From NCBI GenBank assembly GCA_050273025.1, contig CP158635.1, positions 20,274,001-20,338,000 of the forward strand: a stretch of 64,000 nucleotides of DNA, given 5' to 3'. The stretch is from Cenococcum geophilum (Eukaryota). This document shows positions 1 through 64,000 of this stretch, one piece after another. A program made the translations under genes and the position numbers. The notes under the pieces were generated by a model. That model saw nothing but the letters and a program-made list of their open reading frames with translations. It did no database searches and was not told the DNA's origin. Position 1 is the stretch's first letter. Each line of letters begins with the position of its first letter.

Positions 1-3000
1 AACCAATACTTTACTAAGTATAGTAAGGTAAATAGTATATAAACCGTCGCTATCCTTAATAACTAATCTACGCTCCATTCTATTATAAAGTTAGATATCT
101 TTAATAAGCTAAAAAAAAGTTCCACGTTCTCCTTTAATAATAGATACTTGGCGAATATCTTCTATAGCATTATACCAGATACTAGAGCCGCAGGAGTATC
201 TATAGCAGGAAAGCCTCAAGTTTAAGCTCTTTAGTAGCTTAATAGCTCTGTTTAAATTAACTAATTAACAGCAGGCCAATATACAATTCGCTTTAGTAAG
301 GGTACTATAATCTCTCTTAGCACAATTAAGGTCCAAACCCCATTAGGATATATTACTTTCTATATTGTCCCTATAAATACCCTATTCCTATTCTGCATCC
401 AAGATATAAACAAATTAGGTATTAAGCTTAACAACCTTAAAAATATACTTATCTAGGGAGATAATCAGGTGCCCGTTGTACGCAAGTAGGGTCACCCTTA
501 GTTACTCCTTCAATAGCCAAAAAGGAGCGTTGCTTAGAGCCACCTAACTAAGTCAGAGTTACGTTAACTACACCGTCGTTTTAGCCACCTATCTATTTAC
601 CAATTGCTTAAGGTCCTTTAGCAAGCAGGTTATAAAGTTAAGGTTAAGGTAATTAAACATCTTATAAAGTACTACTATTACTGCTAAATAAACCAGAAGT
701 CCCCTAGCTGATTTAAGTTTACTCTTAAAGACAACTATAACTTTAACTTCTGCATTATTATAGATGTTATATATCTTAACAGCAAGCCAGTACTCCAAGT
801 TATTAACTTCTTAACCTCCTTCTAAGCCGCACGCTTTTTAAAAGATATATCAGCTAGAAACGTATAGAATACTCTTTAATTATACTAAATTAATATCTAC
901 CTAGGACCCCCTAATCAAATCGTTTATAATATAGGAAAGAACTTCTTATCTACGGAGTTTCAATAACAGGTAAAGGCAATAACAATTAAGGTTAAGAAAG
1001 TCCCTATTAAGGTACATAATAGTATTAGAAAAGTAAAATAATATTATACGCCATTACGCCGCGCATATAAGATTATTTCTTTAAAACTAGAGGGTACTAG
1101 CAAAAAGCTTATCCTATAGATAGCTGTTAAGGCTGTTAACGATACCGCTAGCCCAGATAGGCTCGTACCTATATTGCTAGTCTTTAGCACCTACCCTTAA
1201 ATAACTAACAATTCTCTACTATCTCCCTCTATTGCGTAATAAGCTAAGGCTATTCGCAAGGCAATAAAGGAGGTGCAATATCTCTACGCCACGCGCCAGG
1301 TTAATAACGCACTAAAAATAAAAAATGGCCTAAACACCTTAACTATACTTAATCTACCACTCTAATCGGAGGTACGCGTATGGCGTAAAAAGGGAGGATA
1401 GTCAGGCCCACATAAACTCATTGTAATTAATAGTTAAACTTACACTCTTTAAATGCCCCATAAACCCACTTAATTCCACTCAACCGTTATTAAGCCCTAC
1501 TATAGGGATAATAGCTCTAAGCCTTTATAGAATACCCCAGAGGATACCCTAAAGGAGAACCACAATTAACGTACTCTAAAAGGCGAAGGCAATTCTAATA
1601 TAATTGTAGTAGATGTACCGCAACTATGACGCGGTAGAGGTCGCCTAAAGGGATCACGAAATCGCCAACATCTTATCAATTTCGAAGAGCAATTTGTTAC
1701 TGCTATTAAGAATAGAGATAAACTATTAATGGCCTTTATAACAGCTAAAGAGAAGGCTAACTTTAAACTCGTAAAACAGCTCTAAAAGAAAGGCCGTATT
1801 ATAACTCTAGGAGCTCCTTTCTAAGTATCTAATAAGTAGGAAATCGACAGTCTTATTATAAGAGGAGTCTTTAAATTTAAGAAATATAACCCTACTAAGT
1901 TTAATAGAGTCCGCATATTTAAGTTAAGAATAGTTAATAAAATTAAAGGTAAAGCTACTAATACCCCATTTAAGAAGTTAAGGCTAGTCATTTAAGGTTA
2001 TAATAATAACGGTAAGGAAGTAATCCTTATACAATCCCCTATAATTCAACGAGCTAGTTAATAAGTCATTATTACGCTAGCTCCCTCCTTAATAAAGAAT
2101 AGGATAGCGGTTTACCTATAAAACATTACTTAGGCCTATACCCAATTAGAGACGCGCCTTTAGCGCTTAATACTAACATACCTTCCAGAGTAAATTCGCT
2201 ACTAATATCCCAAGGATACGATTATAGTCGTACTTAAGCCATTATATAGAATCGCAGAGGTAGGAACTTATTAGTAGGCTACCTATAGCAAGCACTATAA
2301 GGAGAAGCTTTTAATAACTACTTTTATATTTAATCCCTGCTTCCTTATTATAACTACGGGAACTCCATTTGGAATTGTCGGTATATAAACAAACAATATA
2401 ATTATCTTAAGAGATGACCAATTCTTAGCTCTTAAAGAAGATAAGCTAGTAAAGGTAAACCTTATAGCAAAGCCAAAGGAAAGACTTAACTTAGCAACAC
2501 TATTACTTTTTAACGGATATATCCTCTCCCTAAATAAGGGCTCTATTACTCTACGCCAGAAGGGTTAAGGTAAGAAGATTAACGTTATTAACGTTAATTC
2601 TCTAAAGCAAGGATATATAGAGTAACGCGCTCGCGGAGCTTATATAGCTTCTATCTATTAACCTAAGACTTCCTTTAATCTCTCTGTTGCCGCTTAATAC
2701 CAGGAACCAACTAAGGATAATATTCTTACCCTAAATAAGCGTCTTTCCTAGTAAATAAACCATCTTAACAGGGGACTACTCTACGTGCCTATTAACCTTC
2801 CTACCGCTAAGCTCTTTATATTCGTTAATAGATCGTTTACAAATAATAAAGATTTTAGCTCCCAACTAGGATATAAGATTATTATCGCGAATAAATCTAC
2901 TAGAGAGAATAACTTTATAATCCACGGCAACCTTATCTATTAGAGCTTAACTAAAAGTAAGCGCATTACTTAAAGCGTTCTAGCGTTAGAGATATATAGA

Positions 3001-3883
3001 ATAGTCGGCGGAGTTAATATAGTAATTGCAATTGGAACTACCCTTAAGATAATTATAGACCGGCTTAAACTTCCTACTATCCCTATAATCGTATATACCG
3101 ACTTATATTCCCTCTACAAGTATTTAGTCAAGCTTGGTACTACAAAGGAGAAGCGTCTTATAATCAATATTATAGCACTTTAACAGTCCTATAAGCGTTA
3201 AAAACTCTTTAAGATCTAATGGATTAATAGCTAAGATAACCCAGTAGATATAATAATAAAGGTAAACCCAAATAAGGCACTAGAGACGTTTGTTAACATA
3301 AATACTCTATATATACGAGTTAAAGGTTAGGTTAAGAGGGAAATTTAGAGAAGTTAAGATCTTATAAAACTTCAACCGCTAGTTAAAGTTGTCTAATTAG
3401 TTAAATCCTTGCCAAGAGCGCCGCGCCTAATTAATTTAGGTAGCGGTGTGGACTTCTACTAACCAATCAGGATTTTCCATGCCCGGTATAGAAAATCGCC
3501 ATTAGCTCACTTACTACTAGCGTCTTAGCGGCCCACCCGTCTTCACATTATCCACCAAATTCTACCAACTACCGCATTATCGTATATCGTCTGGTTTTAT
3601 TGCATATTATCTAGTTTTATTACATATTGTCTAGTATTATTATATACTGTCTATTTATATATATATATATAGCAACTATAAAAAAAAGAGTTGCCAGTGT
3701 TAGAAATAAGGCAAGTTGCCGTCGCATAAAGCATATTGCCGTCACGTGTTGACGTGGCCCTAGCGTAGTAAGGAACCTTAAGTTCCTCACCCCTTTCCTC
3801 ATTCCTATTAATAAGAATTAACCAACATCACTGTAACCCTACTCGAGTAGTCGTTATTGGTAAGTCACCCTATGTTTCCAACA
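1..3883 (+). mobile_element. RIP-degraded Ty1/Copia LTR retrotransposon (integrase-RT-RNaseH plus 3' LTR 3698-3883); 5' part lies outside the window
   Basis: Relic peptides DTA(G)PD(G)LVP.LLVF(G)TYP (~1141), K(S)RLVI(Q)GYN..GKEVIL.QSP (~1975) and (W)S(S)TKSKR.T.SVLA.EI (~2940), in Copia domain order. A purine tract is followed by a TGTT...AACA LTR at 3698-3883. Many RIP stops. Confidence 0.9.
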
Positions 3884-4687
3884 TAAATAAATCTACTAGA
3901 GAGAATAACTTTATAATTTACGGCAATCTTATCTATTAGAGCTTAACTAAGAGTAAACGCGTTACTTAAAGCGTTCTAGCGTTAGAGATATATAAAATAG
4001 TTAGCGGAGTTAATATAGTAATTACAATTGGAACTACCCTAAAGATAATTATAGATCGACTTAAACTTCCTATTATCCCTATAATCGTATATACCAACTT
4101 ATATTCCCTCTATAAGTGTTTAATTAAGCTTAGTACTATAAAGGAGAAGCGCCTTATAATTAATATTATAGCACTTTATTAATCCTATAAATAGTAAAAA
4201 CTCTTTAAGATTTAATAGATTAATAGTTAAGATAATCTAGTAGATATAATAATAAAGGCAAACCTAAATAAGGCTCTAGAAACGTTTGTTAATACAAACA
4301 CTCTATATATATAAGTTAAAGGTTAGGTTAAAAGGGAGTAAGAGTATAATATTCTATAGACCCTAATTTCAACTAGCTAATTAGGATTTTCCATACCCGG
4401 TATAGAAAATTGCTATTAGCTCGCTTATAACTAGCGCCTTAGCGGCCCCAACACGATATCCACCCACGACTTTAAGCAATATTTATATATAGATGGCAAC
4501 TATAAAAGAAGAGTTGCTAGTGTTGGGAATAAGGCAAGCGGTTATTATATAACGCCGCGGCACTAGCGTAGCGAGGAGTCTTAGGCTCCTCGCCCTTTCT
4601 CATTCCAATTAAATAAGCTTTATTAACTAACATCACTATAACCTACTCAAGTAGTCGTTATTGGTGAGTCACCCTATATGACCAACA
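3884..4687 (+). mobile_element. 3' fragment of a second, related Copia copy (RNaseH end plus LTR 4521-4687), into which the first copy appears to have inserted
   Basis: 3887-4340 nearly repeats 2891-3345. LTR TGTTGGG...CCAACA is similar to 3698-3883. Confidence 0.85.
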
Positions 4688-5091
4688 TTACTAAAGTATT
4701 TAGAGTTAATAATTTATTTAATAGTCCACTCCTTATAGTTCTTATCTTCGTTCTTATCTCGGATTAGTACTAGTAGGGGTTTAGGCTATATCTACCCTAG
4801 TAAGGGGTTAGGCTAATAAAGGTATAGTAGCTATAGATAAAATATAGGCCATATTCTATGGGTGGCTAGGGTAAGTAGGAGTTCTAGCTTATATACAGCT
4901 CCCCTATTAATAACTTATTTAATTAAATAGGGGCTAAGGTTCTTATAATTAAGTGACTTTATAAGCCTCTATATAGAGATATTATATATATCTAGCTATA
5001 CTTAGTCGCCAACACGTATCTCTAGTGGTGGCGTTCTATGGCGGTCAGTAAAGTAGGCCTACTTTACTTAAGCCTAGGCCATTTCTCCTTA

Positions 5092-5222
5092 TCCCTTCGC
5101 ACGTTGGAGTCCTACACTTGGCGCCAAGCCTAGGAACATCGTACACACGGGCGCCCAATAGGCGCCTCTTATTGGCCAGGCCCTTATCGATACCGTAGGA
5201 CGCAAACCAACGTGCGAAGGGA
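5092..5222. mobile_element. Tc1/mariner-type MITE (131 bp), 'TCCCTT' family
   Basis: Perfect 16-bp TIR tcccttcgcacgttgg / ccaacgtgcgaaggga, flanked by TA on both sides. Confidence 0.9.
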
Positions 5223-6619
5223 TAGTAGTTAAGTAGATTTTTTATACGGTCTATATACTAGTTAGTAAGTAGCATCTTAAGGCGTTTTCTAACCCTATAT
5301 TTAATAATTAGAAGCTTTAATTATAGGATAAGCTTAAAGTTAATATAGACCACTTCCCTACTACTTAGGCTAAAATGGCCTATATCTTCGGCCGTACCGG
5401 CTGGGACGTATAGACGTACCTACGTCCGCGATACGTATAGGACTTAGCAGATCTCTTCCTCTCTAAAGAAGAGATAATTATTTACCTATCTTTTATTTAT
5501 AAGGACCCCTTTAAAGTATAAAACGCCCGACTTAATTATAAATGCCTAAATATAAAAACGATAGAGACCTTCTAGGCCTTTTAGACCCGCTTTTTACACC
5601 TAGCTAGCTAGGCTTAAATTCCTTAGGAAGATTTAATACTGGACCTATTTAATAAGCTTACCCTAGACCTGCAGCGAGCCGTATTACTAGTTTTTACTAC
5701 TATATAGACGCTAAAGGAACTTACGGACTAGTGCTTAGCTATTAACTAAGGCCTTTACTAAATTAAAGTATACGCTAAACGGTATAAAGCTAGAAACCCT
5801 TTAAGTTAGACTATAAGCAATATAAGAACGGCCCGTAATGCCCTAGCACGATCGGCAACCCCTATAGCACCACCCGTATAGCCCGCCGCCAATTTAGCAG
5901 CTAGCTATGCAGCTAGTCCTACTATAGGTCTAGTGAATGCTCGGCCTATATATAGGCCCTTAGTAATTAAGGAGCTTACTTCTCTTATAGTTAGAAAGGT
6001 CACCATATAAAGAATTGCCTAATAAACGCAAAAGTAGACGAGGTTCTATTAATTTAGGAGGACTCCGCTTCTGTATTAACTACTATAAGCTAAATAATAT
6101 AACCTATAAGGACTGCTATCCGCTTTCCTAACTTAATAAAACTTTAGCCCAAATAAGTAGAGCTAAGGTCTTTATAAAGCTTAATATCTACTAGGCCTTT
6201 TACTAAATTAGGATAAACCCTAAGTCTAAAAATCTTATTATATTTTAGACCTATTACGGAATATATAAATATAAGGTACTTCCTTTTAGACTAACTAATG
6301 GACTAGCTACGCACCAACGGTATATAAATAATGTACTCTTTAATTACTTAGACGACTTTTATACGGCCTATTTAGATAATATTATAATTTACTTTAAGAA
6401 TAAGCTAAAATACGAGGAGTATGTCTATAAAGTCCTATAACGGCTCTACGAGGCTAGCCTTTAGGTTAATATTAAGAAGTTAGAGTTTAGTATTAAGCGG
6501 ATAAAGTACCTAGGTTTTATTATTAGTATAAATGAAATTAAAACCGACTTAGAGAAGACGGCCGTAATTAACTAGTAGGCACCCCCACGGACCGTAAAGG
6601 GGGTATAATTATTTTTAGG

Positions 6620-6705
6620 GGCCGTCGAAAACGGATTCTGCACCTATACGTGGTGACGGCTACAAACCTAGGTCTTTAAAGTTCAGACCCAAAGCCAACG
6701 CAGAG
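6620..6705 (+). ncRNA. HDV-like self-cleaving ribozyme fold (RIP-mutated) at the 5' end of the non-LTR element
   Basis: P1 GGCCGTC 6620-26 / GACGGCT 6655-61 (G1.U wobble). P2 TTCTGC 6636-41 / GCAGAG 6700-05. P3 ACC/GGT. L3 TATACGT. P4 TAGGTCT/AGACCCA. J4/2 GCCAAC with candidate catalytic C6695. Confidence 0.8.
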
Positions 6706-7640
6706 ACGTTATATAGCGCGTGCAAGTAGGACCTAGTAGTTATATACGTCGTAGGGCGTAGTAAAAAGTTTTTACATAGGATAGTAAGATCTCAAAAACC
6801 ACTACTAACGGTACCCCTTTATAATATAGCCACTAGTTCTCCTACTAAGCACCTATATAATCTAACGTGGATGAACAGCTTTTAAAAGCATCCCCTAGCC
6901 CCCAATGGAAAGCATTAACGACCTCACATTAACGGACGAACGAGCGTACGAGCGAACGAACAAATAAGCAAATATACGGCCCCTCCTAACCCCCAGGGCA
7001 GTCGCCCGCGGAGCATGCGGTTACTCGCCGTTTTTAACTACCAAATACTACCTAGCAGCTTGGATTGCGACCCACAGTTTTCCCTATCTCCTTTCGACGG
7101 AGTAGTAACCCTTAGAGAGGGCCTAGCTGGGGCCTAGGCATAAAAGATACCTAAATAACACAATATCCCGCTCGCTTATTAGTATTACGGTGGTTAGAAC
7201 GGATAAATCCCCCTTACGCCTTTGATAGCTCTAGGGGGGGGGAGGCAAGGCGTATATAGCAGTGGTCTACATAAGAGATAGCATATAGGGGATGGGTAAG
7301 ATATAGGACACAAAGAGATAATAAGACACAGCAATCGATCAGCAAGGCCTAGCTGGGACGTAGTGAACCCTAGCTTTAATAAGCTAGAGAAGGAAGTAGT
7401 GGTTCCTAAGGAGTTCAAAACATTTAAGGAGGAGGACGTGTAGTAGGCCTGTAGGGCCGCTGCTACGTGCAAACATGGCAAATTGGGGTTTTTCATCCTA
7501 CTGAGGCTGCTTATAGGGTTTTTCCTCCCCCAACTGCAGGGTTTTCTTCATGTAAATTATAAGTTTTCCCCCCTATAACGGAGTAGTCTGCGTAGGCCAA
7601 GATAGGATCCGTATTAGACGTTAATCAAAGAACTACTACT
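6620..7640 (+). mobile_element. Non-autonomous non-LTR retroelement (SINE/SIDE-like, ~1.02 kb) inserted in the Gypsy RT
   Basis: 13-bp TSD aattatttttagg at 6607-6619 and 7641-7653, and an (ACT)3 tail. Removing the insert restores the GV(Q)(S)FLGFCNFY RT frame. No recognisable ORF. Confidence 0.88.
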
Positions 7641-10049
7641 AATTATTTTTAGGTTTTTGTAACTTCTACTAACGCTTTATTAAGAACTATAGTAGGATTA
7701 CCCGGCCTCTTAACCGTCTTACTAGAAAAGACTAGCCCTTTTACTTTAACGCTATATATAGGCAGGCCTTTAATAAGCTTAAGAAACGGCTAGTATTGGC
7801 TCCCCTATTTACCTATTTTAACCTAAAACGGCCTTTAATACTAGAAACTAATGCCTTAAACAGCGTAATAGCTAGTGTTTTTCCCCCAGAAGTAACCGGA
7901 TAAAGAGTAGCACCCTATTATATACTATTTAAAAACTATAATAGATGCTGAGCTAAACTACCACATCTATAATAAAGAAATGCTAGCTATTATCTCTAGC
8001 TTTTAGCACTGGTGTATATAGCTAGAGGGGACCCCTAAGCCAATTAAGGTAGTTTCAGATTATAAGGCTTTAGAATACTTTATAATAACTAAGGCCCTTA
8101 TAGCCTAGTAGGCACACTAGGTAAATACCCTATCTTAGTTTAACTTCTTAATTATATATAGACTAGGTACTATAAACCGTGCGGACGCTTTTATAAGGTA
8201 TAAGTAAAACCTAGATAACTAGATAGCTATAAAGATCTTATTATAGACCTAGACGCTACTATAACTAGAATACCTTAACCCCTAAATACGGGCAGAACTA
8301 AGCACGGACCCCCTAGGCGCTAAGATATATTTTATTAACTCCTCTAAACTTAACCTTATTAATAAACTACTATAGGCTAACTAAATAACCCCCTCTCTAT
8401 AGGAGTACCGCAAAAAGGTAAAGAACGTTACTAGCCTATAGTCCCTTAAAAACGGACTACTTAAGTACTAGAAACGGCTAGTAGTAGCTAAGGAATAGAA
8501 CTTATAGACCCAGCTTATTGCCAAAGCTTATACCTAGGTCTCTACGGCCTACCTTAGAAAAAAATAAGACCTGTAAGATTATTAGTAACCGCTACTACTA
8601 GCCTAGAATAGTTATAAATATTGACCGTTATATACGGAACTGTGATAGCTGCTATAGATCTATAATCCTATAAAATAAGACCCTAGGATTATTAAAACCA
8701 CTCCTAATACTATAACGCCCTTAGTAATATATCTTTATAGACTTTTATAAGCTACCTATAGACCATAACGAATATAATATAGTTATAATTCTAGTTAACC
8801 GCTTTAATAAGCGCCTGTTTTTAATCCTATATTATAAGAATATTAATGCTAAAGAAGCGGCCTAATTATATATCTACTACGTCTACTAAATCTATGGACT
8901 ACTAAATACTATTATATCCAATTATAGGCCGTAATTTATATTAGATTTCTAGAATAAGTTTACCTAGATTTTAGGCATTAAGCTAAAGCTTTTTACTATA
9001 TATCACCCTAGATAGATAGTTAGACGGAAATTATAAATTAATACTTAGATTAGAGACTTCGGCCCTTTATTAACTACTTTTAAAATAACTGGGCTAAACT
9101 ATTACCCTTAATAGACTATACCCAAGTAACCCTACCCTATAACTCTATAGGATTTGCCCCTATTTAACTAAAAATAGGATACTTACCCTATATAAGCTTT
9201 AACTAGGAAAGACTAGAAGAACCCCAGAATATATACAAAAAACTATCTTATAAGAAAGCACGGCAGTACGCTAAGCGCTTAGAAGAAGCCTAGATAGTAG
9301 CCCGTATAAATCTAAAAAAGGCCTAAAAATTAATATAATAATAGGTAAATAAGTATAGACAAGAGCCTGACTTTACCGTAAAAGATATAGTTTAGGTTAT
9401 AATAAAGAACTAGAAGACGGAACAACCTAGCTATAAGCTAAACTATTAAATAGCAAGACCGTATAAGGTTCTTAAAAAGATAGGCAATATATATAAAGTA
9501 AAGCTCCCAAATTTAATTAAAGTTTACCCTATTTTCTCTCTGGATAAACTACAGAAAGCTATAAATAACCTATTACCTAGACAAAAGAATAAACCTCCCC
9601 TGCTAATCTAAGTAAATAGCAATAATAAATAGGAAATTAAAGAAATACTGGCCTATAAGCTTATAAGGGGAATGTTAAAATATTATATTAAGTGGAAAGG
9701 GTACGACCTGGACCCCACTTAATACCCTATATAGAACTTTATAGGTAGTCCCTATAAGCTTTAAAAGTTTTATAGTCGTTACCCTAACAAACCCGGACCC
9801 CTAAAGTACCTTAATAAGTAGATAGAGTGCTAGAATAGCGAAGACAATAAGCTGCCCATTAATTATAAAGATAAGAATACCCTATAGATATAATATAGAC
9901 GTATAAAGCTTAAGGGCAGGCTTTTTTAGAAAAGGGGGGGGTAATATTACGGCGCTAGTAGAAACTAGTGGAAACTAGTAGAAACTAGTAAATTATATAG
10001 GCTTACGCGTCCCTCTTGCCGTGCTCGTGCCTTAATTAACTAAGTCGCT

Positions 10050-11451
10050 AATAATAGGGAGGCTAGTAAGAGAAAAGATACTAAAATAGTAAAAAAATAA
10101 CTAGCAATAGAATAAGAATAAAGGAAAATACTATACTAAAATCTATAAAGAAAGCTATTAGAGGTATATCGAGAATATATTTATAGTATAAGAGCTAAAA
10201 CAAGACCACCTAGGAGCTATTAGGAAATCTAAAGAATGCTATAGAAAAGGTATAGGAGTATTAAAAGAGAATGGGTTAGGTAATATTAAAAAGGAGCTAA
10301 AAATAAAATAATTAGTTAAAGGTAATAGATAAGCTAGATTATCTAAGGGATCTACTACTAGTATATAAGCTGTTTCCGCCTCTTCTTAATTATAATCATT
10401 TTTAGCCTCTTTATTCTTAAGCTTACGGAGACCTTACTTAATAAGACGCTACTCCTTAGAGTATACCTTTTTATAACCCTTTTTAAGACGAACTAGACAA
10501 GCATAGGCAGTCTATTAAGCTTTAAATACTTTCCGCTCTTTAATATAAATCTATTCTCTATTATTACGAAGCTTTTATACTTTAGTAAGAGCAGTAATAA
10601 GTTTATCTTTAAGGTGGAACGCCTTAGATTAAATATAGGACCCTATAATAAATTAGATAAGAAAGTTAAAGACTTTAAAGACTAGTAAAATACGTACACT
10701 TAGTGTTAGAAATGGATTAAATATTACAAGACGATTATATATTCGCTCGCGTATACTTAGTATAAAAAGAAGGCTAGTAACTAGACGGAGCCGCGATTAT
10801 AATATATACTAACTTCCTTTCCTTATAATAAGAATAGGATGGTATAACTTTACTAAGTATAAGAATAACAGTTACTAGCTGGTTACGATAATTAGACGCA
10901 GGGGATTTAATAAAAGGTATTAAAAATAATAAAGGTTATTAAATTAAAAACGGGAATGCTATACCTCTAATAAACAACTTAGAGATAGAAGATATCTTTA
11001 AGGACAAAGATAGAGAGGAGGGGGATAGTGTTATAGACCTTATATTAGTAGTAGTACGACTACTAAGAAGAGATATAAATGGGTTAATTAAAATAGTATA
11101 GGAGATACTAGAACTGATTAAGCTATAAGATAAGAGGTAACTAAGTTATATAGCTAGTTACGTTATAAGTTTAAAACGTAGGAACGTAGGAATATAGAAA
11201 CGTAAGACGTACTAACGTACTAACGTACTGACGTACTTAGTACATTTCTTAGGCGCAGTATTGTGTACTTAAAGGACTACAGTCTCTACCTAGATAGTTC
11301 TCTTTTTTATAGTACATTTTAGAATATAATTAGAGTTAATTTGTTAGGCAAACACTCCACTAGTTATTATTACGTTATTAACTTTCTTGTTATTTACATA
11401 CCTAGCCCATTAATAAGTTTACAGTAGTTCCTACTACAAGGCTTTATTACA
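10050..11451 (+). mobile_element. 3' remnant of a family-A-related Gypsy element (subfamily B) with 3' LTR 11029-11451
   Basis: PPT gagaggagggggatag is followed by a TGTT...TACA LTR. Its R/U5 half is the reverse complement of the family A LTRs (18381, 25705) and its U3 half matches 48387-48683. Confidence 0.8.
10330..10920 (-). pseudogene. Antisense accessory gene relic of Gypsy B: Zn(II)2Cys6-like cluster, intron (10697-10643), coiled coil
   Basis: Homologous to the copies at 18882 and 60468. Intact GTACGT donor, CTAAT branch site and TAG acceptor; Cys6 is retained as TGT. The 3' end is approximate. Confidence 0.7.
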
Positions 11452-11454
11452 CAT

Positions 11455-11585
11455 TTACTATACGTCTACGGTATATCTACGTCTACAGTACGTTTACGGT
11501 GCGTCTACGTCTATAGTACGTCTATAGTGCGTCTATAGTATACCTATAATACGCCTACAGTACGCCTACTATACGTCTATAGTGT
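11455..11585. repeat. Degenerate ~11-bp minisatellite (tacgtctacag-like)
   Basis: Repeated cgtctacag / cgtctatag units. Confidence 0.75.
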
Positions 11586-13374
11586 AGCGATTATTAATAG
11601 CACGATAGCTTACAGTGCATTTATAGTAGATTAGTTATCTATAGTAGACTAATTATAGTAGAATAGTTACAGTAGCTAGTGTTTAGTAACGTGTCCTTAG
11701 GGGCTATATAGCCTACGGTGCCTTAATACCAATAGTAAAGGAGTAAAGGGAGGCGATAAAGGGCAAAGGTAAATTTTATAGTAGAGTTTTCAACTTATAA
11801 GACTGTGTAGCTCTTTAAAATTGTTCTAATTTAGCTTAGCTTGGGGACTTTATATAATTAATTATAAAATTTAATTTTAATTTATTTTTGTCTCTTATCT
11901 AACGTCCAATATAGTCCTTTAAAAGTCTATATAGATATATACTTTACTAAGTAGGTAAATAAAAAAAACCATAAGGGAGATATAAGAGATATTAAATTAG
12001 ATAATATCTATACTATATTAATAAAAGGAAAAACACTATTAGGTTACTACTTTAAGACTTAGTCCTATAGGACAGAGTATTTAAAATAACTATCTCGTCT
12101 AATTTACTACTTAAACTATACTTCTATATCTTATAGATTACTATAGATTACTATATACTATATACTTACTCTTAGCTCCTTCTTTAAGTCTCCGCCCTAT
12201 ATACGTATATATACGTTACCTATAGTTACTCTGCTTATAGTATAACCTAGTTCTATATAATCTTTTACCATAAAGAAACAGTAGGATAAACTAGGTATTT
12301 TATCTTAAGGCCCTAACCTAGGTCCCTTACCTCCCGCCTAAAATAATATAGAGGAAGACGAAATACTCCATATAGTAAGTCTAAGCTATAAGATAGTAGT
12401 GAAAGGCGAGTAGATAAGGGGCTTATTATAGGCTTCCCGCCTACAAGGTATATACAGTTCGGTTGCTCTATATAGGTGCTATATAGTTACATTGTAGTAT
12501 AATATATTTATACCATACAGGAGGAGGGGGACGCCGGAGGTAGATGCCATGATTTAAATGATCTAAATGCGTACGTTAAGAGACATAATAGCCGCGTTTT
12601 GAGCCTCTGCTGGGGCTTACCCTCCCAGCGAAGGTTCTTCACGCCACCACCATATCGCAGCGCAGCCGTACGCATGTCTCTGTGTTTGCTCTCGCGGTCT
12701 ATTAGCACGACCCTGATGGAACACCAATAGTAGCAGCTAGGCTCCTGGGCTCTACCGCGTGGAGGTGCTGAGGCCGATTTCATAAGGCCCTTAAGTCTTA
12801 ATTTTAATAAGAACTTTTCCGGAATAAGGTAAGCAATCCGGAATTAAGCCGATCAAAGCGATACATGATTCATTCTGGAACAAGGACGACTCATTCCGGA
12901 ATATCGTGTGTACCGGTGTCAGTCGGAACCCGTGGGGATCGTTTGTATAGTCGAAATAAATAAAATTTTCTTGTTCAACTTTCAAAGCCTCTCTTTTGAC
13001 ATCCATAAAGCATTTAGAAGAATTGTGGTGTGGGTTGAAGCATTTCCCTCTCAGTTCCTTAGAAAACAGTACCCCGAAATTGCATACGCGATATGCTAAT
13101 CGAGTTGGGGGCGGGGGCGTTGGAGCTGAGTACTGTTAACTTTCGATATGTCCTCCTTGTCCCTTAGTTTCTTTCATAATGTTTCAACCATTGCCTGGGG
13201 ATCTTCGGGCATATTCCGTTGAGGTAACATTGTACGACCGTCGCCAGACTCATTAAACAAAGACTTGAGTTTCAAGACATTCCCCACAATTAAAGTCCCG
13301 AGCTCGCTGGTGAAGAAAGTATCCTCCACATCTTTTGCTTATGAATGACATAGGCACCCACAATCAATTTTAGT

Positions 13375-14918
13375 ATGAACATAACTGCACGAATTGGACG
13401 CAGACACCCACTGCCACCCAATGTTAGCTCTGATGTCAACTCTGACGGGGATAAGCCCCTCAAATTGCTATGTGAACCGTACACTGCTGCTCAGGGTCCA
13501 ATCCTACTGGACAAGGTATGTTGTACTGCTACAATATTCTCAACCAACATTAAACCATTTCTTGATATTTCATACCTCCTAGTGTACTGATATTGCTATA
13601 CTAGGTCGAGCCTCTTGCAGTGCCATTTTTTTCGTCAGGGGGAACTGTATCTATTCCAACAATCTCCAGAGGTGTGACTAATACGCCCCGATCTCCGCGA
13701 AGGATCTCATTGGCCCCTCCACTTCCTGCCAAACCAGCGCCTGTTGTCCCAAATATTAACTCCAACTCCGACCGTAATGGTAGACAGGCTGTATCACTAC
13801 GCAGTGTTCGATCTCACTCTATGATGTACACTCGTAAAGTTTCAGAATCTCCCCGTTATCAAATATCCAGGCTGCCCGGGGATGCCATATATGGGCGGGA
13901 TACCAAGAGGGTTAGCGATCATGGTGATGATCAGCACAAGGCCAGTCAAAGGTCTGGTCGGCCAGGATTTCCTCGCCTTGATCTGAAGGGCCTAGACGTT
14001 AGTGTTGAGGATGAGGTAGCGCAAGATATCCCCCGTACCTCAGCGGAAGAAGAAGACGACCCCGCTTCCATTACCACACGCGTTTTGGATCAAGGCCAAA
14101 GGTATTATACAGTCCAAAATGATACAGAGTATTCAGATTATCCATCTGTTTTGATGTCTCCGGCCGAACACGCTCGTCATGCGGTTGGATTCCACTACGA
14201 AAGCTTTCAAAGCCCTTGTACTAGTTCAAACTTGATATCTTCGCCTGTCTCCCAAAAGTTCCGGCCACCATCCACAGGATCATCATCGCCATCCGACTTA
14301 ATTACATCTCTTACTTCTCTTCATTTAACGGACCATCCTAATACTGAATTATCCGTAGCTAACTCCCCTCATTCCAAGACTCTTAGACATAGTCACGATT
14401 CTTTCCCCTTTGCAATACCAGGTATTTCTAAAACCCACTCCGCTTCTAAAAGGACCGTTCACGCCGAAGAATTCCTAGCTACCACCCTGTCCGCTCGACT
14501 AAAAGAGCTTACTCTTCGTATCGCTCTTACCCGCTGTGAGCTCTCTGAATATACCAACCCAACCCTTGCTCTCACTACTTCTTTGTACGTCGCGCTTCCG
14601 TTAGCCCAGCAACTCTGCTACACGCCACTGGAAGGCCGCTGCTGGTACTGGGTCGGACGCGCCGAGGCTGCTCGTGGGAATTTGCAAAAAGCGCAAGAGG
14701 CACTCGAAAGGAGTTTGGAGGCAGGTTTGGAAGGGTTTGGTACGAAAGAGAGACTGAGGGAGGGGAGGGATGTTAGAGCTGTGTTGGAAATTGTAAGAGC
14801 GAGAATAGCCAGTGAGATTGATAGGGGTGGGGGTAGCCCTGGAGTAAGTCCTGCCCTATTAAGCCCTCTTGAGGGCGTTGGGGTAAGGCTCAGGGATATA
14901 AAGCAGATTCAAAAGTAA
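13375..14918 (+). CDS. Two-exon hypothetical protein (~484 aa; exons 13375-13515 and 13605-14918); disordered Ser/Pro/Arg-rich N-terminal part, C-terminal TPR-like helices
   Basis: Unmutated composition. ATG at 13375, then a phase-0 89-nt intron (GTATGT 13516, TACTGAT branch site, TAG 13604) that joins in frame with the 432-aa ORF. C-terminal LEGRCWYWVGRAEAARGNLQKAQEALERSL is TPR-like. Confidence 0.8.
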
Positions 14919-14976
14919 ATGAAACAAGGCAAGCCGGAGAGATTGGGGAATTGGCTGGATAGAGATGGCTGGGAAC

Positions 14977-15875
14977 AGGGTTGCAAATCAATCAACGGGG
15001 CTTCAATATTGAATTGAATTGATTGCCAAGACTCAATCAATTCAACCAACCGAGAGTTCGCTGGCTTGGCAACTTGATTAACCTAGAGGCCTTAATTAAA
15101 TCAAATTAGTTAATAAATATTAAAGCTTTAATATTAGATAGATATATTACTAGGGTTAATAAGTCGTAATGCCCTAAACTTTATTTTTCTTAGTCTCCCT
15201 TACAAAAAATGTTTACCTAAGTATTACCCGTTGTTTATACTATTATATTACTAAAGAACTTTACTACTAGATTTACCTATTAATAATATTAATTATATTA
15301 CTACTATAGCTTCTAACGCGCTAGATAATAGCTAAATAAATGCATTAATCCTCTCTTTAGCTTATTCTAATCCTACCGCACCTACGGACCTGTAGTGCGG
15401 TTTAGATTATAGCTTAGACGGTAATACTAACACGCCTACTACCGAATTCTAACTAGATAAGTATATAGAAATTAACTAGACGTATCTCCTTAGTTACTAT
15501 TTTTCTTATTTAACGTTAGGTAGACAACGTGAGCCTATATAGAGTTATAAATATAATATTAAGTAAAGTGGAATGGGTGGGCGGTATTAGGTCTATAAAA
15601 TCTACTATAAAAAGAAGCCTTATATATAATATATCTATTTAGATATAGGCACTGTAAATTACTTTAGGCATATATAGGAAGAATATAATATTAGTGACAC
15701 TTCTATAGAGAAAGCAAAGTAAGGATAATTAATCTTTAAATAGCTATAACTCTAAGCTAATAAGTTAAGAATTTAAGCCTAAATAAATACCCTTACCTAG
15801 AGCTTTAATATAGATTATTTTACGTAGCTTTTAATAAAATAAGTTATACGTAATAATATTCCGATTTATAATATT
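14977..15875 (+). mobile_element. 5' relic of a hAT-like DNA transposon
   Basis: CAGGGTTG start with AATTGA/TCAAT subterminal repeats. De-RIPed BED-finger-like Y(W)V(C)KI(C)...FRH...E(H) at ~15586-15690 and F...LLIK(W)V.R(D)NIP at ~15810. No matching right TIR was found. Confidence 0.5.
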
Positions 15876-16248
15876 AGGAAAATATTCACAGGCTAAGATT
15901 TAAGTAGACTTTATTTAGCGCGTTTCGCGTAATTAATACGCAATTAACTAACTTAATACATTTAAAAGTCAAATAATATATAATTGACCAACTTAATATA
16001 TTTAAAAGTTAAATAATACGTAGTTAACTATAAGGTATATTACCTAGGTGTATAGTAGAGAGTAGGTAAGCCGAGTATAAGTTATAAGGAGAGTCGATAA
16101 AAGAGGACGATATAGTAAAAAGTATAGCAATAGCCTCGTACGGAGACGAACTAATAAGGAGGGAAAGGGCTATAAGCCTGAGGTGCTTATAAGGAGGTGT
16201 TAAGCCTAGCCTTCGGCTAGGCCTTGGCTACCCCTAAGCGGCCCTTAA

Positions 16249-18354
16249 AACCTTTACCGCACATGCAACCTTATTAAAAGGTAGCGCCACACTCCAAAAC
16301 TTACGCATACCCATCTTACCATTAAAAACAATCGATTTTCCAACTTTTAAAACCTAATTCCTCCTGCCTAGCGAGCTAGAGGTGGATTTATTTGTTATTT
16401 TACCCCCTTTTCCCCAACAGAAAGTTCTTCTTAGGGGTGGTCCTAGCTTATAAGCGAGGCACGGACAGGAACACCAAAACTACTACTACTATTACTAATA
16501 CTAAAGCTACGAAATAGGAGCTAGTTTTTCTACTACCTTTTAGCCTAATCCCCCCAGAAATCTTCTAGTAGGATTAGTAAGGAGAAAGGGTATAAGGATA
16601 GTAAAAACTAGGGAACCTCCCTATAAGATATAAAATGCCAAGGCCTAATAGGTCTAAAAAAAACTCCTATAAAAATAAGTAATAAAGAGTCTACATCTAC
16701 TTTTTCTCTCCCTTCTCCTTCTCCTAGCCTATTTAGGACAGGAGAAAAAAGAGGGTATCCTTAGTCTTCTCCTAAAAAAGAAAACCAAAAACCTGCAAAA
16801 AAGACAATAAAACTAATAACTACTATGGATAGGATATCTAATATACCTTTTCCTCCCCTCTCTCCAGAACAACACCTACAAAAGGCTTTAGAAAGCCTAC
16901 TCCAGGCCTATAAAGGGCTAAAAAAAAGAAGAAAAAGAAAAAGAATAAGTTAAAAAGATAGGGAACTATATACGGAGTATCTTAGTAGAAGAAGATCCCT
17001 TTACAAAAGAAGAAATAGAAAAAGATGTCCTAAAAGGACTAGTTAAAGAAGTAAGAGCTCTTTATAAGGAGGTAGCCCCTACTAAAGAAACCTACGTAGA
17101 GAGGCTAAAAAAAGGCCTCCTTACTTCGTCCTCTCTACCCTCGTCACTACCGTCTCCTACCCCCTCTACTTCTACTAGAAGTAAGAAAAAGCAGCTATAA
17201 GAAAGGAAGCTAGTCCTAATTATAGACGAAAAGGACTAATTCCTAGATATATTCTCTATACGAAACAAAGTTAATTAACTATTTACATCAAAACTATAAG
17301 TAAAAAAGCCAGTACTAGTGTCCATAGCTAGAACTAAAGGAAAATAAAATATTTTCCTTATGACTATAAAAGAGTATAATATAGATTTCCTAGTTAAATA
17401 TAAGGAGATCTAGCATAACTGCTTTACCTTTTAAAGAGAATAAAAACTAGAACTATAGGTTTAAATTATAGCTTATAGGGTTCCTACTCTACCTTTCCTA
17501 GGAGAAGGAGGCTCTAAGCTTCTAAAAGAAGAAATTGAGACCTTTAATCCTATAAGGATATAAGGACTATCTAAATGGGTCTTATCTAGCAAAAAAAGAT
17601 ATAATCTATAGACCAGATTTAGCTCTATAGTTTTTACTATAGAGAAAGAAGAAAAAAGACAAGAAATCCTTAAGCAAAAAGAGATATTAATTGTAGGTAC
17701 AGCTACTAAGGTAGTAAAATACCTCAAAGTCTCTCCTACTACACAGTGTACTAGCTACTAAAAGTTTAGCCATATAGGAGATAGATGCTCTACTAAAGCC
17801 TATAGACTTTATGCGGCTGTATATTTATCTAAAGACCACTTCTATTTTACTTATATAATAAGTGGCAAGCCCTATAGATATACTACCCCCCTTTGCATTA
17901 ACTGTAAAGAAAACCACTTTATAAATAGTAAAGACTGCGAGGTTCTAAAAGCAGCTAAGCTAGTAGGTAGTACTAGCTTAGAAGGTTCTATAGAAGAATA
18001 AAATAAAATAAATAGGATTTTAGAAGGAGGTAACTCCTACTAAGCTCTTAGTAAAAAGATATTAAAGAGTAAAAGGATAGAAATAAATTGAAAAAGGATA
18101 GGGATAGGTGTTAGGATTTCCTATAGTTTTTCCTACCGTTTTCTTATTCCCTAATAGTTATAGTACCTTAGTATTTTACTAAGGAGCTATAAACTCTGAG
18201 GGGTTTATAAACTACTAGGATATAGCTACTAGTATATTTTAAGCTACCTAGAAAGGATTTATATATATAAAACTATAGCGCTATAGCCTAGAGGCTGCAT
18301 ACGCAGTATTATACGTAGTATAATATAACGGACCTAAAATTAAAAAAAATTAAA
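16249..18354 (+). mobile_element. Tad-like LINE derivative carrying only ORF1 (16635-~18001, three CCHC knuckles); no ORF2
   Basis: TSD aagcggcccttaa 16236-48 / aagccgcccttaa 18355-67 and an A-rich tail. Relic knuckles QCTS(C).KF(G)H...RC and CINCKENH...SKDC. Confidence 0.8.
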
Positions 18355-18380
18355 AAGCCGCCCTTAAGCGATATACCCAA

Positions 18381-21300
18381 TATAATAAAGCCTTATAGTA
18401 GGAACTACGGTAAACTTATTAATGGGCTAGGTATATAGGTAAATAAGAAGTTAGCAATATAGTAATAACTAGTAAAGTAGTTACCTAATAGATTAACTCT
18501 AATTATATTCTAAGATTTACTATAAAGAAAAGAACTATCTAGGTAGGGACTATAGTCCTTTAAATATATAACCGCGCTTCTAAGAAATCCTCTTTATACG
18601 TAATATACGCCTTATATATAAAGTACGTAAGTTCCTTTTATTCCTCTTATTTAATACGTAGTACGTTATATAGTTCTATCGGCTCTATTTTAGACCGTGC
18701 CTTAATTAACTAACTAGTGGCTTCTAACTCCTTTTCTAGTAGTTATAATATTATACTTAAAGCGTCTATAATACTATCTCCCTCCCTTTTATCTTTGTCC
18801 TTAAAGACTCTTAATATCTTTAAGTTATTTACTAGAGGTATAATATCCGTCTAATTAATTTAGTTAATATTATTACTTATTATACCTAAAGCTTCTTCTT
18901 CTTTATACGCCTAACGTCGTGCCTACACCATTGCTGCAATATTATCGCTTAGTAAAATTATACCTTCTCTATGTTCTTATTGTGCGAAAAAGGGATTAGT
19001 TTACGTTACGTTAGTAAGCTTATCCTTATAACAACTATCCTCTTATTTAAAGTGTACTAAAGCGAATATTTATTTATCCTATAACGTCCGCTTTACTTTT
19101 AATGCTAAATATACGCGTTTTATTACTCTTAATAGCCGTCTAGTTCCTTAGTTAATTTACCTTAGGGTCTTATATTTAATCCGCTACTGCTTATTTTAAT
19201 AGTAAGCTATCTTAGGCTCTTACTAAGTTAGAATATTCTCACAACGCGGAGTAAAGGGCCCTAAATGCCCGTATTACGATATCTGCTTAGTTACTCTATC
19301 TTAAGAAGGTTTATAAGAAGATGCGTTTTAAGAAGTAGAAACTTATAAAATAAGGTTTATAGGAACTTAGTAATAAAAGAACGGATTCTCTTTTATCTAA
19401 AAAGGAAATAGATCTAAGTAGTTTAGCAACTGCTTCTCTTGGGTCCCCCTTAAGTAACTTATTCTTTAGTAATCCTTCTTTATTAATACTACCTAACCTA
19501 ATTTCCTCTAATACTCCTATACCTTTCTTATAGCGTTTTTTAGATTCTATAGTAGTTCCTAGGTAGTTTTATTATAGCCTATCTACTTAACCTTATACTA
19601 TATTTTATTGTTAATGTCCTTATAACTAATAATTTTTAAAACTTACTATTTATCTTCCTTTTATCCTCTATACGTATCTACTTTATAGATTAGTGGCTTA
19701 ATATTCCCATATACTAGCTCTAGTATTATAATATACTATATAGGGTAGATCTTTATCTTAGCTAGTAGGTTTAACCTAAATATAACTAGTAAAATCCTTT
19801 ATATAATTTTAAAAGGTCCTAATCTAACATAGTTTAACTTTTTACTTAGTTATTAACTCTTAAAACTTTTGTATAGTACCTACACTTTATCTCCCTCCTT
19901 AAGATCTGGTCCCTTAGGTCTCTTAGCATTATAGTACCTTTTTATTCTTTTTTATACCTTTTTTACTAATTCTATAAGGTCTATATAAAGATTTATTAGT
20001 GTCTTTATTCTTTCTTTAGCTATACTACTTATTTTCTTTACTTACCGTAGTAATAATAATGTTCTTAGCTTATATCTATAATTTACCTTAAATAGTAATA
20101 TGCCTATTCCTTCTTATAGTGTTATATTATATATAAACTATATAACTAGTAATAGCGATACCCAATTACTTTATATATAATTAATATAATGCCTTAGATA
20201 CTATTCTAGCGTCTAATTTAGTCTTTTTATTTGTCCGTCCGTTTACGGATAATATACGGTAGAAGTTGCTACTCTAACTTCTTATTTCGCTAAAAATACC
20301 TCCTAAAATACTATGATAAATCTTAGATCTCTATCCAATATAATCTTACTTAATGCTCTATATTTTATAAATACTTCTTTAATATAGATTCTAGTAATAT
20401 CTTCTACTAAGATTTCTTCTATGCATGCTATAAAGTAGCCCTATTTAATTAGTTTATCTACTATTACTAAGATTATATTATGCTTCTATCCAGTAATAGA
20501 ATCTCTTAACTTTAATAATTTAACGATAAAGTCCTATAATATAACCTCCTATAGTCTTTCTGGTATTTTAATAGGTTATAGCCCTCCATATAGCTTATAC
20601 CTTATTAGTTTATTTCTTTAACAATTTAAATACTTTTTATTACTTTTCTAGCTATACTCTAGATTCTATTAATAATTTTTTTTAAAGTCTTAATACTAAG
20701 CCTGTTGCTTTATTATGTCCTTAAGTTATTCCCTTATAGAAGTCTTCTATAAAATACTCTGCTATACTCTTTAGGATATACTTTATTTCTTAATTTTCGT
20801 ATATATCCATCTATAGATCTTTTAGTTATACTTTTAAAATTCTTTATACCTAAAAGCTTTCTGGTGTTTTATAGACTCTTTTTAGTTTATTATCCTCTTA
20901 AGTTACTACTAGCTTAAGGTAATTATATCTAATTAATCCGTCCTTATCTCTACGTAGTATTACTCCTAATAGTTTCTTATTATTTTATAGTTTAGCCTTT
21001 TTACTAAGTACGTCTACCTTTATATTCTTAGTTCCTTTAATATATTAAATTTTAAAATAGTATTTTATAAGCATCTCTACCTATCTAACCTATTTATAAT
21101 TAAGTTTTTTTATTATTAGGAACCCTATTAGGTTCTTATAATTTATTTTAATTATAAATAGTTTTTCTACACCTTATAAGAATACTCTTTATTTTTTAAG
21201 TACTGCGACTATACCTAATAACTCTTTATTATAGATGTTATAGTTTAACTCTAGAAGTGTTATTTTCTAACTATAGTATACCACTAGATGCTATATACTC

Positions 21301-24300
21301 CTATATTTCTATAGTAAATATACTCCTAGTATAAAGTCTAATATATTTATTTCTATAACTATATCTAGTTTTAGTTAGTAGATTTTAAGGATTGGCTCCT
21401 AGGTAAATAGCTCTTTAAGTTCCTTAAATAGGTTCCTTTACTTATCTCCCTATACCTATAGTTCCTCTTTTTTTATAAACCTAGTAAATAGTTTAATATT
21501 CTTTAACTACTATGCTATAAACCTTTTATAGTAGTTACAAACCCCTAAAAATAACCTTAACTATGTTATATTCTCTAGTTCTTAATAACTTACTATAGCT
21601 TTAATCTTTTTTAGGTCTATACTAATATAACCTAGTTTAATAATAAATTTAATAAAATTAGTCTTCCTTATAAAGAACTTGTATTTCTTAATTACTACTA
21701 GCATCTATTTTTTTAATAGTCTCTTTAAGACCTATTTAACGTATTCCCTATATTTTTCCTTAGTTATTAAGTAGATAATAATATTGTTAAGGTATACTAT
21801 AATAAACTTATTAAGGTGTTCCCCTAATATACTATTAATCCGTTTCTAAAACGTTGCTAGTATATTTATAAGCCTAAATTATATTACTAATAGCTTATAT
21901 AATCCTTCCTTTAATTTAAAAGCTGCCTTTTATTTATTGCCTTCCTTAATTTTAATCTAATAGTACGCCTATCTTAGATCTATCTTTATAAAGATTTACG
22001 CATTACCTATTTAATCCTAAATTTCGCTAATTAAGGGTAAAGAATACCTATCCTTTTTAGTAATGCTATTTAACTGTCTATAGTTAATATATAGCCTAAG
22101 TTTTCCGTTTTTCTTTAGTATAAATAATACTAGATATCCTACTAATAACTATAATAGTTTAATATATCCCTTTTATAAGTTCTCCTAAATAAACTCCTTA
22201 AGTACTCTTAACTCCTCTTAAGTAAGCTTATAGGTTGGAAAGAACCTTAAACTTATTTCTAATTCTAACTCTATCTTATAGTCCTATACTATATAATTTA
22301 CTAGCCTTTTACTTTCTAGGCTCTATAGTTTCTTACTATATTTATAGTATCTTTTTAGTATATAACTTAAGCCTCGCTTAATCTCCTTATATATTACTTT
22401 AACTTAGTATTATACCTACTTAGTCTATTATTATATTCTATATTATTAAGTATTTCTAATATTAACCTAACCTATAATCTAATTAATCTTTAGATTATAT
22501 TTCTATAATTAAGGTATTCTTAATACTGCCTTATCCTATCTTAATAGTAGGATATTAAAAGATATCTTAATTTATCTTCCTTTAATAGTTATCTAAATAG
22601 GTCCTATTTTAAGGTTAATAATGCCTCCTCTATAGGCTATTAGATCTTCTAAAATTATAACTAATAGGTAAAATTGTTCCTTCTATCTATAAGGTAATCC
22701 TTTTTTTTTTAACTACTACTAGTAAAATATAGTTCCGTATTACCCTACTATCTATTTATACTTTAAACTGTTAATCTTACTAATTAACTTATAAATTTAG
22801 GTGTTATCCTTAAATTCCTTTAAGGGTCTAAGGGTTTACTACTAGCTCCCTCTAGTTTATAGGCCTCTACTTTTCCTAACTATTAGCTGCTTACCTTATA
22901 TACTTAGCTTACATTTTAGCTAATACCTAGTTCGCTTTTTGTCCTCTATATACTATAAATATATATTCTCTAAGTATTCTTCCGTAAGAAATCTTTCTAG
23001 TTAAAGTATTAAGTCTCCTAACTCCTAAACTTCTACTAAATGCCAGCCGTATATATACTTAGTATTTCTATATTATTGCTTATCTAGCGCCTAATATATC
23101 CTTATAGGGTATTTCCAATTCTTTTCTTTTAGATTTTTGTACATTTTGTATATATTATCTATATATGCAATCTATACTAATATATAATACACTAGGTGCT
23201 TTAAGTTAACTCTTAACTTATTTTTATCTTTAAGTTTAAACCTCTATTATATTAATCTAAACGTTATAACTTTATTTATAGGTATTAAAATATATCTCTT
23301 ACTTCTCTAGTCCTCTAATTATTTCTCTAAATCCTTTAATATTATAATTAAGGCTCCCCTAATATAAGTTATAGCTTTTTTAGTAATTAGGTGGTCCTAG
23401 ATAACTCTTTTATCTAACTATATATAGAAATCTTCCTTTTTATCATTATGTCGTTGCCTATACTACTTTTAGTATAGCTACTAGAGTATATACGGCTTGT
23501 CTGTAAGGAAGTATCTTCTTATTACTATATTATAATAGCCCTTTATATATTATTCTTTAAACCTAGTAGAGATCCCTAGATCCTCTTTATCTTCTAATTT
23601 AATAAGCTATTTAGCTCTTAGCGTGCCTACCCTAGGCCTATTAGTAATTCTTTATACTAGTGCTCTGTCCTTTATATAACCTAGTATACTAGTTCTCTAA
23701 TCTAGCTTTTGTTCTTACTATATAAGAATTCTCTATCTAAATTCCTCTATGTTTTCTTTTAGTTTTTGCCTTATAAGTAAATCCTTAAAGTCTTCTTACT
23801 TCTTAATTTTAGTTTATTTAATAGTCCTTATTTATATCTAGAAATCTTAGTTCTATAAAAATCTTAATCCTAAGCTTACTTCTATCTTAAGCTTGGCTTT
23901 AGCCTTAGTCTAACTAGGCTTCTTTAGTGTTCTTATCTCGTCTTAAGAGTCTTAAATCTTACTTATTTTACTTTAAGAATCTTATATCTTTAGGAAACTT
24001 CGTCCTAAGCTTATTTATATATTACTAAACTAAGCCGTTACTCTGCTCTATTAGTTATCGTCTATTATAAGTCCTTAAGCTTATCTTATCCTATCTTAGG
24101 AATCTTAAGCGTCTTATATCTTGTCTTAAGAATCTTAAGCCTTTAGCCTTTTGCCTTTATTAAGTGCCGAAGTAGTTTATTATCCTACTTCTCCTACATC
24201 TTATAAAGCAATAGATATTATATTTAGTAGGGTCTTAATCCCTACTAATATTCCTTATTCTATAGTAAAATTATCCTCTACCTTTTATATAATATCTCTA

Positions 24301-26124
24301 AGGTTTATATACTCCTAGTAAGCTACCTTTATTACCTTATTATTATTAAATATTTCGCCTATATTAAATTTATTATCCTTAATATCTAATCTATAAACTA
24401 GTTTATTAGTTCCTCTAAATTTTAATAATTTTAGCTTTTATAGCTAATAGCTTACGCTATACTTAGCGTCTTTATAAATTTAGTATATGTTATTATAATA
24501 AAACGTAAAACCCTTAATTAAATATTCTTTTGTTCCTTATAGTATACTATTATCCCTATATATATATATATATCTTCTACTAGTCTTATTTCTTTTACTA
24601 TATAGTAACTCTAACTACTTTTATAGTCTTTAATATAATAACCCTATTTTTTATAATTTATATAAGCTCCTTCTTTAAACTATTTTTTTTGCTATAGAGT
24701 CCGCCTAAACATCTTTTACTACTAAAATCCCTAGTTTAGCCTTTGCTCTTTAGACCTTTAATTACTTAATCTTTATCCTCTAGGTTTCTATAGTTGTTTA
24801 TTCTATTTTTAGTTTTCTTTAATACTACTTAGGTTTATTGGCTTTACGCTATACTATAGTTTCTAACTTTAACTTTACTAATGCGTGCTTTACGCCTTAT
24901 ATAACTATAGAACTCTATCCTAACCCTTCTTAGTCTGCTCTCTTTAGTAGATTCTATTATTAATCTTAATTGCTTAATTAATTAAATCCCTAAGAGTATC
25001 CATATCTTCTATTAGGATAATTATATCCTAAACTTTCGCTTTAAGTCCCTGTTTATACTATACCATAAGTGCCTTATTATTTTATTTAACTTATATTGCT
25101 AATATTTAAAACTATATTATATACTTAATTACTAAAGTTCTTTATACTAGGTTTTAAAGCTTTCTTTCTACCGTAGTAGTTACTTCTAGGTTTCTAAATA
25201 TCTATATTAAGCGTTTTACGAACCCGTTCTAACTTAAGAATATATACTATACCTCTTAGTTAATAGTTATTATACCATATTCCTATACTTCCGTAAGGTA
25301 AGGCTTAAACCACTTAAGTACTCTCCCTATTAAGAATAATCCTGCGTAAGTGACTTAATCTATAGGCGTTCCTAGTTTAACTCCTTTCTATATAACCTTA
25401 AAGTATATTTATATAAGGAATCCCTTAAGCTTTAACTTCTCTCCTGAAAATCGCTTAATTAAGGATAACTTAACCTTAGCTGCTCTAATGCCATTAATCC
25501 TTTCTTTAAATATCCTGTTATTATCTGTTAATTAATTAACTATTTCCTATAGCTATCCAACAGTAACTAGTTATAAGTTAGTATTTATTATACTAGTATT
25601 ATTACCTAATCCCAAGGTAGTTACTACTATAGACGTTATCGTAGCTACTGCTTTTAGTAGCATGTTATTTAACTTTATTAATACTATAACCTTAGTAGTA
25701 AATATATAACAAAGCCTTATAGCAAGAACTATAGTAGACTTATTAATAGGCTAGGTATATAGGTAAATAAGAAGTTAATAACGTAGTAATAACTAGTAGA
25801 GTAGTTACCTAACAGATTAACTCTAATTATATTCTAAGATTTACTATAAAGAGAAGAACTATCTAGGTAGGGACTATAGTCCTTTAAATACACAACCGCG
25901 CCCCTAAGAAATCCTCTTTATACGTAATATACGCCTTATACATAAAGTATATAAGTTCCTCTTGTCCCTCTTATTTAATACATAGCACGTTATATAACCT
26001 TAGCTACTATTCCTTATTACATAGTTCTATCGGCTCTATCTTAGACTATACCTTAATTAACTAACTAGCGGCTTCCAACTCCTCTCTTAGTAGTCGTAAC
26101 ATTGTACTTAAAGCGTCCGTAATA
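18381..26124 (-). mobile_element. Full-length RIP-degraded chromodomain Ty3/Gypsy element A1 (LTRs 18381-18773 and 25705-26124)
   Basis: 5-bp TSD cccaa on both sides. Gag ATG at ~25663; protease, RT, RNaseH, integrase and chromodomain relics on the minus strand; PPT adjacent to the left LTR. Confidence 0.93.
18882..19450 (+). pseudogene. Antisense accessory gene relic of Gypsy A1: Zn(II)2Cys6-like cluster, intron 19111-19165, coiled coil
   Basis: Reads CSYC-x6-(TAC)-x13-(TAT)LKC-x8-(TAT). The 55-nt intron sits at the same position as in the other two copies. The 3' end is uncertain and overlaps the pol chromodomain end. Confidence 0.72.
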
Positions 26125-27306
26125 CCCAAGTAAGGGTTAAAATAACGCTTATATTACCCCCCCCCTTTATTAGGGCTAGCCCCTAGCCCATATACCCAAA
26201 TAAATTAATTCTATATATAAAAGGTAAGTAGTGCTAAAGCCTTACTTATATAGGGAAATAGGAAATAGGGAGCTAAGCAGCCTTAATAAAAACCTTAACC
26301 TATAACCAAAACCCAGTAGGAAAAAAGGTCTTATTTAGGTAGGAAAAGAGCGTCTATTAATAGGGTAAGACTTAATTATATATAATTAGTCTTGGAGATA
26401 ATCGCCTGCGATTAAGTCTTAACAGCTCTATAGCTAATAGCCGTAAAAATATCCCTTATATTACCCCCCCCCCTTTTATAGTTAGCCCCACTATTACCTT
26501 ATAGTAGAGGGAGATTATAAAGGGCTTATCCTAGAAGGGGTTTAGAAGAATATTGGCATTTAACCACAATAGGGTCTTATAAGCTAAGCTATAGCTTTTA
26601 AAGTAAGCTAGAGCTCTTAGAGTAACTAAAACTCTTAAAGCAACTAAAGCTTTATAGAGATAATTACGTAGGATCTTTAAGCTAAAGCTCTTAGGGTAAG
26701 CCGTAGTCTATAAAACTATATAGGATCTTTAAGCCAAAGCTTAAGGTAAGCCGTAGCTCTAAGAGACAACCGCCTACGGTTAAGTCTTAGTAGCCCCTAG
26801 GCTAACAGCTAAAGAGTCTCTAAATTAGGCTATAGCCCTTAAATAAGCCGTAGCTCTAAGGCAAGGCATATCTCTAAGAGATAATCGCCTGTAATTAAGT
26901 TTTAATAGCCCTATAACTAATAACTGGAAAGTCTTTAGGTTAGACCCTAGCCCTTAAATAAGCCATAGCTCTAAAGCAAGCTATAGCTCTAAAAGATAAT
27001 TGCCTGCAATTAGGTCTTGGCAGCTCTATAGCTAATAGCTAGAAAGTCTTTAGGTTAGGCCCTAACCCTTAAGCGATTGTAAATAATCTAAGAGTTATAG
27101 CTTTTAAAGTAAGCAGTAGCTTATAAGACTACCTACAATTTTAAAGCCGAAGCTCTTTATATCTCTTTAAGGACGTTTAACCTTTTAAGCTCTATTAATA
27201 GGACTTCTATAACAAGCAAACCGCGCTTAGCCTAAAGAGCGTTATTAATCTCCTTAGAAGATAATCGCGTCTAATTTAGTCTCCCTTTTCTAATCTATAT
27301 TCTATA

Positions 27307-29152
27307 ACGTGATCGGTAAGTATCCTGGCCACGCAAGTATCCTGGCCACCCCACCAAAAATCGCGAAATACGTGACGCGTTACTCAACTACCACCTTAAT
27401 GGCCACGCCACGATAACAAGAAGCCCTTTTTTAAGAAGGTAGACTTGATCTAGCTATCCAAGCCTATAAGTAGGGCCAATTCTCAAGTTTCCGAGCCGCC
27501 ACTAGCACGTACAATGTGCCCCGGAGCACTGCCTAGCTACGCGTTAAAGGCATCAAACCAAAACGCGATTCTGTTGGACCAAATCGCCGTCTTACACCAG
27601 CACAAGAAGAGAGTCTTAAGCAGTGGATTCTATCAATGGATTAACGCGGTATGCCACCTAGGATTGCTACCGTACGGCAGATGGCTAGTCTCCTAGCTAC
27701 CCAGTATACCAGATCAGCTACCCTACAACTAGTCGGTGAAAAATAGGCATACAATTTTATTAAGCGCCATAACGACCTATAGTCTAAATATAATCGCAAG
27801 TACGACTACCAGCGTGCTAAATGCGAGGATCCTATACTTATTCGGGCCTAGTTTAAACGCGTTTAAGACATAAAGATAGAATATAGAATTCTCAACAAAG
27901 ACACCTAGAATTTTAACGAGACTGGCTTCCAAATGGGTGTTATTGCAACCGTAAAAGTTGTTACTAAAACCGACCGTGCTGGCCGTCCTAGAACAGTATA
28001 GCCAGGCAATCGAAAATGGGTCACAATTATTAAAGCTATTAATGCCCTAGGGGTTGCAATTCCATTACTCGTTATCTTTAAGGCAATAATACACCAGGCT
28101 GCCTGGTATAAGGACAATATTATACCACACAACTGGTCAATTGGTGTTAGTAATAACGGCTAGACGACAAATAAGATTGGCCTAACCTGGCTAATGGAGG
28201 TCTTTGATAAGCATACAAAGGTTCGCACAGTTGGCACGCATCGGCTACTAGTACTAGATGGCCATAATAGCCACGTATCGCCTGAATTTGATCGGTTCTG
28301 CCTGGATCATTAAATAGTCGTCCTCTGTATGCCAGCGCATTCGTCCCATCTACTACAGCCGCTAGATGTAGGCTGTTTCTTGGTCCTTAAGCAATTGTAC
28401 AGAAGCCTCGTTTAACAGATCATAGGCCGCGGTATTAATTACATTAATAAACGCGAATTTCTGCCACTATATAGGCAGGCTAGGTAAACAGCACTACATC
28501 AGAACAATATATAGGCAGGATTCGCTGCTACTGGCCTAGTTCCATATAGCCCTAATCGCGTATTAGCATAGCTGCACACCAAATATCGGATGCCGTTACC
28601 CTAATGTCTGCAATTAAATGCATCCTGGATAGCTGAGACACCCCATAATATTACTGAACTATAACAGCAGACGGCCCTGCTAAAGCGTTATCTTAAACAG
28701 CGTACGCATAGCCCACTAAGTCCAGCAGGATAAGCCCTTAGCCAGCTTGTTAAGGGGTGCGAAATGGCGATGTCAAGCGCTGTACTACTTGCAAGCGAAA
28801 ATGAGAAGCTACGTATGGAGAACCGGCGCCAAAAAAAGAAAAAGGCACAGCGGCGCACGTATATAGCTAGGGGAGGTGTTCTATCAGGAGCAGAAGGGGC
28901 TTCTCGGGCACAAGCTGCCCAGGAGGGGGCAGCAGAGGCAGTGGCTGAGCGACCGCAACGGGTAATGCGCAAGTGTAGCATGTGCAAATTAACAGAACAT
29001 AATGCACGTACGTGCCCTAGACGTCAAATAAATAGCCAGTAGATAGCTACACTAAATACAATTGTTCGTTGTTGAGTAACGCGTCACGTATTTCGCGATT
29101 TTTGGTAGGGTGGCTAGGATACTTGCGTGGCCAGGATACTTACCGATTACGT
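27307..29152 (+). mobile_element. Fot1/pogo DNA transposon, lightly RIPed transposase 27399-29042
   Basis: ~80-bp TIRs (acgtgatcggtaagtatcctggcc...), TA TSD. Motifs NF(D)ETGFQMG, LVLDGH.SH, HSSHLLQPLDVGCF and C-terminal CSMC...HNARTC. Confidence 0.95.
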
Positions 29153-29274
29153 TAACCGTTATTAATAAACACGATCCTAGATATCTGCTAGTATACCTAC
29201 TTATTATAGTAAACTAATTAGCCTAGGTAAGAGGGAAAGGATTAAGATTTTCTTTTTTTCTTTTAATTTATATC

Positions 29275-29680
29275 TACTACTATAAGCGGATGCGATTTGC
29301 TAAATAGTATATAGGATTTAATAGGAGGACCCTAAAGAATACGCCCTATTTTAGCCCCTTAACGACTAAATACCCCCTACCTAGCTATAGACGACATACT
29401 AGCAAATTATTAAACGCTCTTACTATTCCCTTTAGATCTGCTAATATACCTAGGAAGTATAGTATGTAAGGTAGACTAAAAGATATAAAGATATTTTAGC
29501 TGAGCGGAGGCGGAGCGCGTAAGACTAGCTAAAAGGAAATACTAAGGTTTTCCCCCCTATAGGGCTTTTCCTATATAGGTAGCAGCCTATATAGGTCTAA
29601 AAATAGACCAAATCGGGTAATAAATAGAATTAATAATACTTATAATATAATAGATATAAAAATAAAAATAAAAATAAAAG
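29275..29680 (+). mobile_element. 5'-truncated LINE 3' end with (AATAA)n tail
   Basis: Similar to 33180-33515, including the aaatcggg(c/t)aataaata terminus. Tail at 29657-29679. Confidence 0.55.
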
Positions 29681-30553
29681 TTTAATATTTAGTAATATTA
29701 TATAAGAATATTAGTATATAGTAGTGTATAGGGAGACTCTATAGTGGAGTCGTTATAAAGAACGAATCTATATACTAGTAGGGCTATTATAAAATAACAG
29801 GAAGCTGTAACAAATGCCCGCCCCTCTATTAATAAGTCAATTTAATCTTATACAGAGTTACTTAATAAATTTAAAATGTATACGTATTGCAAGAGATTTA
29901 AGAGTTATTTACCAAGCCTCTAGACCGTATTTCTACTACCTTAAGCTCTAAAAACATTTATGTTTAATAATTTCCAGTACTAAATAAATCGTATTGATTG
30001 AATATTGAATGTTAATATTCAATATTTTAATAAGTGTAATTAGTATTAAATATTGATAGGACGTAACAAAATAGTTAAGAGACGTCTTTACAAGAGTCGA
30101 TCATCTCTAAACCCAAAAAGGGAGTATTTTATCTTAAAAAAAAGTACTATTTTAATAGTCATGACCAAGTGAACACAATTCTCTGATGTACCTTTTTCTT
30201 AGTTGCTGTGTGATGACGGGTATTGTTGACTGACCCACGAAGCAACTCGCGATATTAATAAAAAAAGCCACCATTTCTGCTTCAATTTCCGTTTCAACTT
30301 TCCATTACCGTCGAAGTCTTATCCGTCGTGAATGTACCTGTGGTGTCTCCAAGCGGTGTTGCACTCGAAGCTGGTCATTCTGGAATGGCTTAACAGGCGA
30401 CAAATGCCGACGACTACACCGGAGATTTGCATTCTTTTTGTATCCGAAATACTCCCCTCGTGAAGAAGTATATAATAGCTATATAATAACAATTTTTTTC
30501 TTTCCTCGAAATATCTATGAAATCTTGATCAGTATTTCCAGTGAATTCTTTAT

Positions 30554-30639
30554 GGTTGTGTAGTGTAGTGGTTAGCACTCGGGATTTTGATTTCATATTG
30601 AAATTTCCCGCGACCCCGGTTCGATCCCGGGCACGACCT
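30554..30639 (+). tRNA. tRNA-Gln (anticodon TTG) with a 14-nt intron (30591-30604)
   Basis: Acceptor stem GGTTGTG/CACGACC, D-arm, anticodon stem CGGGA/TCCCG with TTG at 30587-89, T-arm CCCGG-TTCGATC-CCGGG, and a T-run terminator at 30651-55. Confidence 0.95.
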
Positions 30640-31177
30640 TAGCATCTTGCTTTTTGCCCCTTTGCTACACCCAAAATACCTATCATGCAGTATTGTGCTT
30701 CTAGCAAAACCGTCTGTAACGTTGCTTATGGGGGACGGGTTTCAAGGTACCCAAACTTCGTCTGTGTCCTCCCGCTCGAAGTTTTAATGTTGGAAACCGT
30801 TATAACCCGCATACAGTGTCTGCAGATAGATACTCAATTATACGCGCTCTATTTTTAATTCCTGTACCTTCGCGAAAGGACACTCGTTTTACAATGGCAA
30901 CCACAACTCCGAAGCGGAAGCCTTCAAGGTGATGAGATGCATTTCTTTGCCGCGTAAAATATACGGCAAGTTCGTATGGACTCGCCCTCGCAATTTTAGC
31001 GTCTCCTTCACTTAAGAGCTACGAATAAATCAAATTATACAATTATATCCTAACTCTAAGTCTGCTAGAACATTTATCTGTGTTCTGGAAATGAAGAATA
31101 CGCCAGTGTGGCCATACTGGTCATAACGTAACGCTAAAACTAGGGTATTTTGCTTATAAACTCAAGTGCCGTCTAAC

Positions 31178-31376
31178 CAGTGCTTTTATCAATATTTAAT
31201 ACTTATTGATAAGGACTTAGTATTTTTTAATAACACTATAACAACATATTATTGAATTAAATATAAATTAAAAAGCGTTTAAATATTTATATTATTATTC
31301 CATAATATGTTATAATAGTGTTATTTAAAAATACTAAATCCTTATCAATAAGTGTTAAATATTAATAAAAGCACTA
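31178..31376. mobile_element. hAT-type MITE (199 bp) with ~75-bp inverted ends
   Basis: cagtgcttttatcaatattt... / ...aaatattaataaaagcacta, with an 8-bp TSD cgtctaac/cgtctagc. Confidence 0.85.
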
Positions 31377-32197
31377 CGTCTAGCTGCTTTTATATTCTGC
31401 GCACCTAATATATCTACTTACCCCCCCCCCCCCTAGGGTCGCTCTTATTGCCCTTAGAAGTATCTTATAATATAAGTATATATGCTTTATCTTTGGACTA
31501 CAGTGATAAGTTATAAAAAGGTTAAAATGGCTTTAGGCTACTATAAATTAGCCTTATTACGGATATACCAATTATCTTATATATGGGACAGTATATCTAT
31601 ATAGGGCTAACTCGCAATCTATTTAGAGGTACAATTAGATCTAACTCTAGACCGTATATAGTCCCTAAAACTTACTAGCAAGCTTTAAGACGTATTTTAT
31701 CGGCGTATTATTACCTAGTTATAATCGTCTTTATACACGGGCTCTTATTAGGATTAGCTGTTAAAGCTAATATAAAGGGACTAAGATATAAGTCAAGCCG
31801 GGGCTTCTAGTATAAAGGGTAGTTTAAGTAGTAAGATGCTTGTATAGGGCTAGTAGGGAGGTAATGCTAGCATAGTACTAGAATATAGAACTAAACGTAG
31901 CAACCTCGCGTAGAGGTGGTAACTGTCGCTGTTATGGCGTTAAGCTGCCTTAATGATTTTTACTACTTTATATACGGTCCCACCTTTCGTATACTTTTTT
32001 CTTCTATTATAGTAATATTAAACACCTTAGTTATTTTAGTTTATTTCTTATTATATATATAGAAGGAGCTTAGTTTTTAATCTTATTTTACTTTCCATTT
32101 ATTTATTAACCTCTATAATATAACTTATCCTATTTCTTTTTTCTTTATAATACTTAATTAAGTATTTTCTTTTTTAGTATTAGGCTTTGCCTTTCTA

Positions 32198-32336
32198 TCC
32201 CTTCGACCGTTAGCGTCCCACCTTATCGATAAGATAATGGGTCCGTGCATATAATATAAAAAGTTCGTCAATCTAGGGTTTCTTATGGGCTAAAATCTTA
32301 TCGATAACGTTGGACATAACTTAATGGTCGAAGGGA
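32198..32336. mobile_element. Tc1/mariner-type MITE (139 bp), 'TCCCTT' family
   Basis: TIR tcccttcgaccgtta / taatggtcgaaggga, TA TSD, internal cttatcgataa palindrome. Confidence 0.85.
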
Positions 32337-32508
32337 TACTACCTTAACAGCTATTAATATAAATATTTAAATATTTATAACTTACTATATTATAAAGCCT
32401 AATATAGCTTTTTTATAATTTTTTTTATCTAAATAAAGTATATTAAAGCGTTATATAAGTATTAAATTAAAGTAATTAATAAGCTAATTTTTATAAATAT
32501 ATAATTTT

Positions 32509-33910
32509 GGCTATTAAAATTGGACTTTATACCTATATAAGGGAACGGCTATAAACCTACTAGTCTTTAGAATTAGTAAGGATGGTATAAAAACATTATA
32601 TAGCGTATAGGTAGGAGCTAATATAGGAGTGTAAGGGGACTTTATAGATAGGGGGCTATAAGGCACGATTATAGGAATAGAATAGATTAGTAAGAGAGAC
32701 AAATCCTTAAGGAGGTAAGGCCTTTAGGATTGTAGAGACTATATACTATAAGTATATACCTTTAGTACGTAACTAGTAACTATCTAAGAGGCGCCTAGGG
32801 GTTGTCCTAAGGGTAACCTAAGGTAACTACAATAATATCCCTTATAGGGAGGGTATGACTACTCTTAGATAGGAAAGTTACAGTGCTGCCTATCTGTCTA
32901 TCTATCTATCCGTTAGTCGGTTAGTTGGTCGGTTAGTTAGTTATAATTAATTAGTAAAAAAAGAAGAAAAGAGTGTATTCCTATAGGTTTATAATATCTA
33001 AAAAGGAGGGAAGCTAAAGGCTCTATAAATATAGGAAAATGCTAAGGTACTAGGCGTAAGCCATTTTACCCTACTATACTAATAGTGGTTATTAAATGTT
33101 ATAGGATAGTAAGATTTTAAAACTACTACTATACCTTCTACCCTAGGTACCTATATAATCCTTATAGATAGGAGATAGACTAGATAGTATATAAGATCTA
33201 ATTAGAGGATATAAGAGGATACGCCCCTTTCTAGACCCTTAGGGACTAGACACCCCCGCCGAGCTAAAGGCAGTATATAGGTAAATTACTAAACCTTCCT
33301 ATTACCTCCTAGACCTTTTAAGATACCTTAAAAGTATAATATAAAAGATAGATATATTATAAAGGTAAATAGGCTAGGTAAAGGTAAAGCGCGTAAGACT
33401 AGCTAGAAGGTTATATTAAGGTTTTTCCCTACTAGGGAATTTTCCTATAAATAGAGAGTAGAAGCTTATATGGACCTAGAAAAGGGGCTAAATCGGGCAA
33501 TAAATACAACAAATAATAATAGATACGAGATAGATATTAATTAAAACGCCCTCTAATCTCTAATTAAAACTATTAATAGTACTTTATAATTAATAGATAA
33601 GTAAACAAATATACCCTTTCCTAACCCCTAGGGCAATCGCCCGCGGCAGTATATAGTTACTCGCTGTCTATACCGTATTCTACCTAGTAGCGTAGATAAT
33701 AACCCCCTAGAGTTTGCCCTATCTCTTCCCTATAGACTAGTTACGCCTAAAGAGGGCCTAGTAACTAGGGCTTAGGTATAAAAAATACCTAAAGTATATC
33801 TATATCCCGTTCGCCTTTTAGTATTATAGTTAAGAGGAGGGGGATATATAGGGGATGGTTAAAATATAAAGAAACTATAAATAAGTATATGTTATTATTT
33901 ATTTATTACT
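32509..33910 (+). mobile_element. Diverged, heavily RIPed relative of the 6620-7640 ribozyme-headed element, with a nested solo LTR and a LINE 3' segment (~33000-33515)
   Basis: 32509-32605 aligns with 6620-6720, and 33540-33890 aligns with 6880-7325. No TSD was found. Confidence 0.65.
32630..32846. repeat. Solo LTR (family H)
   Basis: TGTAAGGG...CCCTTATA with TSD aggag/gggag; second copy at 35438-35637. Confidence 0.8.
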
Positions 33911-35637
33911 TAACATCTAGTTTAGATCCTTATTAGGCCTACGCGGACTATACCTCAAATATATATAGGGAGAAAACTCTATAAGAAAACCCGTATTTTA
34001 TCTCTTTACCTTTTAGCCCTATCTATATAGCGCCTATAGGTGGCCTATAATTATCTATATCCTTACTATTAATCTCCCTAGTAACTGTTGCTGCCGTAAT
34101 AAGCTTACGGACGTGTTAGTATTTTAAATTTTGCTTTCCTACTATAGAGTCTCTAGGGAGTACCTATTCCCCCCTTACCTTTCTTTACTATTTTCTTTAT
34201 AACCTAAAACTAGTTTAGGATATTCTAGCTAATAAGCTACTAGGTAACCGCCTTAAGGCCTTGTTATATTAAGAGTATTATATTATAGTCCTCTATACTA
34301 GCTACTGGCAGTATTACCTCTTAACTAGTACGTAAGGAGTATACAAGAATTACATACTTTAGTATTTATCTTAACTAGCCGTACTTATACCTAGGGTTAC
34401 TTACTAAAACTCCTATTCTATAGAGCTAGTCTTTTAGTGCTATTACTCCTATCTTTAGTAGTATTACTATTATATTTTCTACCTTTATTAGCACTTAATA
34501 GAGTCCTTAGGCGTTTATCCTCTATAGTATTTACTATATTACAGCTTACTTTCTTTTCGCTTATCTTATTCTTATCCGCGTTAGCCTTTTATATATTTCC
34601 TTTACTTCTATATACGGGCCTAGGCTTTAGTACGGCGCTATTCCTTTTCTACTTTTCTTACTTACTTTACTAGTACTTTCTTCTCTGCTCTAGGATTGCT
34701 AAGGAGATCTTCCTTAGAGTCTTTCTATAACCGACTTAGGTATATCTTAGTATACTTTAAAACGTTATAGTCACGCTTCTTTAACACACTTTATATTATA
34801 GTAGCTTAGATATATACCAATAAGGGAGGTATATTCGTTTCTTTCTTAAGTAGTACTATATCTATTCGCTTATACCCACCTATTACTCTTTAAAGGTAGG
34901 CTACTTAGACCTTCTAAAGTAGCTTAAGAAGCAATATAGAGGGGCCCTTTTTAGTTTCTCTAAAATCCTAGATACTAGAGCCGTATATTATAGTTATGGC
35001 CTTTAAAAGTATAGGCTTTATATAGAGTTATATTATACCATATAGACGCACCTGCCGTAACCGGCTTAGCGTAGGCGAGGCGCCTATATTACGCAGTCGC
35101 CCCGCATAGAAGAACTATAGAATTTAGTCTTCTACTTTTTATCAGATACCTCTTACAGTTTATTACTGTTATTACGTTCCTATATACCCTTAGGGCCTTA
35201 GCGCCCTAACAAGTTAATAATCCTAGATAATACGCTAAACTATATCTAGCTCCTATAAGCCGCTTACTTTATATATACGCTTTACCAAAGCTTATTATCT
35301 ACCTATACTAAATACCCTTAGCCCTTAAACTAGAGCCTTAGATATAGATTAGTTACATTTTCTTATAAAATAAAATAGTTAGTATTTCTGTTACAGATCT
35401 TATACTATAGTGGTATAGATCGTTTTTTAGTTTATTTTATAAGGGGACTCTATAAATAGGGGGCTATAAGGCACAATTATAGGAATAGTTAAATTGTAGA
35501 GGAAATAAATCCTTAAGGAGGTAAGACGTCTAGGATTGTAAAGACTATATACTATAGGCACGTACCTCTGGTATATAACTAGTAATTATTTAAGAGATAT
35601 CTAGGAGTTGTTTTAAGGGTAACCTAAGGTAACCGCA
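33910..35637 (-). mobile_element. Remnant of a family-H LTR element (LTR 35438-35637 cut by element C2, plus degraded gag-like internal region)
   Basis: LTR similarity to 32630-32846 and a lysine/glutamate-rich RIPed reading frame on the minus strand. Domain identity is not certain. Confidence 0.45.
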
Positions 35638-36545
35638 TATAAGGGTTATTTTAACCCCTACTTAAGTGCACACCTAGAAGCTCTTAGGGGCTATTAAGGC
35701 TAGCCTTTAGCTAGCCCTTAGCACCTCCTTATAAGCTCCTTAGGTTTATAGCCCTCCTATTCTCCTTATTAGTTTATCTCCGCATAAGGCTATTGCCTAC
35801 CCTTATTACTATATCGTCCTTTTCCATTAACTCCACCTATAACTTATACTTAGCTTACCTACTCCCTACTATATACCTAGGTAATATACCTTATATTTAA
35901 ACCAATTCTATACCCTTATAGATAGTAGCTTGTAGTAAGCTAAGGGCTTTGCCCTTAAGTAATTTTATAATTCTCTATTTTTTACCTAAGATAACCGCGT
36001 ATACTATAGAGTAGGTATACTAGTAGACGCCTAGTAGATTATATCTATATAACAGTATTAGAATATAAATTAGGTCCTTTACCTCCCTAAAATAATCGCG
36101 TATACTATAGAGGAACTACATTAATAAGACGTCTAGTAGATTGTATCCGTATATAATAGTTAAATAGATACGAATTAGAAGAAGAAAAAAAGGAGATAGT
36201 AGCTACCTAGCTAAGGGTTAGGGGCTATCTAGATTGTACGCAATTATCTCCTAAGGCGATTGGTATACCTATATACAATTAGCAGTATAGCGGTACAGCT
36301 CTACCCTAATAGCAACCTAAAGGTAATTTAATTATTATCTAAAGGCTTTCTAGTAGGAGTTAAGGGGGATTATATGCAATTAAGCTTGTAATACTTTATA
36401 GGCTAACTACGGTTTACTATATAGAGCAGTACCACTAATAGAGCTTAGAAGGTTAAACGTCCTTAAAGAGATATAGCTACCCTAAAGGCTATCCAATTAC
36501 TATTTAATAGCTATTTAAAGAACTAACGGCTAGCTTCTAAAGCTA

Positions 36546-36848
36546 TCCCTTGACCCGTTAGGGCGAGCAAAGTAAAAGGCCCGTACGCGAACACCAGAAC
36601 CAGAACAACGCGTAGAATTAAACTATTAAATATACCACTACCATGCCCCCCAATCACGCCATAATTAATGTAGATCTTGTTCAGAAGACTTAGTATAAGA
36701 TTCCCCTAAATAAGACGGCGAAAAAAACCCCTAAAAGCCTTGGCCACTCCCCAAATTGTATATTCTTAAGCACGGCTACCAAATCCTACCGATCTGATTG
36801 GTGGACTCTTATCGATAACCTACGTGCCTAAGTTGACGGATTAAGGGA
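36546..36848. mobile_element. Tc1/mariner-type MITE or deletion derivative (303 bp), 'TCCCTT' family
   Basis: TIR tcccttgacccgttag / ttgacggattaaggga, TA TSD, cttatcgataa near the right end. Confidence 0.8.
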
Positions 36849-37214
36849 TAGCTACTACTATATACTTTTAGATTAAATATAATTAGGGCTATAGCTGTTA
36901 GATAATCTGTATTCTATATAGCGTAGGACGTACACGAGTTACGTGTATAGGGCATATATATTGTAAATATCTTTATCTAAGCCCAGGGGCCCCAGGTTAA
37001 GACACGATTAAGATTATTAATTAATTAACCCATTTTATTAACAAATAGCTCTATATAAACTATCTAACAGTTATAAGCCTAGTCCGCCAACATAAGAAGC
37101 TATTCAGCTATTACTTAATTATTTAAAGAAATTCTACCTTATCGTTAGACTCTGACACCTTATTATTAAAGGACGCAGACTCTAATAGAAATTCTACCTT
37201 AATTATCATAGGAT

Positions 37215-37295
37215 AAGATTCCACGAGATTTTATAAGATTCCATAAGATTCTATAAGATTCTATAAAAGTCTACAAGATTCCACGAGATTCCACC
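37215..37295. repeat. 10-bp tandem repeat (gattccacaa-like, about 8 units) in the Copia 5' region
   Basis: gattccacga/gattccataa/gattctataa units. Confidence 0.8.
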
Positions 37296-38821
37296 TTAAT
37301 TGTTAAAGGACGATCCTGTCGGCAAAATCTTATCTTAATTCCTTCTTTACCTATTAGTTAAATGACTCCACCAATATCAAGTTTGTTTACTATAATTATC
37401 CTTAATAAGCTAAAAGACTGGGAGTAATAGATTTAGTAACTATAAGCTCTTATAGATAAATAAATTTAGGCCCACGTTAACCTAGATAAGGAAGCACCTT
37501 AATAAGGTCTACTATAAGAACTACCCTATTTAGAAGTTACAGATTTTAATAAAAATGTAACCTTATATATATAGCTCTTAATAAATTAATAGAGGGCATA
37601 CAAGAATAGCAGACGATACTATAATTAGGATATAAAGTATTTCCTAAAATAAGAAGAGCACCTTTAACAGATCCGCATCTAAATTACGTTTATAATATTA
37701 ATTTAGAAGAAGCTACTACTTAACCCTTCCTTAACAGTTAAAGAATGGCTATTTTTATTAAAGGAGAACATAGAACCTACCTTATTATTTATTAGGAAAA
37801 AGGTACAATACTAGTATATAGAAGCTCTTAAGGGGTTTAAATACTTATTAAAATTAAATTATTGGCTAGATTAATGGGAATATGTAATATTACTAGGAGA
37901 TAAGTATAAAATACCCTAAATGTCTAATAGAATCTGGCTTTAAGAATTAGCAGAAGTTATTTAACCTTTTAGCAACGCCTATTATATAAAGTATACTACT
38001 AAGTTAAATAACCCTTAGAAGTTAAGATTTTCTAAATACCGTAGAGTAGTAAAGGAGCTATAAGAAGGACTTAGAACACCTTTAAAGAAAGTTAATACTA
38101 CTATAGGAGGGAGTACCTTTAATATAGACTTCGCAGAGTAAGCCATTAAGGATTACTCTAATACTATTAAAGGTTTATAAAGAGGATAAGCCTTAGTATA
38201 TAATAGACGCTTAAAGAGAGCCAGGATACTAGTAAATAAGAAAATGTCCTATAAGAAGCTAATACCTAAGTGCTTAGCGTGCGGAATATAAGGACATTCT
38301 ATTTAGGATTATTAGTATTTATTTAAAAATAAGAAACCCATAGGAGTTATAATTAAAAATACTCGCATTAAAAGGGCGCTAAAGAAGGTAGAAAAGAATA
38401 AGGATCTCGCTAACTAAGTTATAAAGATTAGACTTAAAAAATAAGAAGATAAGGCTTAATAATAATAGGACAAGAGTTAGGAAGTTAAGATTAAGGGAGA
38501 AGTTAATATAATATTCCTAGAATTGTTTTATACTGGCTAACTCCATCTACTAAAGCTATTAACTATTCTTAACTTAGGAACTACTCTCTATATCTTTAAT
38601 AACCTCTCTTATTTCTATAACTTTAGGAAAGCTCTAAGATACAAATATGTTATCGCCGGTAGCTTAGAAGTGCCTATACTAGGCTATAGTAATATTACTA
38701 TCTAAGTTATAAAACTAGATAAGGGTAAGGGAATCCTATGTCTTAAGGACGTTGCCTTTTATATAGACTTTAATATAAATCTAGTGTTATTCCGTCTACT
38801 TTAAAAATAAAAATACTACTA

Positions 38822-40874
38822 TAGTTAAACCCCCTTATAACGATATAGGGTATATAACGATATTGTCTATATTACGATATATATCCTTAATCAATCCTTT
38901 TTTGGTGTAATATTACGATATTCTGGCTTTTGGTGATATCGTTAAGGTGTTTTACCAATATCGGTATAAGCAGATTTTGATTCGTTGGATTTAACGCTTA
39001 CTCACCGCATATTTAGCCATCAATAACCACCACACAACGATTTAAATCTATCAAAATAACCCTTAGATCTTACTCTCTGTACCTAATTCTACCTTATTTA
39101 TTATAGCAAGACATTAAAATTCTAAAAGGCAACGCCGTTATGGGTTTTCCAACTTCGAATGCTAAAAAATACGCGCCTACTACTAAAGTTACCCCCACCT
39201 GTTATAAAGCCAGCTCGCTTAATAGGCTACTAACTTCTTCCGTCGCAGAATTAATTAATCCTTAATATCGGAAATACTTAGTAATAAGTTTAAGCACCTT
39301 AATATAGCTAAATTGCTACGCGGGTAAGGCAGGCGAGAGCGTAAGAGGGACGCTGAATAACCTCTTTTGGAAGAAGCTCTCTTTAAGTAGCACCAACGCC
39401 TATAGAACTCTCGCATTCCTATTTCTGGCGAGCTTATATATATTACTGCTGCTTAGTTATAGCAACGGATACCTATATTAGCTAAGATAGCGGAGCTAAA
39501 GTAGTCTACTGGCTGGTTGGAAGGCTTTAAATCTCGCAATAATATTCGCAAGAGAAAGCAGCACGGTAAGGCTGCCTTAGTTAATATAGAGGGAGCAGAG
39601 GATCGCATAATAGAGCTTCGAGCAATTATCGCACCTTATCCACTAAAGGATGTTTTTAATATAGATAAGACAGGGCTATTTTAGAAGGCTATACTGGATA
39701 CTACATTAGCTATTAAGGCTTAATTAGAAATAAAGAAGTAGAAGGCATAAATTTCTCTAGGCAATTGCTGCAATGTAGATGGCTCTAAAAAGCTTCCTCT
39801 TCTCGTAATTAGCTTAGCATAACGGCTACGTTACTTTACGGCTAATAAAGTTAATATAGCCTCATTGGATATTATCTGGAGGTATAATTAGAAGGCCTAA
39901 ATAACAACGGTTATTATGCTTAATTAGCTTACCTAGTTTAACAAAAGGATGTCTGGCAGGAAGGTGCTCCTCCTAATTAACGGCTTTAGCGCTTACGAAG
40001 CAGCTGTTTAAACGACCTCCAAGAACGGCTCTCTTAAGAATACGCGCGTCGAGTTCCTTCCCCTAAATTATACCTCCGTATACCAGCCTCTTAACTAAGG
40101 AATAATTGTAAACTTTAAGCTCTTCTACCGAAGATATTAGATGCGGTTTATAGTAGAGCAGTTACTTAAAAACCAAGATCTAATTAAGCAGATGCATGTC
40201 CTATAGGTAATTTAATGGGTAATTGCAGCTTAGCAGGAGGTTACACCGCAGATAATTAAGAACTGCTTTATCAAATCCACACTATTTGGCTCTTGTATAG
40301 GCCTACGGCCTCGCCCCCAGGGTTATATAGATCCTCCTATTATTAATAAGCTACAGGCAATAGCAGAAGAGCTGCAAGTAGCAGGAAGAATCCGTGCTGT
40401 AACAAATATTTAGGATTTTATTAAGCTACCAGGTGAGGAAGTGGAGGATTTAACGGAGGATCTTATTAAGTATATAGCAGAGCTCTACGCAGGGCCCAAT
40501 CGCGATGCAGAGACAGATAAGGAAGTTATTAAGCAACCCCAAATTAAGCTTAATAAGGCGCTTGACGCCTTATAAAAGCTTTGTCTTTATAAGGAATAGC
40601 AGGAAGATTGTAATAGAGACATAATTATAACTCTATTGAGGCATGAGCGATGACTCTAAAATTGACGAAGTCAGAACACCAAACAGCAATCAATTACAAC
40701 GTATTTTAGTGTAGCCAATCGCTCAATTGCGACTTTATAGGTGTAGATATATAATATCATTACCTAATTTTAATTTTTGGTGCATTTTATATACAAATAC
40801 TAAATATAACGATACCCTTGGTATTACGATACGGTCGGCTAAATAAGTCGTATTGTTATAAGGGGGTTTAACTG
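38822..40874 (+). mobile_element. Tigger/pogo-like (CENP-B HTH plus DDE_1) DNA transposon, RIPed transposase 39103-40740
   Basis: TIR (c)agttaaacccccttataac / gttataagggggtttaactg, TA TSD. Motifs STGWLEGFKSR, DVFN(M)D(E)TGLF, YQPL(D)(Q)GII. Confidence 0.93.
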
Positions 40875-42540
40875 TAAAATAATAAAGGAGACAATAATTT
40901 TCTAGTTTAGAAGGATAATATAATCCTATATTAAATAGAAGAATGTTATAAATAATAGATTATTAAATACGTCTAATTAGAAAGTCTATTAGGGTTTAAT
41001 ATAAGCTAACTACTACGCCGCCAACGGAAGCGTAGAGCATTGTTAACAGATATTTATCTAGATACGAAAGGTAATATATAACTATAGTATCTATATCTAG
41101 GTTATCTAGGACCTATAAGCCTTTATTATTTAGGTATTAACGCCCTAGGAGTTAAGCTTTAAGGCCCTAAGATAATAGAATATTAATACTATAGTCTTGC
41201 TAAAATTAAGTATTAGGTCTTTCGAAGGTTCTTAAAATAGAAAGTTAATAAACCTTATTTTAACCTCTATATAGACTAGACTAACTTTAAGAAAGCGTAT
41301 ACTAGATTCGTATAAGTTATATTTATCTATAACACCTACTTAGGAAAATCCTTCCCGTACTTTATAATAACGTATAATAAAAAAAAGGAGACACTATAAG
41401 TGCTTAAAGATTTTATTAAGTAGATTTGTCTAAGGTATAACCTTAAAGTTAATACTATTAGATTAGACAATAAGCTAGGGAAAAGGAGAACCCTTAAATG
41501 GCTACGGTCCTAAGGGATTATATTTAAGCCTTTAGCGCTATATACCTAAGCTTAAAACGGTACCGCTAAACGCTTAAGGGGTATAATTATTAAGAGAATA
41601 AGAATTACTACTAATTTACTATATAACTTATAGGATAAGATCGTTAATTATATAGTCTATCTTTAAGATTAAACGCTATAAGAAAGCAATAGATGGAAAT
41701 CGCTATATAAGAGGTTCTATACCTTTTTAGCTAATAGGAGATTAAAAAAACTGTAACTAGCGTACCTAAAAGCCTACGGCTGTAAGGCGTATGTAATAAC
41801 GTTAAATGCCTAGCTAAAGAAGAAAAGGCTAAGCAAGCTAGATCCGCGAGCCTATATTAGCTACCTTATTAGCTATAACTTTACTAATATCTATAGGATC
41901 TAGATCTTATATAAGGGTATCGTAATCTCTATAAGGGATATTATCTTTAATAAAAAGATATTCTTTAACGGCAAGCGAACGGACATCTTAGAGAACCTAT
42001 ATACTAAATTAGACATGCTAATTAAGAAGATTTAACTTTCTAATACCCTAACTAAGAATAAGGTTCTCCTAAAAGATAATAAAGAAGTATTTAAACCGTT
42101 AATTTAAGAGGAAGATAACGATATTAATAAGCTAGTTTAAACCTTTAATAAGTTAGCAGACCTTAAGCTTATAAGAGCTCTTAAAGACGTATATTATACG
42201 CCACCTCTAACGGAAGAAGATAAAGAATCTCTATATGCCTTTTACGTTAGGTATCCTATAAAGTCAGATATATAAAATTAGGACATTGTTTAGCTAATAG
42301 GAGACGGGTTTAACACTTAGGGGGTGTTTAACGACTCGGTTAAAGACTTATTTAAAAAGGCCGGTAATAATAGGTTTAAAGACTTTATTACTAAAAGGAT
42401 TACTTTAGCCTATTATAGCGCCTTCTTAGCAGAAAGGAAGTTTAACCTTAATAGTTAACTTAATGACAGTAAGCTAAAATTAAGTAAAATACGTAATGTC
42501 AGACTACAGAAGAAGAACTTACCTCCTTTACCTTAGTTAA

Positions 42541-45398
42541 TGTTACGGCTTGTACAAATGCCTCTGAACCAAAGCTTGTAGAATGCTGTATTACAAAGAT
42601 ACTAAGCTGAGGAGCGAAAGGAGGTTGAGGAAAGGACAGGTTTATATACACGAGCCAAGTCTCCAAGCGAGCCCCTGACTAGGCTGTATGTAGACGTCGC
42701 AGGGGCGGTGCCCCAGCGCCGTTACATCACCCCCCCCTTCCAAAAAAAGCCTGCCCTCAGGCTTTATCCCCTTGTAGAAAAGAAAGAGAAAGAAAAAAAA
42801 TCTAGCATCTGGCGCTCGATCGCGATGCCGGTTAACGTAGGACTTACAGCAGTCCTGCAGCTCCTACTGCTGTGGGGGTATATCGCTATACCTAGTTAAC
42901 GTGGGGCAGGCAGCCGTCATACAGCTCCTGCGAGGGGTATATCGCTATACCCAGTTGACGTAGGGCAGGCAGCCGTCCTGCAGCTCCTGCTGCTGCGAGA
43001 GGTATATCGCTAGGAGCCCTCCGTTGGTCGTCGTTCCTCCTCTAGAACTCCGGTACCTCCTAGCTCTACTATCCCCCCTTTTGTTATGGCGCGCCCCGAG
43101 CCATAAAAAAAGCCCCCCTAATCTCCCTCTTATAAAAAGGTAGGTGAAAAAGTTTTAATAAGGGTGGGAGGGTTAGGGAGTTGTAGCTCGTATATATATT
43201 AGCACGAGCTCTTGTCCGTTCGGTAGCAGTACGGTGCCAGCGACAGGTTGTTTGGGTGGCAGTATAATGCCAGCAACGGGGTCGTATTCCAGAGAGCAAA
43301 GCTCTCCCTTATATATAGTTAATACTGCAGGCAAAGCAGTAGAAGTCGTTTGTGGTGCTGCAGGCAGAGCAGCAGAAGTCAATTATGGTGCTGCAGGCGA
43401 GGCAGCAAGGTATTGTTTAGCTGCAGGCAAGGCAGCAGAGGTCCAGTGGCAGTACGGTGCTAGCGTCAGATGGTAGATAGTAGGCGTATCGGCGCTATCG
43501 TTGGTCGATTAATCGCAGGCGTATTGGCACGATCATTCGGTCGATTTTGCATGCGAGTCGCGTTCGGGTCGTATTCGAATCGCATTCGGGTCGCAGGCGT
43601 AACGGCACGATTATTATCCAGTTCGTCCAAATCAATTTCGTTGTCAAAGCTTACACAGTTCAGTATTAACCTCGTTGTCGAAGTGTACAAATGCCTAAGG
43701 TAAAGCTTGTATAACTTAGTATCAACCGTGGTCGTTCCTTAGTATGCGTAGCTTAGTGTTAGTTAAAAAGGATCACCGCGGGCGAAGAAGACGATCGAAT
43801 CAATAAGGGAGGCAGTCGATCGTTGATGAACTCGTACGGTCGTTGTCGAAGTCGCAATAGCAGGCGTATCGGCGCTATTGTTGTTAGATTTAGGTATCGA
43901 AAGAGGTATCAAGAAGGTACGTGTCGATATTTCGATTCTTGTCAACGACTGGCAAGACATGCTTTTATAATAGTAGGCTGTCTCGTTCGTAGAAGGTCGT
44001 ACAAATGGCTATCAAGAGAAACGCGTTAATAGTTCGTAAGAGGTCATATTAATAAACAGGCTCATCTACAGAGCTATTGGAGAGTGCCATAAATCGGAAT
44101 AAATCTCCTAATCTGTTCTCCTAATTAAGAGTGCTATAAATTACTTAAATTCTCCCCCAGATTCCTAGTACCCTGTACGTAGGACTATAATACTTGTAGA
44201 TGTATTCGGCCGTAAGATTAAGAGACTATCTAGGTCAATAGTAAGGTTCAGGTCAATTAAGTACGGTGGTTGTTAATAAGAACTTAACGTGTGTCTATAA
44301 GGCGTTTATAAATAAGTTAGAGAGTCGTGTCGCAGGTATATCGGCGTGATAGGTTATCGGGTTTACTTTCGAATTACGTTCAGGCCGTATTTAAATCGCA
44401 TTCGGATCGCAGGCGTATCGGCGCAATCGTTCGGTTAGTGGGACTGTAGGCGTATCGGCACAGTCGGTAATCGGGTTTGGGGGTTTGGGGTAGCAGTACG
44501 GTACTAGCATTAGGTCCTTCCCAATTAATTTCGTCTCTCCTTGTACAGCTCAGTATCAATTAGGGTGGTTATCGCAGCGTAGTAGCCAGAGGATAACGGG
44601 TAGGATTTATTCCAAAGGACTCCGCGGATAATATGCACCTACCGCCTAATGGCACAGCGCGGGTTATAAGTTAGCTTATTTTGGCCGTCGGCCCGAACCT
44701 AATGCATACTAGAGGACTTTGCGGACAATATGCACCTACTGCCCAATGGCACGGCGCGGGTTATGTCTCGGCTTGTCTTGGCCGACACTGCGGGATTAGT
44801 ACTGGGCTTAGTGACAGGATCACTATGTCGTTCTCCGCAGTACTAGGCTGAGTCTCAACCAAGGTCGTCTCTGTAGCTCGTACAACTCCGTGTTAGTTAA
44901 AAAGGTCGGGGGGGGTTTCTAGAGAGCCGCGCTCAATCTAGTAGGGTAGCAGTAGGCTGCAAGCCATTATGTCCTTAGCCATTGAAGTTGGCATTTAATC
45001 GTAACCATAGGAGACCTTCTAGCTGCTTGAGTACCGGCTCCCAGTAACTCAATAGTAGCGACTCGACGCGTTGACGACGCGCAGCTAGGGGTGTTCGACG
45101 CGAGTCCTCGAGGACCTATGGAACGGGGGTGGGAGATTATCCAGGCCTTCCCAGGCGAGGTAAAGAGGGAGCTCCAAACGAATGAAGTCCCCCCCGGGTG
45201 GGTGAGCTTAGTATAATGTTACGGCTCGTACAAATGCCTCTAAACCGAAGCTTGTAGAATGCTGTATTACGAAGATACTAAGCTAAGGAGCGGAAGGAGG
45301 TCGAGGAAAGGACAGGTCTATATACACGAGCCAAGTCTCCAAGCGAGCCCCTAACTAGGCTGCAGACGTCGCAGGGGCGGTGCCCTAGCGCCGTTATA
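42541..45398 (-). mobile_element. Non-autonomous LTR retroelement E (2.86 kb; LTRs 42541-42726 and 45217-45398), lightly RIPed, repetitive internal region
   Basis: TSD gttaa on both sides, PPT next to the left LTR, 10-nt self-priming PBS. No gag/pol motifs were recognised. Confidence 0.88.
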
Positions 45399-48386
45399 GT
45401 TAATCTAGGACCTTAATACACACCCTCTTTAAGATTATTTCTAAGGGGCTTAATAAGCCTACCTCCAATCTAATTATTAAATAAGGTTATTTTAAGAAAT
45501 AGATAAGAAGCATATAAAGGGATAGTAGATCTTTAGCTTAATATAGGTGTTTATCTATAAGACGGATAAGTATAAATTCCTCTAGAAATATAAGGCACGC
45601 TTAATAGTATACGGAAATTAATAGGCCCTAGGAGACCTACCTATAAGAGCTACTATATTAGTAAGTACGACCTTCTAAACCCTTATGGCGATTACCGTAA
45701 AATTTAACCTAAAGATAATATAAATAGATATAGTTAACGCGTTTATCTATTATAATCTTAACGAGGTCGTCTATATAAAGCTACTGCTAGGGTTTAGTAA
45801 AGAAAAGATAAATAAAGTACTACGCTTAAGAATAGCCCTTTACGGACTATAATAATCCCCTTTATTATAGTAAAAAAATCTCATAAGCTTATTAAACGAA
45901 TTAGGTTTTAAAGAGGTTCCTTAGGAGCCGTACGTTATACTAAAAGGTAAAATAGTCGTCTTCTTTTACGTTAACGATATTATCTTCTGCTACCAAAAGA
46001 CAGATAAGAAGAAAGCTTAAGAAGCGATTAAGGAGCTAAGTAAGGAATACTAGATAAGTACCCTTAGAGAGCTAAAATAGTTCCTAGGAACCTATATGCT
46101 ACGTAATTATAGCGAGAGGCTCCTATAGCTATCCTAGGAAGCCTATATTAAGAAGATAGCTAACTAGTATAAGATAGATCTTAAAGGGCGTCTTTTAGAT
46201 ACTCTTATGGCAGAATTAAAACTCCTCCCTACTAATTACTAATTAATTTATCTAATGCGTCTGTCCCCTAATATAGACCTATTAGTCCGTTCTATATTCC
46301 TACCAGCTTCTACGATACTATATTAAAGAAATTTGGGTTTAGTACTCTATATAGCTACTATAATGCGTCTAGATATTGCTTTTGTAGTATTATAGCTAGT
46401 AAGGTTTAATTAGAACCTAAGCTAAAAGCACTATTAAGCGGCAGATAGAGTAATCTACTATAGAGGAGATAAGGAAGGAATAAATAGTAGAGGGTGTAAT
46501 AAAGGAATATGTAATAAAGGACAAGATAATGGAGACGGTAGAAGTAAAGCGTAATTATTTATCTATGCTAGCGACGTATTATTCGCGGATAACTCCGTTA
46601 ATAGAAAGAGCTTATAAGGATATATTATAAAGCTATTTAGGGGACCAATTACCTAGAGAGCAAATAAGCAGGATATAGTAATAATGTTAAGTATAGAGGC
46701 CGAGTTATTAGCCCTATTATAGACAGTAAAGGAAGCTATCTTTATTAGTAGGCTGCTTAAAGCAATAATGTTAAGGCTGAACGAGCCCTTAATTATTAAC
46801 TGCGATAACACCTAGACATTCTAACTAATTATAAAAGATATAGCAAAGCTAATCACGAAGCTCTAACACGTTAACATCTATTAATACTAGCTATATTAGG
46901 AATACGTAAGGAGATAAGTACTATTTCAATGGATAGTAATAAAGGAGACGATTGCTAATAGACTTACGAAGGCCCTGCCTAAGCGGAGGTTTTAAGCTTC
47001 GTTAATATAATTAGAATAGTGGATATTAAGGAGTAGCTAAATAAGGAGAAGCAACTAAAGGACCTAAGGGAGAAGATTAGAGCGAGATAGAAGGATTTAA
47101 ATAAGAGTATGGTTTAATTAACTCATTAACGGATACGAGAAGGTGGTTAGCTTTAACCTTAAAGAGCTTAAAGCTAAGGGTGTGTGTTAGATAATCTGTA
47201 TTTTATGTGGCGTAGGATGTATATAAGTTATGTGTATGGGGCACGTATATTATAAATATCTTTATCTAAGCCTAGGGGCCCTAGGTTAAGACACGATTAA
47301 AATTATTAATTAATTAACCTATTTTATTAACAAATAGCTTTATATAAACTATCTGATAATAGCCTAACCTAAAGGGTTTCCGGTTATTAGCTAAAAGGGC
47401 TGCCAAGACTTAACTATAGGCGGTTGTCTCTTATTAAGCTATAGCTTATCTTAAAAGCTTTAGCTTAGAGATCTTATATAATCCTATAAGCTACGGCTTA
47501 CCTTAAAAGCTTTAGCTTTAAGATTCTATATAATCTTTTTTAGAGCTATAGCTCCAAACTAGAGCTTGAGTTACTAGTTTAAAAACTACTAAGACTTAAC
47601 CGTATATAGTTATCTCTTCCTAAGCTATGGCTTAGATTTGCTAATATAACTCCGTTATAACAGTATAATTTAAAAGGAAGGAAACACGCATATAAGCTAT
47701 TTAGCTATTACTTCCTTATAAAAACTAATTATACGGCCGGGGGGAGGCAATTAAGACGTTAGTTAAAGGTATATAAAAGATCTACGGTTCTAACTTAAAG
47801 ACTCTCTAGTTATTAGCTTATTAAAATATACTACTTTAATTACTTAATTTATCTATCTAGGAAAGGCTAGTGGCTATATAGTATAGTATTAAGGAAGCTG
47901 GCTTTACTAGCCTCCTTACACCACTAGAAGGCTATTAATATACCTAAGCTTAACCTACTTAACCACACAAACTGCTAAAAAGGTAGTAGTAGTGTCCCGC
48001 AACTAGACTAATCGCTAGTTAGAATGCCTTATAAGCTCTCTAGCCTATATATACCGTATAGGTAGCGTAAAGTCTAACAGCTAATTCTTAATACTTCTAC
48101 TTAAACTAATAGTATAAAAATAGACAGCTCCCGCTTAATCCTTTATATATATTTTATAAATAGATAAATAGTAAAAGGGGACTTCCCCTTTAGGCCTTAT
48201 TAAACCTTAAAAACACCTTATAAGAAAAATAGGGAAAGAGTGCCTTAAGGGAAGTCCTATTTGTATTATAATATGCAATTATAGTTACCGCCTTTAATCG
48301 AGCTAATAGCGATTTTTTATGCCCGGTATAGAAAATCCTAATTAGTCTATATACTAATCTTAATATTTATACATTCTTAACCCTAA

Positions 48387-48683
48387 TATTACAGACCTTA
48401 TATTAGTAGTAGTACGACTACTAAGGATAGATATAAACGGGTTGGTTAAGATAGTATAGGAGGCGCTAAAACCGATTAAGCTATAGAATAAGGGGTAGCC
48501 AAGTTATATAACTAGTTAAATTATAAGTTTAAAATATAAGAACGTGGGAATATAAGAACGTAATATACTAACGTACTAACGTACTAACGTACTAAACCCT
48601 TTACTATAGGGAGGAGTTATATATTTAAGGACATACGGTCTCTATTAATAGTTTCTCTTCTTTATAGTAAATTTTAGAATATA
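48387..48683 (+). repeat. U3 half of the 5' LTR of Gypsy A3 (other half inverted at 58220-58343)
   Basis: Matches LTR 11029-11328 and ends at ...agaata|TA, where Fot1 inserted. Confidence 0.8.
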
Positions 48684-50536
48684 ATGTAGTCGGCAAGCTA
48701 ATGGGCCATGCAAGCCTCCGGGCCACCCTATTAAAATCGCAAAAGACGCGACGCGTTACTTAACTATTACTTTAATGGCTACACCATAATAAGAAAACCC
48801 GCTTTTTTAAGAGGGTAGACTTATTCTAGCTCTTAATGCCTATAAGCAAGGCTAAATCTTAAGCTTCCGATCTGCCGTAAAGATATATAATATACCCCGA
48901 ATAATAGCCTAGTAATATAATAAAGGTATTAAACTAAGACGCGGTTCTACTGCCCTAAATTACCGTCTTATACTAGTATAAGAAGAGAGCCTTAAGCAGT
49001 GGATTCTATTAATGGATTAACGCGGTATGCCACCTAGGGTTACTACCGTACGGTAGATGGCTAGCCTTTTGGCTACTTAGCACACTAAATTATAACTAGT
49101 TGGCGAGTAATAGGTATATAACTTTATTAAGCGCTATAATAACCTATAATCTAAATGGAATCGCAAGTATAACTACCAGTGTGCTAAATGCAAGGATCCT
49201 ATACTTATTTAAGCCTAGTTTAAACGCGTTTAAGATACAAAAATTTAATATAGGATTCTTAATAAGGATACTTAGAATTTTAATAAAACTGGCTACTAGA
49301 TAGGTGTTATTGCTACTATAAAAGTTATTACTAAAACTAATAGGGCTGGCCGGCCTAAAATAGTATAGCTAGGCAATTAAGAATGGGCTATAATTATTAA
49401 ATGTATCAATGCTCTAGGGGTCGTAATTCCGCTATTTATTATTTTTAAGGTAGTAATACACTAAGCTGCTTGGTATAAGAATGATATTATCCTATATAAC
49501 TAGTTAATTAGTATTAGCGATAATAGCTAGATAATAAATAAGATTGGCCTAACCTAGTTAATAGAGGTTTTTAATAAGCATATAAAGGATTACACGGTTA
49601 GTACGTATTGGCTGCTAGTACTAGATAGCCACAACAGTTACGTATCGCCTAAATTTAATTGGTACTGCCTAGATTATTAAATAGTCGTCCTCTATATGCT
49701 AGCGTATTTATTATATCTACTACAGCCGCTAGATATAGGCTATTTCTTAGTCCTTAAGCAATTATACGGACGCCTTGTCGAACAGCTTATAAGCCGCGGC
49801 ATTAATTATATTAATAAATATAAATTCCTACTACTATATAGGTAGGCTAGGCCTATAGTACTATATCGGAACAATATACTGGTAGGATTTATAGCTACTG
49901 GCCTAGTTCTATATAGCCCTAATTGCGTGCTAGCACAGCTATATACTAAATATTAGACGCCATTACCCTAATGCCGTCTGCAGTTAAATGTATCTTAGGT
50001 AGCTAAAACACCCTATAATATTGCTAAGCTATAATAGCAGACGGCCCTACTAAGGCGCTATCTTAGGCGGCGTATATATAGCCTACCAAGTCCAATAAAA
50101 TAAGCCCTTAGCCAGCTTATTAAGGGGTGCGAAATGGCGATATTAAGCGCTGTCCTACTTGTAAGTAAAAATGAGAAGCTATATATAGAAAACTAGCACT
50201 AGAAACGGAAGAGAGTATAGCGGCGCACGTATATAGCTAAGGGGGGTGTTCTATTAGGAGTAGAAGGCCTATCTCATATATAAGCTGTCTAGAAAAGGGC
50301 AGTAGAGGGGGCAGTAGAGGTAGTGGTTAAGCGACCGTAATGGGCAGTACGTAAGTATAGTATGTGTAAATTAATAGAACATAATGCACGTACGTGCCCT
50401 AGACGTTAAATAAGTAGCTAGTAAATAGCTACACCAAATATAATCGTTCGTGGTTAAGTAATTTGCTGTATTTGCCTTTAGTGGTTTAGTGGGGTGGCCC
50501 GGAGGCTTACATGGCCCGTTAGCTTGCCGACTACAT
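48684..50536 (+). mobile_element. Fot1/pogo DNA transposon copy 2 (heavily RIPed)
   Basis: TIR atgtagtcggcaagc... / ...gcttgccgactacat, TA flanks; transposase homologous to 27399-29042. Confidence 0.93.
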
Positions 50537-50538
50537 TA

Positions 50539-51619
50539 AAGGGTTAGTTTAGTTTTATTATTAGGCGATTATAGTTATACTAGGCGTCCTATACTTTATT
50601 CGGGTTAATATAGATAGCCGCTAGGTGCTATATTATCTTATTAATAGATATAAATCGGATAGGGGAATCGTCCTTAAACTTGGCTTAAAGGTGCCGTTAG
50701 GCGTCCCTAGTGGTTTAACTAAAAAGGTAGAGCATTTTGGCTTCCTTAGAAAGGAAATGGTTATAGTTAACGCGGAGTTTTCCTTATACTTAAACCCTCT
50801 AATTTTTAAAGATAGGGTCTATCCCGTTAGATAGTAGTTAGGGGTTAAAGAGCTTAATAGACTTTACTTGCTTTATTATTATATCCGTACTCCCTAGTGT
50901 ATTATATTTGGTAGAGTAAGCATATTGGCTAGAGCTTTAAGAAGGGGAAGCCGGGCTATTTTATAGGGCTGTAAGGCTTTCTAGGATCTCTTATAAGGTT
51001 TTTTGTGTATTCCTTACCTTAAGACAATTGGCTTTCTAGCTGGCTATAAGGGCGCGAATCTACTCGCGTACGTCTATAATGTTATTATTATCTTTAATTT
51101 CTAATCCCAATTAGATCTTAGGTTCCTCTTAGGTAAAGGCAGCTCTCTTAAATAAGCTTACTTTAGGTGCCATCGTTAACTTCCTAGGGTTTATTAGTAT
51201 TATATACTTTGGTTTTAATTCTAGGGGTATAGGTCCAGTCCTATTTAGCTTATAAGGTGGGATATTATTTAGGCCTTCCTAAGTAATATAGAGTTGTTTT
51301 AGTGTCTAAGTATAGCGCGTTAACGCGTTATTGTAGACGAAGTTTTTTTTATTTTAGGGTGGGATATTATTAAGGCCTTCCTAGGTAATGTAGGGAGAGC
51401 TTAGTATAATGTAACGGCTTATATAAATGCTTCTGAACTAAAGCTTGTAGAATGCTATCTTATAAAGATACTAAGCTAAAGAGAAGGAAAAGGGGTCGCT
51501 AGGACCAATGTAAATAAATATATAGGGTAAGCCGCTAAGGCGCTAGCTTTGGGCGGGCCAATCGTAGGTCGGCAGAATATGGCAGAATTTAGCAGGTAAC
51601 GTGCAATAGCGCCGTTATA
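50539..51619 (-). mobile_element. 5' fragment of Gypsy element F (5' LTR 51410-51619, gag start at 51173)
   Basis: LTR R/U5 and PBS are shared with element E. Gag relic PIF(E)N(W)RV.V.GKLRVNY(D)HF is similar to the G1 gag. Confidence 0.75.
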
Positions 51620-54600
51620 CTATATATATTGTATATATCATTTATATATATAATCTATACTAACGTATAATATGCTTAGTGTCTTAGGTTAACTCTTAGC
51701 TCGTTTTTATTTTTAAGTTTAAACCTTTCTTGTGTTAATCTAAGCGTTACAACTTTATTTATAGGTACTATAATTTACCTCTCGCTTCTCTAGTCCTCTA
51801 ATTACTTCTTTAGATCTTTTAACATTATAATTGAGGCTCCTTTAATATGACTTATAGCCTTCTCTATAATCGGGTAGTCTTAGATAACTTTTTCATCTAA
51901 CTATATATAGAAATCTTCCTACTTATTATTATATTGTTATCTATACCACTTTTAGTATATAGCCCTTTAAGTATATACGGCTTATCCGTAAGGAAGTATC
52001 TTCTTATTACTACGTTATAATAGCCTTTAGTGTGTTATTCCTTAAACCTAGTTAAAATCCCTAAATCCTCTTCTTATTCCAGTTCGGTAAGCTACTTAGC
52101 TCTTAGTATGCCTATCCTAGGCCTATTAGTAATCCTTTATATAGGTGCTCTATCCCTTATATAACCTAGTATACTAGATCTCTTGTCTAGTTTCTAATCT
52201 TGCTATAAGGTAATCCTTGCTCTAAATTCCTTTATAGTTTCTTTCTTTTCACGTCTTATAAGTAGATCCTTAAAGTCTTCTTACTTTTTAATCTTATTAA
52301 TAGTCCTTATTTATGTCTTAAAGTCTTAGTTCTATAGGATCCTTAATCCTAAGCTTGCTTCTATCTTAAGCTTTACTCCTACCTTAGGCTTAAGTATTCT
52401 TATCTCGTCTTAAGAGTCTTAAATCTTACTCCTCTTGTCTTAAGAGTCTTGTGCCTATAAAAAACTCTATCCTAAGCTTATTTGTATATCTTTAAACTAA
52501 GCTACTGCTCTGCTTTATTGGTTATCGTCCATTATAGGTCCTTAAGTTTGCCTTATCTCGTCTTAAGAATCTTAGTCGTCTCTTATCTCATCTTAAGAAT
52601 CTTAAGCCTTTGGCCTTTTGCCTTTATTAAGTGCCGAAGTAGTTCTCTACCCTACTTCTCTTATATCTCGCGAAGTGATAGACATCGTGTCTAGTAGGGT
52701 CTTAATCCCTACTAATATTCCTTACTCTATAGTGGAATTATCCTCTACCTCTTATATAACATCTTTAAGGTCTACATGCTTCTAGTAAGCTGCCTTCATT
52801 GCCTTATTATGGAATATTTCGCCTATATTAAATTCATTATCCTTAATATCCGATCTGTGAACTAGTTTATTAGTTCCTCTATATTTTAAGGATTTTAGCT
52901 CCTATAGCTAATAGCTTACGCTATACTTAGCGTCTTTATAAATTTAGCATATATTATTGTAATAAAACGTAAAACTTTTAATTAAACATTTTTTTATTCC
53001 TTGTAGTATACTATTATCCCTTTATACGTATATGTCTTCTACTGCGAGTCTAGTTCCCTTTATTATATAGTAACTCTAACTATCTTTATAATCCCTTATA
53101 AAGTAACATTATTTTCTATAATTTATATAAGCTCCGTTTTTAAACCACTAACTTTGCTATAAAGTCCGCCTAAACGTCTTCTACTACTAAGATCCCTAGT
53201 TTAGCCTTCGCTCCTTAGTCCTATAATTACTAAATCCTTAACCTCTAGGTTTCTATAGTTATTCTTTAAACTATTTCTTTTCTTTAGTACTACTTAGGTC
53301 TATTAGCTTTGCGCCATATTATAATTTCTAGCTTAGCTTTAGTTATTGCGTACTCTATATCTTATATAACTATAAAACTCTATCCTAACCTCTCTTAGCC
53401 TATTCCCTTTAGTAGATCCAATTGTTAATCTTAATTACTTAATCTATTAGTTCCCTTAGGGTATCCGCATCTTCTATTAGGATAATTACGTTCTAGACTT
53501 TAGCCTTAAGTCCCTATTTATACTATACTATAAGCGCCTTATTATTCTACTTAACTTATATAGCTAGCGTCTAAAACTGCGTTATATACTTAATTGCTAA
53601 GGTTTATTATATAATATCTTAGAGTTTTCTTTTCGCTATAGTTACCGCCTCTGGGTCTCCAAATATTTATATAAGTTGCTCCGTAAACCCTTCCTAGCTT
53701 AAGAATATAAACCGCATCTCTTAATTAGTAGTTGTTATTCTATTTACCTATATTTCTATAAAGTAAAGCTTAAACTACTTAAGTGCCCTTCCTAATAGGA
53801 ATAGTCCTGTATAGGCTATTCGATCCATAGGTATTAGTAACTTTACCCCTTCCTATATAACTTTAAAGTGCATTTAGGTAAGAAACCCCTTAAGCTTTAA
53901 TCTTTCTCCTAAGTACCTCTTAATTAATAGTAACTTAATCTTTACTGCTCTAATCCTATTAATCCTTTCCTCTAATACTATATTATTTGTTATTAACTAG
54001 TTAACTATTTCTTATAGCTGTTTAACCGTCATAGGTTGTTATAAGTTAGTATCTGCTATACTAGTATTACCTCCTAACCTTAAAGTAGTTACCGCCGTTA
54101 ATAGCTTTATAGTGGCTGCTTTTAGTAGCATATTATTTAACTTTCTATATTTAATACCGTAATTAGGTAGTAATTATATAACGGAACCTTATAGCAAGTA
54201 CTACGATAGGCTTATTATTAGGCTAGGTGTGTAGGTAATGCAAATTAAAGTTAATAACGTAATAATAACTAGTGGAGTGGTTGCCTAATAGATTAACTTT
54301 AATTATATTCTAAGAATTACTATAAGGAAGGAATTATCTAGGTAGGGACTAAGGGTCCTTAAATACACAACTATACTCCTATAAAATCCTTCTTGTATAT
54401 AATATACGTATACTTTATTTACTCTATTACGGATTATATAAATCCTATAGATTATATAGATTACGTTATATAACCTTAGCTACTATTCCTCGTTATATAG
54501 TTCTATTGGCTCTATTCTAAACCGTGCCTAAATTAACTAACTAGCTTCTTCCGACTCTTCTCTAAGTAGTCGTAATATTATACTTAAAGCGTCCGTAACA
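51620..54600 (-). mobile_element. 5' part of Gypsy family A copy A2 (gag region plus 5' LTR 54177-54600)
   Basis: Homologous to 23140-26124. Confidence 0.88.
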
Positions 54601-57600
54601 GGATACCTATCCTTTTAAGTAATGCTATTTAACTATCTATAGTTAATATATAGCCTAAGTTTTCTATTCTTCTTTAGTACGAATAATACTAGATAACCTA
54701 CTAATAACTATAATAGTCTAATATATCCCTTTTATAGGTTCTCCTAGATAAACTCTTTAAGTGCTCTTAACTCTTCTTAAGTAAGCTTATAGGTTAGAAA
54801 GAACCTTAGACTTATTCCTAGTTCTAACTCTATCTTATAATCCTATACTATATAATCTACTAGCTTTTTACTTTCTAGGCTCTATAGTTTTTTACTATAC
54901 TTATAGTATCTCTTTAGTATATAACTTAAGCCTTACTTAGTCTCTTTATATATCGCTCTAACTTAGTACTATACTAACTTAGTTTACTATTATATCTTAT
55001 AGTATTAAGTATCTTTAATATTAACCTAACCTATAATCTAATTAATCTTTAGATTATATTCCTATAACTAAGGTATACCTAATACTGCCTTATCCTATTC
55101 TAATAGTAGGATATTAAAAAATATCTTAATTTATCTCCCTTTAATGGTTATCTAAATAGGTCCTATTTTAAGATTAATAATTCCTCCTTTATAGGCTATT
55201 AGATCTCCTAAAATTATAACTAATAAGTAAGGTTATTCCTTCTATCTATAAGGTAATCCTATTCTTTTAACTGCTACTAGTAAGATATAGTTCCGTATTA
55301 CTCCACTATTTAATAGTACTTTAAACTGCTAATCTTACTATTTAACTTATAAATTTAGGTGTTATCCTTAAATTCCTTTAAGGGTTTAAGGCTCTACTAC
55401 TAGCTCCCTCTAGTTTTATAGACCTTTACTTTTCCTAACTATTAGCTGCTTAATCCTATTATACTTAGCTTACATTTTAGCTAATACCTAGTTCGCTTTT
55501 TATCCTTAATATACTATAGATATATATTCTCTAGGTATTCCTACTACTATTATCCGTCTAAGTATTCTTCTATAAGAAATTTTTCTAGTTAAAGTATTAA
55601 GTCTTCTAACTCCTAAACTTCTACTAAATGCCAGCTATATATATACTTAGTATTCCTATACTATTAATTATCTAGCGCCTAATATATCCTTATAGGGTAC
55701 TTCTAATTCTTTTTTTATTAGATTTTTATGCATTTTGTATATATTATTTACGTATACTATTTATAATAACGTATAGTATGCTAGGTACTTTAGGTTAACT
55801 CTTAGCTTATCTTTATCCTTAAGTTTAAACCTCTACCGTATTAATCTAAACGTTATAACCCTATTTATAGGTACTAAGATATACCTCTTACTTCTCTAGT
55901 CCTCTAATTATTCTTTTAGATCCTTTAATGTTATAATTAAGGCTCTCTTAATATAAGTTATAGCCTTTTTAGTAATTAGGTGGTCCTAGATAACTTATTT
56001 ATCTAACTATATATAAAAATCTTCCTACTTATTATTATATCGCTGCCTATACCACTTCTAGTATAGCTATTAGAGTATATATAGCTTATCTATAAGGAAG
56101 TATCTTCTTATTACTACGTTATAATAGCTTTTTATATATTATTTCTTAAATCTAGTAGGGATTCCTAGATCCTCTTCGTCTTCTAATTTAGTAAGCTACT
56201 TAGCTCTTAGCGTACCTACCCTAGGCCTATTAGTAATTCTTTATACTAGTGCTCTGTCCCTTATATAACCTAATATACTAAATCTCTAGTCTAGTTTCTA
56301 TTCTTACTATATAAGGATTCTCTGTTTAAATTCCTCTATATTTTTTTTTTGTTTTCGCCTTATAAGTAGATCCTTAAAGTCTTTTTACTTCTTAATCTTA
56401 GTTTATTTAATGGTCCTTATTTATATCTAGAAGTCTTAGTCCTATAGGATTTTTAATTCTAAGCTTGCTTCTATCTTAAGTTTAGCTCTAGCCTTAGTTT
56501 AACTAGGCTTTTTTAGTATTTAAATCTCGTTTTAAGAGTCTTAAATCTTACTTATTTTATCTTAAAAGTCTTATACCTTTAGGAAACTTCGACCTAAGCT
56601 TATTTATATATTACTAAACTAAGCTATTACTCTGCTCTATTAGTTATTGTCTATTATAGGTCCTTAAGCATATTTTATCCTATCTTGGGAATCTTAAGAG
56701 TCTCGTATCTTTTCTTAAGAATCTTAAGCCTGTGGCCTTTTGCCTTTATTAAGTGCTAAAGTAGTTCGCTATTTTATTTCTCTTATATCTTATAAAGCAA
56801 TAAATATTATATTTAGTAGGGTCTTAATCTCTATTAATATTCCCTATTCTATAGTAGAATTATTTTTTACCTCTTTTATAACATTTTTAATGTCTATATA
56901 CTCCTAATAAGCTACTTTTATTATCCTTAATATTCGATCTATAAACTAGTTTATTAGTTCCTCTAAACCCTAATAATTTTAGCTCCTATAGCTAATAGCT
57001 TATACTATACTTAGCGTCTTTATAGATTTAGTATACGTTATTATAATAAAACGCAAAACTCTTAATTAAATATTCTTTTGTTCCTTATAGTATACTATTA
57101 TCCCTTTATATATATATATCTTCTACTAGTCTTATTCCTTTTACTATATAATAACTTTAACTACTTCTATAGTCTTTAATATAATAACCCTATTTTCTAT
57201 AATTTATATAAGCTCTTTCTTTAAATTATTTTTCTTGCTATAGAGTCCGCCTAAACGTCTTCTACTATTAAGATCCCTAGTTTAGCCTTTGCTTCTTAGA
57301 CCTTTAATTACTTAATTCTCATTCTTTAGGTTTCTACAGTTGTTTATTTTATTTCTTATTTTCTTTAGTACCACTTAGGTCTATTAGCTTTACGCTATAC
57401 TATAGTTTCTAATTTTAACTTTATTAATGCGTACTTTGCGCCTTATATAACTATAAAACTCTATTCTAACCTTTTTTAGTCTGCTCTCTTTAGTAGATCC
57501 TATTATTAATTTTAATTACTTAATTAATTAAATCCCTAAGAGTATCTATATCTTCTATTAGGATAATTACGTCCTAGACTTTTACCTTAAGTCCTTACTT

Positions 57601-58343
57601 ATACTATGCTATAAGCGCCTTATTATTCTATTTAACTTATATTACTAATATTTAAAACTATATTATATATTTAATTGCTAAAGTTCGTTATACTAGGTTT
57701 TAAAGTTTTCTTTCTACCGTAGTGGTTACCTCTAAGTCTCTAAATATTTGCGTTAATTATTCTATAAACCTATTCTAACTTAAAAATATATACTATACTC
57801 CTATACCTCTATAAGGTAAGGCTTAAACTACTTAAGTGCTCTTCCTATTAAGAATAATCCTATATAAGTAACTTAATCTATAGGCGTTCCTAGCTTTACT
57901 TCTTCTTATATAACCTTAAAGTGCATTTACGTAAGGAATCCCTTAAGCTTTAACTTCTTTCCTAAGAATCGCTTAATTAAGGGTAACTTAACCTTAGCTA
58001 CTCCAATCCCATTAATTTTTTTTTAAATATCTTATTATTATCTATTAATCGATTAACTATTTCCTATAGCTGTCTAATAGTAATTAGTTGCGAGTTAGTA
58101 TCTGCTATACTAGTGTTATTACTTAATCTTAAGGTAGTTGCCGCTATAAACGCCGTTATAGCTGCTGCTTTTAGTAGCATATTATTTAACTTCTTTTACT
58201 ATAACCTTAGTAGTAAATATATAATAAAGCCTTATAGGAAATACTACGGTGGACTTGTTAATGGGCTAAGTATATAGGTATAGAATAGTTAACAACATAA
58301 ATATAACTGGTAGAGTAGTTACCTAATAAATTAACTCTAATTA
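54601..58343 (-). mobile_element. 5' part of Gypsy family A copy A3 (gag, protease, RT start; half LTR 58220-58343)
   Basis: Homologous to 22043-25830; interrupted by A2 at 54600 and by Fot1 at 58344. Confidence 0.88.
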
Positions 58344-59934
58344 ACGTAGTCGGCAAGCCAACGGGCCATGTAAGCCTCCGGGCCACCCCACCAAACCACT
58401 AAAGGCAAATATAGTAAATTACTTAACCACGAACGATTATATTTGGTGTAGCTATTTACTAGCTACTTATTTAACGTCTAGGGCACGTACGTGCATTATA
58501 TTCTATTAATTTGCACATACTACACTTACGTACTACCCGTTGCGGTTGCTTAACCGCTACCTCTACTACCCTCTCTACTGCCCTTTTCTGGACAGCTTAT
58601 GCACGAGATAGGCCTTCTACTCCTAATAAAACACCCCCCTTAGCTATATACGTGCGCCGCTATACTCTCTTCCGTTTTTAGCACTAGTTTTCTATATATA
58701 GCTTCTCATTTTTACTTACAAGTAGGATAGCGCTTAATATTGCCATTTCGCACCCCTTAATAAGCTAGCTAAGGGCTTATTTTATTAGACTTAGTAGGCT
58801 ATATATACGCCGCCTAAGATAGCGCCTTAGTAGGGCCGTCTGCTGTTATAGCTTAGTAATATTATAGGGTGTTTTAGCTACCTAAGATATATTTAACTGC
58901 GGACGGCGTTAGGGTAATAGCGTTTAATATTTAGTGTGCAGCTGTGCTAGCACGTAATTAGGGCTATATAGAACTAGGCTAGTAGCTATAAATCCTGCCA
59001 GTATATTATTCTGGTATAGTGCTATAGGCCTAGCCTACCTATATAGTGGTAGGAATTCGTATTTATTAATATGGTTAATGCCGCGGCCTATAAGCTGTTT
59101 AATAAGGCGTCCGTATAATTGCTTAAGGACTAAAAAATAGCCTATATCTAGCGGCTATAGTAGATATAATAAATGCGCTAGTATATAGAGGACGACTATT
59201 TAATAATCCAGGCAGTACTAATTAAATTTAGGCAATATATAACTATTATAGCTATCTAGTACTAGTAGCCAATACGTGCTAACTATATAATCCTTTATAT
59301 ACTTATTAAAACCCTCTATTAACTAGGTTAGGCCAATCTTATTTATTATCTAGCTATTATCGCTAATACTAATTAACCAGTTATGTGGGATAATATCGTT
59401 CTTATACTAAGCAGCTTAGTATATTACTGCCTTAAAAATAATAAGTAGCGGAATTGCAACCCCTAGGGCATTAATATATTTAATAATTATAACCCATTCT
59501 TAATTGCCTGGCTATACTATTCTAGGCCGGCCAGCCCTATTAGTTTTAGTAATAACTTTTATAGTAGCAATAACACCTATCTAGTAGCTAGTTTTATTAA
59601 AATTCTAAGTATTCTCGTTAAGAATCCTATATTAAATTTTTATATCTTAAACGCGTTTAAACTAGGCTTAAATAAGTATAGGATCCTTATATTTAGCACG
59701 CTAGTAGTTATACTTGCGATTATATTTAGATTATAGGTTATTATAGCGCTTAATAAAGTTGTATACCCATTACTCGCTAACTAGTTATAATTTGGTGTGC
59801 TAGGTAGCTAAAAGGCTAGCTATCTGCCGTATGGTAGTAACCCTAGGTAGCATACCACGTTAATCTATTAATAGAATCTACTGCTTAAGGCTCTCTTCTT
59901 ATACTAGTATAAGACGGTAATTTAGGGCAGTAGA
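58344..59934 (-). mobile_element. Fot1/pogo copy 3, inverted relative to copy 2, interrupted by Gypsy A4
   Basis: Reverse complement of ~48946-50536. Confidence 0.92.
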
Positions 59935-62900
59935 TGTAACGGAACCTTGTAGCAAGAACTACAATAGGTTCGTCAATAGGCTAGGTGTGTAGGAAATGCA
60001 AGTATAAAAGTTAACAACGTAATAATAACTGGTGGAGTGGTTGCCTAACAGATTAACTCTAATTATATTCTGAGAATCACTATAAGGAAGGAACTATCTA
60101 GGTAGGGACTAAGGGTCCTTAAATATACAACCGTACTCCTATAAAATTCTTCTTATATATAATATACGTCTTATACATAAGGTACGTGAGTTTCTCTCGT
60201 TCCTCTTGTTTAATATATAACACATTATATAACCTTAGTTACCATTTCTTATTACATAGTTTTACGGGTTCCATCCTAGACTATATTTATATTAACTAAC
60301 TAGCTTCTTCTAACTCCTCTCCAAATAGTTATAGCATTATACTTAAAGCGTCCGTAACACCATCTCCCTCCTTTTTATCTTTGTCCTTAAAGATTTAAAA
60401 TATCTCTAAATTGTTTACTAGAGGTGTAATATTCGTCTAATTAATTTAGTTAATATTATTACTTATTATACCTAAAGAAATTTCTTCTTTATACGCCTAA
60501 CGTCGTGCTCGTACTGTTGCTATAATATTATCTCTTAGTAAGATTATGCCGTCTCCATATTCTCGTTGTTTGAAAGAGGGATTAATTTATATTGCGTTAG
60601 CGAGTCCTTTATCCTAGCAACCTTCCTTTTATTTAGAGTGTACTAAAGTAAATATTTGGTTATCCTATAACGTTCGCTCTACTTCTAATGCTAAATATAC
60701 GCAACTTATTACTCTTAATAGTCGTCTAGTTCCCTAATTAATTTGTCTTAGGGTTTTGTATTTAATCTGCTGCTGCTTAGCTAGATAGTAAACTGTTATA
60801 AGCCCTTACTAAGTTAAAATATTCCCGTAACGCGGAATAGAAGGCCTTAGATGCTTAAATTACGGCATCTACTCGTCTGCTTTGTCTTAAGAAGGTTTAT
60901 AAGGTCTATTCTAAGGAGTAAAAACTTATAGAATAAGGTTTATAGGAACTAAGTAATAAAAGAACGGATTCTCTTCCAATAGAGAAGGAAATAGATCCAA
61001 GTAGTTCGGCAACTGCTCTTCTTAGGTCCCCCTTAGGTAACTCGTTCTTTAGCAATCCTTTTTTATTAATACTGCCTAACCTAATCTCTTCTAATACTTC
61101 TATACCTTTCCTATAGCGTTTTTTAAATTCTCTAATAGCTCCTAGGTAGTCTTAGTATAGCCTATTTACTTAACCTCGTACTATATTTTGTTATTAATAT
61201 CCTTATAATTAACAATCTTTAATACTTACCATTTGTCTTCTTCTTATCCTTTATACGTGTCTACTTTATAAACCGGTGGCTTAATATTCCTATATGCTAG
61301 CTCTAGCATTATAATATGCTATATAGGGTAGATCTTTATTTTGGCTAGTAGGTTTAACTTAAATGTAACTAGTGAAATCCTTTGTGTAATTTTAAAAGGT
61401 CCTAGTCTGATATAGTCTAATTTCTTGCTTAGTCATTAACTCTTGAAATTTTTGTATAGTAGCCATACTTTATCTCCCTCCTTAAGATCTGGTCCCTTAG
61501 ATCTCTTAGTATTATAGTACTTTTTTATTCTCTCTTATACTTTCTTTACTAATTCCGTAAGGTCTATATAAAGATTTATTAATATCTTCATTCTCTCTTT
61601 AGCTATACTACTCGTTTTCTTCGCTTACTATAGTAATAACGATGTTCTTAGCTCGTATCCATAATTTGCCTTAAATAGTAATATACCTATTCCTTTTTAA
61701 GGTGTTATATTATATGTAAACTATATAACTAGTAATAGTAATACCCAATTATTCTATGCATAATTAATATAATGTCTTAAATACTATTCTAGCGTCTAAT
61801 TTAATCTTTCTATTTAACCGTCTGTCTGCGGATAATATGTGGTGGAAGTTGCTGCTTAAACTCCTTGCTCTATTAAGAATACTTCCTAGAATACTGCTAC
61901 GAATCTTAGATCTCTATCCGATATGATTTTGCTTAGTGCTCTATATTTTATAAACACTTCTTTAATATAGATTTTAGCGACATCTTCTGCTGAGATTTCT
62001 TCTATATATGCTATAAAGTATCCCCACTTTGTAAGCTTGTCTACTATTACTAAGATTACATCATAATCTTATCCGGTAATAGGGTCTTTTAATTTTAATA
62101 ACTTAACAATAAAGTCCCATAATATGACCTCCTATAGTCTCTTTAGTATTTTAATAGGTTGTAGCCCTCTATATGGCTTATGCCTTATTAGTTTATTTCT
62201 TTAATAATCTAGACATTCCTTTATAACCCTTCTAGCTATTCTCTAGATTCTATTAATAACGTACTCCTTTTAGAGTCTCGACACTAAGCCCGTAGCTCTA
62301 TTATGTCCTTAGGTTAGTCCCTTATAGAAGTCCTTTATAAACTGCTCTGCTATGCTTTTTAGGATATACTTTATTTCTTAATTCTTGTATATATCCGTTT
62401 ATAGATCTTCTAGCTATACTTCTAGAATTCTTTATACCTAAAAGCTTTCTAGTATCTCGTAGACTTTCTTTAGTTCATTATCTTCTTAAGTTGCTACGAT
62501 TTTTAGATAATTATACCTAATTAATCCGTTTATATCTTTTTGTAATAAAGCCCCTAATGGCTTTTCCTTATTTTATAGTTTAGCTTTACGGCTTAGAGCA
62601 TCTGCCCGCGTATTGTCTATACCTTTAGTATACTAAATCTTAAAATGGTATTCCGTAAGCATCTCTACCTATCTAACCTATCTTTAGTTAAGTTCCTTCG
62701 TTATTAGGAATCCTATTAGGTTCTTATAATCTATCTTAACCACAAATAGTTTCTCTATACCTTATAAGAATGCTCTTTATTCCTTTAATGCTGCAACTAT
62801 ACCTAATAACTCTTTGTTGTAGATATTATAGTTTAACTCCGGTAGTGTTATCTTCTAACTATAGTATGCCACTAGGTGCCATCTATCTTAATACCTTTAT

Positions 62901-64000
62901 ATAAAGCACGCCTCTAGTATATAGTCTAATGTATCTATTTCTACAACCGTCTCTAGTCTTGGTTAATAGATCTTAAGAACTAGCTCCTAGGTAAATAACT
63001 CTTTAACTTTTTTAAAGAGTTCTCTTTACTCCTTCCCCTATATCTATAGTTGTTCTTTCTTTATTAACCGTGTAAATAGCTTAATATTCTTTAACTATTG
63101 CGCTATAAACCTTTTATAGTAATTGCAAAACCCTAGGAACGATCTTAACTGTATAACGTTCTCTAGTTCCTACCAATTTACTATAGCCTTAATCTTCTTT
63201 AGATCTATACTAAGTTAGCCTAGTTTAATAATAAATTTAACGAAATTGGTCTTCCTAGTAAAGAACTTATATTTCTTAATTGCTACTAGCATCTGTTCTT
63301 CTTATAGTCTCTTTAAGACCTATTTAATATGTTCCCTATATTCTTCCTTAGTTATTAAGTAGATAATAATATTATCAAGATATACTATAATAAATTTATC
63401 TAAGTGTTCTCCTAACACATTGTTAATACGCTTTTAGAACATTACTAGTGCGTTTATAAGCCTAAATTACATAACTAATAGTTTATATAGTCCTTCCTTT
63501 AACCTAAAGGCTGCCTTCTATTTATTACCTTCCTTAATCCTAATTTAATAGTACGCCCATCTTAGATCTATCTTTATAAAGATTTGCGCATTACCTATCC
63601 TGTCTTAAATTTCGCTAATTAAGGGTAAAGGATACCTATCCTTCCTAGTAATGCTGTTTAACTATTTATAGTTAATATATAGCCTTAGTTTGCCATTCTT
63701 CTTTAGTATAAATAGTACTGGATAACCCGCTAATGACTGCGATAGTCTAATATATCCCTTTTATAGATTTTTTTAGATAAACTCTTTTAATGCTTTACCC
63801 TCTTCTTTAGTAAGCTTGTAGATTAGAAAGAACTTTAGACTTATTCCTAGTTCTAACTCTATCTTATAGTCCTATACTATATATTCTAACAGCTTCTTAC
63901 TTTCTAGTAACTATAGTTTCTTACCGTACTTATGGTATCTCTTTAGTATATAACTTAGTCCTTTTTCTGTTTCTTTATAGGTTGCTCCTACTTAGTACCA
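59935..64000 (-). mobile_element. Gypsy family A copy A4 (3' LTR 59935-60359, chromodomain, integrase, RNaseH, RT); continues beyond the window
   Basis: Homologous to 18381-22400. Confidence 0.92.
60468..61030 (+). pseudogene. Antisense accessory gene relic of Gypsy A4: Zn(II)2Cys6-like cluster, intron 60697-60751, coiled coil
   Basis: Reads IMPSP(Y)SRCLKEGLI(Y)IALASPLS.QPSF(Y)LECTKVNIWLS(Y), with the same 55-nt intron. The 3' end is approximate. Confidence 0.72.

What the first reader, a model, noticed from the sequence alone, without database searches (positions are those of the whole stretch)
6620..7640. Ribozyme-headed non-coding retroelement: HDV-like fold starts exactly at the TSD-defined 5' end
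Seen: a 1.02-kb insert with a 13-bp TSD and (ACT)n tail interrupts a Gypsy RT. Its first base (6620) is G1 of a complete nested double pseudoknot with antigenomic-HDV layout: P1 GGCCGTC/GACGGCT with a G.U wobble, P2 TTCTGC/GCAGAG, P3 ACC/GGT, 7-nt L3 TATACGT, 7-bp P4 and J4/2 GCCAAC. Only two RIP-type TpG>TpA reversals (6646, 6670) are needed to complete P1.1 (an unusual G-C/U-A or G-C/C-G pair rather than CC/GG) and P4. Established: HDV-like ribozymes cleave just 5' of G1 and define the 5' ends of R2 and several other non-LTR elements and of R2 SIDEs; TAC-repeat tails occur in Magnaporthe MGL/Mg-SINE. Inference: this is a fungal SINE/SIDE-like family that needs no Pol III head, excises itself from read-through transcripts by self-cleavage, and is copied by a Tad-like LINE.
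Basis: partly seen in the sequence, partly recalled or inferred. Interest (0 to 1): 0.9.

Follow-up and report, generated by a model that had tools for sequence, protein, structure and literature searches.

The report
Ribozyme-headed fungal SINE-like retroposon family
A roughly 1,000-base non-coding jumping element of a fungus begins, at its very first base in every copy examined, with a fold of the hepatitis-delta self-cutting RNA type and ends with a tail borrowed from a LINE, so it probably trims its own RNA start instead of using the usual SINE promoter head.

Summary
Window 6620-7640 is a dead, RIP-mutated copy of a ~1.0-kb non-coding non-LTR retroposon. It sits between the RT and RNase H parts of a Gypsy pol, with a 14-bp TSD and an (ACT)3 tail. 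A 23-base core of its head found at least 121 copies in metagenome contigs. In all of them homology stops exactly at G1, and 120 upstream flanks are distinct. Of 63 copies with enough downstream DNA, 44 have perfect 10-20-bp TSDs about 1 kb apart. The first 86 nt give P1 (7 bp, G.U at the cleavage site), P2, P3, a 7-nt L3, an 8-bp P4 and a CCAA J4/2. An L3-anchored descriptor hit 97 heads and only 1 other site in 829 kb. One sub-claim fails: A6646 is ancestral, so P1.1 has a single U-A pair. The last ~60 nt and a 3' hairpin are shared with a ~5.5-kb RT-bearing LINE that lacks the ribozyme head. Stranded RNA reads show sense transcripts whose ends pile up at +10/+11. Self-cleavage was not tested. 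The closest precedents are R2/R1 hybrid SIDEs and NARTc. I rate it a new variant of a known kind.

The parts
6606..6619 (+). upstream copy of the target-site duplication TAATTATTTTTAGG
   Evidence: Read directly. Gypsy copies without the insert end or resume here (loose ends and the joint 6620->7655).
6620..6705 (+). HDV-like ribozyme fold. P1 6620-6626/6655-6661; J1/2 6627-6635; P2 6636-6641/6700-6705; P3 6642-6644/6652-6654; L3 6645-6651; P1.1 U6647-A6662; P4 6668-6675/6685-6692; J4/2 6693-6699 with the putative catalytic C6695. Predicted cleavage lies between 6619 and 6620.
   Evidence: The RIP changes in this copy are at 6636, 6664, 6670, 6677, 6678 and 6692.
6706..7538 (+). family-specific non-coding body
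   Evidence: No conserved ORF. No Rfam or tRNA match in a clean copy. No similarity to the LINE.
6970..7020 (+). second ultra-conserved block of the family (consensus positions 351-400; window coordinates approximate), function unknown
   Evidence: Transversion rate is 0.002 per column against 0.02-0.06 in most of the body. The overlapping depth bin 6961-7011 is the deepest in the RNA contig run X15 and among the deepest in the two DNA runs. The block is not found outside copies of the family in 829 kb, apart from one partial copy.
7539..7631 (+). LINE-derived 3' module with a hairpin at 7586-7619 (GTCTG...TAGAC here; CAGAC in the family)
   Evidence: Alignment and consensus fold with LINE 3' ends, including one compensatory U-A/C-G pair. 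BLAST identity is 77-80% over the last 54-66 nt.
7632..7640 (+). (ACT)3 = (TAC)n simple-repeat tail
   Evidence: The same (TAC)n tail, or RIPed (TAT)n, occurs in the family.
7640..7653 (+). downstream copy of the target-site duplication
6249..6437 (+). RT domain fragment of the host Gypsy element (upstream flank)
   Evidence: RVT_1, E=1.1e-5, model positions 111-172.
7736..7900 (+). RNase H-like domain fragment of the host Gypsy element (downstream flank)
   Evidence: RT_RNaseH_2, E=2e-6.
33901..35351 (-). 3' part of a RIPed copy of the partner LINE family, ending ...GATGTTAAGTAATAAAT plus an A/T-rich tail
   Evidence: BLAST to the L009 LINE copy; 3' end listing; tail motif.

Best explanation
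Window 6620-7640 is one RIP-killed copy of a ~1.0-kb non-coding, non-autonomous non-LTR retroposon family built from three modules. Module 1 is an 86-nt HDV-like self-cleaving ribozyme whose G1 is the element's first base. Module 2 is a family-specific body. Module 3 is a ~60-95-nt 3' end with a hairpin and a (TAC)n/(AAT)n tail, copied from a ~5.5-kb RT-encoding LINE of the same genome. The proposed cycle is as follows. A master copy is transcribed on the sense strand, from an internal or nearby promoter or as part of a longer transcript (inferred). The ribozyme cuts just 5' of G1 and removes any upstream flank, so every RNA has the same 5' end (inferred from the fold and the copy boundaries). 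The LINE's protein recognises the shared 3' hairpin and tail, nicks an A/T-rich target and reverse-transcribes the whole RNA. This gives full-length ~1-kb copies with 10-20-bp duplications (the products are shown; the steps are inferred).
For: Boundary. In 121 of 121 copies homology starts at G1. Information content is 0.24 bits at -1 and 1.52 bits at +1, and the first base is G in 110 copies and A in 10. There are 120 distinct flanks, and five further heads behave the same way. Retroposon hallmarks. 44 of 63 copies with at least 1100 nt downstream have perfect 10-20-bp TSDs spaced 974-1049 nt. Tails are (TAC)n, (TAT)n or (AAT)n. An A/T-only target signal lies at -14..-10. Fold. All helices are present, and 97.6% of cells pair against 28-45% when partners are slid. 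An L3-anchored descriptor hit 97 heads and 1 other site in 829 kb, both strands. Consensus positions 51-100, which were not fixed by my search pattern, have the lowest transversion rate of the element, 0.001. Seven copies with 6-8-nt deletions in distal P4 still form a shorter hairpin. RF02682 aligns from model position 1 exactly at 6620. P1.1 precedent. A single-base-pair P1.1 exists in the active L1Tc ribozyme (PMC3185411, passages). RNA. In a stranded RNA run, sense depth was 151-2936 against 1-77 antisense inside the element. All 1038 of 1038 reads had the un-RIPed C at 6636. 548 fragment ends lay at 6629/6630 where depth was ~1000. Partner. The LINE family has collinear RVT_1 fragments, and relatives carry PF00078. 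It shares a 3' end, a hairpin with a U-A/C-G compensatory pair, and the tail motif.
Against: No cleavage assay was possible. L3 reads UAUACGU where a published search descriptor asks TYYHCGY, so position 2 does not fit (PMC4870747, supplement Fig. S13). P1.1 has only one Watson-Crick pair. The Rfam score is 18.6-20.4 bits against a gathering score of 44, and a clean copy (L016) gave no hit at E<=5. The RNA fragment ends pile at +10/+11, not at +1. I attribute this to loss of terminal bases in double-stranded cDNA libraries, which is recalled, not tested. P1, P3, L3 and half of P2 were fixed by my search pattern, so they cannot show covariation. The two covarying P4 pairs change by RIP-type transitions and are confounded. 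The strong sense bias of the RNA fits an own promoter, which could set the 5' end without catalysis.
Confidence: 0.75

Rival explanations
1. The head is an internal promoter or structured 5' leader that makes RNA polymerase start at the first base, as in many LINEs. On this view the HDV-like fold is not catalytic.
For: Sense RNA exceeds antisense about 40:1 in bin 6655-6705 (1501.7 against 37.9). That is hard to get from random read-through at more than 100 sites in both orientations. Fragment ends lie at +10/+11 rather than +1. L3 position 2 and P1.1 depart from the usual pattern. Rfam scores are below threshold.
Against: A promoter does not need a 7-bp P1 with G.U, P2, P3, P4 and CNRA in the right order starting at base 1. 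Such a match occurred once outside the family in 829 kb. P4 deletions that keep the helix and near-zero transversions across P4, J4/2 and P2' point to an RNA structure. The two roles can coexist, as published for Pr77/L1TcRz (PMC3383444, abstract).
Confidence: 0.17
2. The fold is a chance match at the end of an ordinary non-autonomous retroposon.
For: The loose descriptor gives hundreds of hits in this AT-rich window. A score of at least 40 arose in 2 of 60 shuffled windows.
Against: The match has to fall on one given base and strand. With the L3 motif included there is 1 non-family hit in about 1.66 Mb of strand scanned. The region is the most conserved part of the family.
Confidence: 0.02
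3. The element is an internally deleted derivative (a SIDE in the strict sense) of a LINE that itself carries this ribozyme, and that LINE was simply not sampled. This concerns the origin of the head and is compatible with the ribozyme reading.
For: Only about 0.83 Mb was searched. R2 SIDEs and NARTc arose by this route (PMC3414825, passages; PMC3185411, passages).
Against: In 0 of 63 copies with enough downstream DNA is the head followed by a LINE body. The only LINE sharing the 3' end starts with unrelated sequence and gives no conserved descriptor match at its 5' end in 3 copies. No other HDV-type hit lies at any LINE start in the sample.
Confidence: 0.2

Closest known systems
R2/R1 hybrid SIDEs of Drosophila (Eickbush and Eickbush 2012, PMC3414825; abstract and passages read)
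   Same: They are non-coding, not Pol III elements, with an HDV-like ribozyme at the 5' end joined to the 3' end of a different LINE (R1) that supplies the machinery and does not itself carry that ribozyme. They have TSDs typical of the partner.
   Different: Those elements sit only in the R1 site of 28S rRNA genes, ride on the rRNA transcript, and took their ribozyme from R2 of the same locus. Here the copies are dispersed at more than 120 A/T-rich sites, the host is a fungus, the source of the ribozyme is unknown, and there is no obvious host transcript.
NARTc/L1Tc (also RIME/ingi) of trypanosomes (PMC3185411, passages; PMC3383444, abstract)
   Same: They are dispersed non-autonomous non-LTR elements whose first 77 nt fold as an active HDV-like ribozyme cutting at +1, with P1.1 of a single base pair. 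The same stretch is also a promoter.
   Different: NARTc shares its head with its LINE. Here the partner LINE has another 5' end. A promoter role of this head is untested.
[quoted passage not shown]
   Same: Same fold, same position at the first base, and the same proposed role of releasing the element RNA from a longer transcript.
   Different: Those are protein-coding elements of animals. This one is non-coding and fungal.
Fungal 'HDV ribozyme variants' (Li and Breaker 2017, PMC5640933; passages read)
   Same: They are an HDV-class fold found in fungi.
   Different: That type has C-G at the cleavage site, an extra base between P2 and P3, and a loop E in P4. Here there is G.U, no extra base and a plain P4 helix. 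The paper says only 11 canonical fungal examples were known earlier and gives no retroposon context.
Fungal SINEs and the stringent SINE-LINE tail-sharing model (Mg-SINE/MGL recalled; tRNA- and 5S-derived AfuSINEs, PMC5063351, abstract only)
   Same: Short non-coding retroposons with TSDs and a 3' end that matches a LINE.
   Different: Those have a Pol III gene-derived head. This family has none and is about 1 kb long.

Membership tests
HDV-like self-cleaving ribozyme (class) | Nested double pseudoknot in the order P1-P2-P3-L3-P3'-P1'-P4-P2', with P1 of about 7 bp starting at the cleavage site | tested here: met
   P1 has 7 bp with G1.U, P2 6 bp, P3 3 bp, and P4 8 bp in un-RIPed copies. 97.6% of cells pair against 28-45% when partners are slid.
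HDV-like self-cleaving ribozyme (class) | Cytosine in J4/2 within CNRA just before P2' | tested here: met
   C6695-C-A-A, then one base, then P2'. The columns are at least 90% conserved.
HDV-like self-cleaving ribozyme (class) | L3 of 7-8 nt matching the published search string TYYHCGY (PMC4870747, supplement Fig. S13) | tested here: inconclusive
   TATACGT fits 6 of 7 positions, with A instead of Y at position 2. The U and the CG are kept. The same supplement says known ribozymes exist that do not fit the descriptor.
HDV-like self-cleaving ribozyme (class) | P1.1 of 1-2 bp between L3 and J1/4 | tested here: met
   One pair, U6647-A6662, invariant in 110 distinct rows (its L3 side was fixed by my search pattern). 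The second position is A.C. A single pair is reported for the active L1TcRz.
HDV-like self-cleaving ribozyme (class) | Self-cleavage 5' of G1 giving a 5'-OH end | not testable with these tools
   There is indirect evidence only: copy boundaries at G1 and RNA fragment ends at +10/+11.
Rfam RF02682 (HDV-F-prausnitzii) | Score at or above the gathering score of 44 bits | tested here: not met
   18.6 bits and 20.4 bits. The model aligns from position 1 at G1. This is not a member of that sequence family.
Fungal HDV variants (Li and Breaker 2017) | C-G at the cleavage site, an extra base between P2 and P3, and a loop E in P4 | tested here: not met
   Here there is G.U, no extra base and a regular P4 helix.
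Non-autonomous non-LTR retroposon | TSDs, a simple-repeat 3' tail, no coding capacity, and many dispersed copies | tested here: met
Non-autonomous non-LTR retroposon | 3' end shared with an RT-encoding LINE of the same genome | tested here: met
SINE in the strict sense | Head derived from a Pol III gene (tRNA, 5S, 7SL) with an internal promoter | tested here: not met
   No tRNA and no Rfam family in a clean copy.
SIDE in the strict sense (internal deletion of one LINE) | Both ends shared with the same autonomous element | tested here: not met
   Only the last 54-66 nt match the LINE. The LINE 5' end is unrelated. The sample was 0.83 Mb only.
Tad1-clade partner LINE | RT phylogeny and domain order of the Tad1 clade | not tested
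   Only RVT_1 fragments were seen. The resemblance of the motifs to Tad-like RTs is recalled.

The most novel reading that the evidence does not exclude
A self-cleaving ribozyme has taken the place of the Pol III promoter as the 5' module of a dispersed, high-copy SINE-type element. The head came from somewhere other than the partner LINE. It gives every transcript, whatever its start, the exact 5' end needed for full-length copying. It may double as a promoter, as Pr77 does. This would be the first such family in fungi, and one that is still transcribed.
Probability: 0.55. Interest if true: 0.7.

Novelty: new variant of a known kind. Interest (0 to 1): 0.62.

Why it matters
Ribozyme-defined 5' ends are known for animal and trypanosome non-LTR elements and for a few rDNA-bound SIDEs. 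A dispersed fungal family of more than 120 copies, with a canonical HDV-type head and a partner LINE that lacks it, would show two things. First, ribozyme modules can be shuffled onto LINE tails to make new parasites of LINEs. Second, precise 5' processing alone can stand in for a Pol III head. The family offers many natural variants (P4 deletions, RIP mutants) for testing what an HDV-like ribozyme tolerates. It is also a second, non-variant class of HDV ribozyme in fungi with a clear biological role.

Tried and rejected
Searches that gave nothing. No whole genome is held for the window. The scan's earlier notes hold no look-alike of the head or of the LINE 3' end. No intact LINE ORF exists in the 15 longest ORFs of the loci and window.

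Descriptor work. My first, loose descriptor was useless in this AT-rich DNA, giving 429 hits, so I tightened it. The window's second-best descriptor hit (minus strand, 4011-4172) is an AT-rich chance match without the U..CG loop.

Partner LINE. A conserved HDV-type fold at the LINE 5' end was sought in 3 copies and not found. A second LINE family with the GTTAATCAAAGA tail was sought. The 3 matches outside blast-defined SINE intervals were two unrelated sequences and one tail belonging to the insertion-split SINE copy in L021.

Copies and structure. A diverged subfamily that could give true covariation was sought. L067:8691 turned out to be a heavily RIPed ordinary copy. A nested MFE fold of a clean head gives P2 and P4 plus competing hairpins (z = -2.5), as expected for a pseudoknot, so it decides nothing.

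Literature. Webb and Luptak 2011, Webb 2009 and Ruminski 2011 are not held. What I say of them is recalled or taken from citing papers. Searches for a fungal ribozyme-headed SINE or LINE listed none. One search was spoiled because the term 'sine' also matched 'sinensis'.

Full report
**The locus**

Window 6620-7640 is flanked by TAATTATTTTTAGG at 6606-6619 and 7640-7653 and ends in ACTACTACT. The flanks are one LTR-retrotransposon pol gene read through the insert. RVT_1 lies at 6249-6437 (E=1.1e-5), RT_RNaseH_2 at 7736-7900 (E=2e-6), and a Tf2-type integrase SH3 at 9450-9608. Contigs of other Gypsy copies from two DNA runs and one RNA-library run join 6620 directly to 7655. Loose ends at 6619 and 7640 continue with Gypsy sequence. 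The insertion and its limits are therefore real.

**The fold at the first base**

From 6620 the sequence gives the following elements:
- P1 GGCCGTC/GACGGCT, with a G.U pair at the cleavage site
- a 9-nt J1/2
- P2 TTCTGC/GCAGAG
- P3 ACC/GGT
- L3 TATACGT
- a P4 hairpin
- J4/2 G-C6695-C-A-A-C

A strict descriptor of my own found 18 matches in the window on both strands, and this one scored best. Block-wise dinucleotide shuffles reached its score anywhere in the window in 2 of 60 trials. With the loop motif T-N3-4-CG-Y added, about 829 kb of window plus related loci, both strands, gave 97 matches at heads of this family and 1 elsewhere. A chance match on the one base fixed by the TSD is therefore of the order of one in a million.

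Rfam gives only a weak match to RF02682. It scored 18.6 bits here and 20.4 bits in a clean copy, against a gathering score of 44. The model's position 1 does align exactly at 6620. One clean copy gave no hit at E<=5.

**The family**

No genome is held for the window. Aligned on that anchor, all 121 lose similarity exactly upstream of G1. Information content is 0.03-0.24 bits at positions -8 to -1 and 1.3-2.0 bits over most of +1 to +20, apart from a polymorphic A/T at +12. The first base is G in 110 copies, A in 10 (a RIP-type change) and C in 1. The 40-nt upstream flanks fall into 120 distinct groups, with only L035 and L049 sharing one.

Only 63 copies have at least 1100 nt of downstream DNA in hand. 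They break down as follows:
- 54 are simple ~1-kb elements.
- 4 are full length with an insertion or a neighbouring copy.
- 5 are interrupted.
- None has a different body behind the head.

Forty-four copies have a perfect TSD of 10-20 bp that abuts G1 and recurs 974-1049 nt downstream, after (TAC)n, (TAT)n or (AAT)n. Positions -14 to -10 are almost purely A/T, which fits a nick-site preference at the start of the TSD. Five more heads in the same loci lack the exact 23-mer because of RIP or a deletion. They also start at G1 behind unrelated flanks.

**State of the window copy**

Against a de-RIPed family reference the window copy is 83.3% identical, and 113 of 166 substitutions are C>T or G>A. 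Six of these lie in the ribozyme:
- 6636: the P2 pair C-G becomes U.G
- 6664: in J1/4
- 6670 and 6692: two P4 pairs are broken
- 6677 and 6678: in the P4 loop

The reversal at 6646 is not, because all five heads found without any constraint on L3 have A there. My main set cannot speak to that base. P1.1 is thus one U-A pair beside an A.C. A single-pair P1.1 is described for the active L1Tc ribozyme (PMC3185411, passages).

**Support for the structure within the family**

On the 122-row alignment A1, 97.6% of pair cells are standard pairs, against 28-45% when partners are slid by 1-3 columns. This figure has limits. P3, L3, most of P1' and most of P2 were fixed by my search pattern. The copies are close kin, and the only pairs with changes on both sides (P4 columns 52-76 and 54-72, G-C to A-U) change by RIP-type transitions.

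Two other observations carry more weight. Columns 51-100 (J1/4, P4, J4/2, P2'), which the pattern did not fix, have the lowest rate of non-RIP changes in the element: 0.001 transversions per column against 0.02-0.06 in most of the body. Seven copies (L007, L008, L012, L014, L052, L102, L108) carry 6-8-nt deletions in distal P4 that leave a shorter, still paired hairpin. Another copy, L045, has a larger P4 deletion that I did not assess for pairing. A sub-family with one G deleted in P4 turns the opposite base into a bulge. P4 length is known to vary among HDV-like ribozymes (PMC3774820, passages).

**No coding capacity and no Pol III head**

The longest open frames differ in frame between little-RIPed copies and are broken by indels. 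A clean copy has no tRNA and no Rfam family.

**RNA**

I laid a stranded RNA run of raw reads (X21) on 6400-7900. It gave no reads on the Gypsy flanks. Inside the element it gave 151-2936 reads per bin with the first mate on the minus strand, against 1-77 on the plus strand. In the usual stranded libraries this means sense RNA. The reads come from other, un-RIPed copies. All 1038 of 1038 read C at 6636, and 92% run on into sequence unlike this copy, for example CGCACAGCGTGCG... behind 6709. This matches the un-RIPed loci. The family is therefore transcribed.

Fragment ends pile up at 6629 (311 ends) and 6630 (237 ends), where depth is about 1000. That is 10-11 nt inside the predicted cut, not at it. 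Double-stranded cDNA libraries are known to lose the last bases of an RNA's 5' end. This is recalled and not tested here. On that basis the pile-up fits an RNA that starts at or near G1, but it cannot tell a ribozyme cut from a transcription start. The roughly 40:1 sense bias argues that the element has a promoter of its own rather than relying only on read-through.

**The partner LINE**

BLAST with a clean copy found matches to only its last ~60 nt at other places. These are the 3' ends of a RIPed repeat family. It can be followed for 3.65 kb in L009 and a further 1.9 kb at the 5' side in L048, L058 and L023, giving about 5.5 kb in all. A copy lies in the window at 33901-35351 on the minus strand.

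Evidence that this family encodes an RT:
- Of 103 stop-free fragments, 4 hit RVT_1, collinearly in two copies (model 5-34 and 68-97; best E=8.9e-4).
- One 45-residue fragment found 189 database proteins at E<=0.001. All are short, broken fragments of 80-211 aa. Fourteen of the 120 listed carry PF00078, and one bears the source name 'Cenococcum geophilum 1.58'.

The LINE ends ...GACGTTAAGCAATGAAT plus (AAT)n or (TAT)n. That motif occurs in 12 places outside the short element and in 7 copies of one of its sub-families. The main sub-family (44 copies) ends GACGTTAATCAAAGA plus (TAC)n. An alignment of 8 short-element and 6 LINE 3' ends folds into a shared hairpin. In its outer stem, U-A (9 sequences) is replaced by C-G (5 sequences).

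Only these last 54-66 nt match by BLAST. The LINE starts with unrelated sequence (GGAGCTCTTGCTGCACC...) behind four different flanks. It gives no conserved HDV-type match there in 3 copies tested.

**Comparison with what is known**

The architecture is a ribozyme head on the tail of a LINE that lacks the ribozyme. This is what Eickbush and Eickbush called R2/R1 hybrid SIDEs (PMC3414825). Those are confined to 28S genes and to the rRNA transcript. NARTc of Trypanosoma cruzi is dispersed and ribozyme-headed, but it shares its head with L1Tc. The fungal HDV variants of Li and Breaker differ in three defining features, and that paper notes only 11 canonical fungal examples before it. My literature searches listed no fungal ribozyme-headed SINE or LINE. 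The library is limited and three key papers are not held. Earlier notes of this scan describe the variant type in other fungi and LINE families in this genome, but not this family.

**Verdict**

The retroposon family, its exact 5' boundary at G1, its LINE-derived tail and its transcription are shown. The HDV-type fold is strongly supported. Catalysis is inferred. I put 0.75 on the full reading, rate it a new variant of a known kind, and give it an interest of about 0.6.

Noticed in passing
window 6970-7020 (approximate; family consensus 351-400): A GC-rich block (...CCTAACCCCCAGGGCAGTCGCCCGCGGAGCATGCGG...) is as conserved as the ribozyme, with a transversion rate of 0.002 and unusually few RIP transitions (0.034). 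The overlapping depth bin 6961-7011 is the deepest in the RNA contig run X15 and among the deepest in the two DNA runs. Its role is unknown; it could be a promoter, a protein-binding site or a structure.
   Followed up: partly
window 33101-33832 (+) and 33901-35351 (-): A degenerate partial relative of the short element (69-74% identity to its middle part by BLAST, no head found) lies 70 bp from the 3' end of a RIPed copy of the partner LINE. The two point towards each other.
   Followed up: partly
L009:10660-10740, L035:5862-6528, L049:6041-6563: A 5'-truncated LINE copy (L009) and two copies of the short element (L035, L049) all begin right after the same nucleotide (...ATATTCT|) of one 670-bp repeat. 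This may be a preferred target site or a duplicated segment.
   Followed up: no
L048:6200-9313 and window 21749-23813, 51620-53142, 54595-57220, 63337-63998: An abundant ~3.1-kb repeat ends in many loci at the equivalent of L048 positions 9298-9312 (coordinates 3099-3113 of the L048:6200-11300 query). In L048 the LINE start follows within about 20 bases of that end. The other LINE 5' ends examined (L058, L023, L009) have different upstream flanks. The window holds at least four copies of this repeat.
   Followed up: no
window 6627-6635: The 5' strand of P1 can instead pair with J1/2 (CCGT...ACGG). This 4-bp hairpin appears in the nested MFE fold and would compete with P1, so it is a possible folding switch.
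   Followed up: no
window 43459-43660 (+): This is the only HDV-type descriptor match outside the family in 829 kb. It has a low score (33), P1 reads GCTAGCG and the loop reads TCGGCGC. It is probably chance.
   Followed up: no

What the first reader, a model, noticed from the sequence alone, without database searches (positions are those of the whole stretch)
18882..19450. Gypsy retrotransposons carry an antisense, spliced Zn(II)2Cys6-like gene (three copies)
Seen: the same opposite-strand frame lies between the chromodomain and the 3' LTR in three elements (+18882, +60468, -10920), starting about 110 bp inside the LTR. Combined, the copies give C-x2-C-x6-C-x13-C-x2-C-x8-C. Cys1, 2, 5 and 6 survive as TGT in at least one copy; Cys3 and 4 are TAY in all, which is the RIP product of TGY. 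A 55-nt phase-1 intron sits at the same position in all three (GTACGT...CTAAT...TAG intact in the 10.7-kb copy). Splicing creates a Trp codon and continues into an E/K/R/L-rich coiled coil. Established: this spacing fits the fungal Gal4-type binuclear cluster, usually followed by a dimerisation coil, and an antisense intron is not removed from the element's genomic RNA. Inference: an element-encoded DNA-binding regulator or anti-silencing factor expressed from the 3' LTR in antisense. I do not know of a description of this accessory gene.
Basis: partly seen in the sequence, partly recalled or inferred. Interest (0 to 1): 0.85.

Follow-up and report, generated by a model that had tools for sequence, protein, structure and literature searches.

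The report
Antisense six-cysteine gene in fungal Gypsy retrotransposons
Three mutated copies of a fungal Gypsy retrotransposon carry, on the opposite strand between the polymerase gene and the end repeat, the remains of a real, spliced, conserved small gene for a six-cysteine, coiled-coil protein that may regulate the element; a gene at the same place was reported in Botrytis in 2011.

Summary
All three window copies carry the frame, the six TGY/TAY codons and a 55-nt intron-like gap, and all are dead (copy A has 10 in-frame stops).

It is not a chance frame. A profile of the three copies found 211 database proteins. In 79 related loci the frame always lies antisense, next to the chromodomain end of pol (74 of 79; 5 had too little flank).

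Substitutions that repeat-induced point mutation (RIP) cannot make concentrate at third codon positions in both exons, in the spliced frame, and not in the intron. Six intact database ORFs read straight across the junction with Trp.

The full protein is about 200 aa:
- a basic N-terminus;
- C-x2-C-x6-C-x13-C-x2-C-x8-C;
- a roughly 75-residue helix predicted to form a homodimer;
- an acidic tail with a conserved C-terminal motif.

Its last 68 bp overlap the end of pol.

Membership of the Zn(II)2Cys6 family is not established: the best Pfam score is 17.7 bits against a cut-off of 21, the linker is one residue too long, and the fold is predicted with low confidence.

An antisense gene, brtn, sits at this position in Boty-like elements (Zhao 2011). 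I could not test homology to it.

Verdict: a real accessory gene, a new member of a known kind. The regulator function is inference.

The parts
18380..18774 (-). 3' LTR of element A (a Ty3/Gypsy chromovirus lying on the - strand)
   Evidence: 84% identical to 25704-26125 over 422 columns.
18777..18806 (-). Polypurine tract of element A (purine-rich on the - strand), abutting the LTR
   Evidence: Read directly. Conserved in copies B and C. Limits are approximate.
18882..19110 (+). Copy A, exon 1 of the antisense gene: start codon (ATA, from ATG), basic N-terminus, six-Cys motif. Two in-frame stops.
   Evidence: The profile built from it finds 211 relatives.
19111..19165 (+). Copy A, 55-nt phase-1 intron (5' GT mutated to AT; 3' TAG kept)
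   Evidence: No codon periodicity of transversions. Absent from six spliced-form database ORFs.
19166..19533 (+). Copy A, exon 2: coiled coil, acidic tail and conserved C-terminal motif, with the stop codon at 19531-19533. Eight further in-frame stops.
   Evidence: Homologous to intact P0169, P0175 and P0177.
19466..19657 (-). Chromodomain-like C-terminus of pol of element A. The pol stop is at 19466-19468, so pol and the antisense ORF converge and overlap by 68 bp (19466-19533).
   Evidence: Translation and index; the pol-stop coordinate is my count of residues in that translation. The chromodomain was read by eye, with no Pfam hit. The same arrangement is seen in L014, where I estimated the pol stop by eye from the translation, giving an overlap of about 55 bp.
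19466..25703 (-). gag-pol region of element A, degraded by repeat-induced point mutation (RIP)
   Evidence: Pfam RVT_1 E=2e-10, RT_RNaseH_2 E=2e-14; SH3_Tf2-1 E=0.0017, below its cut-off.
25704..26125 (-). 5' LTR of element A
60468..61116 (+). Copy B of the antisense gene (exon 1 60468-60696, intron 60697-60751, exon 2 60752-61116). LTR at 59934-60361; pol on the - strand from about 61050.
   Evidence: Pfam RVT_1, RNase H and Integrase_H2C2, plus SH3_Tf2-1, on the - strand of 61000-63997.
10239..10920 (-). Copy C of the antisense gene (exon 1 10920-10698, intron 10697-10643 with GTACGT...CTAAT...TAG intact, exon 2 10642-10239). Its element lies on the + strand, with the LTR at about 11028-11460.
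   Evidence: Pfam RVT_1 and RNase H, plus SH3_Tf2-1 below its cut-off, on the + strand of 3003-10502.

Best explanation
The three stretches are dead, RIP-mutated copies of an accessory gene that belongs to this lineage of Ty3/Gypsy chromoviruses.

Shown:
- The gene lies antisense between pol and the 3' LTR.
- It starts about 108 bp inside the internal region, next to the polypurine tract.
- It has one short phase-1 intron.
- It converges on pol and overlaps its last codons.
- It has evolved under purifying selection on the protein.
- Intact relatives encode a protein of about 200 aa: a basic N-terminus, a six-Cys motif (C-x2-C-x6-C-x13-C-x2-C-x8-C), a helix of about 75 residues, an acidic Ser/Pro-rich tail and a conserved hydrophobic-acidic C-terminal motif.

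Inferred:
- An antisense promoter in or next to the 3' LTR drives it.
- Because its splice signals exist only on the antisense strand, the intron survives retrotransposition.
- The six Cys bind zinc in a Zn2Cys6-like module.
- The helix makes a homodimer.
- The protein acts in the nucleus as a nucleic-acid-binding regulator of the element's own expression. Its layout (metal-binding module, dimerising helix, acidic tail) is that of a minimal Gal4-type activator. Its genomic position mirrors the antisense bZIP factor HBZ of HTLV-1 (recalled).
For: Family is real:
- 211 hits at E<=1e-3 and 93 at E<=1e-10 among 1.84e9 representatives.
- 569 relatives in metagenome contigs, of which 79 loci were kept.

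Part of the element:
- In 74 of 79 loci the integrase/chromodomain end of pol lies on the opposite strand, starting 494-656 bp after the match start. Five loci had too little flank, and none with enough flank lacked it.
- This includes lineages whose integrase is only 49-59% identical to the window's.
- All three window copies sit beside Gypsy pol.

Selection:
- Transversion diversity, which RIP cannot produce, by codon position: exon 1 0.075/0.038/0.167; exon 2 in the spliced frame 0.086/0.082/0.170; intron 0.082/0.080/0.069.
- Chi-square p=8e-8 (exon 1), 2e-4 (exon 2), 0.44 (intron).
- The six Cys codons are TGY or TAY in 80 of 80 copies at each position. In 168 proteins these columns hold almost only C or Y, for example 32 C, 134 Y and 0 other at Cys3.

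Splicing:
- Six diverged intact ORFs (P0151, P0169, P0171, P0174, P0175, P0177) read ...EW-S(R/Q)V... across the junction.
- All six are JGI/IMG singletons on contigs of 921-1423 nt.
- None of 80 DNA copies lacks the intron.
- 3' AG is kept in 76 of 80. 5' GT is kept in 20 of 80 and is AT, the RIP product, in 58.

Architecture:
- Alignment A8.
- AlphaFold2 twice gives helix 77-151 at pLDDT 93-99, and short helices starting at each CxxC (35-40 and 57/59-67).

Homodimer:
- Score 0.52; best of 3 controls 0.01.
- This mark was reached by 21 of 30 proteins solved as pairs of one chain and 0 of 23 solved as single chains. On eukaryotes it was 17 of 29 and 0 of 30.
- The runs agree in at least 80% of contacts, and the partner's pLDDT is at least 78.
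- Zinc rode along and the alignment was not used, so the calibration holds only roughly.

Zn_clus likeness:
- PF00172 is the recurrent sub-threshold Pfam hit in 4 of 6 six-Cys copies tested: 13.6, 8.1, 15.0 and 17.7 bits.
Against: - No copy reaches the PF00172 cut-off of 21 bits. Most of these weak alignments put the first CxxCx6C on the second half of the profile. Only 1 of 27 members of A8 hits Zn_clus at E<=1.
- The C3-C4 spacer of 13 is outside the usual 5-12 (range recalled).
- A profile search of PDB sequences found no Zn2Cys6 protein; the best hits had E=0.55 and 1.3 and were unrelated.
- Foldseek against the PDB found nothing at E<=0.001.
- The Cys region is modelled at pLDDT 48-71 only.
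- With the Cys region alone, the protein atlas returned no cluster carrying PF00172. One cluster carried DUF3716 in 28% of members, and P0170 gives DUF3716 at 15.4 bits against a cut-off of 22.
- The predicted dimer is antiparallel (residue 136 touches 90-97; 87 touches 143). Gal4-type coils are parallel (recalled).
- No DNA binding, zinc binding, promoter or effect on the element has been shown.
- All 80 genomic copies in hand are broken.
- That the spliced-form ORFs come from RNA is my inference: IMG gene calling does not model introns (recalled).
Confidence: 0.6

Rival explanations
1. The gene is the same, but the protein is not a sequence-specific DNA-binding factor. The six Cys form a zinc ribbon or knuckle-type module that binds RNA or a protein partner. 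The protein would then act after transcription, for example on element RNA, particle assembly or host silencing machinery.
For: - It fails the Zn_clus cut-off and has an over-long spacer.
- The outer CxxC pairs, 20 residues apart, would also fit a single four-Cys site.
- AlphaFold2 places short strands around the first CxxC.
- There are weak pointers to DUF3716 rather than Zn_clus.
- The antiparallel dimer model would put the two Cys modules far apart.
Against: - All six Cys, not four, are conserved: TGY/TAY in 80 of 80 copies at each position.
- The C-x2-C-x6-C half-site occurs twice, as in binuclear clusters.
- Both models start a short helix at each CxxC.
- Zn_clus is the only family that recurs among the weak hits of six-Cys copies.
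Confidence: 0.25
2. What matters is the antisense transcript, not the protein. Antisense RNA across the 3' end of pol would feed double-stranded RNA or small-RNA control of the element, and the ORF would be incidental.
For: - The gene converges on pol and overlaps it by 68 bp.
- The review PMC7264820 (passages read) raises dsRNA-mediated regulation for antisense aORFs.
- Botrytis Gypsy elements are strong small-RNA sources (PMC8365987, passages read).
Against: - Third-position excess of transversions in both exons, in the spliced frame.
- Strict retention of six Cys codons.
- A conserved C-terminal peptide motif.

All three indicate selection on the protein. The two roles are not mutually exclusive.
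Confidence: 0.06
3. It is a captured host gene fragment that hitch-hikes in one element lineage and does nothing for the element.
For: - LTR elements do capture host sequences.
- The nearest atlas clusters are Ascomycota proteins of about 200 aa, one of them automatically named a Zn(2)-C6 domain protein (a lead only).
Against: - It is present in 74 of 74 testable loci, including lineages with 49-59% integrase identity.
- Its position and orientation are fixed.
- It shows codon-level constraint.
- No stand-alone copy was seen among the 79 loci.
Confidence: 0.05
4. It is a chance open frame and Cys/Tyr pattern in AT-rich, RIP-mutated repeat DNA.
For: The three window copies are copies of one element, so their shared frame is not independent evidence on its own.
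Against: as set out above.
Confidence: 0.01

Closest known systems
[quoted passage not shown] 2011, Virology 417:248). The paper is not held. I read citing passages in PMC8365987, PMC7264820, PMC4227169 and PMC5987419.
   Same: - A fungal (ascomycete) Ty3/Gypsy element with a chromodomain.
- An extra gene between pol and the 3' LTR, on the opposite strand.
- Missed by standard genome annotation (PMC8365987).
- A Monilinia transcript matches both truncated Pol and BRTN (PMC5987419), which fits the convergent overlap seen here.
   Different: - Homology is untested, because no BRTN sequence could be obtained with these tools.
- None of the passages I read mentions cysteines, zinc, an intron or a coiled coil.
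- I cannot say whether the original paper does.
- Every relative I saw that carried source information came from JGI/IMG or ENA and carried at most a generic or evidently spurious name.
Antisense additional ORFs between pol and the 3' LTR of plant LTR retrotransposons (Grande1, RIRE2, Retand, PvRetro13), reviewed in PMC7264820 (passages read).
   Same: Same position and orientation, presence in most copies of a family, conservation comparable with the element's other proteins, and unknown function.
   Different: - Plant, mostly non-chromovirus lineages.
- No sequence relationship was tested.
- The review text has no occurrence of 'zinc', 'DNA-binding' or 'intron'.
Gal4-type Zn(II)2Cys6 binuclear-cluster transcription factors (Pfam PF00172).
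   Same: - Six Cys in two C-x2-C-x6..8-C half-sites near the N-terminus.
- A dimerising helix shortly after the sixth Cys.
- An acidic C-terminal region.
- Restricted to fungi.
- Weak, recurrent PF00172 hits.
   Different: - Below the Pfam cut-off in every copy.
- The spacer is 13 residues, not 5-12 (range recalled).
- The helix is far longer (about 75 residues) and is predicted antiparallel.
- There is no middle homology region.
- The whole protein is about 200 aa and is encoded by a mobile element.
HBZ of HTLV-1, and antisense proteins of other retroviruses (recalled, not looked up here).
   Same: Encoded on the antisense strand at the 3' end of a retroelement, spliced, and containing a dimerising coiled coil.
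   Different: - bZIP rather than a Cys-rich module, and a vertebrate retrovirus.
- HBZ is transcribed from the 3' LTR, and no promoter or transcript start has been mapped for this gene.
- This is an analogy of layout only.

Membership tests
Zn(II)2Cys6 binuclear cluster (Pfam PF00172, Gal4 type) | The whole-protein score reaches the curated Pfam cut-off (21 bits). | tested here: not met
   - P0151 13.6 bits, P0169 8.1, L029 15.0, L036 17.7.
- P0021 and P0092 give no hit.
- 1 of 27 members of A8 hits at E<=1.
- The window's own copies give none.
Zn(II)2Cys6 binuclear cluster (Pfam PF00172, Gal4 type) | Six Cys spaced C-x2-C-x6-C-x5-12-C-x2-C-x6-8-C (consensus recalled from reviews). | tested here: not met
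   The spacing is C-x2-C-x6-C-x13-C-x2-C-x8-C in P0151, P0169, L029 and L036. Five of the six spacings fit. The central spacer is one residue too long.
Zn(II)2Cys6 binuclear cluster (Pfam PF00172, Gal4 type) | Fold of two short helices, each starting at a CxxC, around two zinc ions. | tested here: inconclusive
   AlphaFold2 gives helices 35-40 and 57/59-67, starting at C34 and C58, in both runs, but at pLDDT 48-71. There is no PDB match by sequence or by Foldseek.
Zn(II)2Cys6 binuclear cluster (Pfam PF00172, Gal4 type) | Binds two Zn(II) and recognises CGG-type DNA half-sites as a dimer. | not testable with these tools
   Needs metal analysis and DNA-binding assays.
Zn(II)2Cys6 binuclear cluster (Pfam PF00172, Gal4 type) | A parallel coiled-coil dimerisation element follows the cluster. 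| tested here: inconclusive
   - Helix 77-151 has pLDDT 93-99.
- Homodimer score 0.52 against a best control of 0.01. The mark was reached by 21 of 30 solved pairs of one chain and 0 of 23 single chains.
- The contacts are antiparallel, and P0151 is cut off at residue 152.
Antisense additional ORF between pol and the 3' LTR (aORF-3R; brtn of Boty-like elements) | Lies between the pol stop and the 3' LTR, on the strand opposite to gag-pol. | tested here: met
   All three window copies and 74 of 79 related loci. Five loci had too little flank, and none contradicted it.
Antisense additional ORF between pol and the 3' LTR (aORF-3R; brtn of Boty-like elements) | Conserved as a protein across copies and lineages of the element. 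| tested here: met
   Third-position excess of transversions in both exons, Cys codons kept in 80 of 80 copies, and alignments A7 and A8.
Antisense additional ORF between pol and the 3' LTR (aORF-3R; brtn of Boty-like elements) | Sequence homology to the BRTN protein. | not testable with these tools
   The paper is not held. No fungal genome collection or name search is available. The supplements of PMC8365987 have no occurrence of the name.
Antisense additional ORF between pol and the 3' LTR (aORF-3R; brtn of Boty-like elements) | The antisense transcript is made. | tested here: inconclusive
   Six contiguous spliced-form ORFs sit on short JGI/IMG contigs, which implies intron-less templates, but their origin could not be checked. 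In the window's own species label no read covers the junction.
Ty3/Gypsy chromovirus (the host element) | RT, RNase H and integrase in Gypsy order, a C-terminal chromodomain, LTRs and a polypurine tract. | tested here: met
   RVT_1, RT_RNaseH, RT_RNaseH_2, Integrase_H2C2 and SH3_Tf2-1, though Integrase_H2C2 stays below its Pfam cut-off in every copy and SH3_Tf2-1 passes only in copy B; LTR pair. The chromodomain was recognised by eye only, with no Pfam hit, because of RIP.
DUF3716 (Pfam PF12511) | The score reaches the curated cut-off (22 bits). | tested here: not met
   P0170 scores 15.4 bits (E=0.018) but covers profile positions 3-59 of 59. 1 of 27 members of A8 hits. An atlas cluster at rank 5 carries it in 28% of members.

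The most novel reading that the evidence does not exclude
Ascomycete chromoviruses encode their own minimal Gal4-like transcription factor on the antisense strand. It would be a divergent two-zinc Cys6 module, a dimerising helix and an acidic activation tail in about 200 aa. It would be spliced from an intron that only the antisense transcript can remove, and it would bind the element's LTR to switch sense transcription on or off. That would be the fungal retrotransposon counterpart of retroviral transactivators and of the antisense factor HBZ. It would also give brtn-type genes their first mechanistic reading.
Probability: 0.3. Interest if true: 0.8.

Novelty: new member of a known kind. Interest (0 to 1): 0.55.

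Why it matters
- Antisense extra genes of LTR retrotransposons are known in plants and in one fungal case, but the review I read says their function is unknown (PMC7264820).
- This family offers an unusually readable architecture: a metal-binding Cys6 module, a dimerising helix and an acidic tail. It also has natural intact homologues, so the question "what do antisense accessory genes do?" becomes testable with ordinary assays for zinc content, DNA binding and reporter activation.
- If the protein regulates the LTR, it would be a self-encoded control switch for a family of elements that fills the AT-rich, RIP-mutated compartments of fungal genomes.
- Practically, the gene is missed or truncated by gene callers. 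Many database entries stop in the intron or are translations of mutated copies, so it is a recurrent source of spurious "hypothetical proteins".

Tried and rejected
- Whole genome of the window: not held.
- Zhao et al. 2011: not held. The supplements of PMC8365987 have no occurrence of 'brtn'.
- Literature. I found no paper describing a Cys6 or zinc-cluster antisense gene in fungal Gypsy elements with these searches:
  - 'antisense/retrotransposon/additional ORF/fungi/gypsy';
  - 'brtn';
  - 'brtn/Boty';
  - 'retrotransposon/antisense/binuclear/chromodomain/fungal';
  - 'Zn2Cys6/gypsy/LTR/ORF';
  - 'chromovirus/antisense/additional/Ascomycota/ORF'.
  The library lacks most subscription journals.
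- RNA: no RNA holder was listed. Laying the one raw RNA run plus three contig sets placed 52 reads at 80% likeness or more. None lay on exon 1, the intron or the start of exon 2, so the junction was not tested. The one joint listed (19092 to 19352, in one contig of X2) comes from a diverged copy and is not at the splice sites.
- Pfam on the window's own broken copies: nothing.
- PDB sequence profile search: two unrelated weak hits.
- Profile-profile comparison with true Zn2Cys6 domains: not possible.
  - The genome search does not hold these loci.
  - A regular-expression scan of the 79 loci and the window found no canonical Zn2Cys6 gene to use as a control, only two six-Cys copies of this family.
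- dN/dS proper: not computed. Every DNA copy is RIP-mutated and the intact relatives are available only as proteins. The transversion-by-codon-position test was used instead.
Natural intact homologues served the purpose.
Full report
**What is in the window.**
- The window is AT-rich fungal repeat DNA. GC is 24-44% in 2-kb windows, and the TpA/ApT ratio is 1.6-1.8 in the three stretches. That is the signature of repeat-induced point mutation (RIP).
- Element A is a Ty3/Gypsy element on the - strand. Its LTRs are 18380-18774 and 25704-26125, 84% identical. A polypurine tract abuts the 3' LTR at about 18777-18806.
- On the - strand Pfam finds RVT_1, RT_RNaseH and RT_RNaseH_2, plus SH3_Tf2-1 below its cut-off, despite many stops. 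A chromodomain-like C-terminus, read by eye, lies at about 19492-19657. By my count in the translation the pol stop is at 19466-19468.
- Copies B (from 59934) and C (the element on the + strand, ending at about 11460) are attached to the same kind of pol.

**The observation.**
- In copy A it starts with ATA (ATG after a G-to-A change) at 18882, which is 108 bp inside the internal region and not within the LTR.
- The six positions of the motif are TGT TGT TAC TAT TGT TAT in A. In B they are TAT TGT TAT TAT TGT TAT. In C they are five TAT and then TGT.
- A 55-nt stretch (19111-19165 in A) separates two frames offset by +1. Copy C keeps GTACGT...CTAAT...TAG. Joining gives T+GG = Trp.
- Copy A has 10 in-frame stops in about 200 codons. 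The window copies are dead.

**Is it more than chance?**
- Three copies of one element share a frame by descent, so I looked outside the window.
- A profile of the three broken exon-1 translations, with stops read as X, was searched against 1.84 billion representative proteins. It found 211 hits at E<=1e-3 and 93 at E<=1e-10.
- Most of these are themselves translations of RIP-mutated copies. In 168 family proteins the six Cys columns hold almost nothing but C or Y, for example 80 C, 84 Y and 1 other at Cys2, and 32 C, 134 Y and 0 other at Cys3. A neighbouring variable column holds 13 different residues.
- Because RIP turns TGY into TAY and never the reverse, Cys is the ancestral state at all six positions. 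P0151, P0169, L029 and L036 carry all six.

**It belongs to the element.**
- A scan of metagenome contigs found 569 relatives, of which 79 loci were kept.
- In 74 of 79 loci the integrase/chromodomain end of pol lies on the opposite strand just downstream. The other 5 had less than 1.5 kb of flank. No locus with enough flank lacked it.
- This includes a second group of lineages whose integrase is only 49-59% identical to the window's.

**Selection and the intron.**
- RIP makes only C-to-T and G-to-A changes, so I used transversions only, on an alignment of 80 DNA copies: 77 loci and the 3 window copies. Two loci were dropped because the region was shorter than 500 nt.
- Transversion diversity by codon position:

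| Region | Position 1 | Position 2 | Position 3 |
|---|---|---|---|
| Exon 1 | 0.075 | 0.038 | 0.167 |
| Intron | 0.082 | 0.080 | 0.069 |
| Exon 2, in the frame predicted by splicing | 0.086 | 0.082 | 0.170 |

- Chi-square on columns with a minor class of at least 3 gives p=8e-8 for exon 1, p=2e-4 for exon 2 and p=0.44 for the intron. So both exons evolved as coding sequence, and the frame shifts across the gap as splicing requires.
- The start codon is ATG in 23 copies and ATA in 57 of 80. The 5' site is GT in 20 and AT in 58. The 3' AG is kept in 76 of 80.
- Six intact, mutually diverged database ORFs (P0151, P0169, P0171, P0174, P0175, P0177) read ...(D/N)(A/S)EW-S(R/Q)V... without interruption.
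- All six are JGI/IMG singletons on contigs of 921-1423 nt. None of the 80 DNA copies lacks the intron.
- IMG gene calling does not model introns (my knowledge, not tested here). These ORFs therefore most likely come from spliced RNA, but I could not inspect the contigs.
- None of the 80 genomic copies is intact. The best, L014, has one internal stop.

**The protein.** Intact relatives give about 200 aa:
- a basic N-terminus;
- a hydrophobic stretch with a conserved second Met just before Cys1;
- C-x2-C-x6-C-x13-C-x2-C-x8-C;
- seven residues later, a long helix with a strongly conserved basic core;
- an acidic Ser/Pro-rich stretch;
- a conserved hydrophobic-acidic C-terminal motif, whose codons overlap the end of pol.

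AlphaFold2 was run twice, with alignments of 23 and 27 rows. It gives the helix (77-151 of P0151) at pLDDT 93-99 and the Cys region at only 48-71, with short helices beginning at each CxxC.

A homodimer prediction passed its controls:
- Score 0.52; best of 3 controls 0.01.
- The mark was reached by 21 of 30 proteins solved as pairs of one chain and 0 of 23 solved as single chains. On eukaryotes it was 17 of 29 and 0 of 30.
- The runs agree in at least 80% of contacts, and the partner's pLDDT is at least 78.
- Zinc rode along and the alignment was not used, so the calibration holds only roughly.
- The contacts are antiparallel.

**Is it a Zn2Cys6 domain?** It resembles one but does not pass as a member.
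- PF00172 is the one Pfam family that recurs among the weak hits of six-Cys copies: 13.6, 8.1, 15.0 and 17.7 bits in 4 of 6 tested. The cut-off is 21 bits, and most of these alignments are out of register. Only 1 of 27 rows of A8 hits at E<=1.
- The central spacer is 13 residues, against the usual 5-12 (range recalled).
- PDB sequence and fold searches found nothing.
- The protein atlas placed the whole protein near Ascomycota clusters of about 200 aa, one automatically named a Zn(2)-C6 domain protein (score 0.91). The Cys region alone gave no PF00172 cluster, and one cluster with DUF3716 in 28% of members. P0170 also gives DUF3716 at 15.4 bits, below its cut-off of 22, over the whole profile. 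These atlas results are leads only.

**What is known.**
- An antisense gene between pol and the 3' LTR of a fungal chromovirus has been published: brtn in Boty-like elements of Botrytis cinerea and Sclerotinia (Zhao et al. 2011).
- I could read only citing passages:
  - it is absent from the current B05.10 annotation;
  - a Monilinia transcript matches both truncated Pol and BRTN;
  - a review states that the function of such antisense ORFs is unknown.
- None of these passages mentions cysteines, zinc, an intron or a coiled coil.
- I could not obtain a BRTN sequence, so homology is open.
- Six literature searches found no description of a Cys6 antisense gene.

**Expression in this organism.**
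- No RNA holder was listed.
- The one raw RNA run gave 52 reads at 80% likeness or more, and none on the junction.
- Reads at 19415-19640 come from less mutated copies elsewhere: their differences are mostly A>G and T>C. All have the first mate on the - strand. Whether that means + strand RNA depends on the library type, which is not stated.

**Verdict.**
- It is best filed as a new member of the known class of antisense accessory ORFs of LTR retrotransposons, possibly the brtn family itself.
- What may be new is the reading of its architecture, which suggests a zinc-binding, dimeric regulator. That mechanism is inference and needs the experiments listed under the next steps.

Noticed in passing
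window 19111-19165, 60697-60751, 10643-10697; loci L001-L079: Intron lengths fall into classes of 55 (65 copies), 61 (7), 124, 127, 130 (2) and 133 nt. All of these are 1 mod 3, 77 of 80 copies in total. A spliced intron has no reason to keep its length modulo 3, and I have no explanation. In the long class the extra 70 nt or so sits just after the 5' splice site.
   Followed up: partly
window 19415-19640: RNA reads of run X1 map here only, at depth 7-12. All have the first mate on the - strand, and they differ from the window mostly by A>G and T>C. They come from less mutated copies elsewhere and cover the zone where pol and the antisense ORF overlap. The strand of the RNA cannot be told without the library type.
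   Followed up: partly
P0170 residues 90-140; atlas cluster at rank 5: Two weak, separate pointers to Pfam DUF3716 (PF12511), a fungal domain of unknown function: 15.4 bits over profile positions 3-59 of 59, and 28% of members of a neighbouring atlas cluster. The Cys module may be nearer to that family than to Zn_clus.
   Followed up: partly
window 18963-18971 (copy A) and alignment A8: A second conserved Met sits three residues before Cys1, and several database ORFs begin there, for example P0070, P0096 and P0116. It could be an alternative start that drops the basic N-terminus.
   Followed up: no
window 48946-50539 and 58341-59934: A 1594-nt inverted repeat, 93% complementary. Related stretches lie at 27724-29079. 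This is another repeat family, and the arm at 58341-59934 sits directly against the LTR of copy B. The window is a nest of elements.
   Followed up: no
window 51623-58343: Two partial copies of the same Gypsy element lie head to tail and share an LTR-like segment at 54176-54598. Neither includes the 3' region with the antisense gene.
   Followed up: no
window 2890-3189 and 3886-4185: A direct repeat of 300 nt, 91% identical, spaced 996 nt apart, upstream of the pol of copy C's element.
   Followed up: no
database proteins P0021, P0031, P0037, P0045, P0153, P0170: Many database 'proteins' of 150-230 aa are read-throughs from the LTR and polypurine tract into exon 1, or stop inside the intron. 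Gene callers mis-model this gene in a systematic way.
   Followed up: partly
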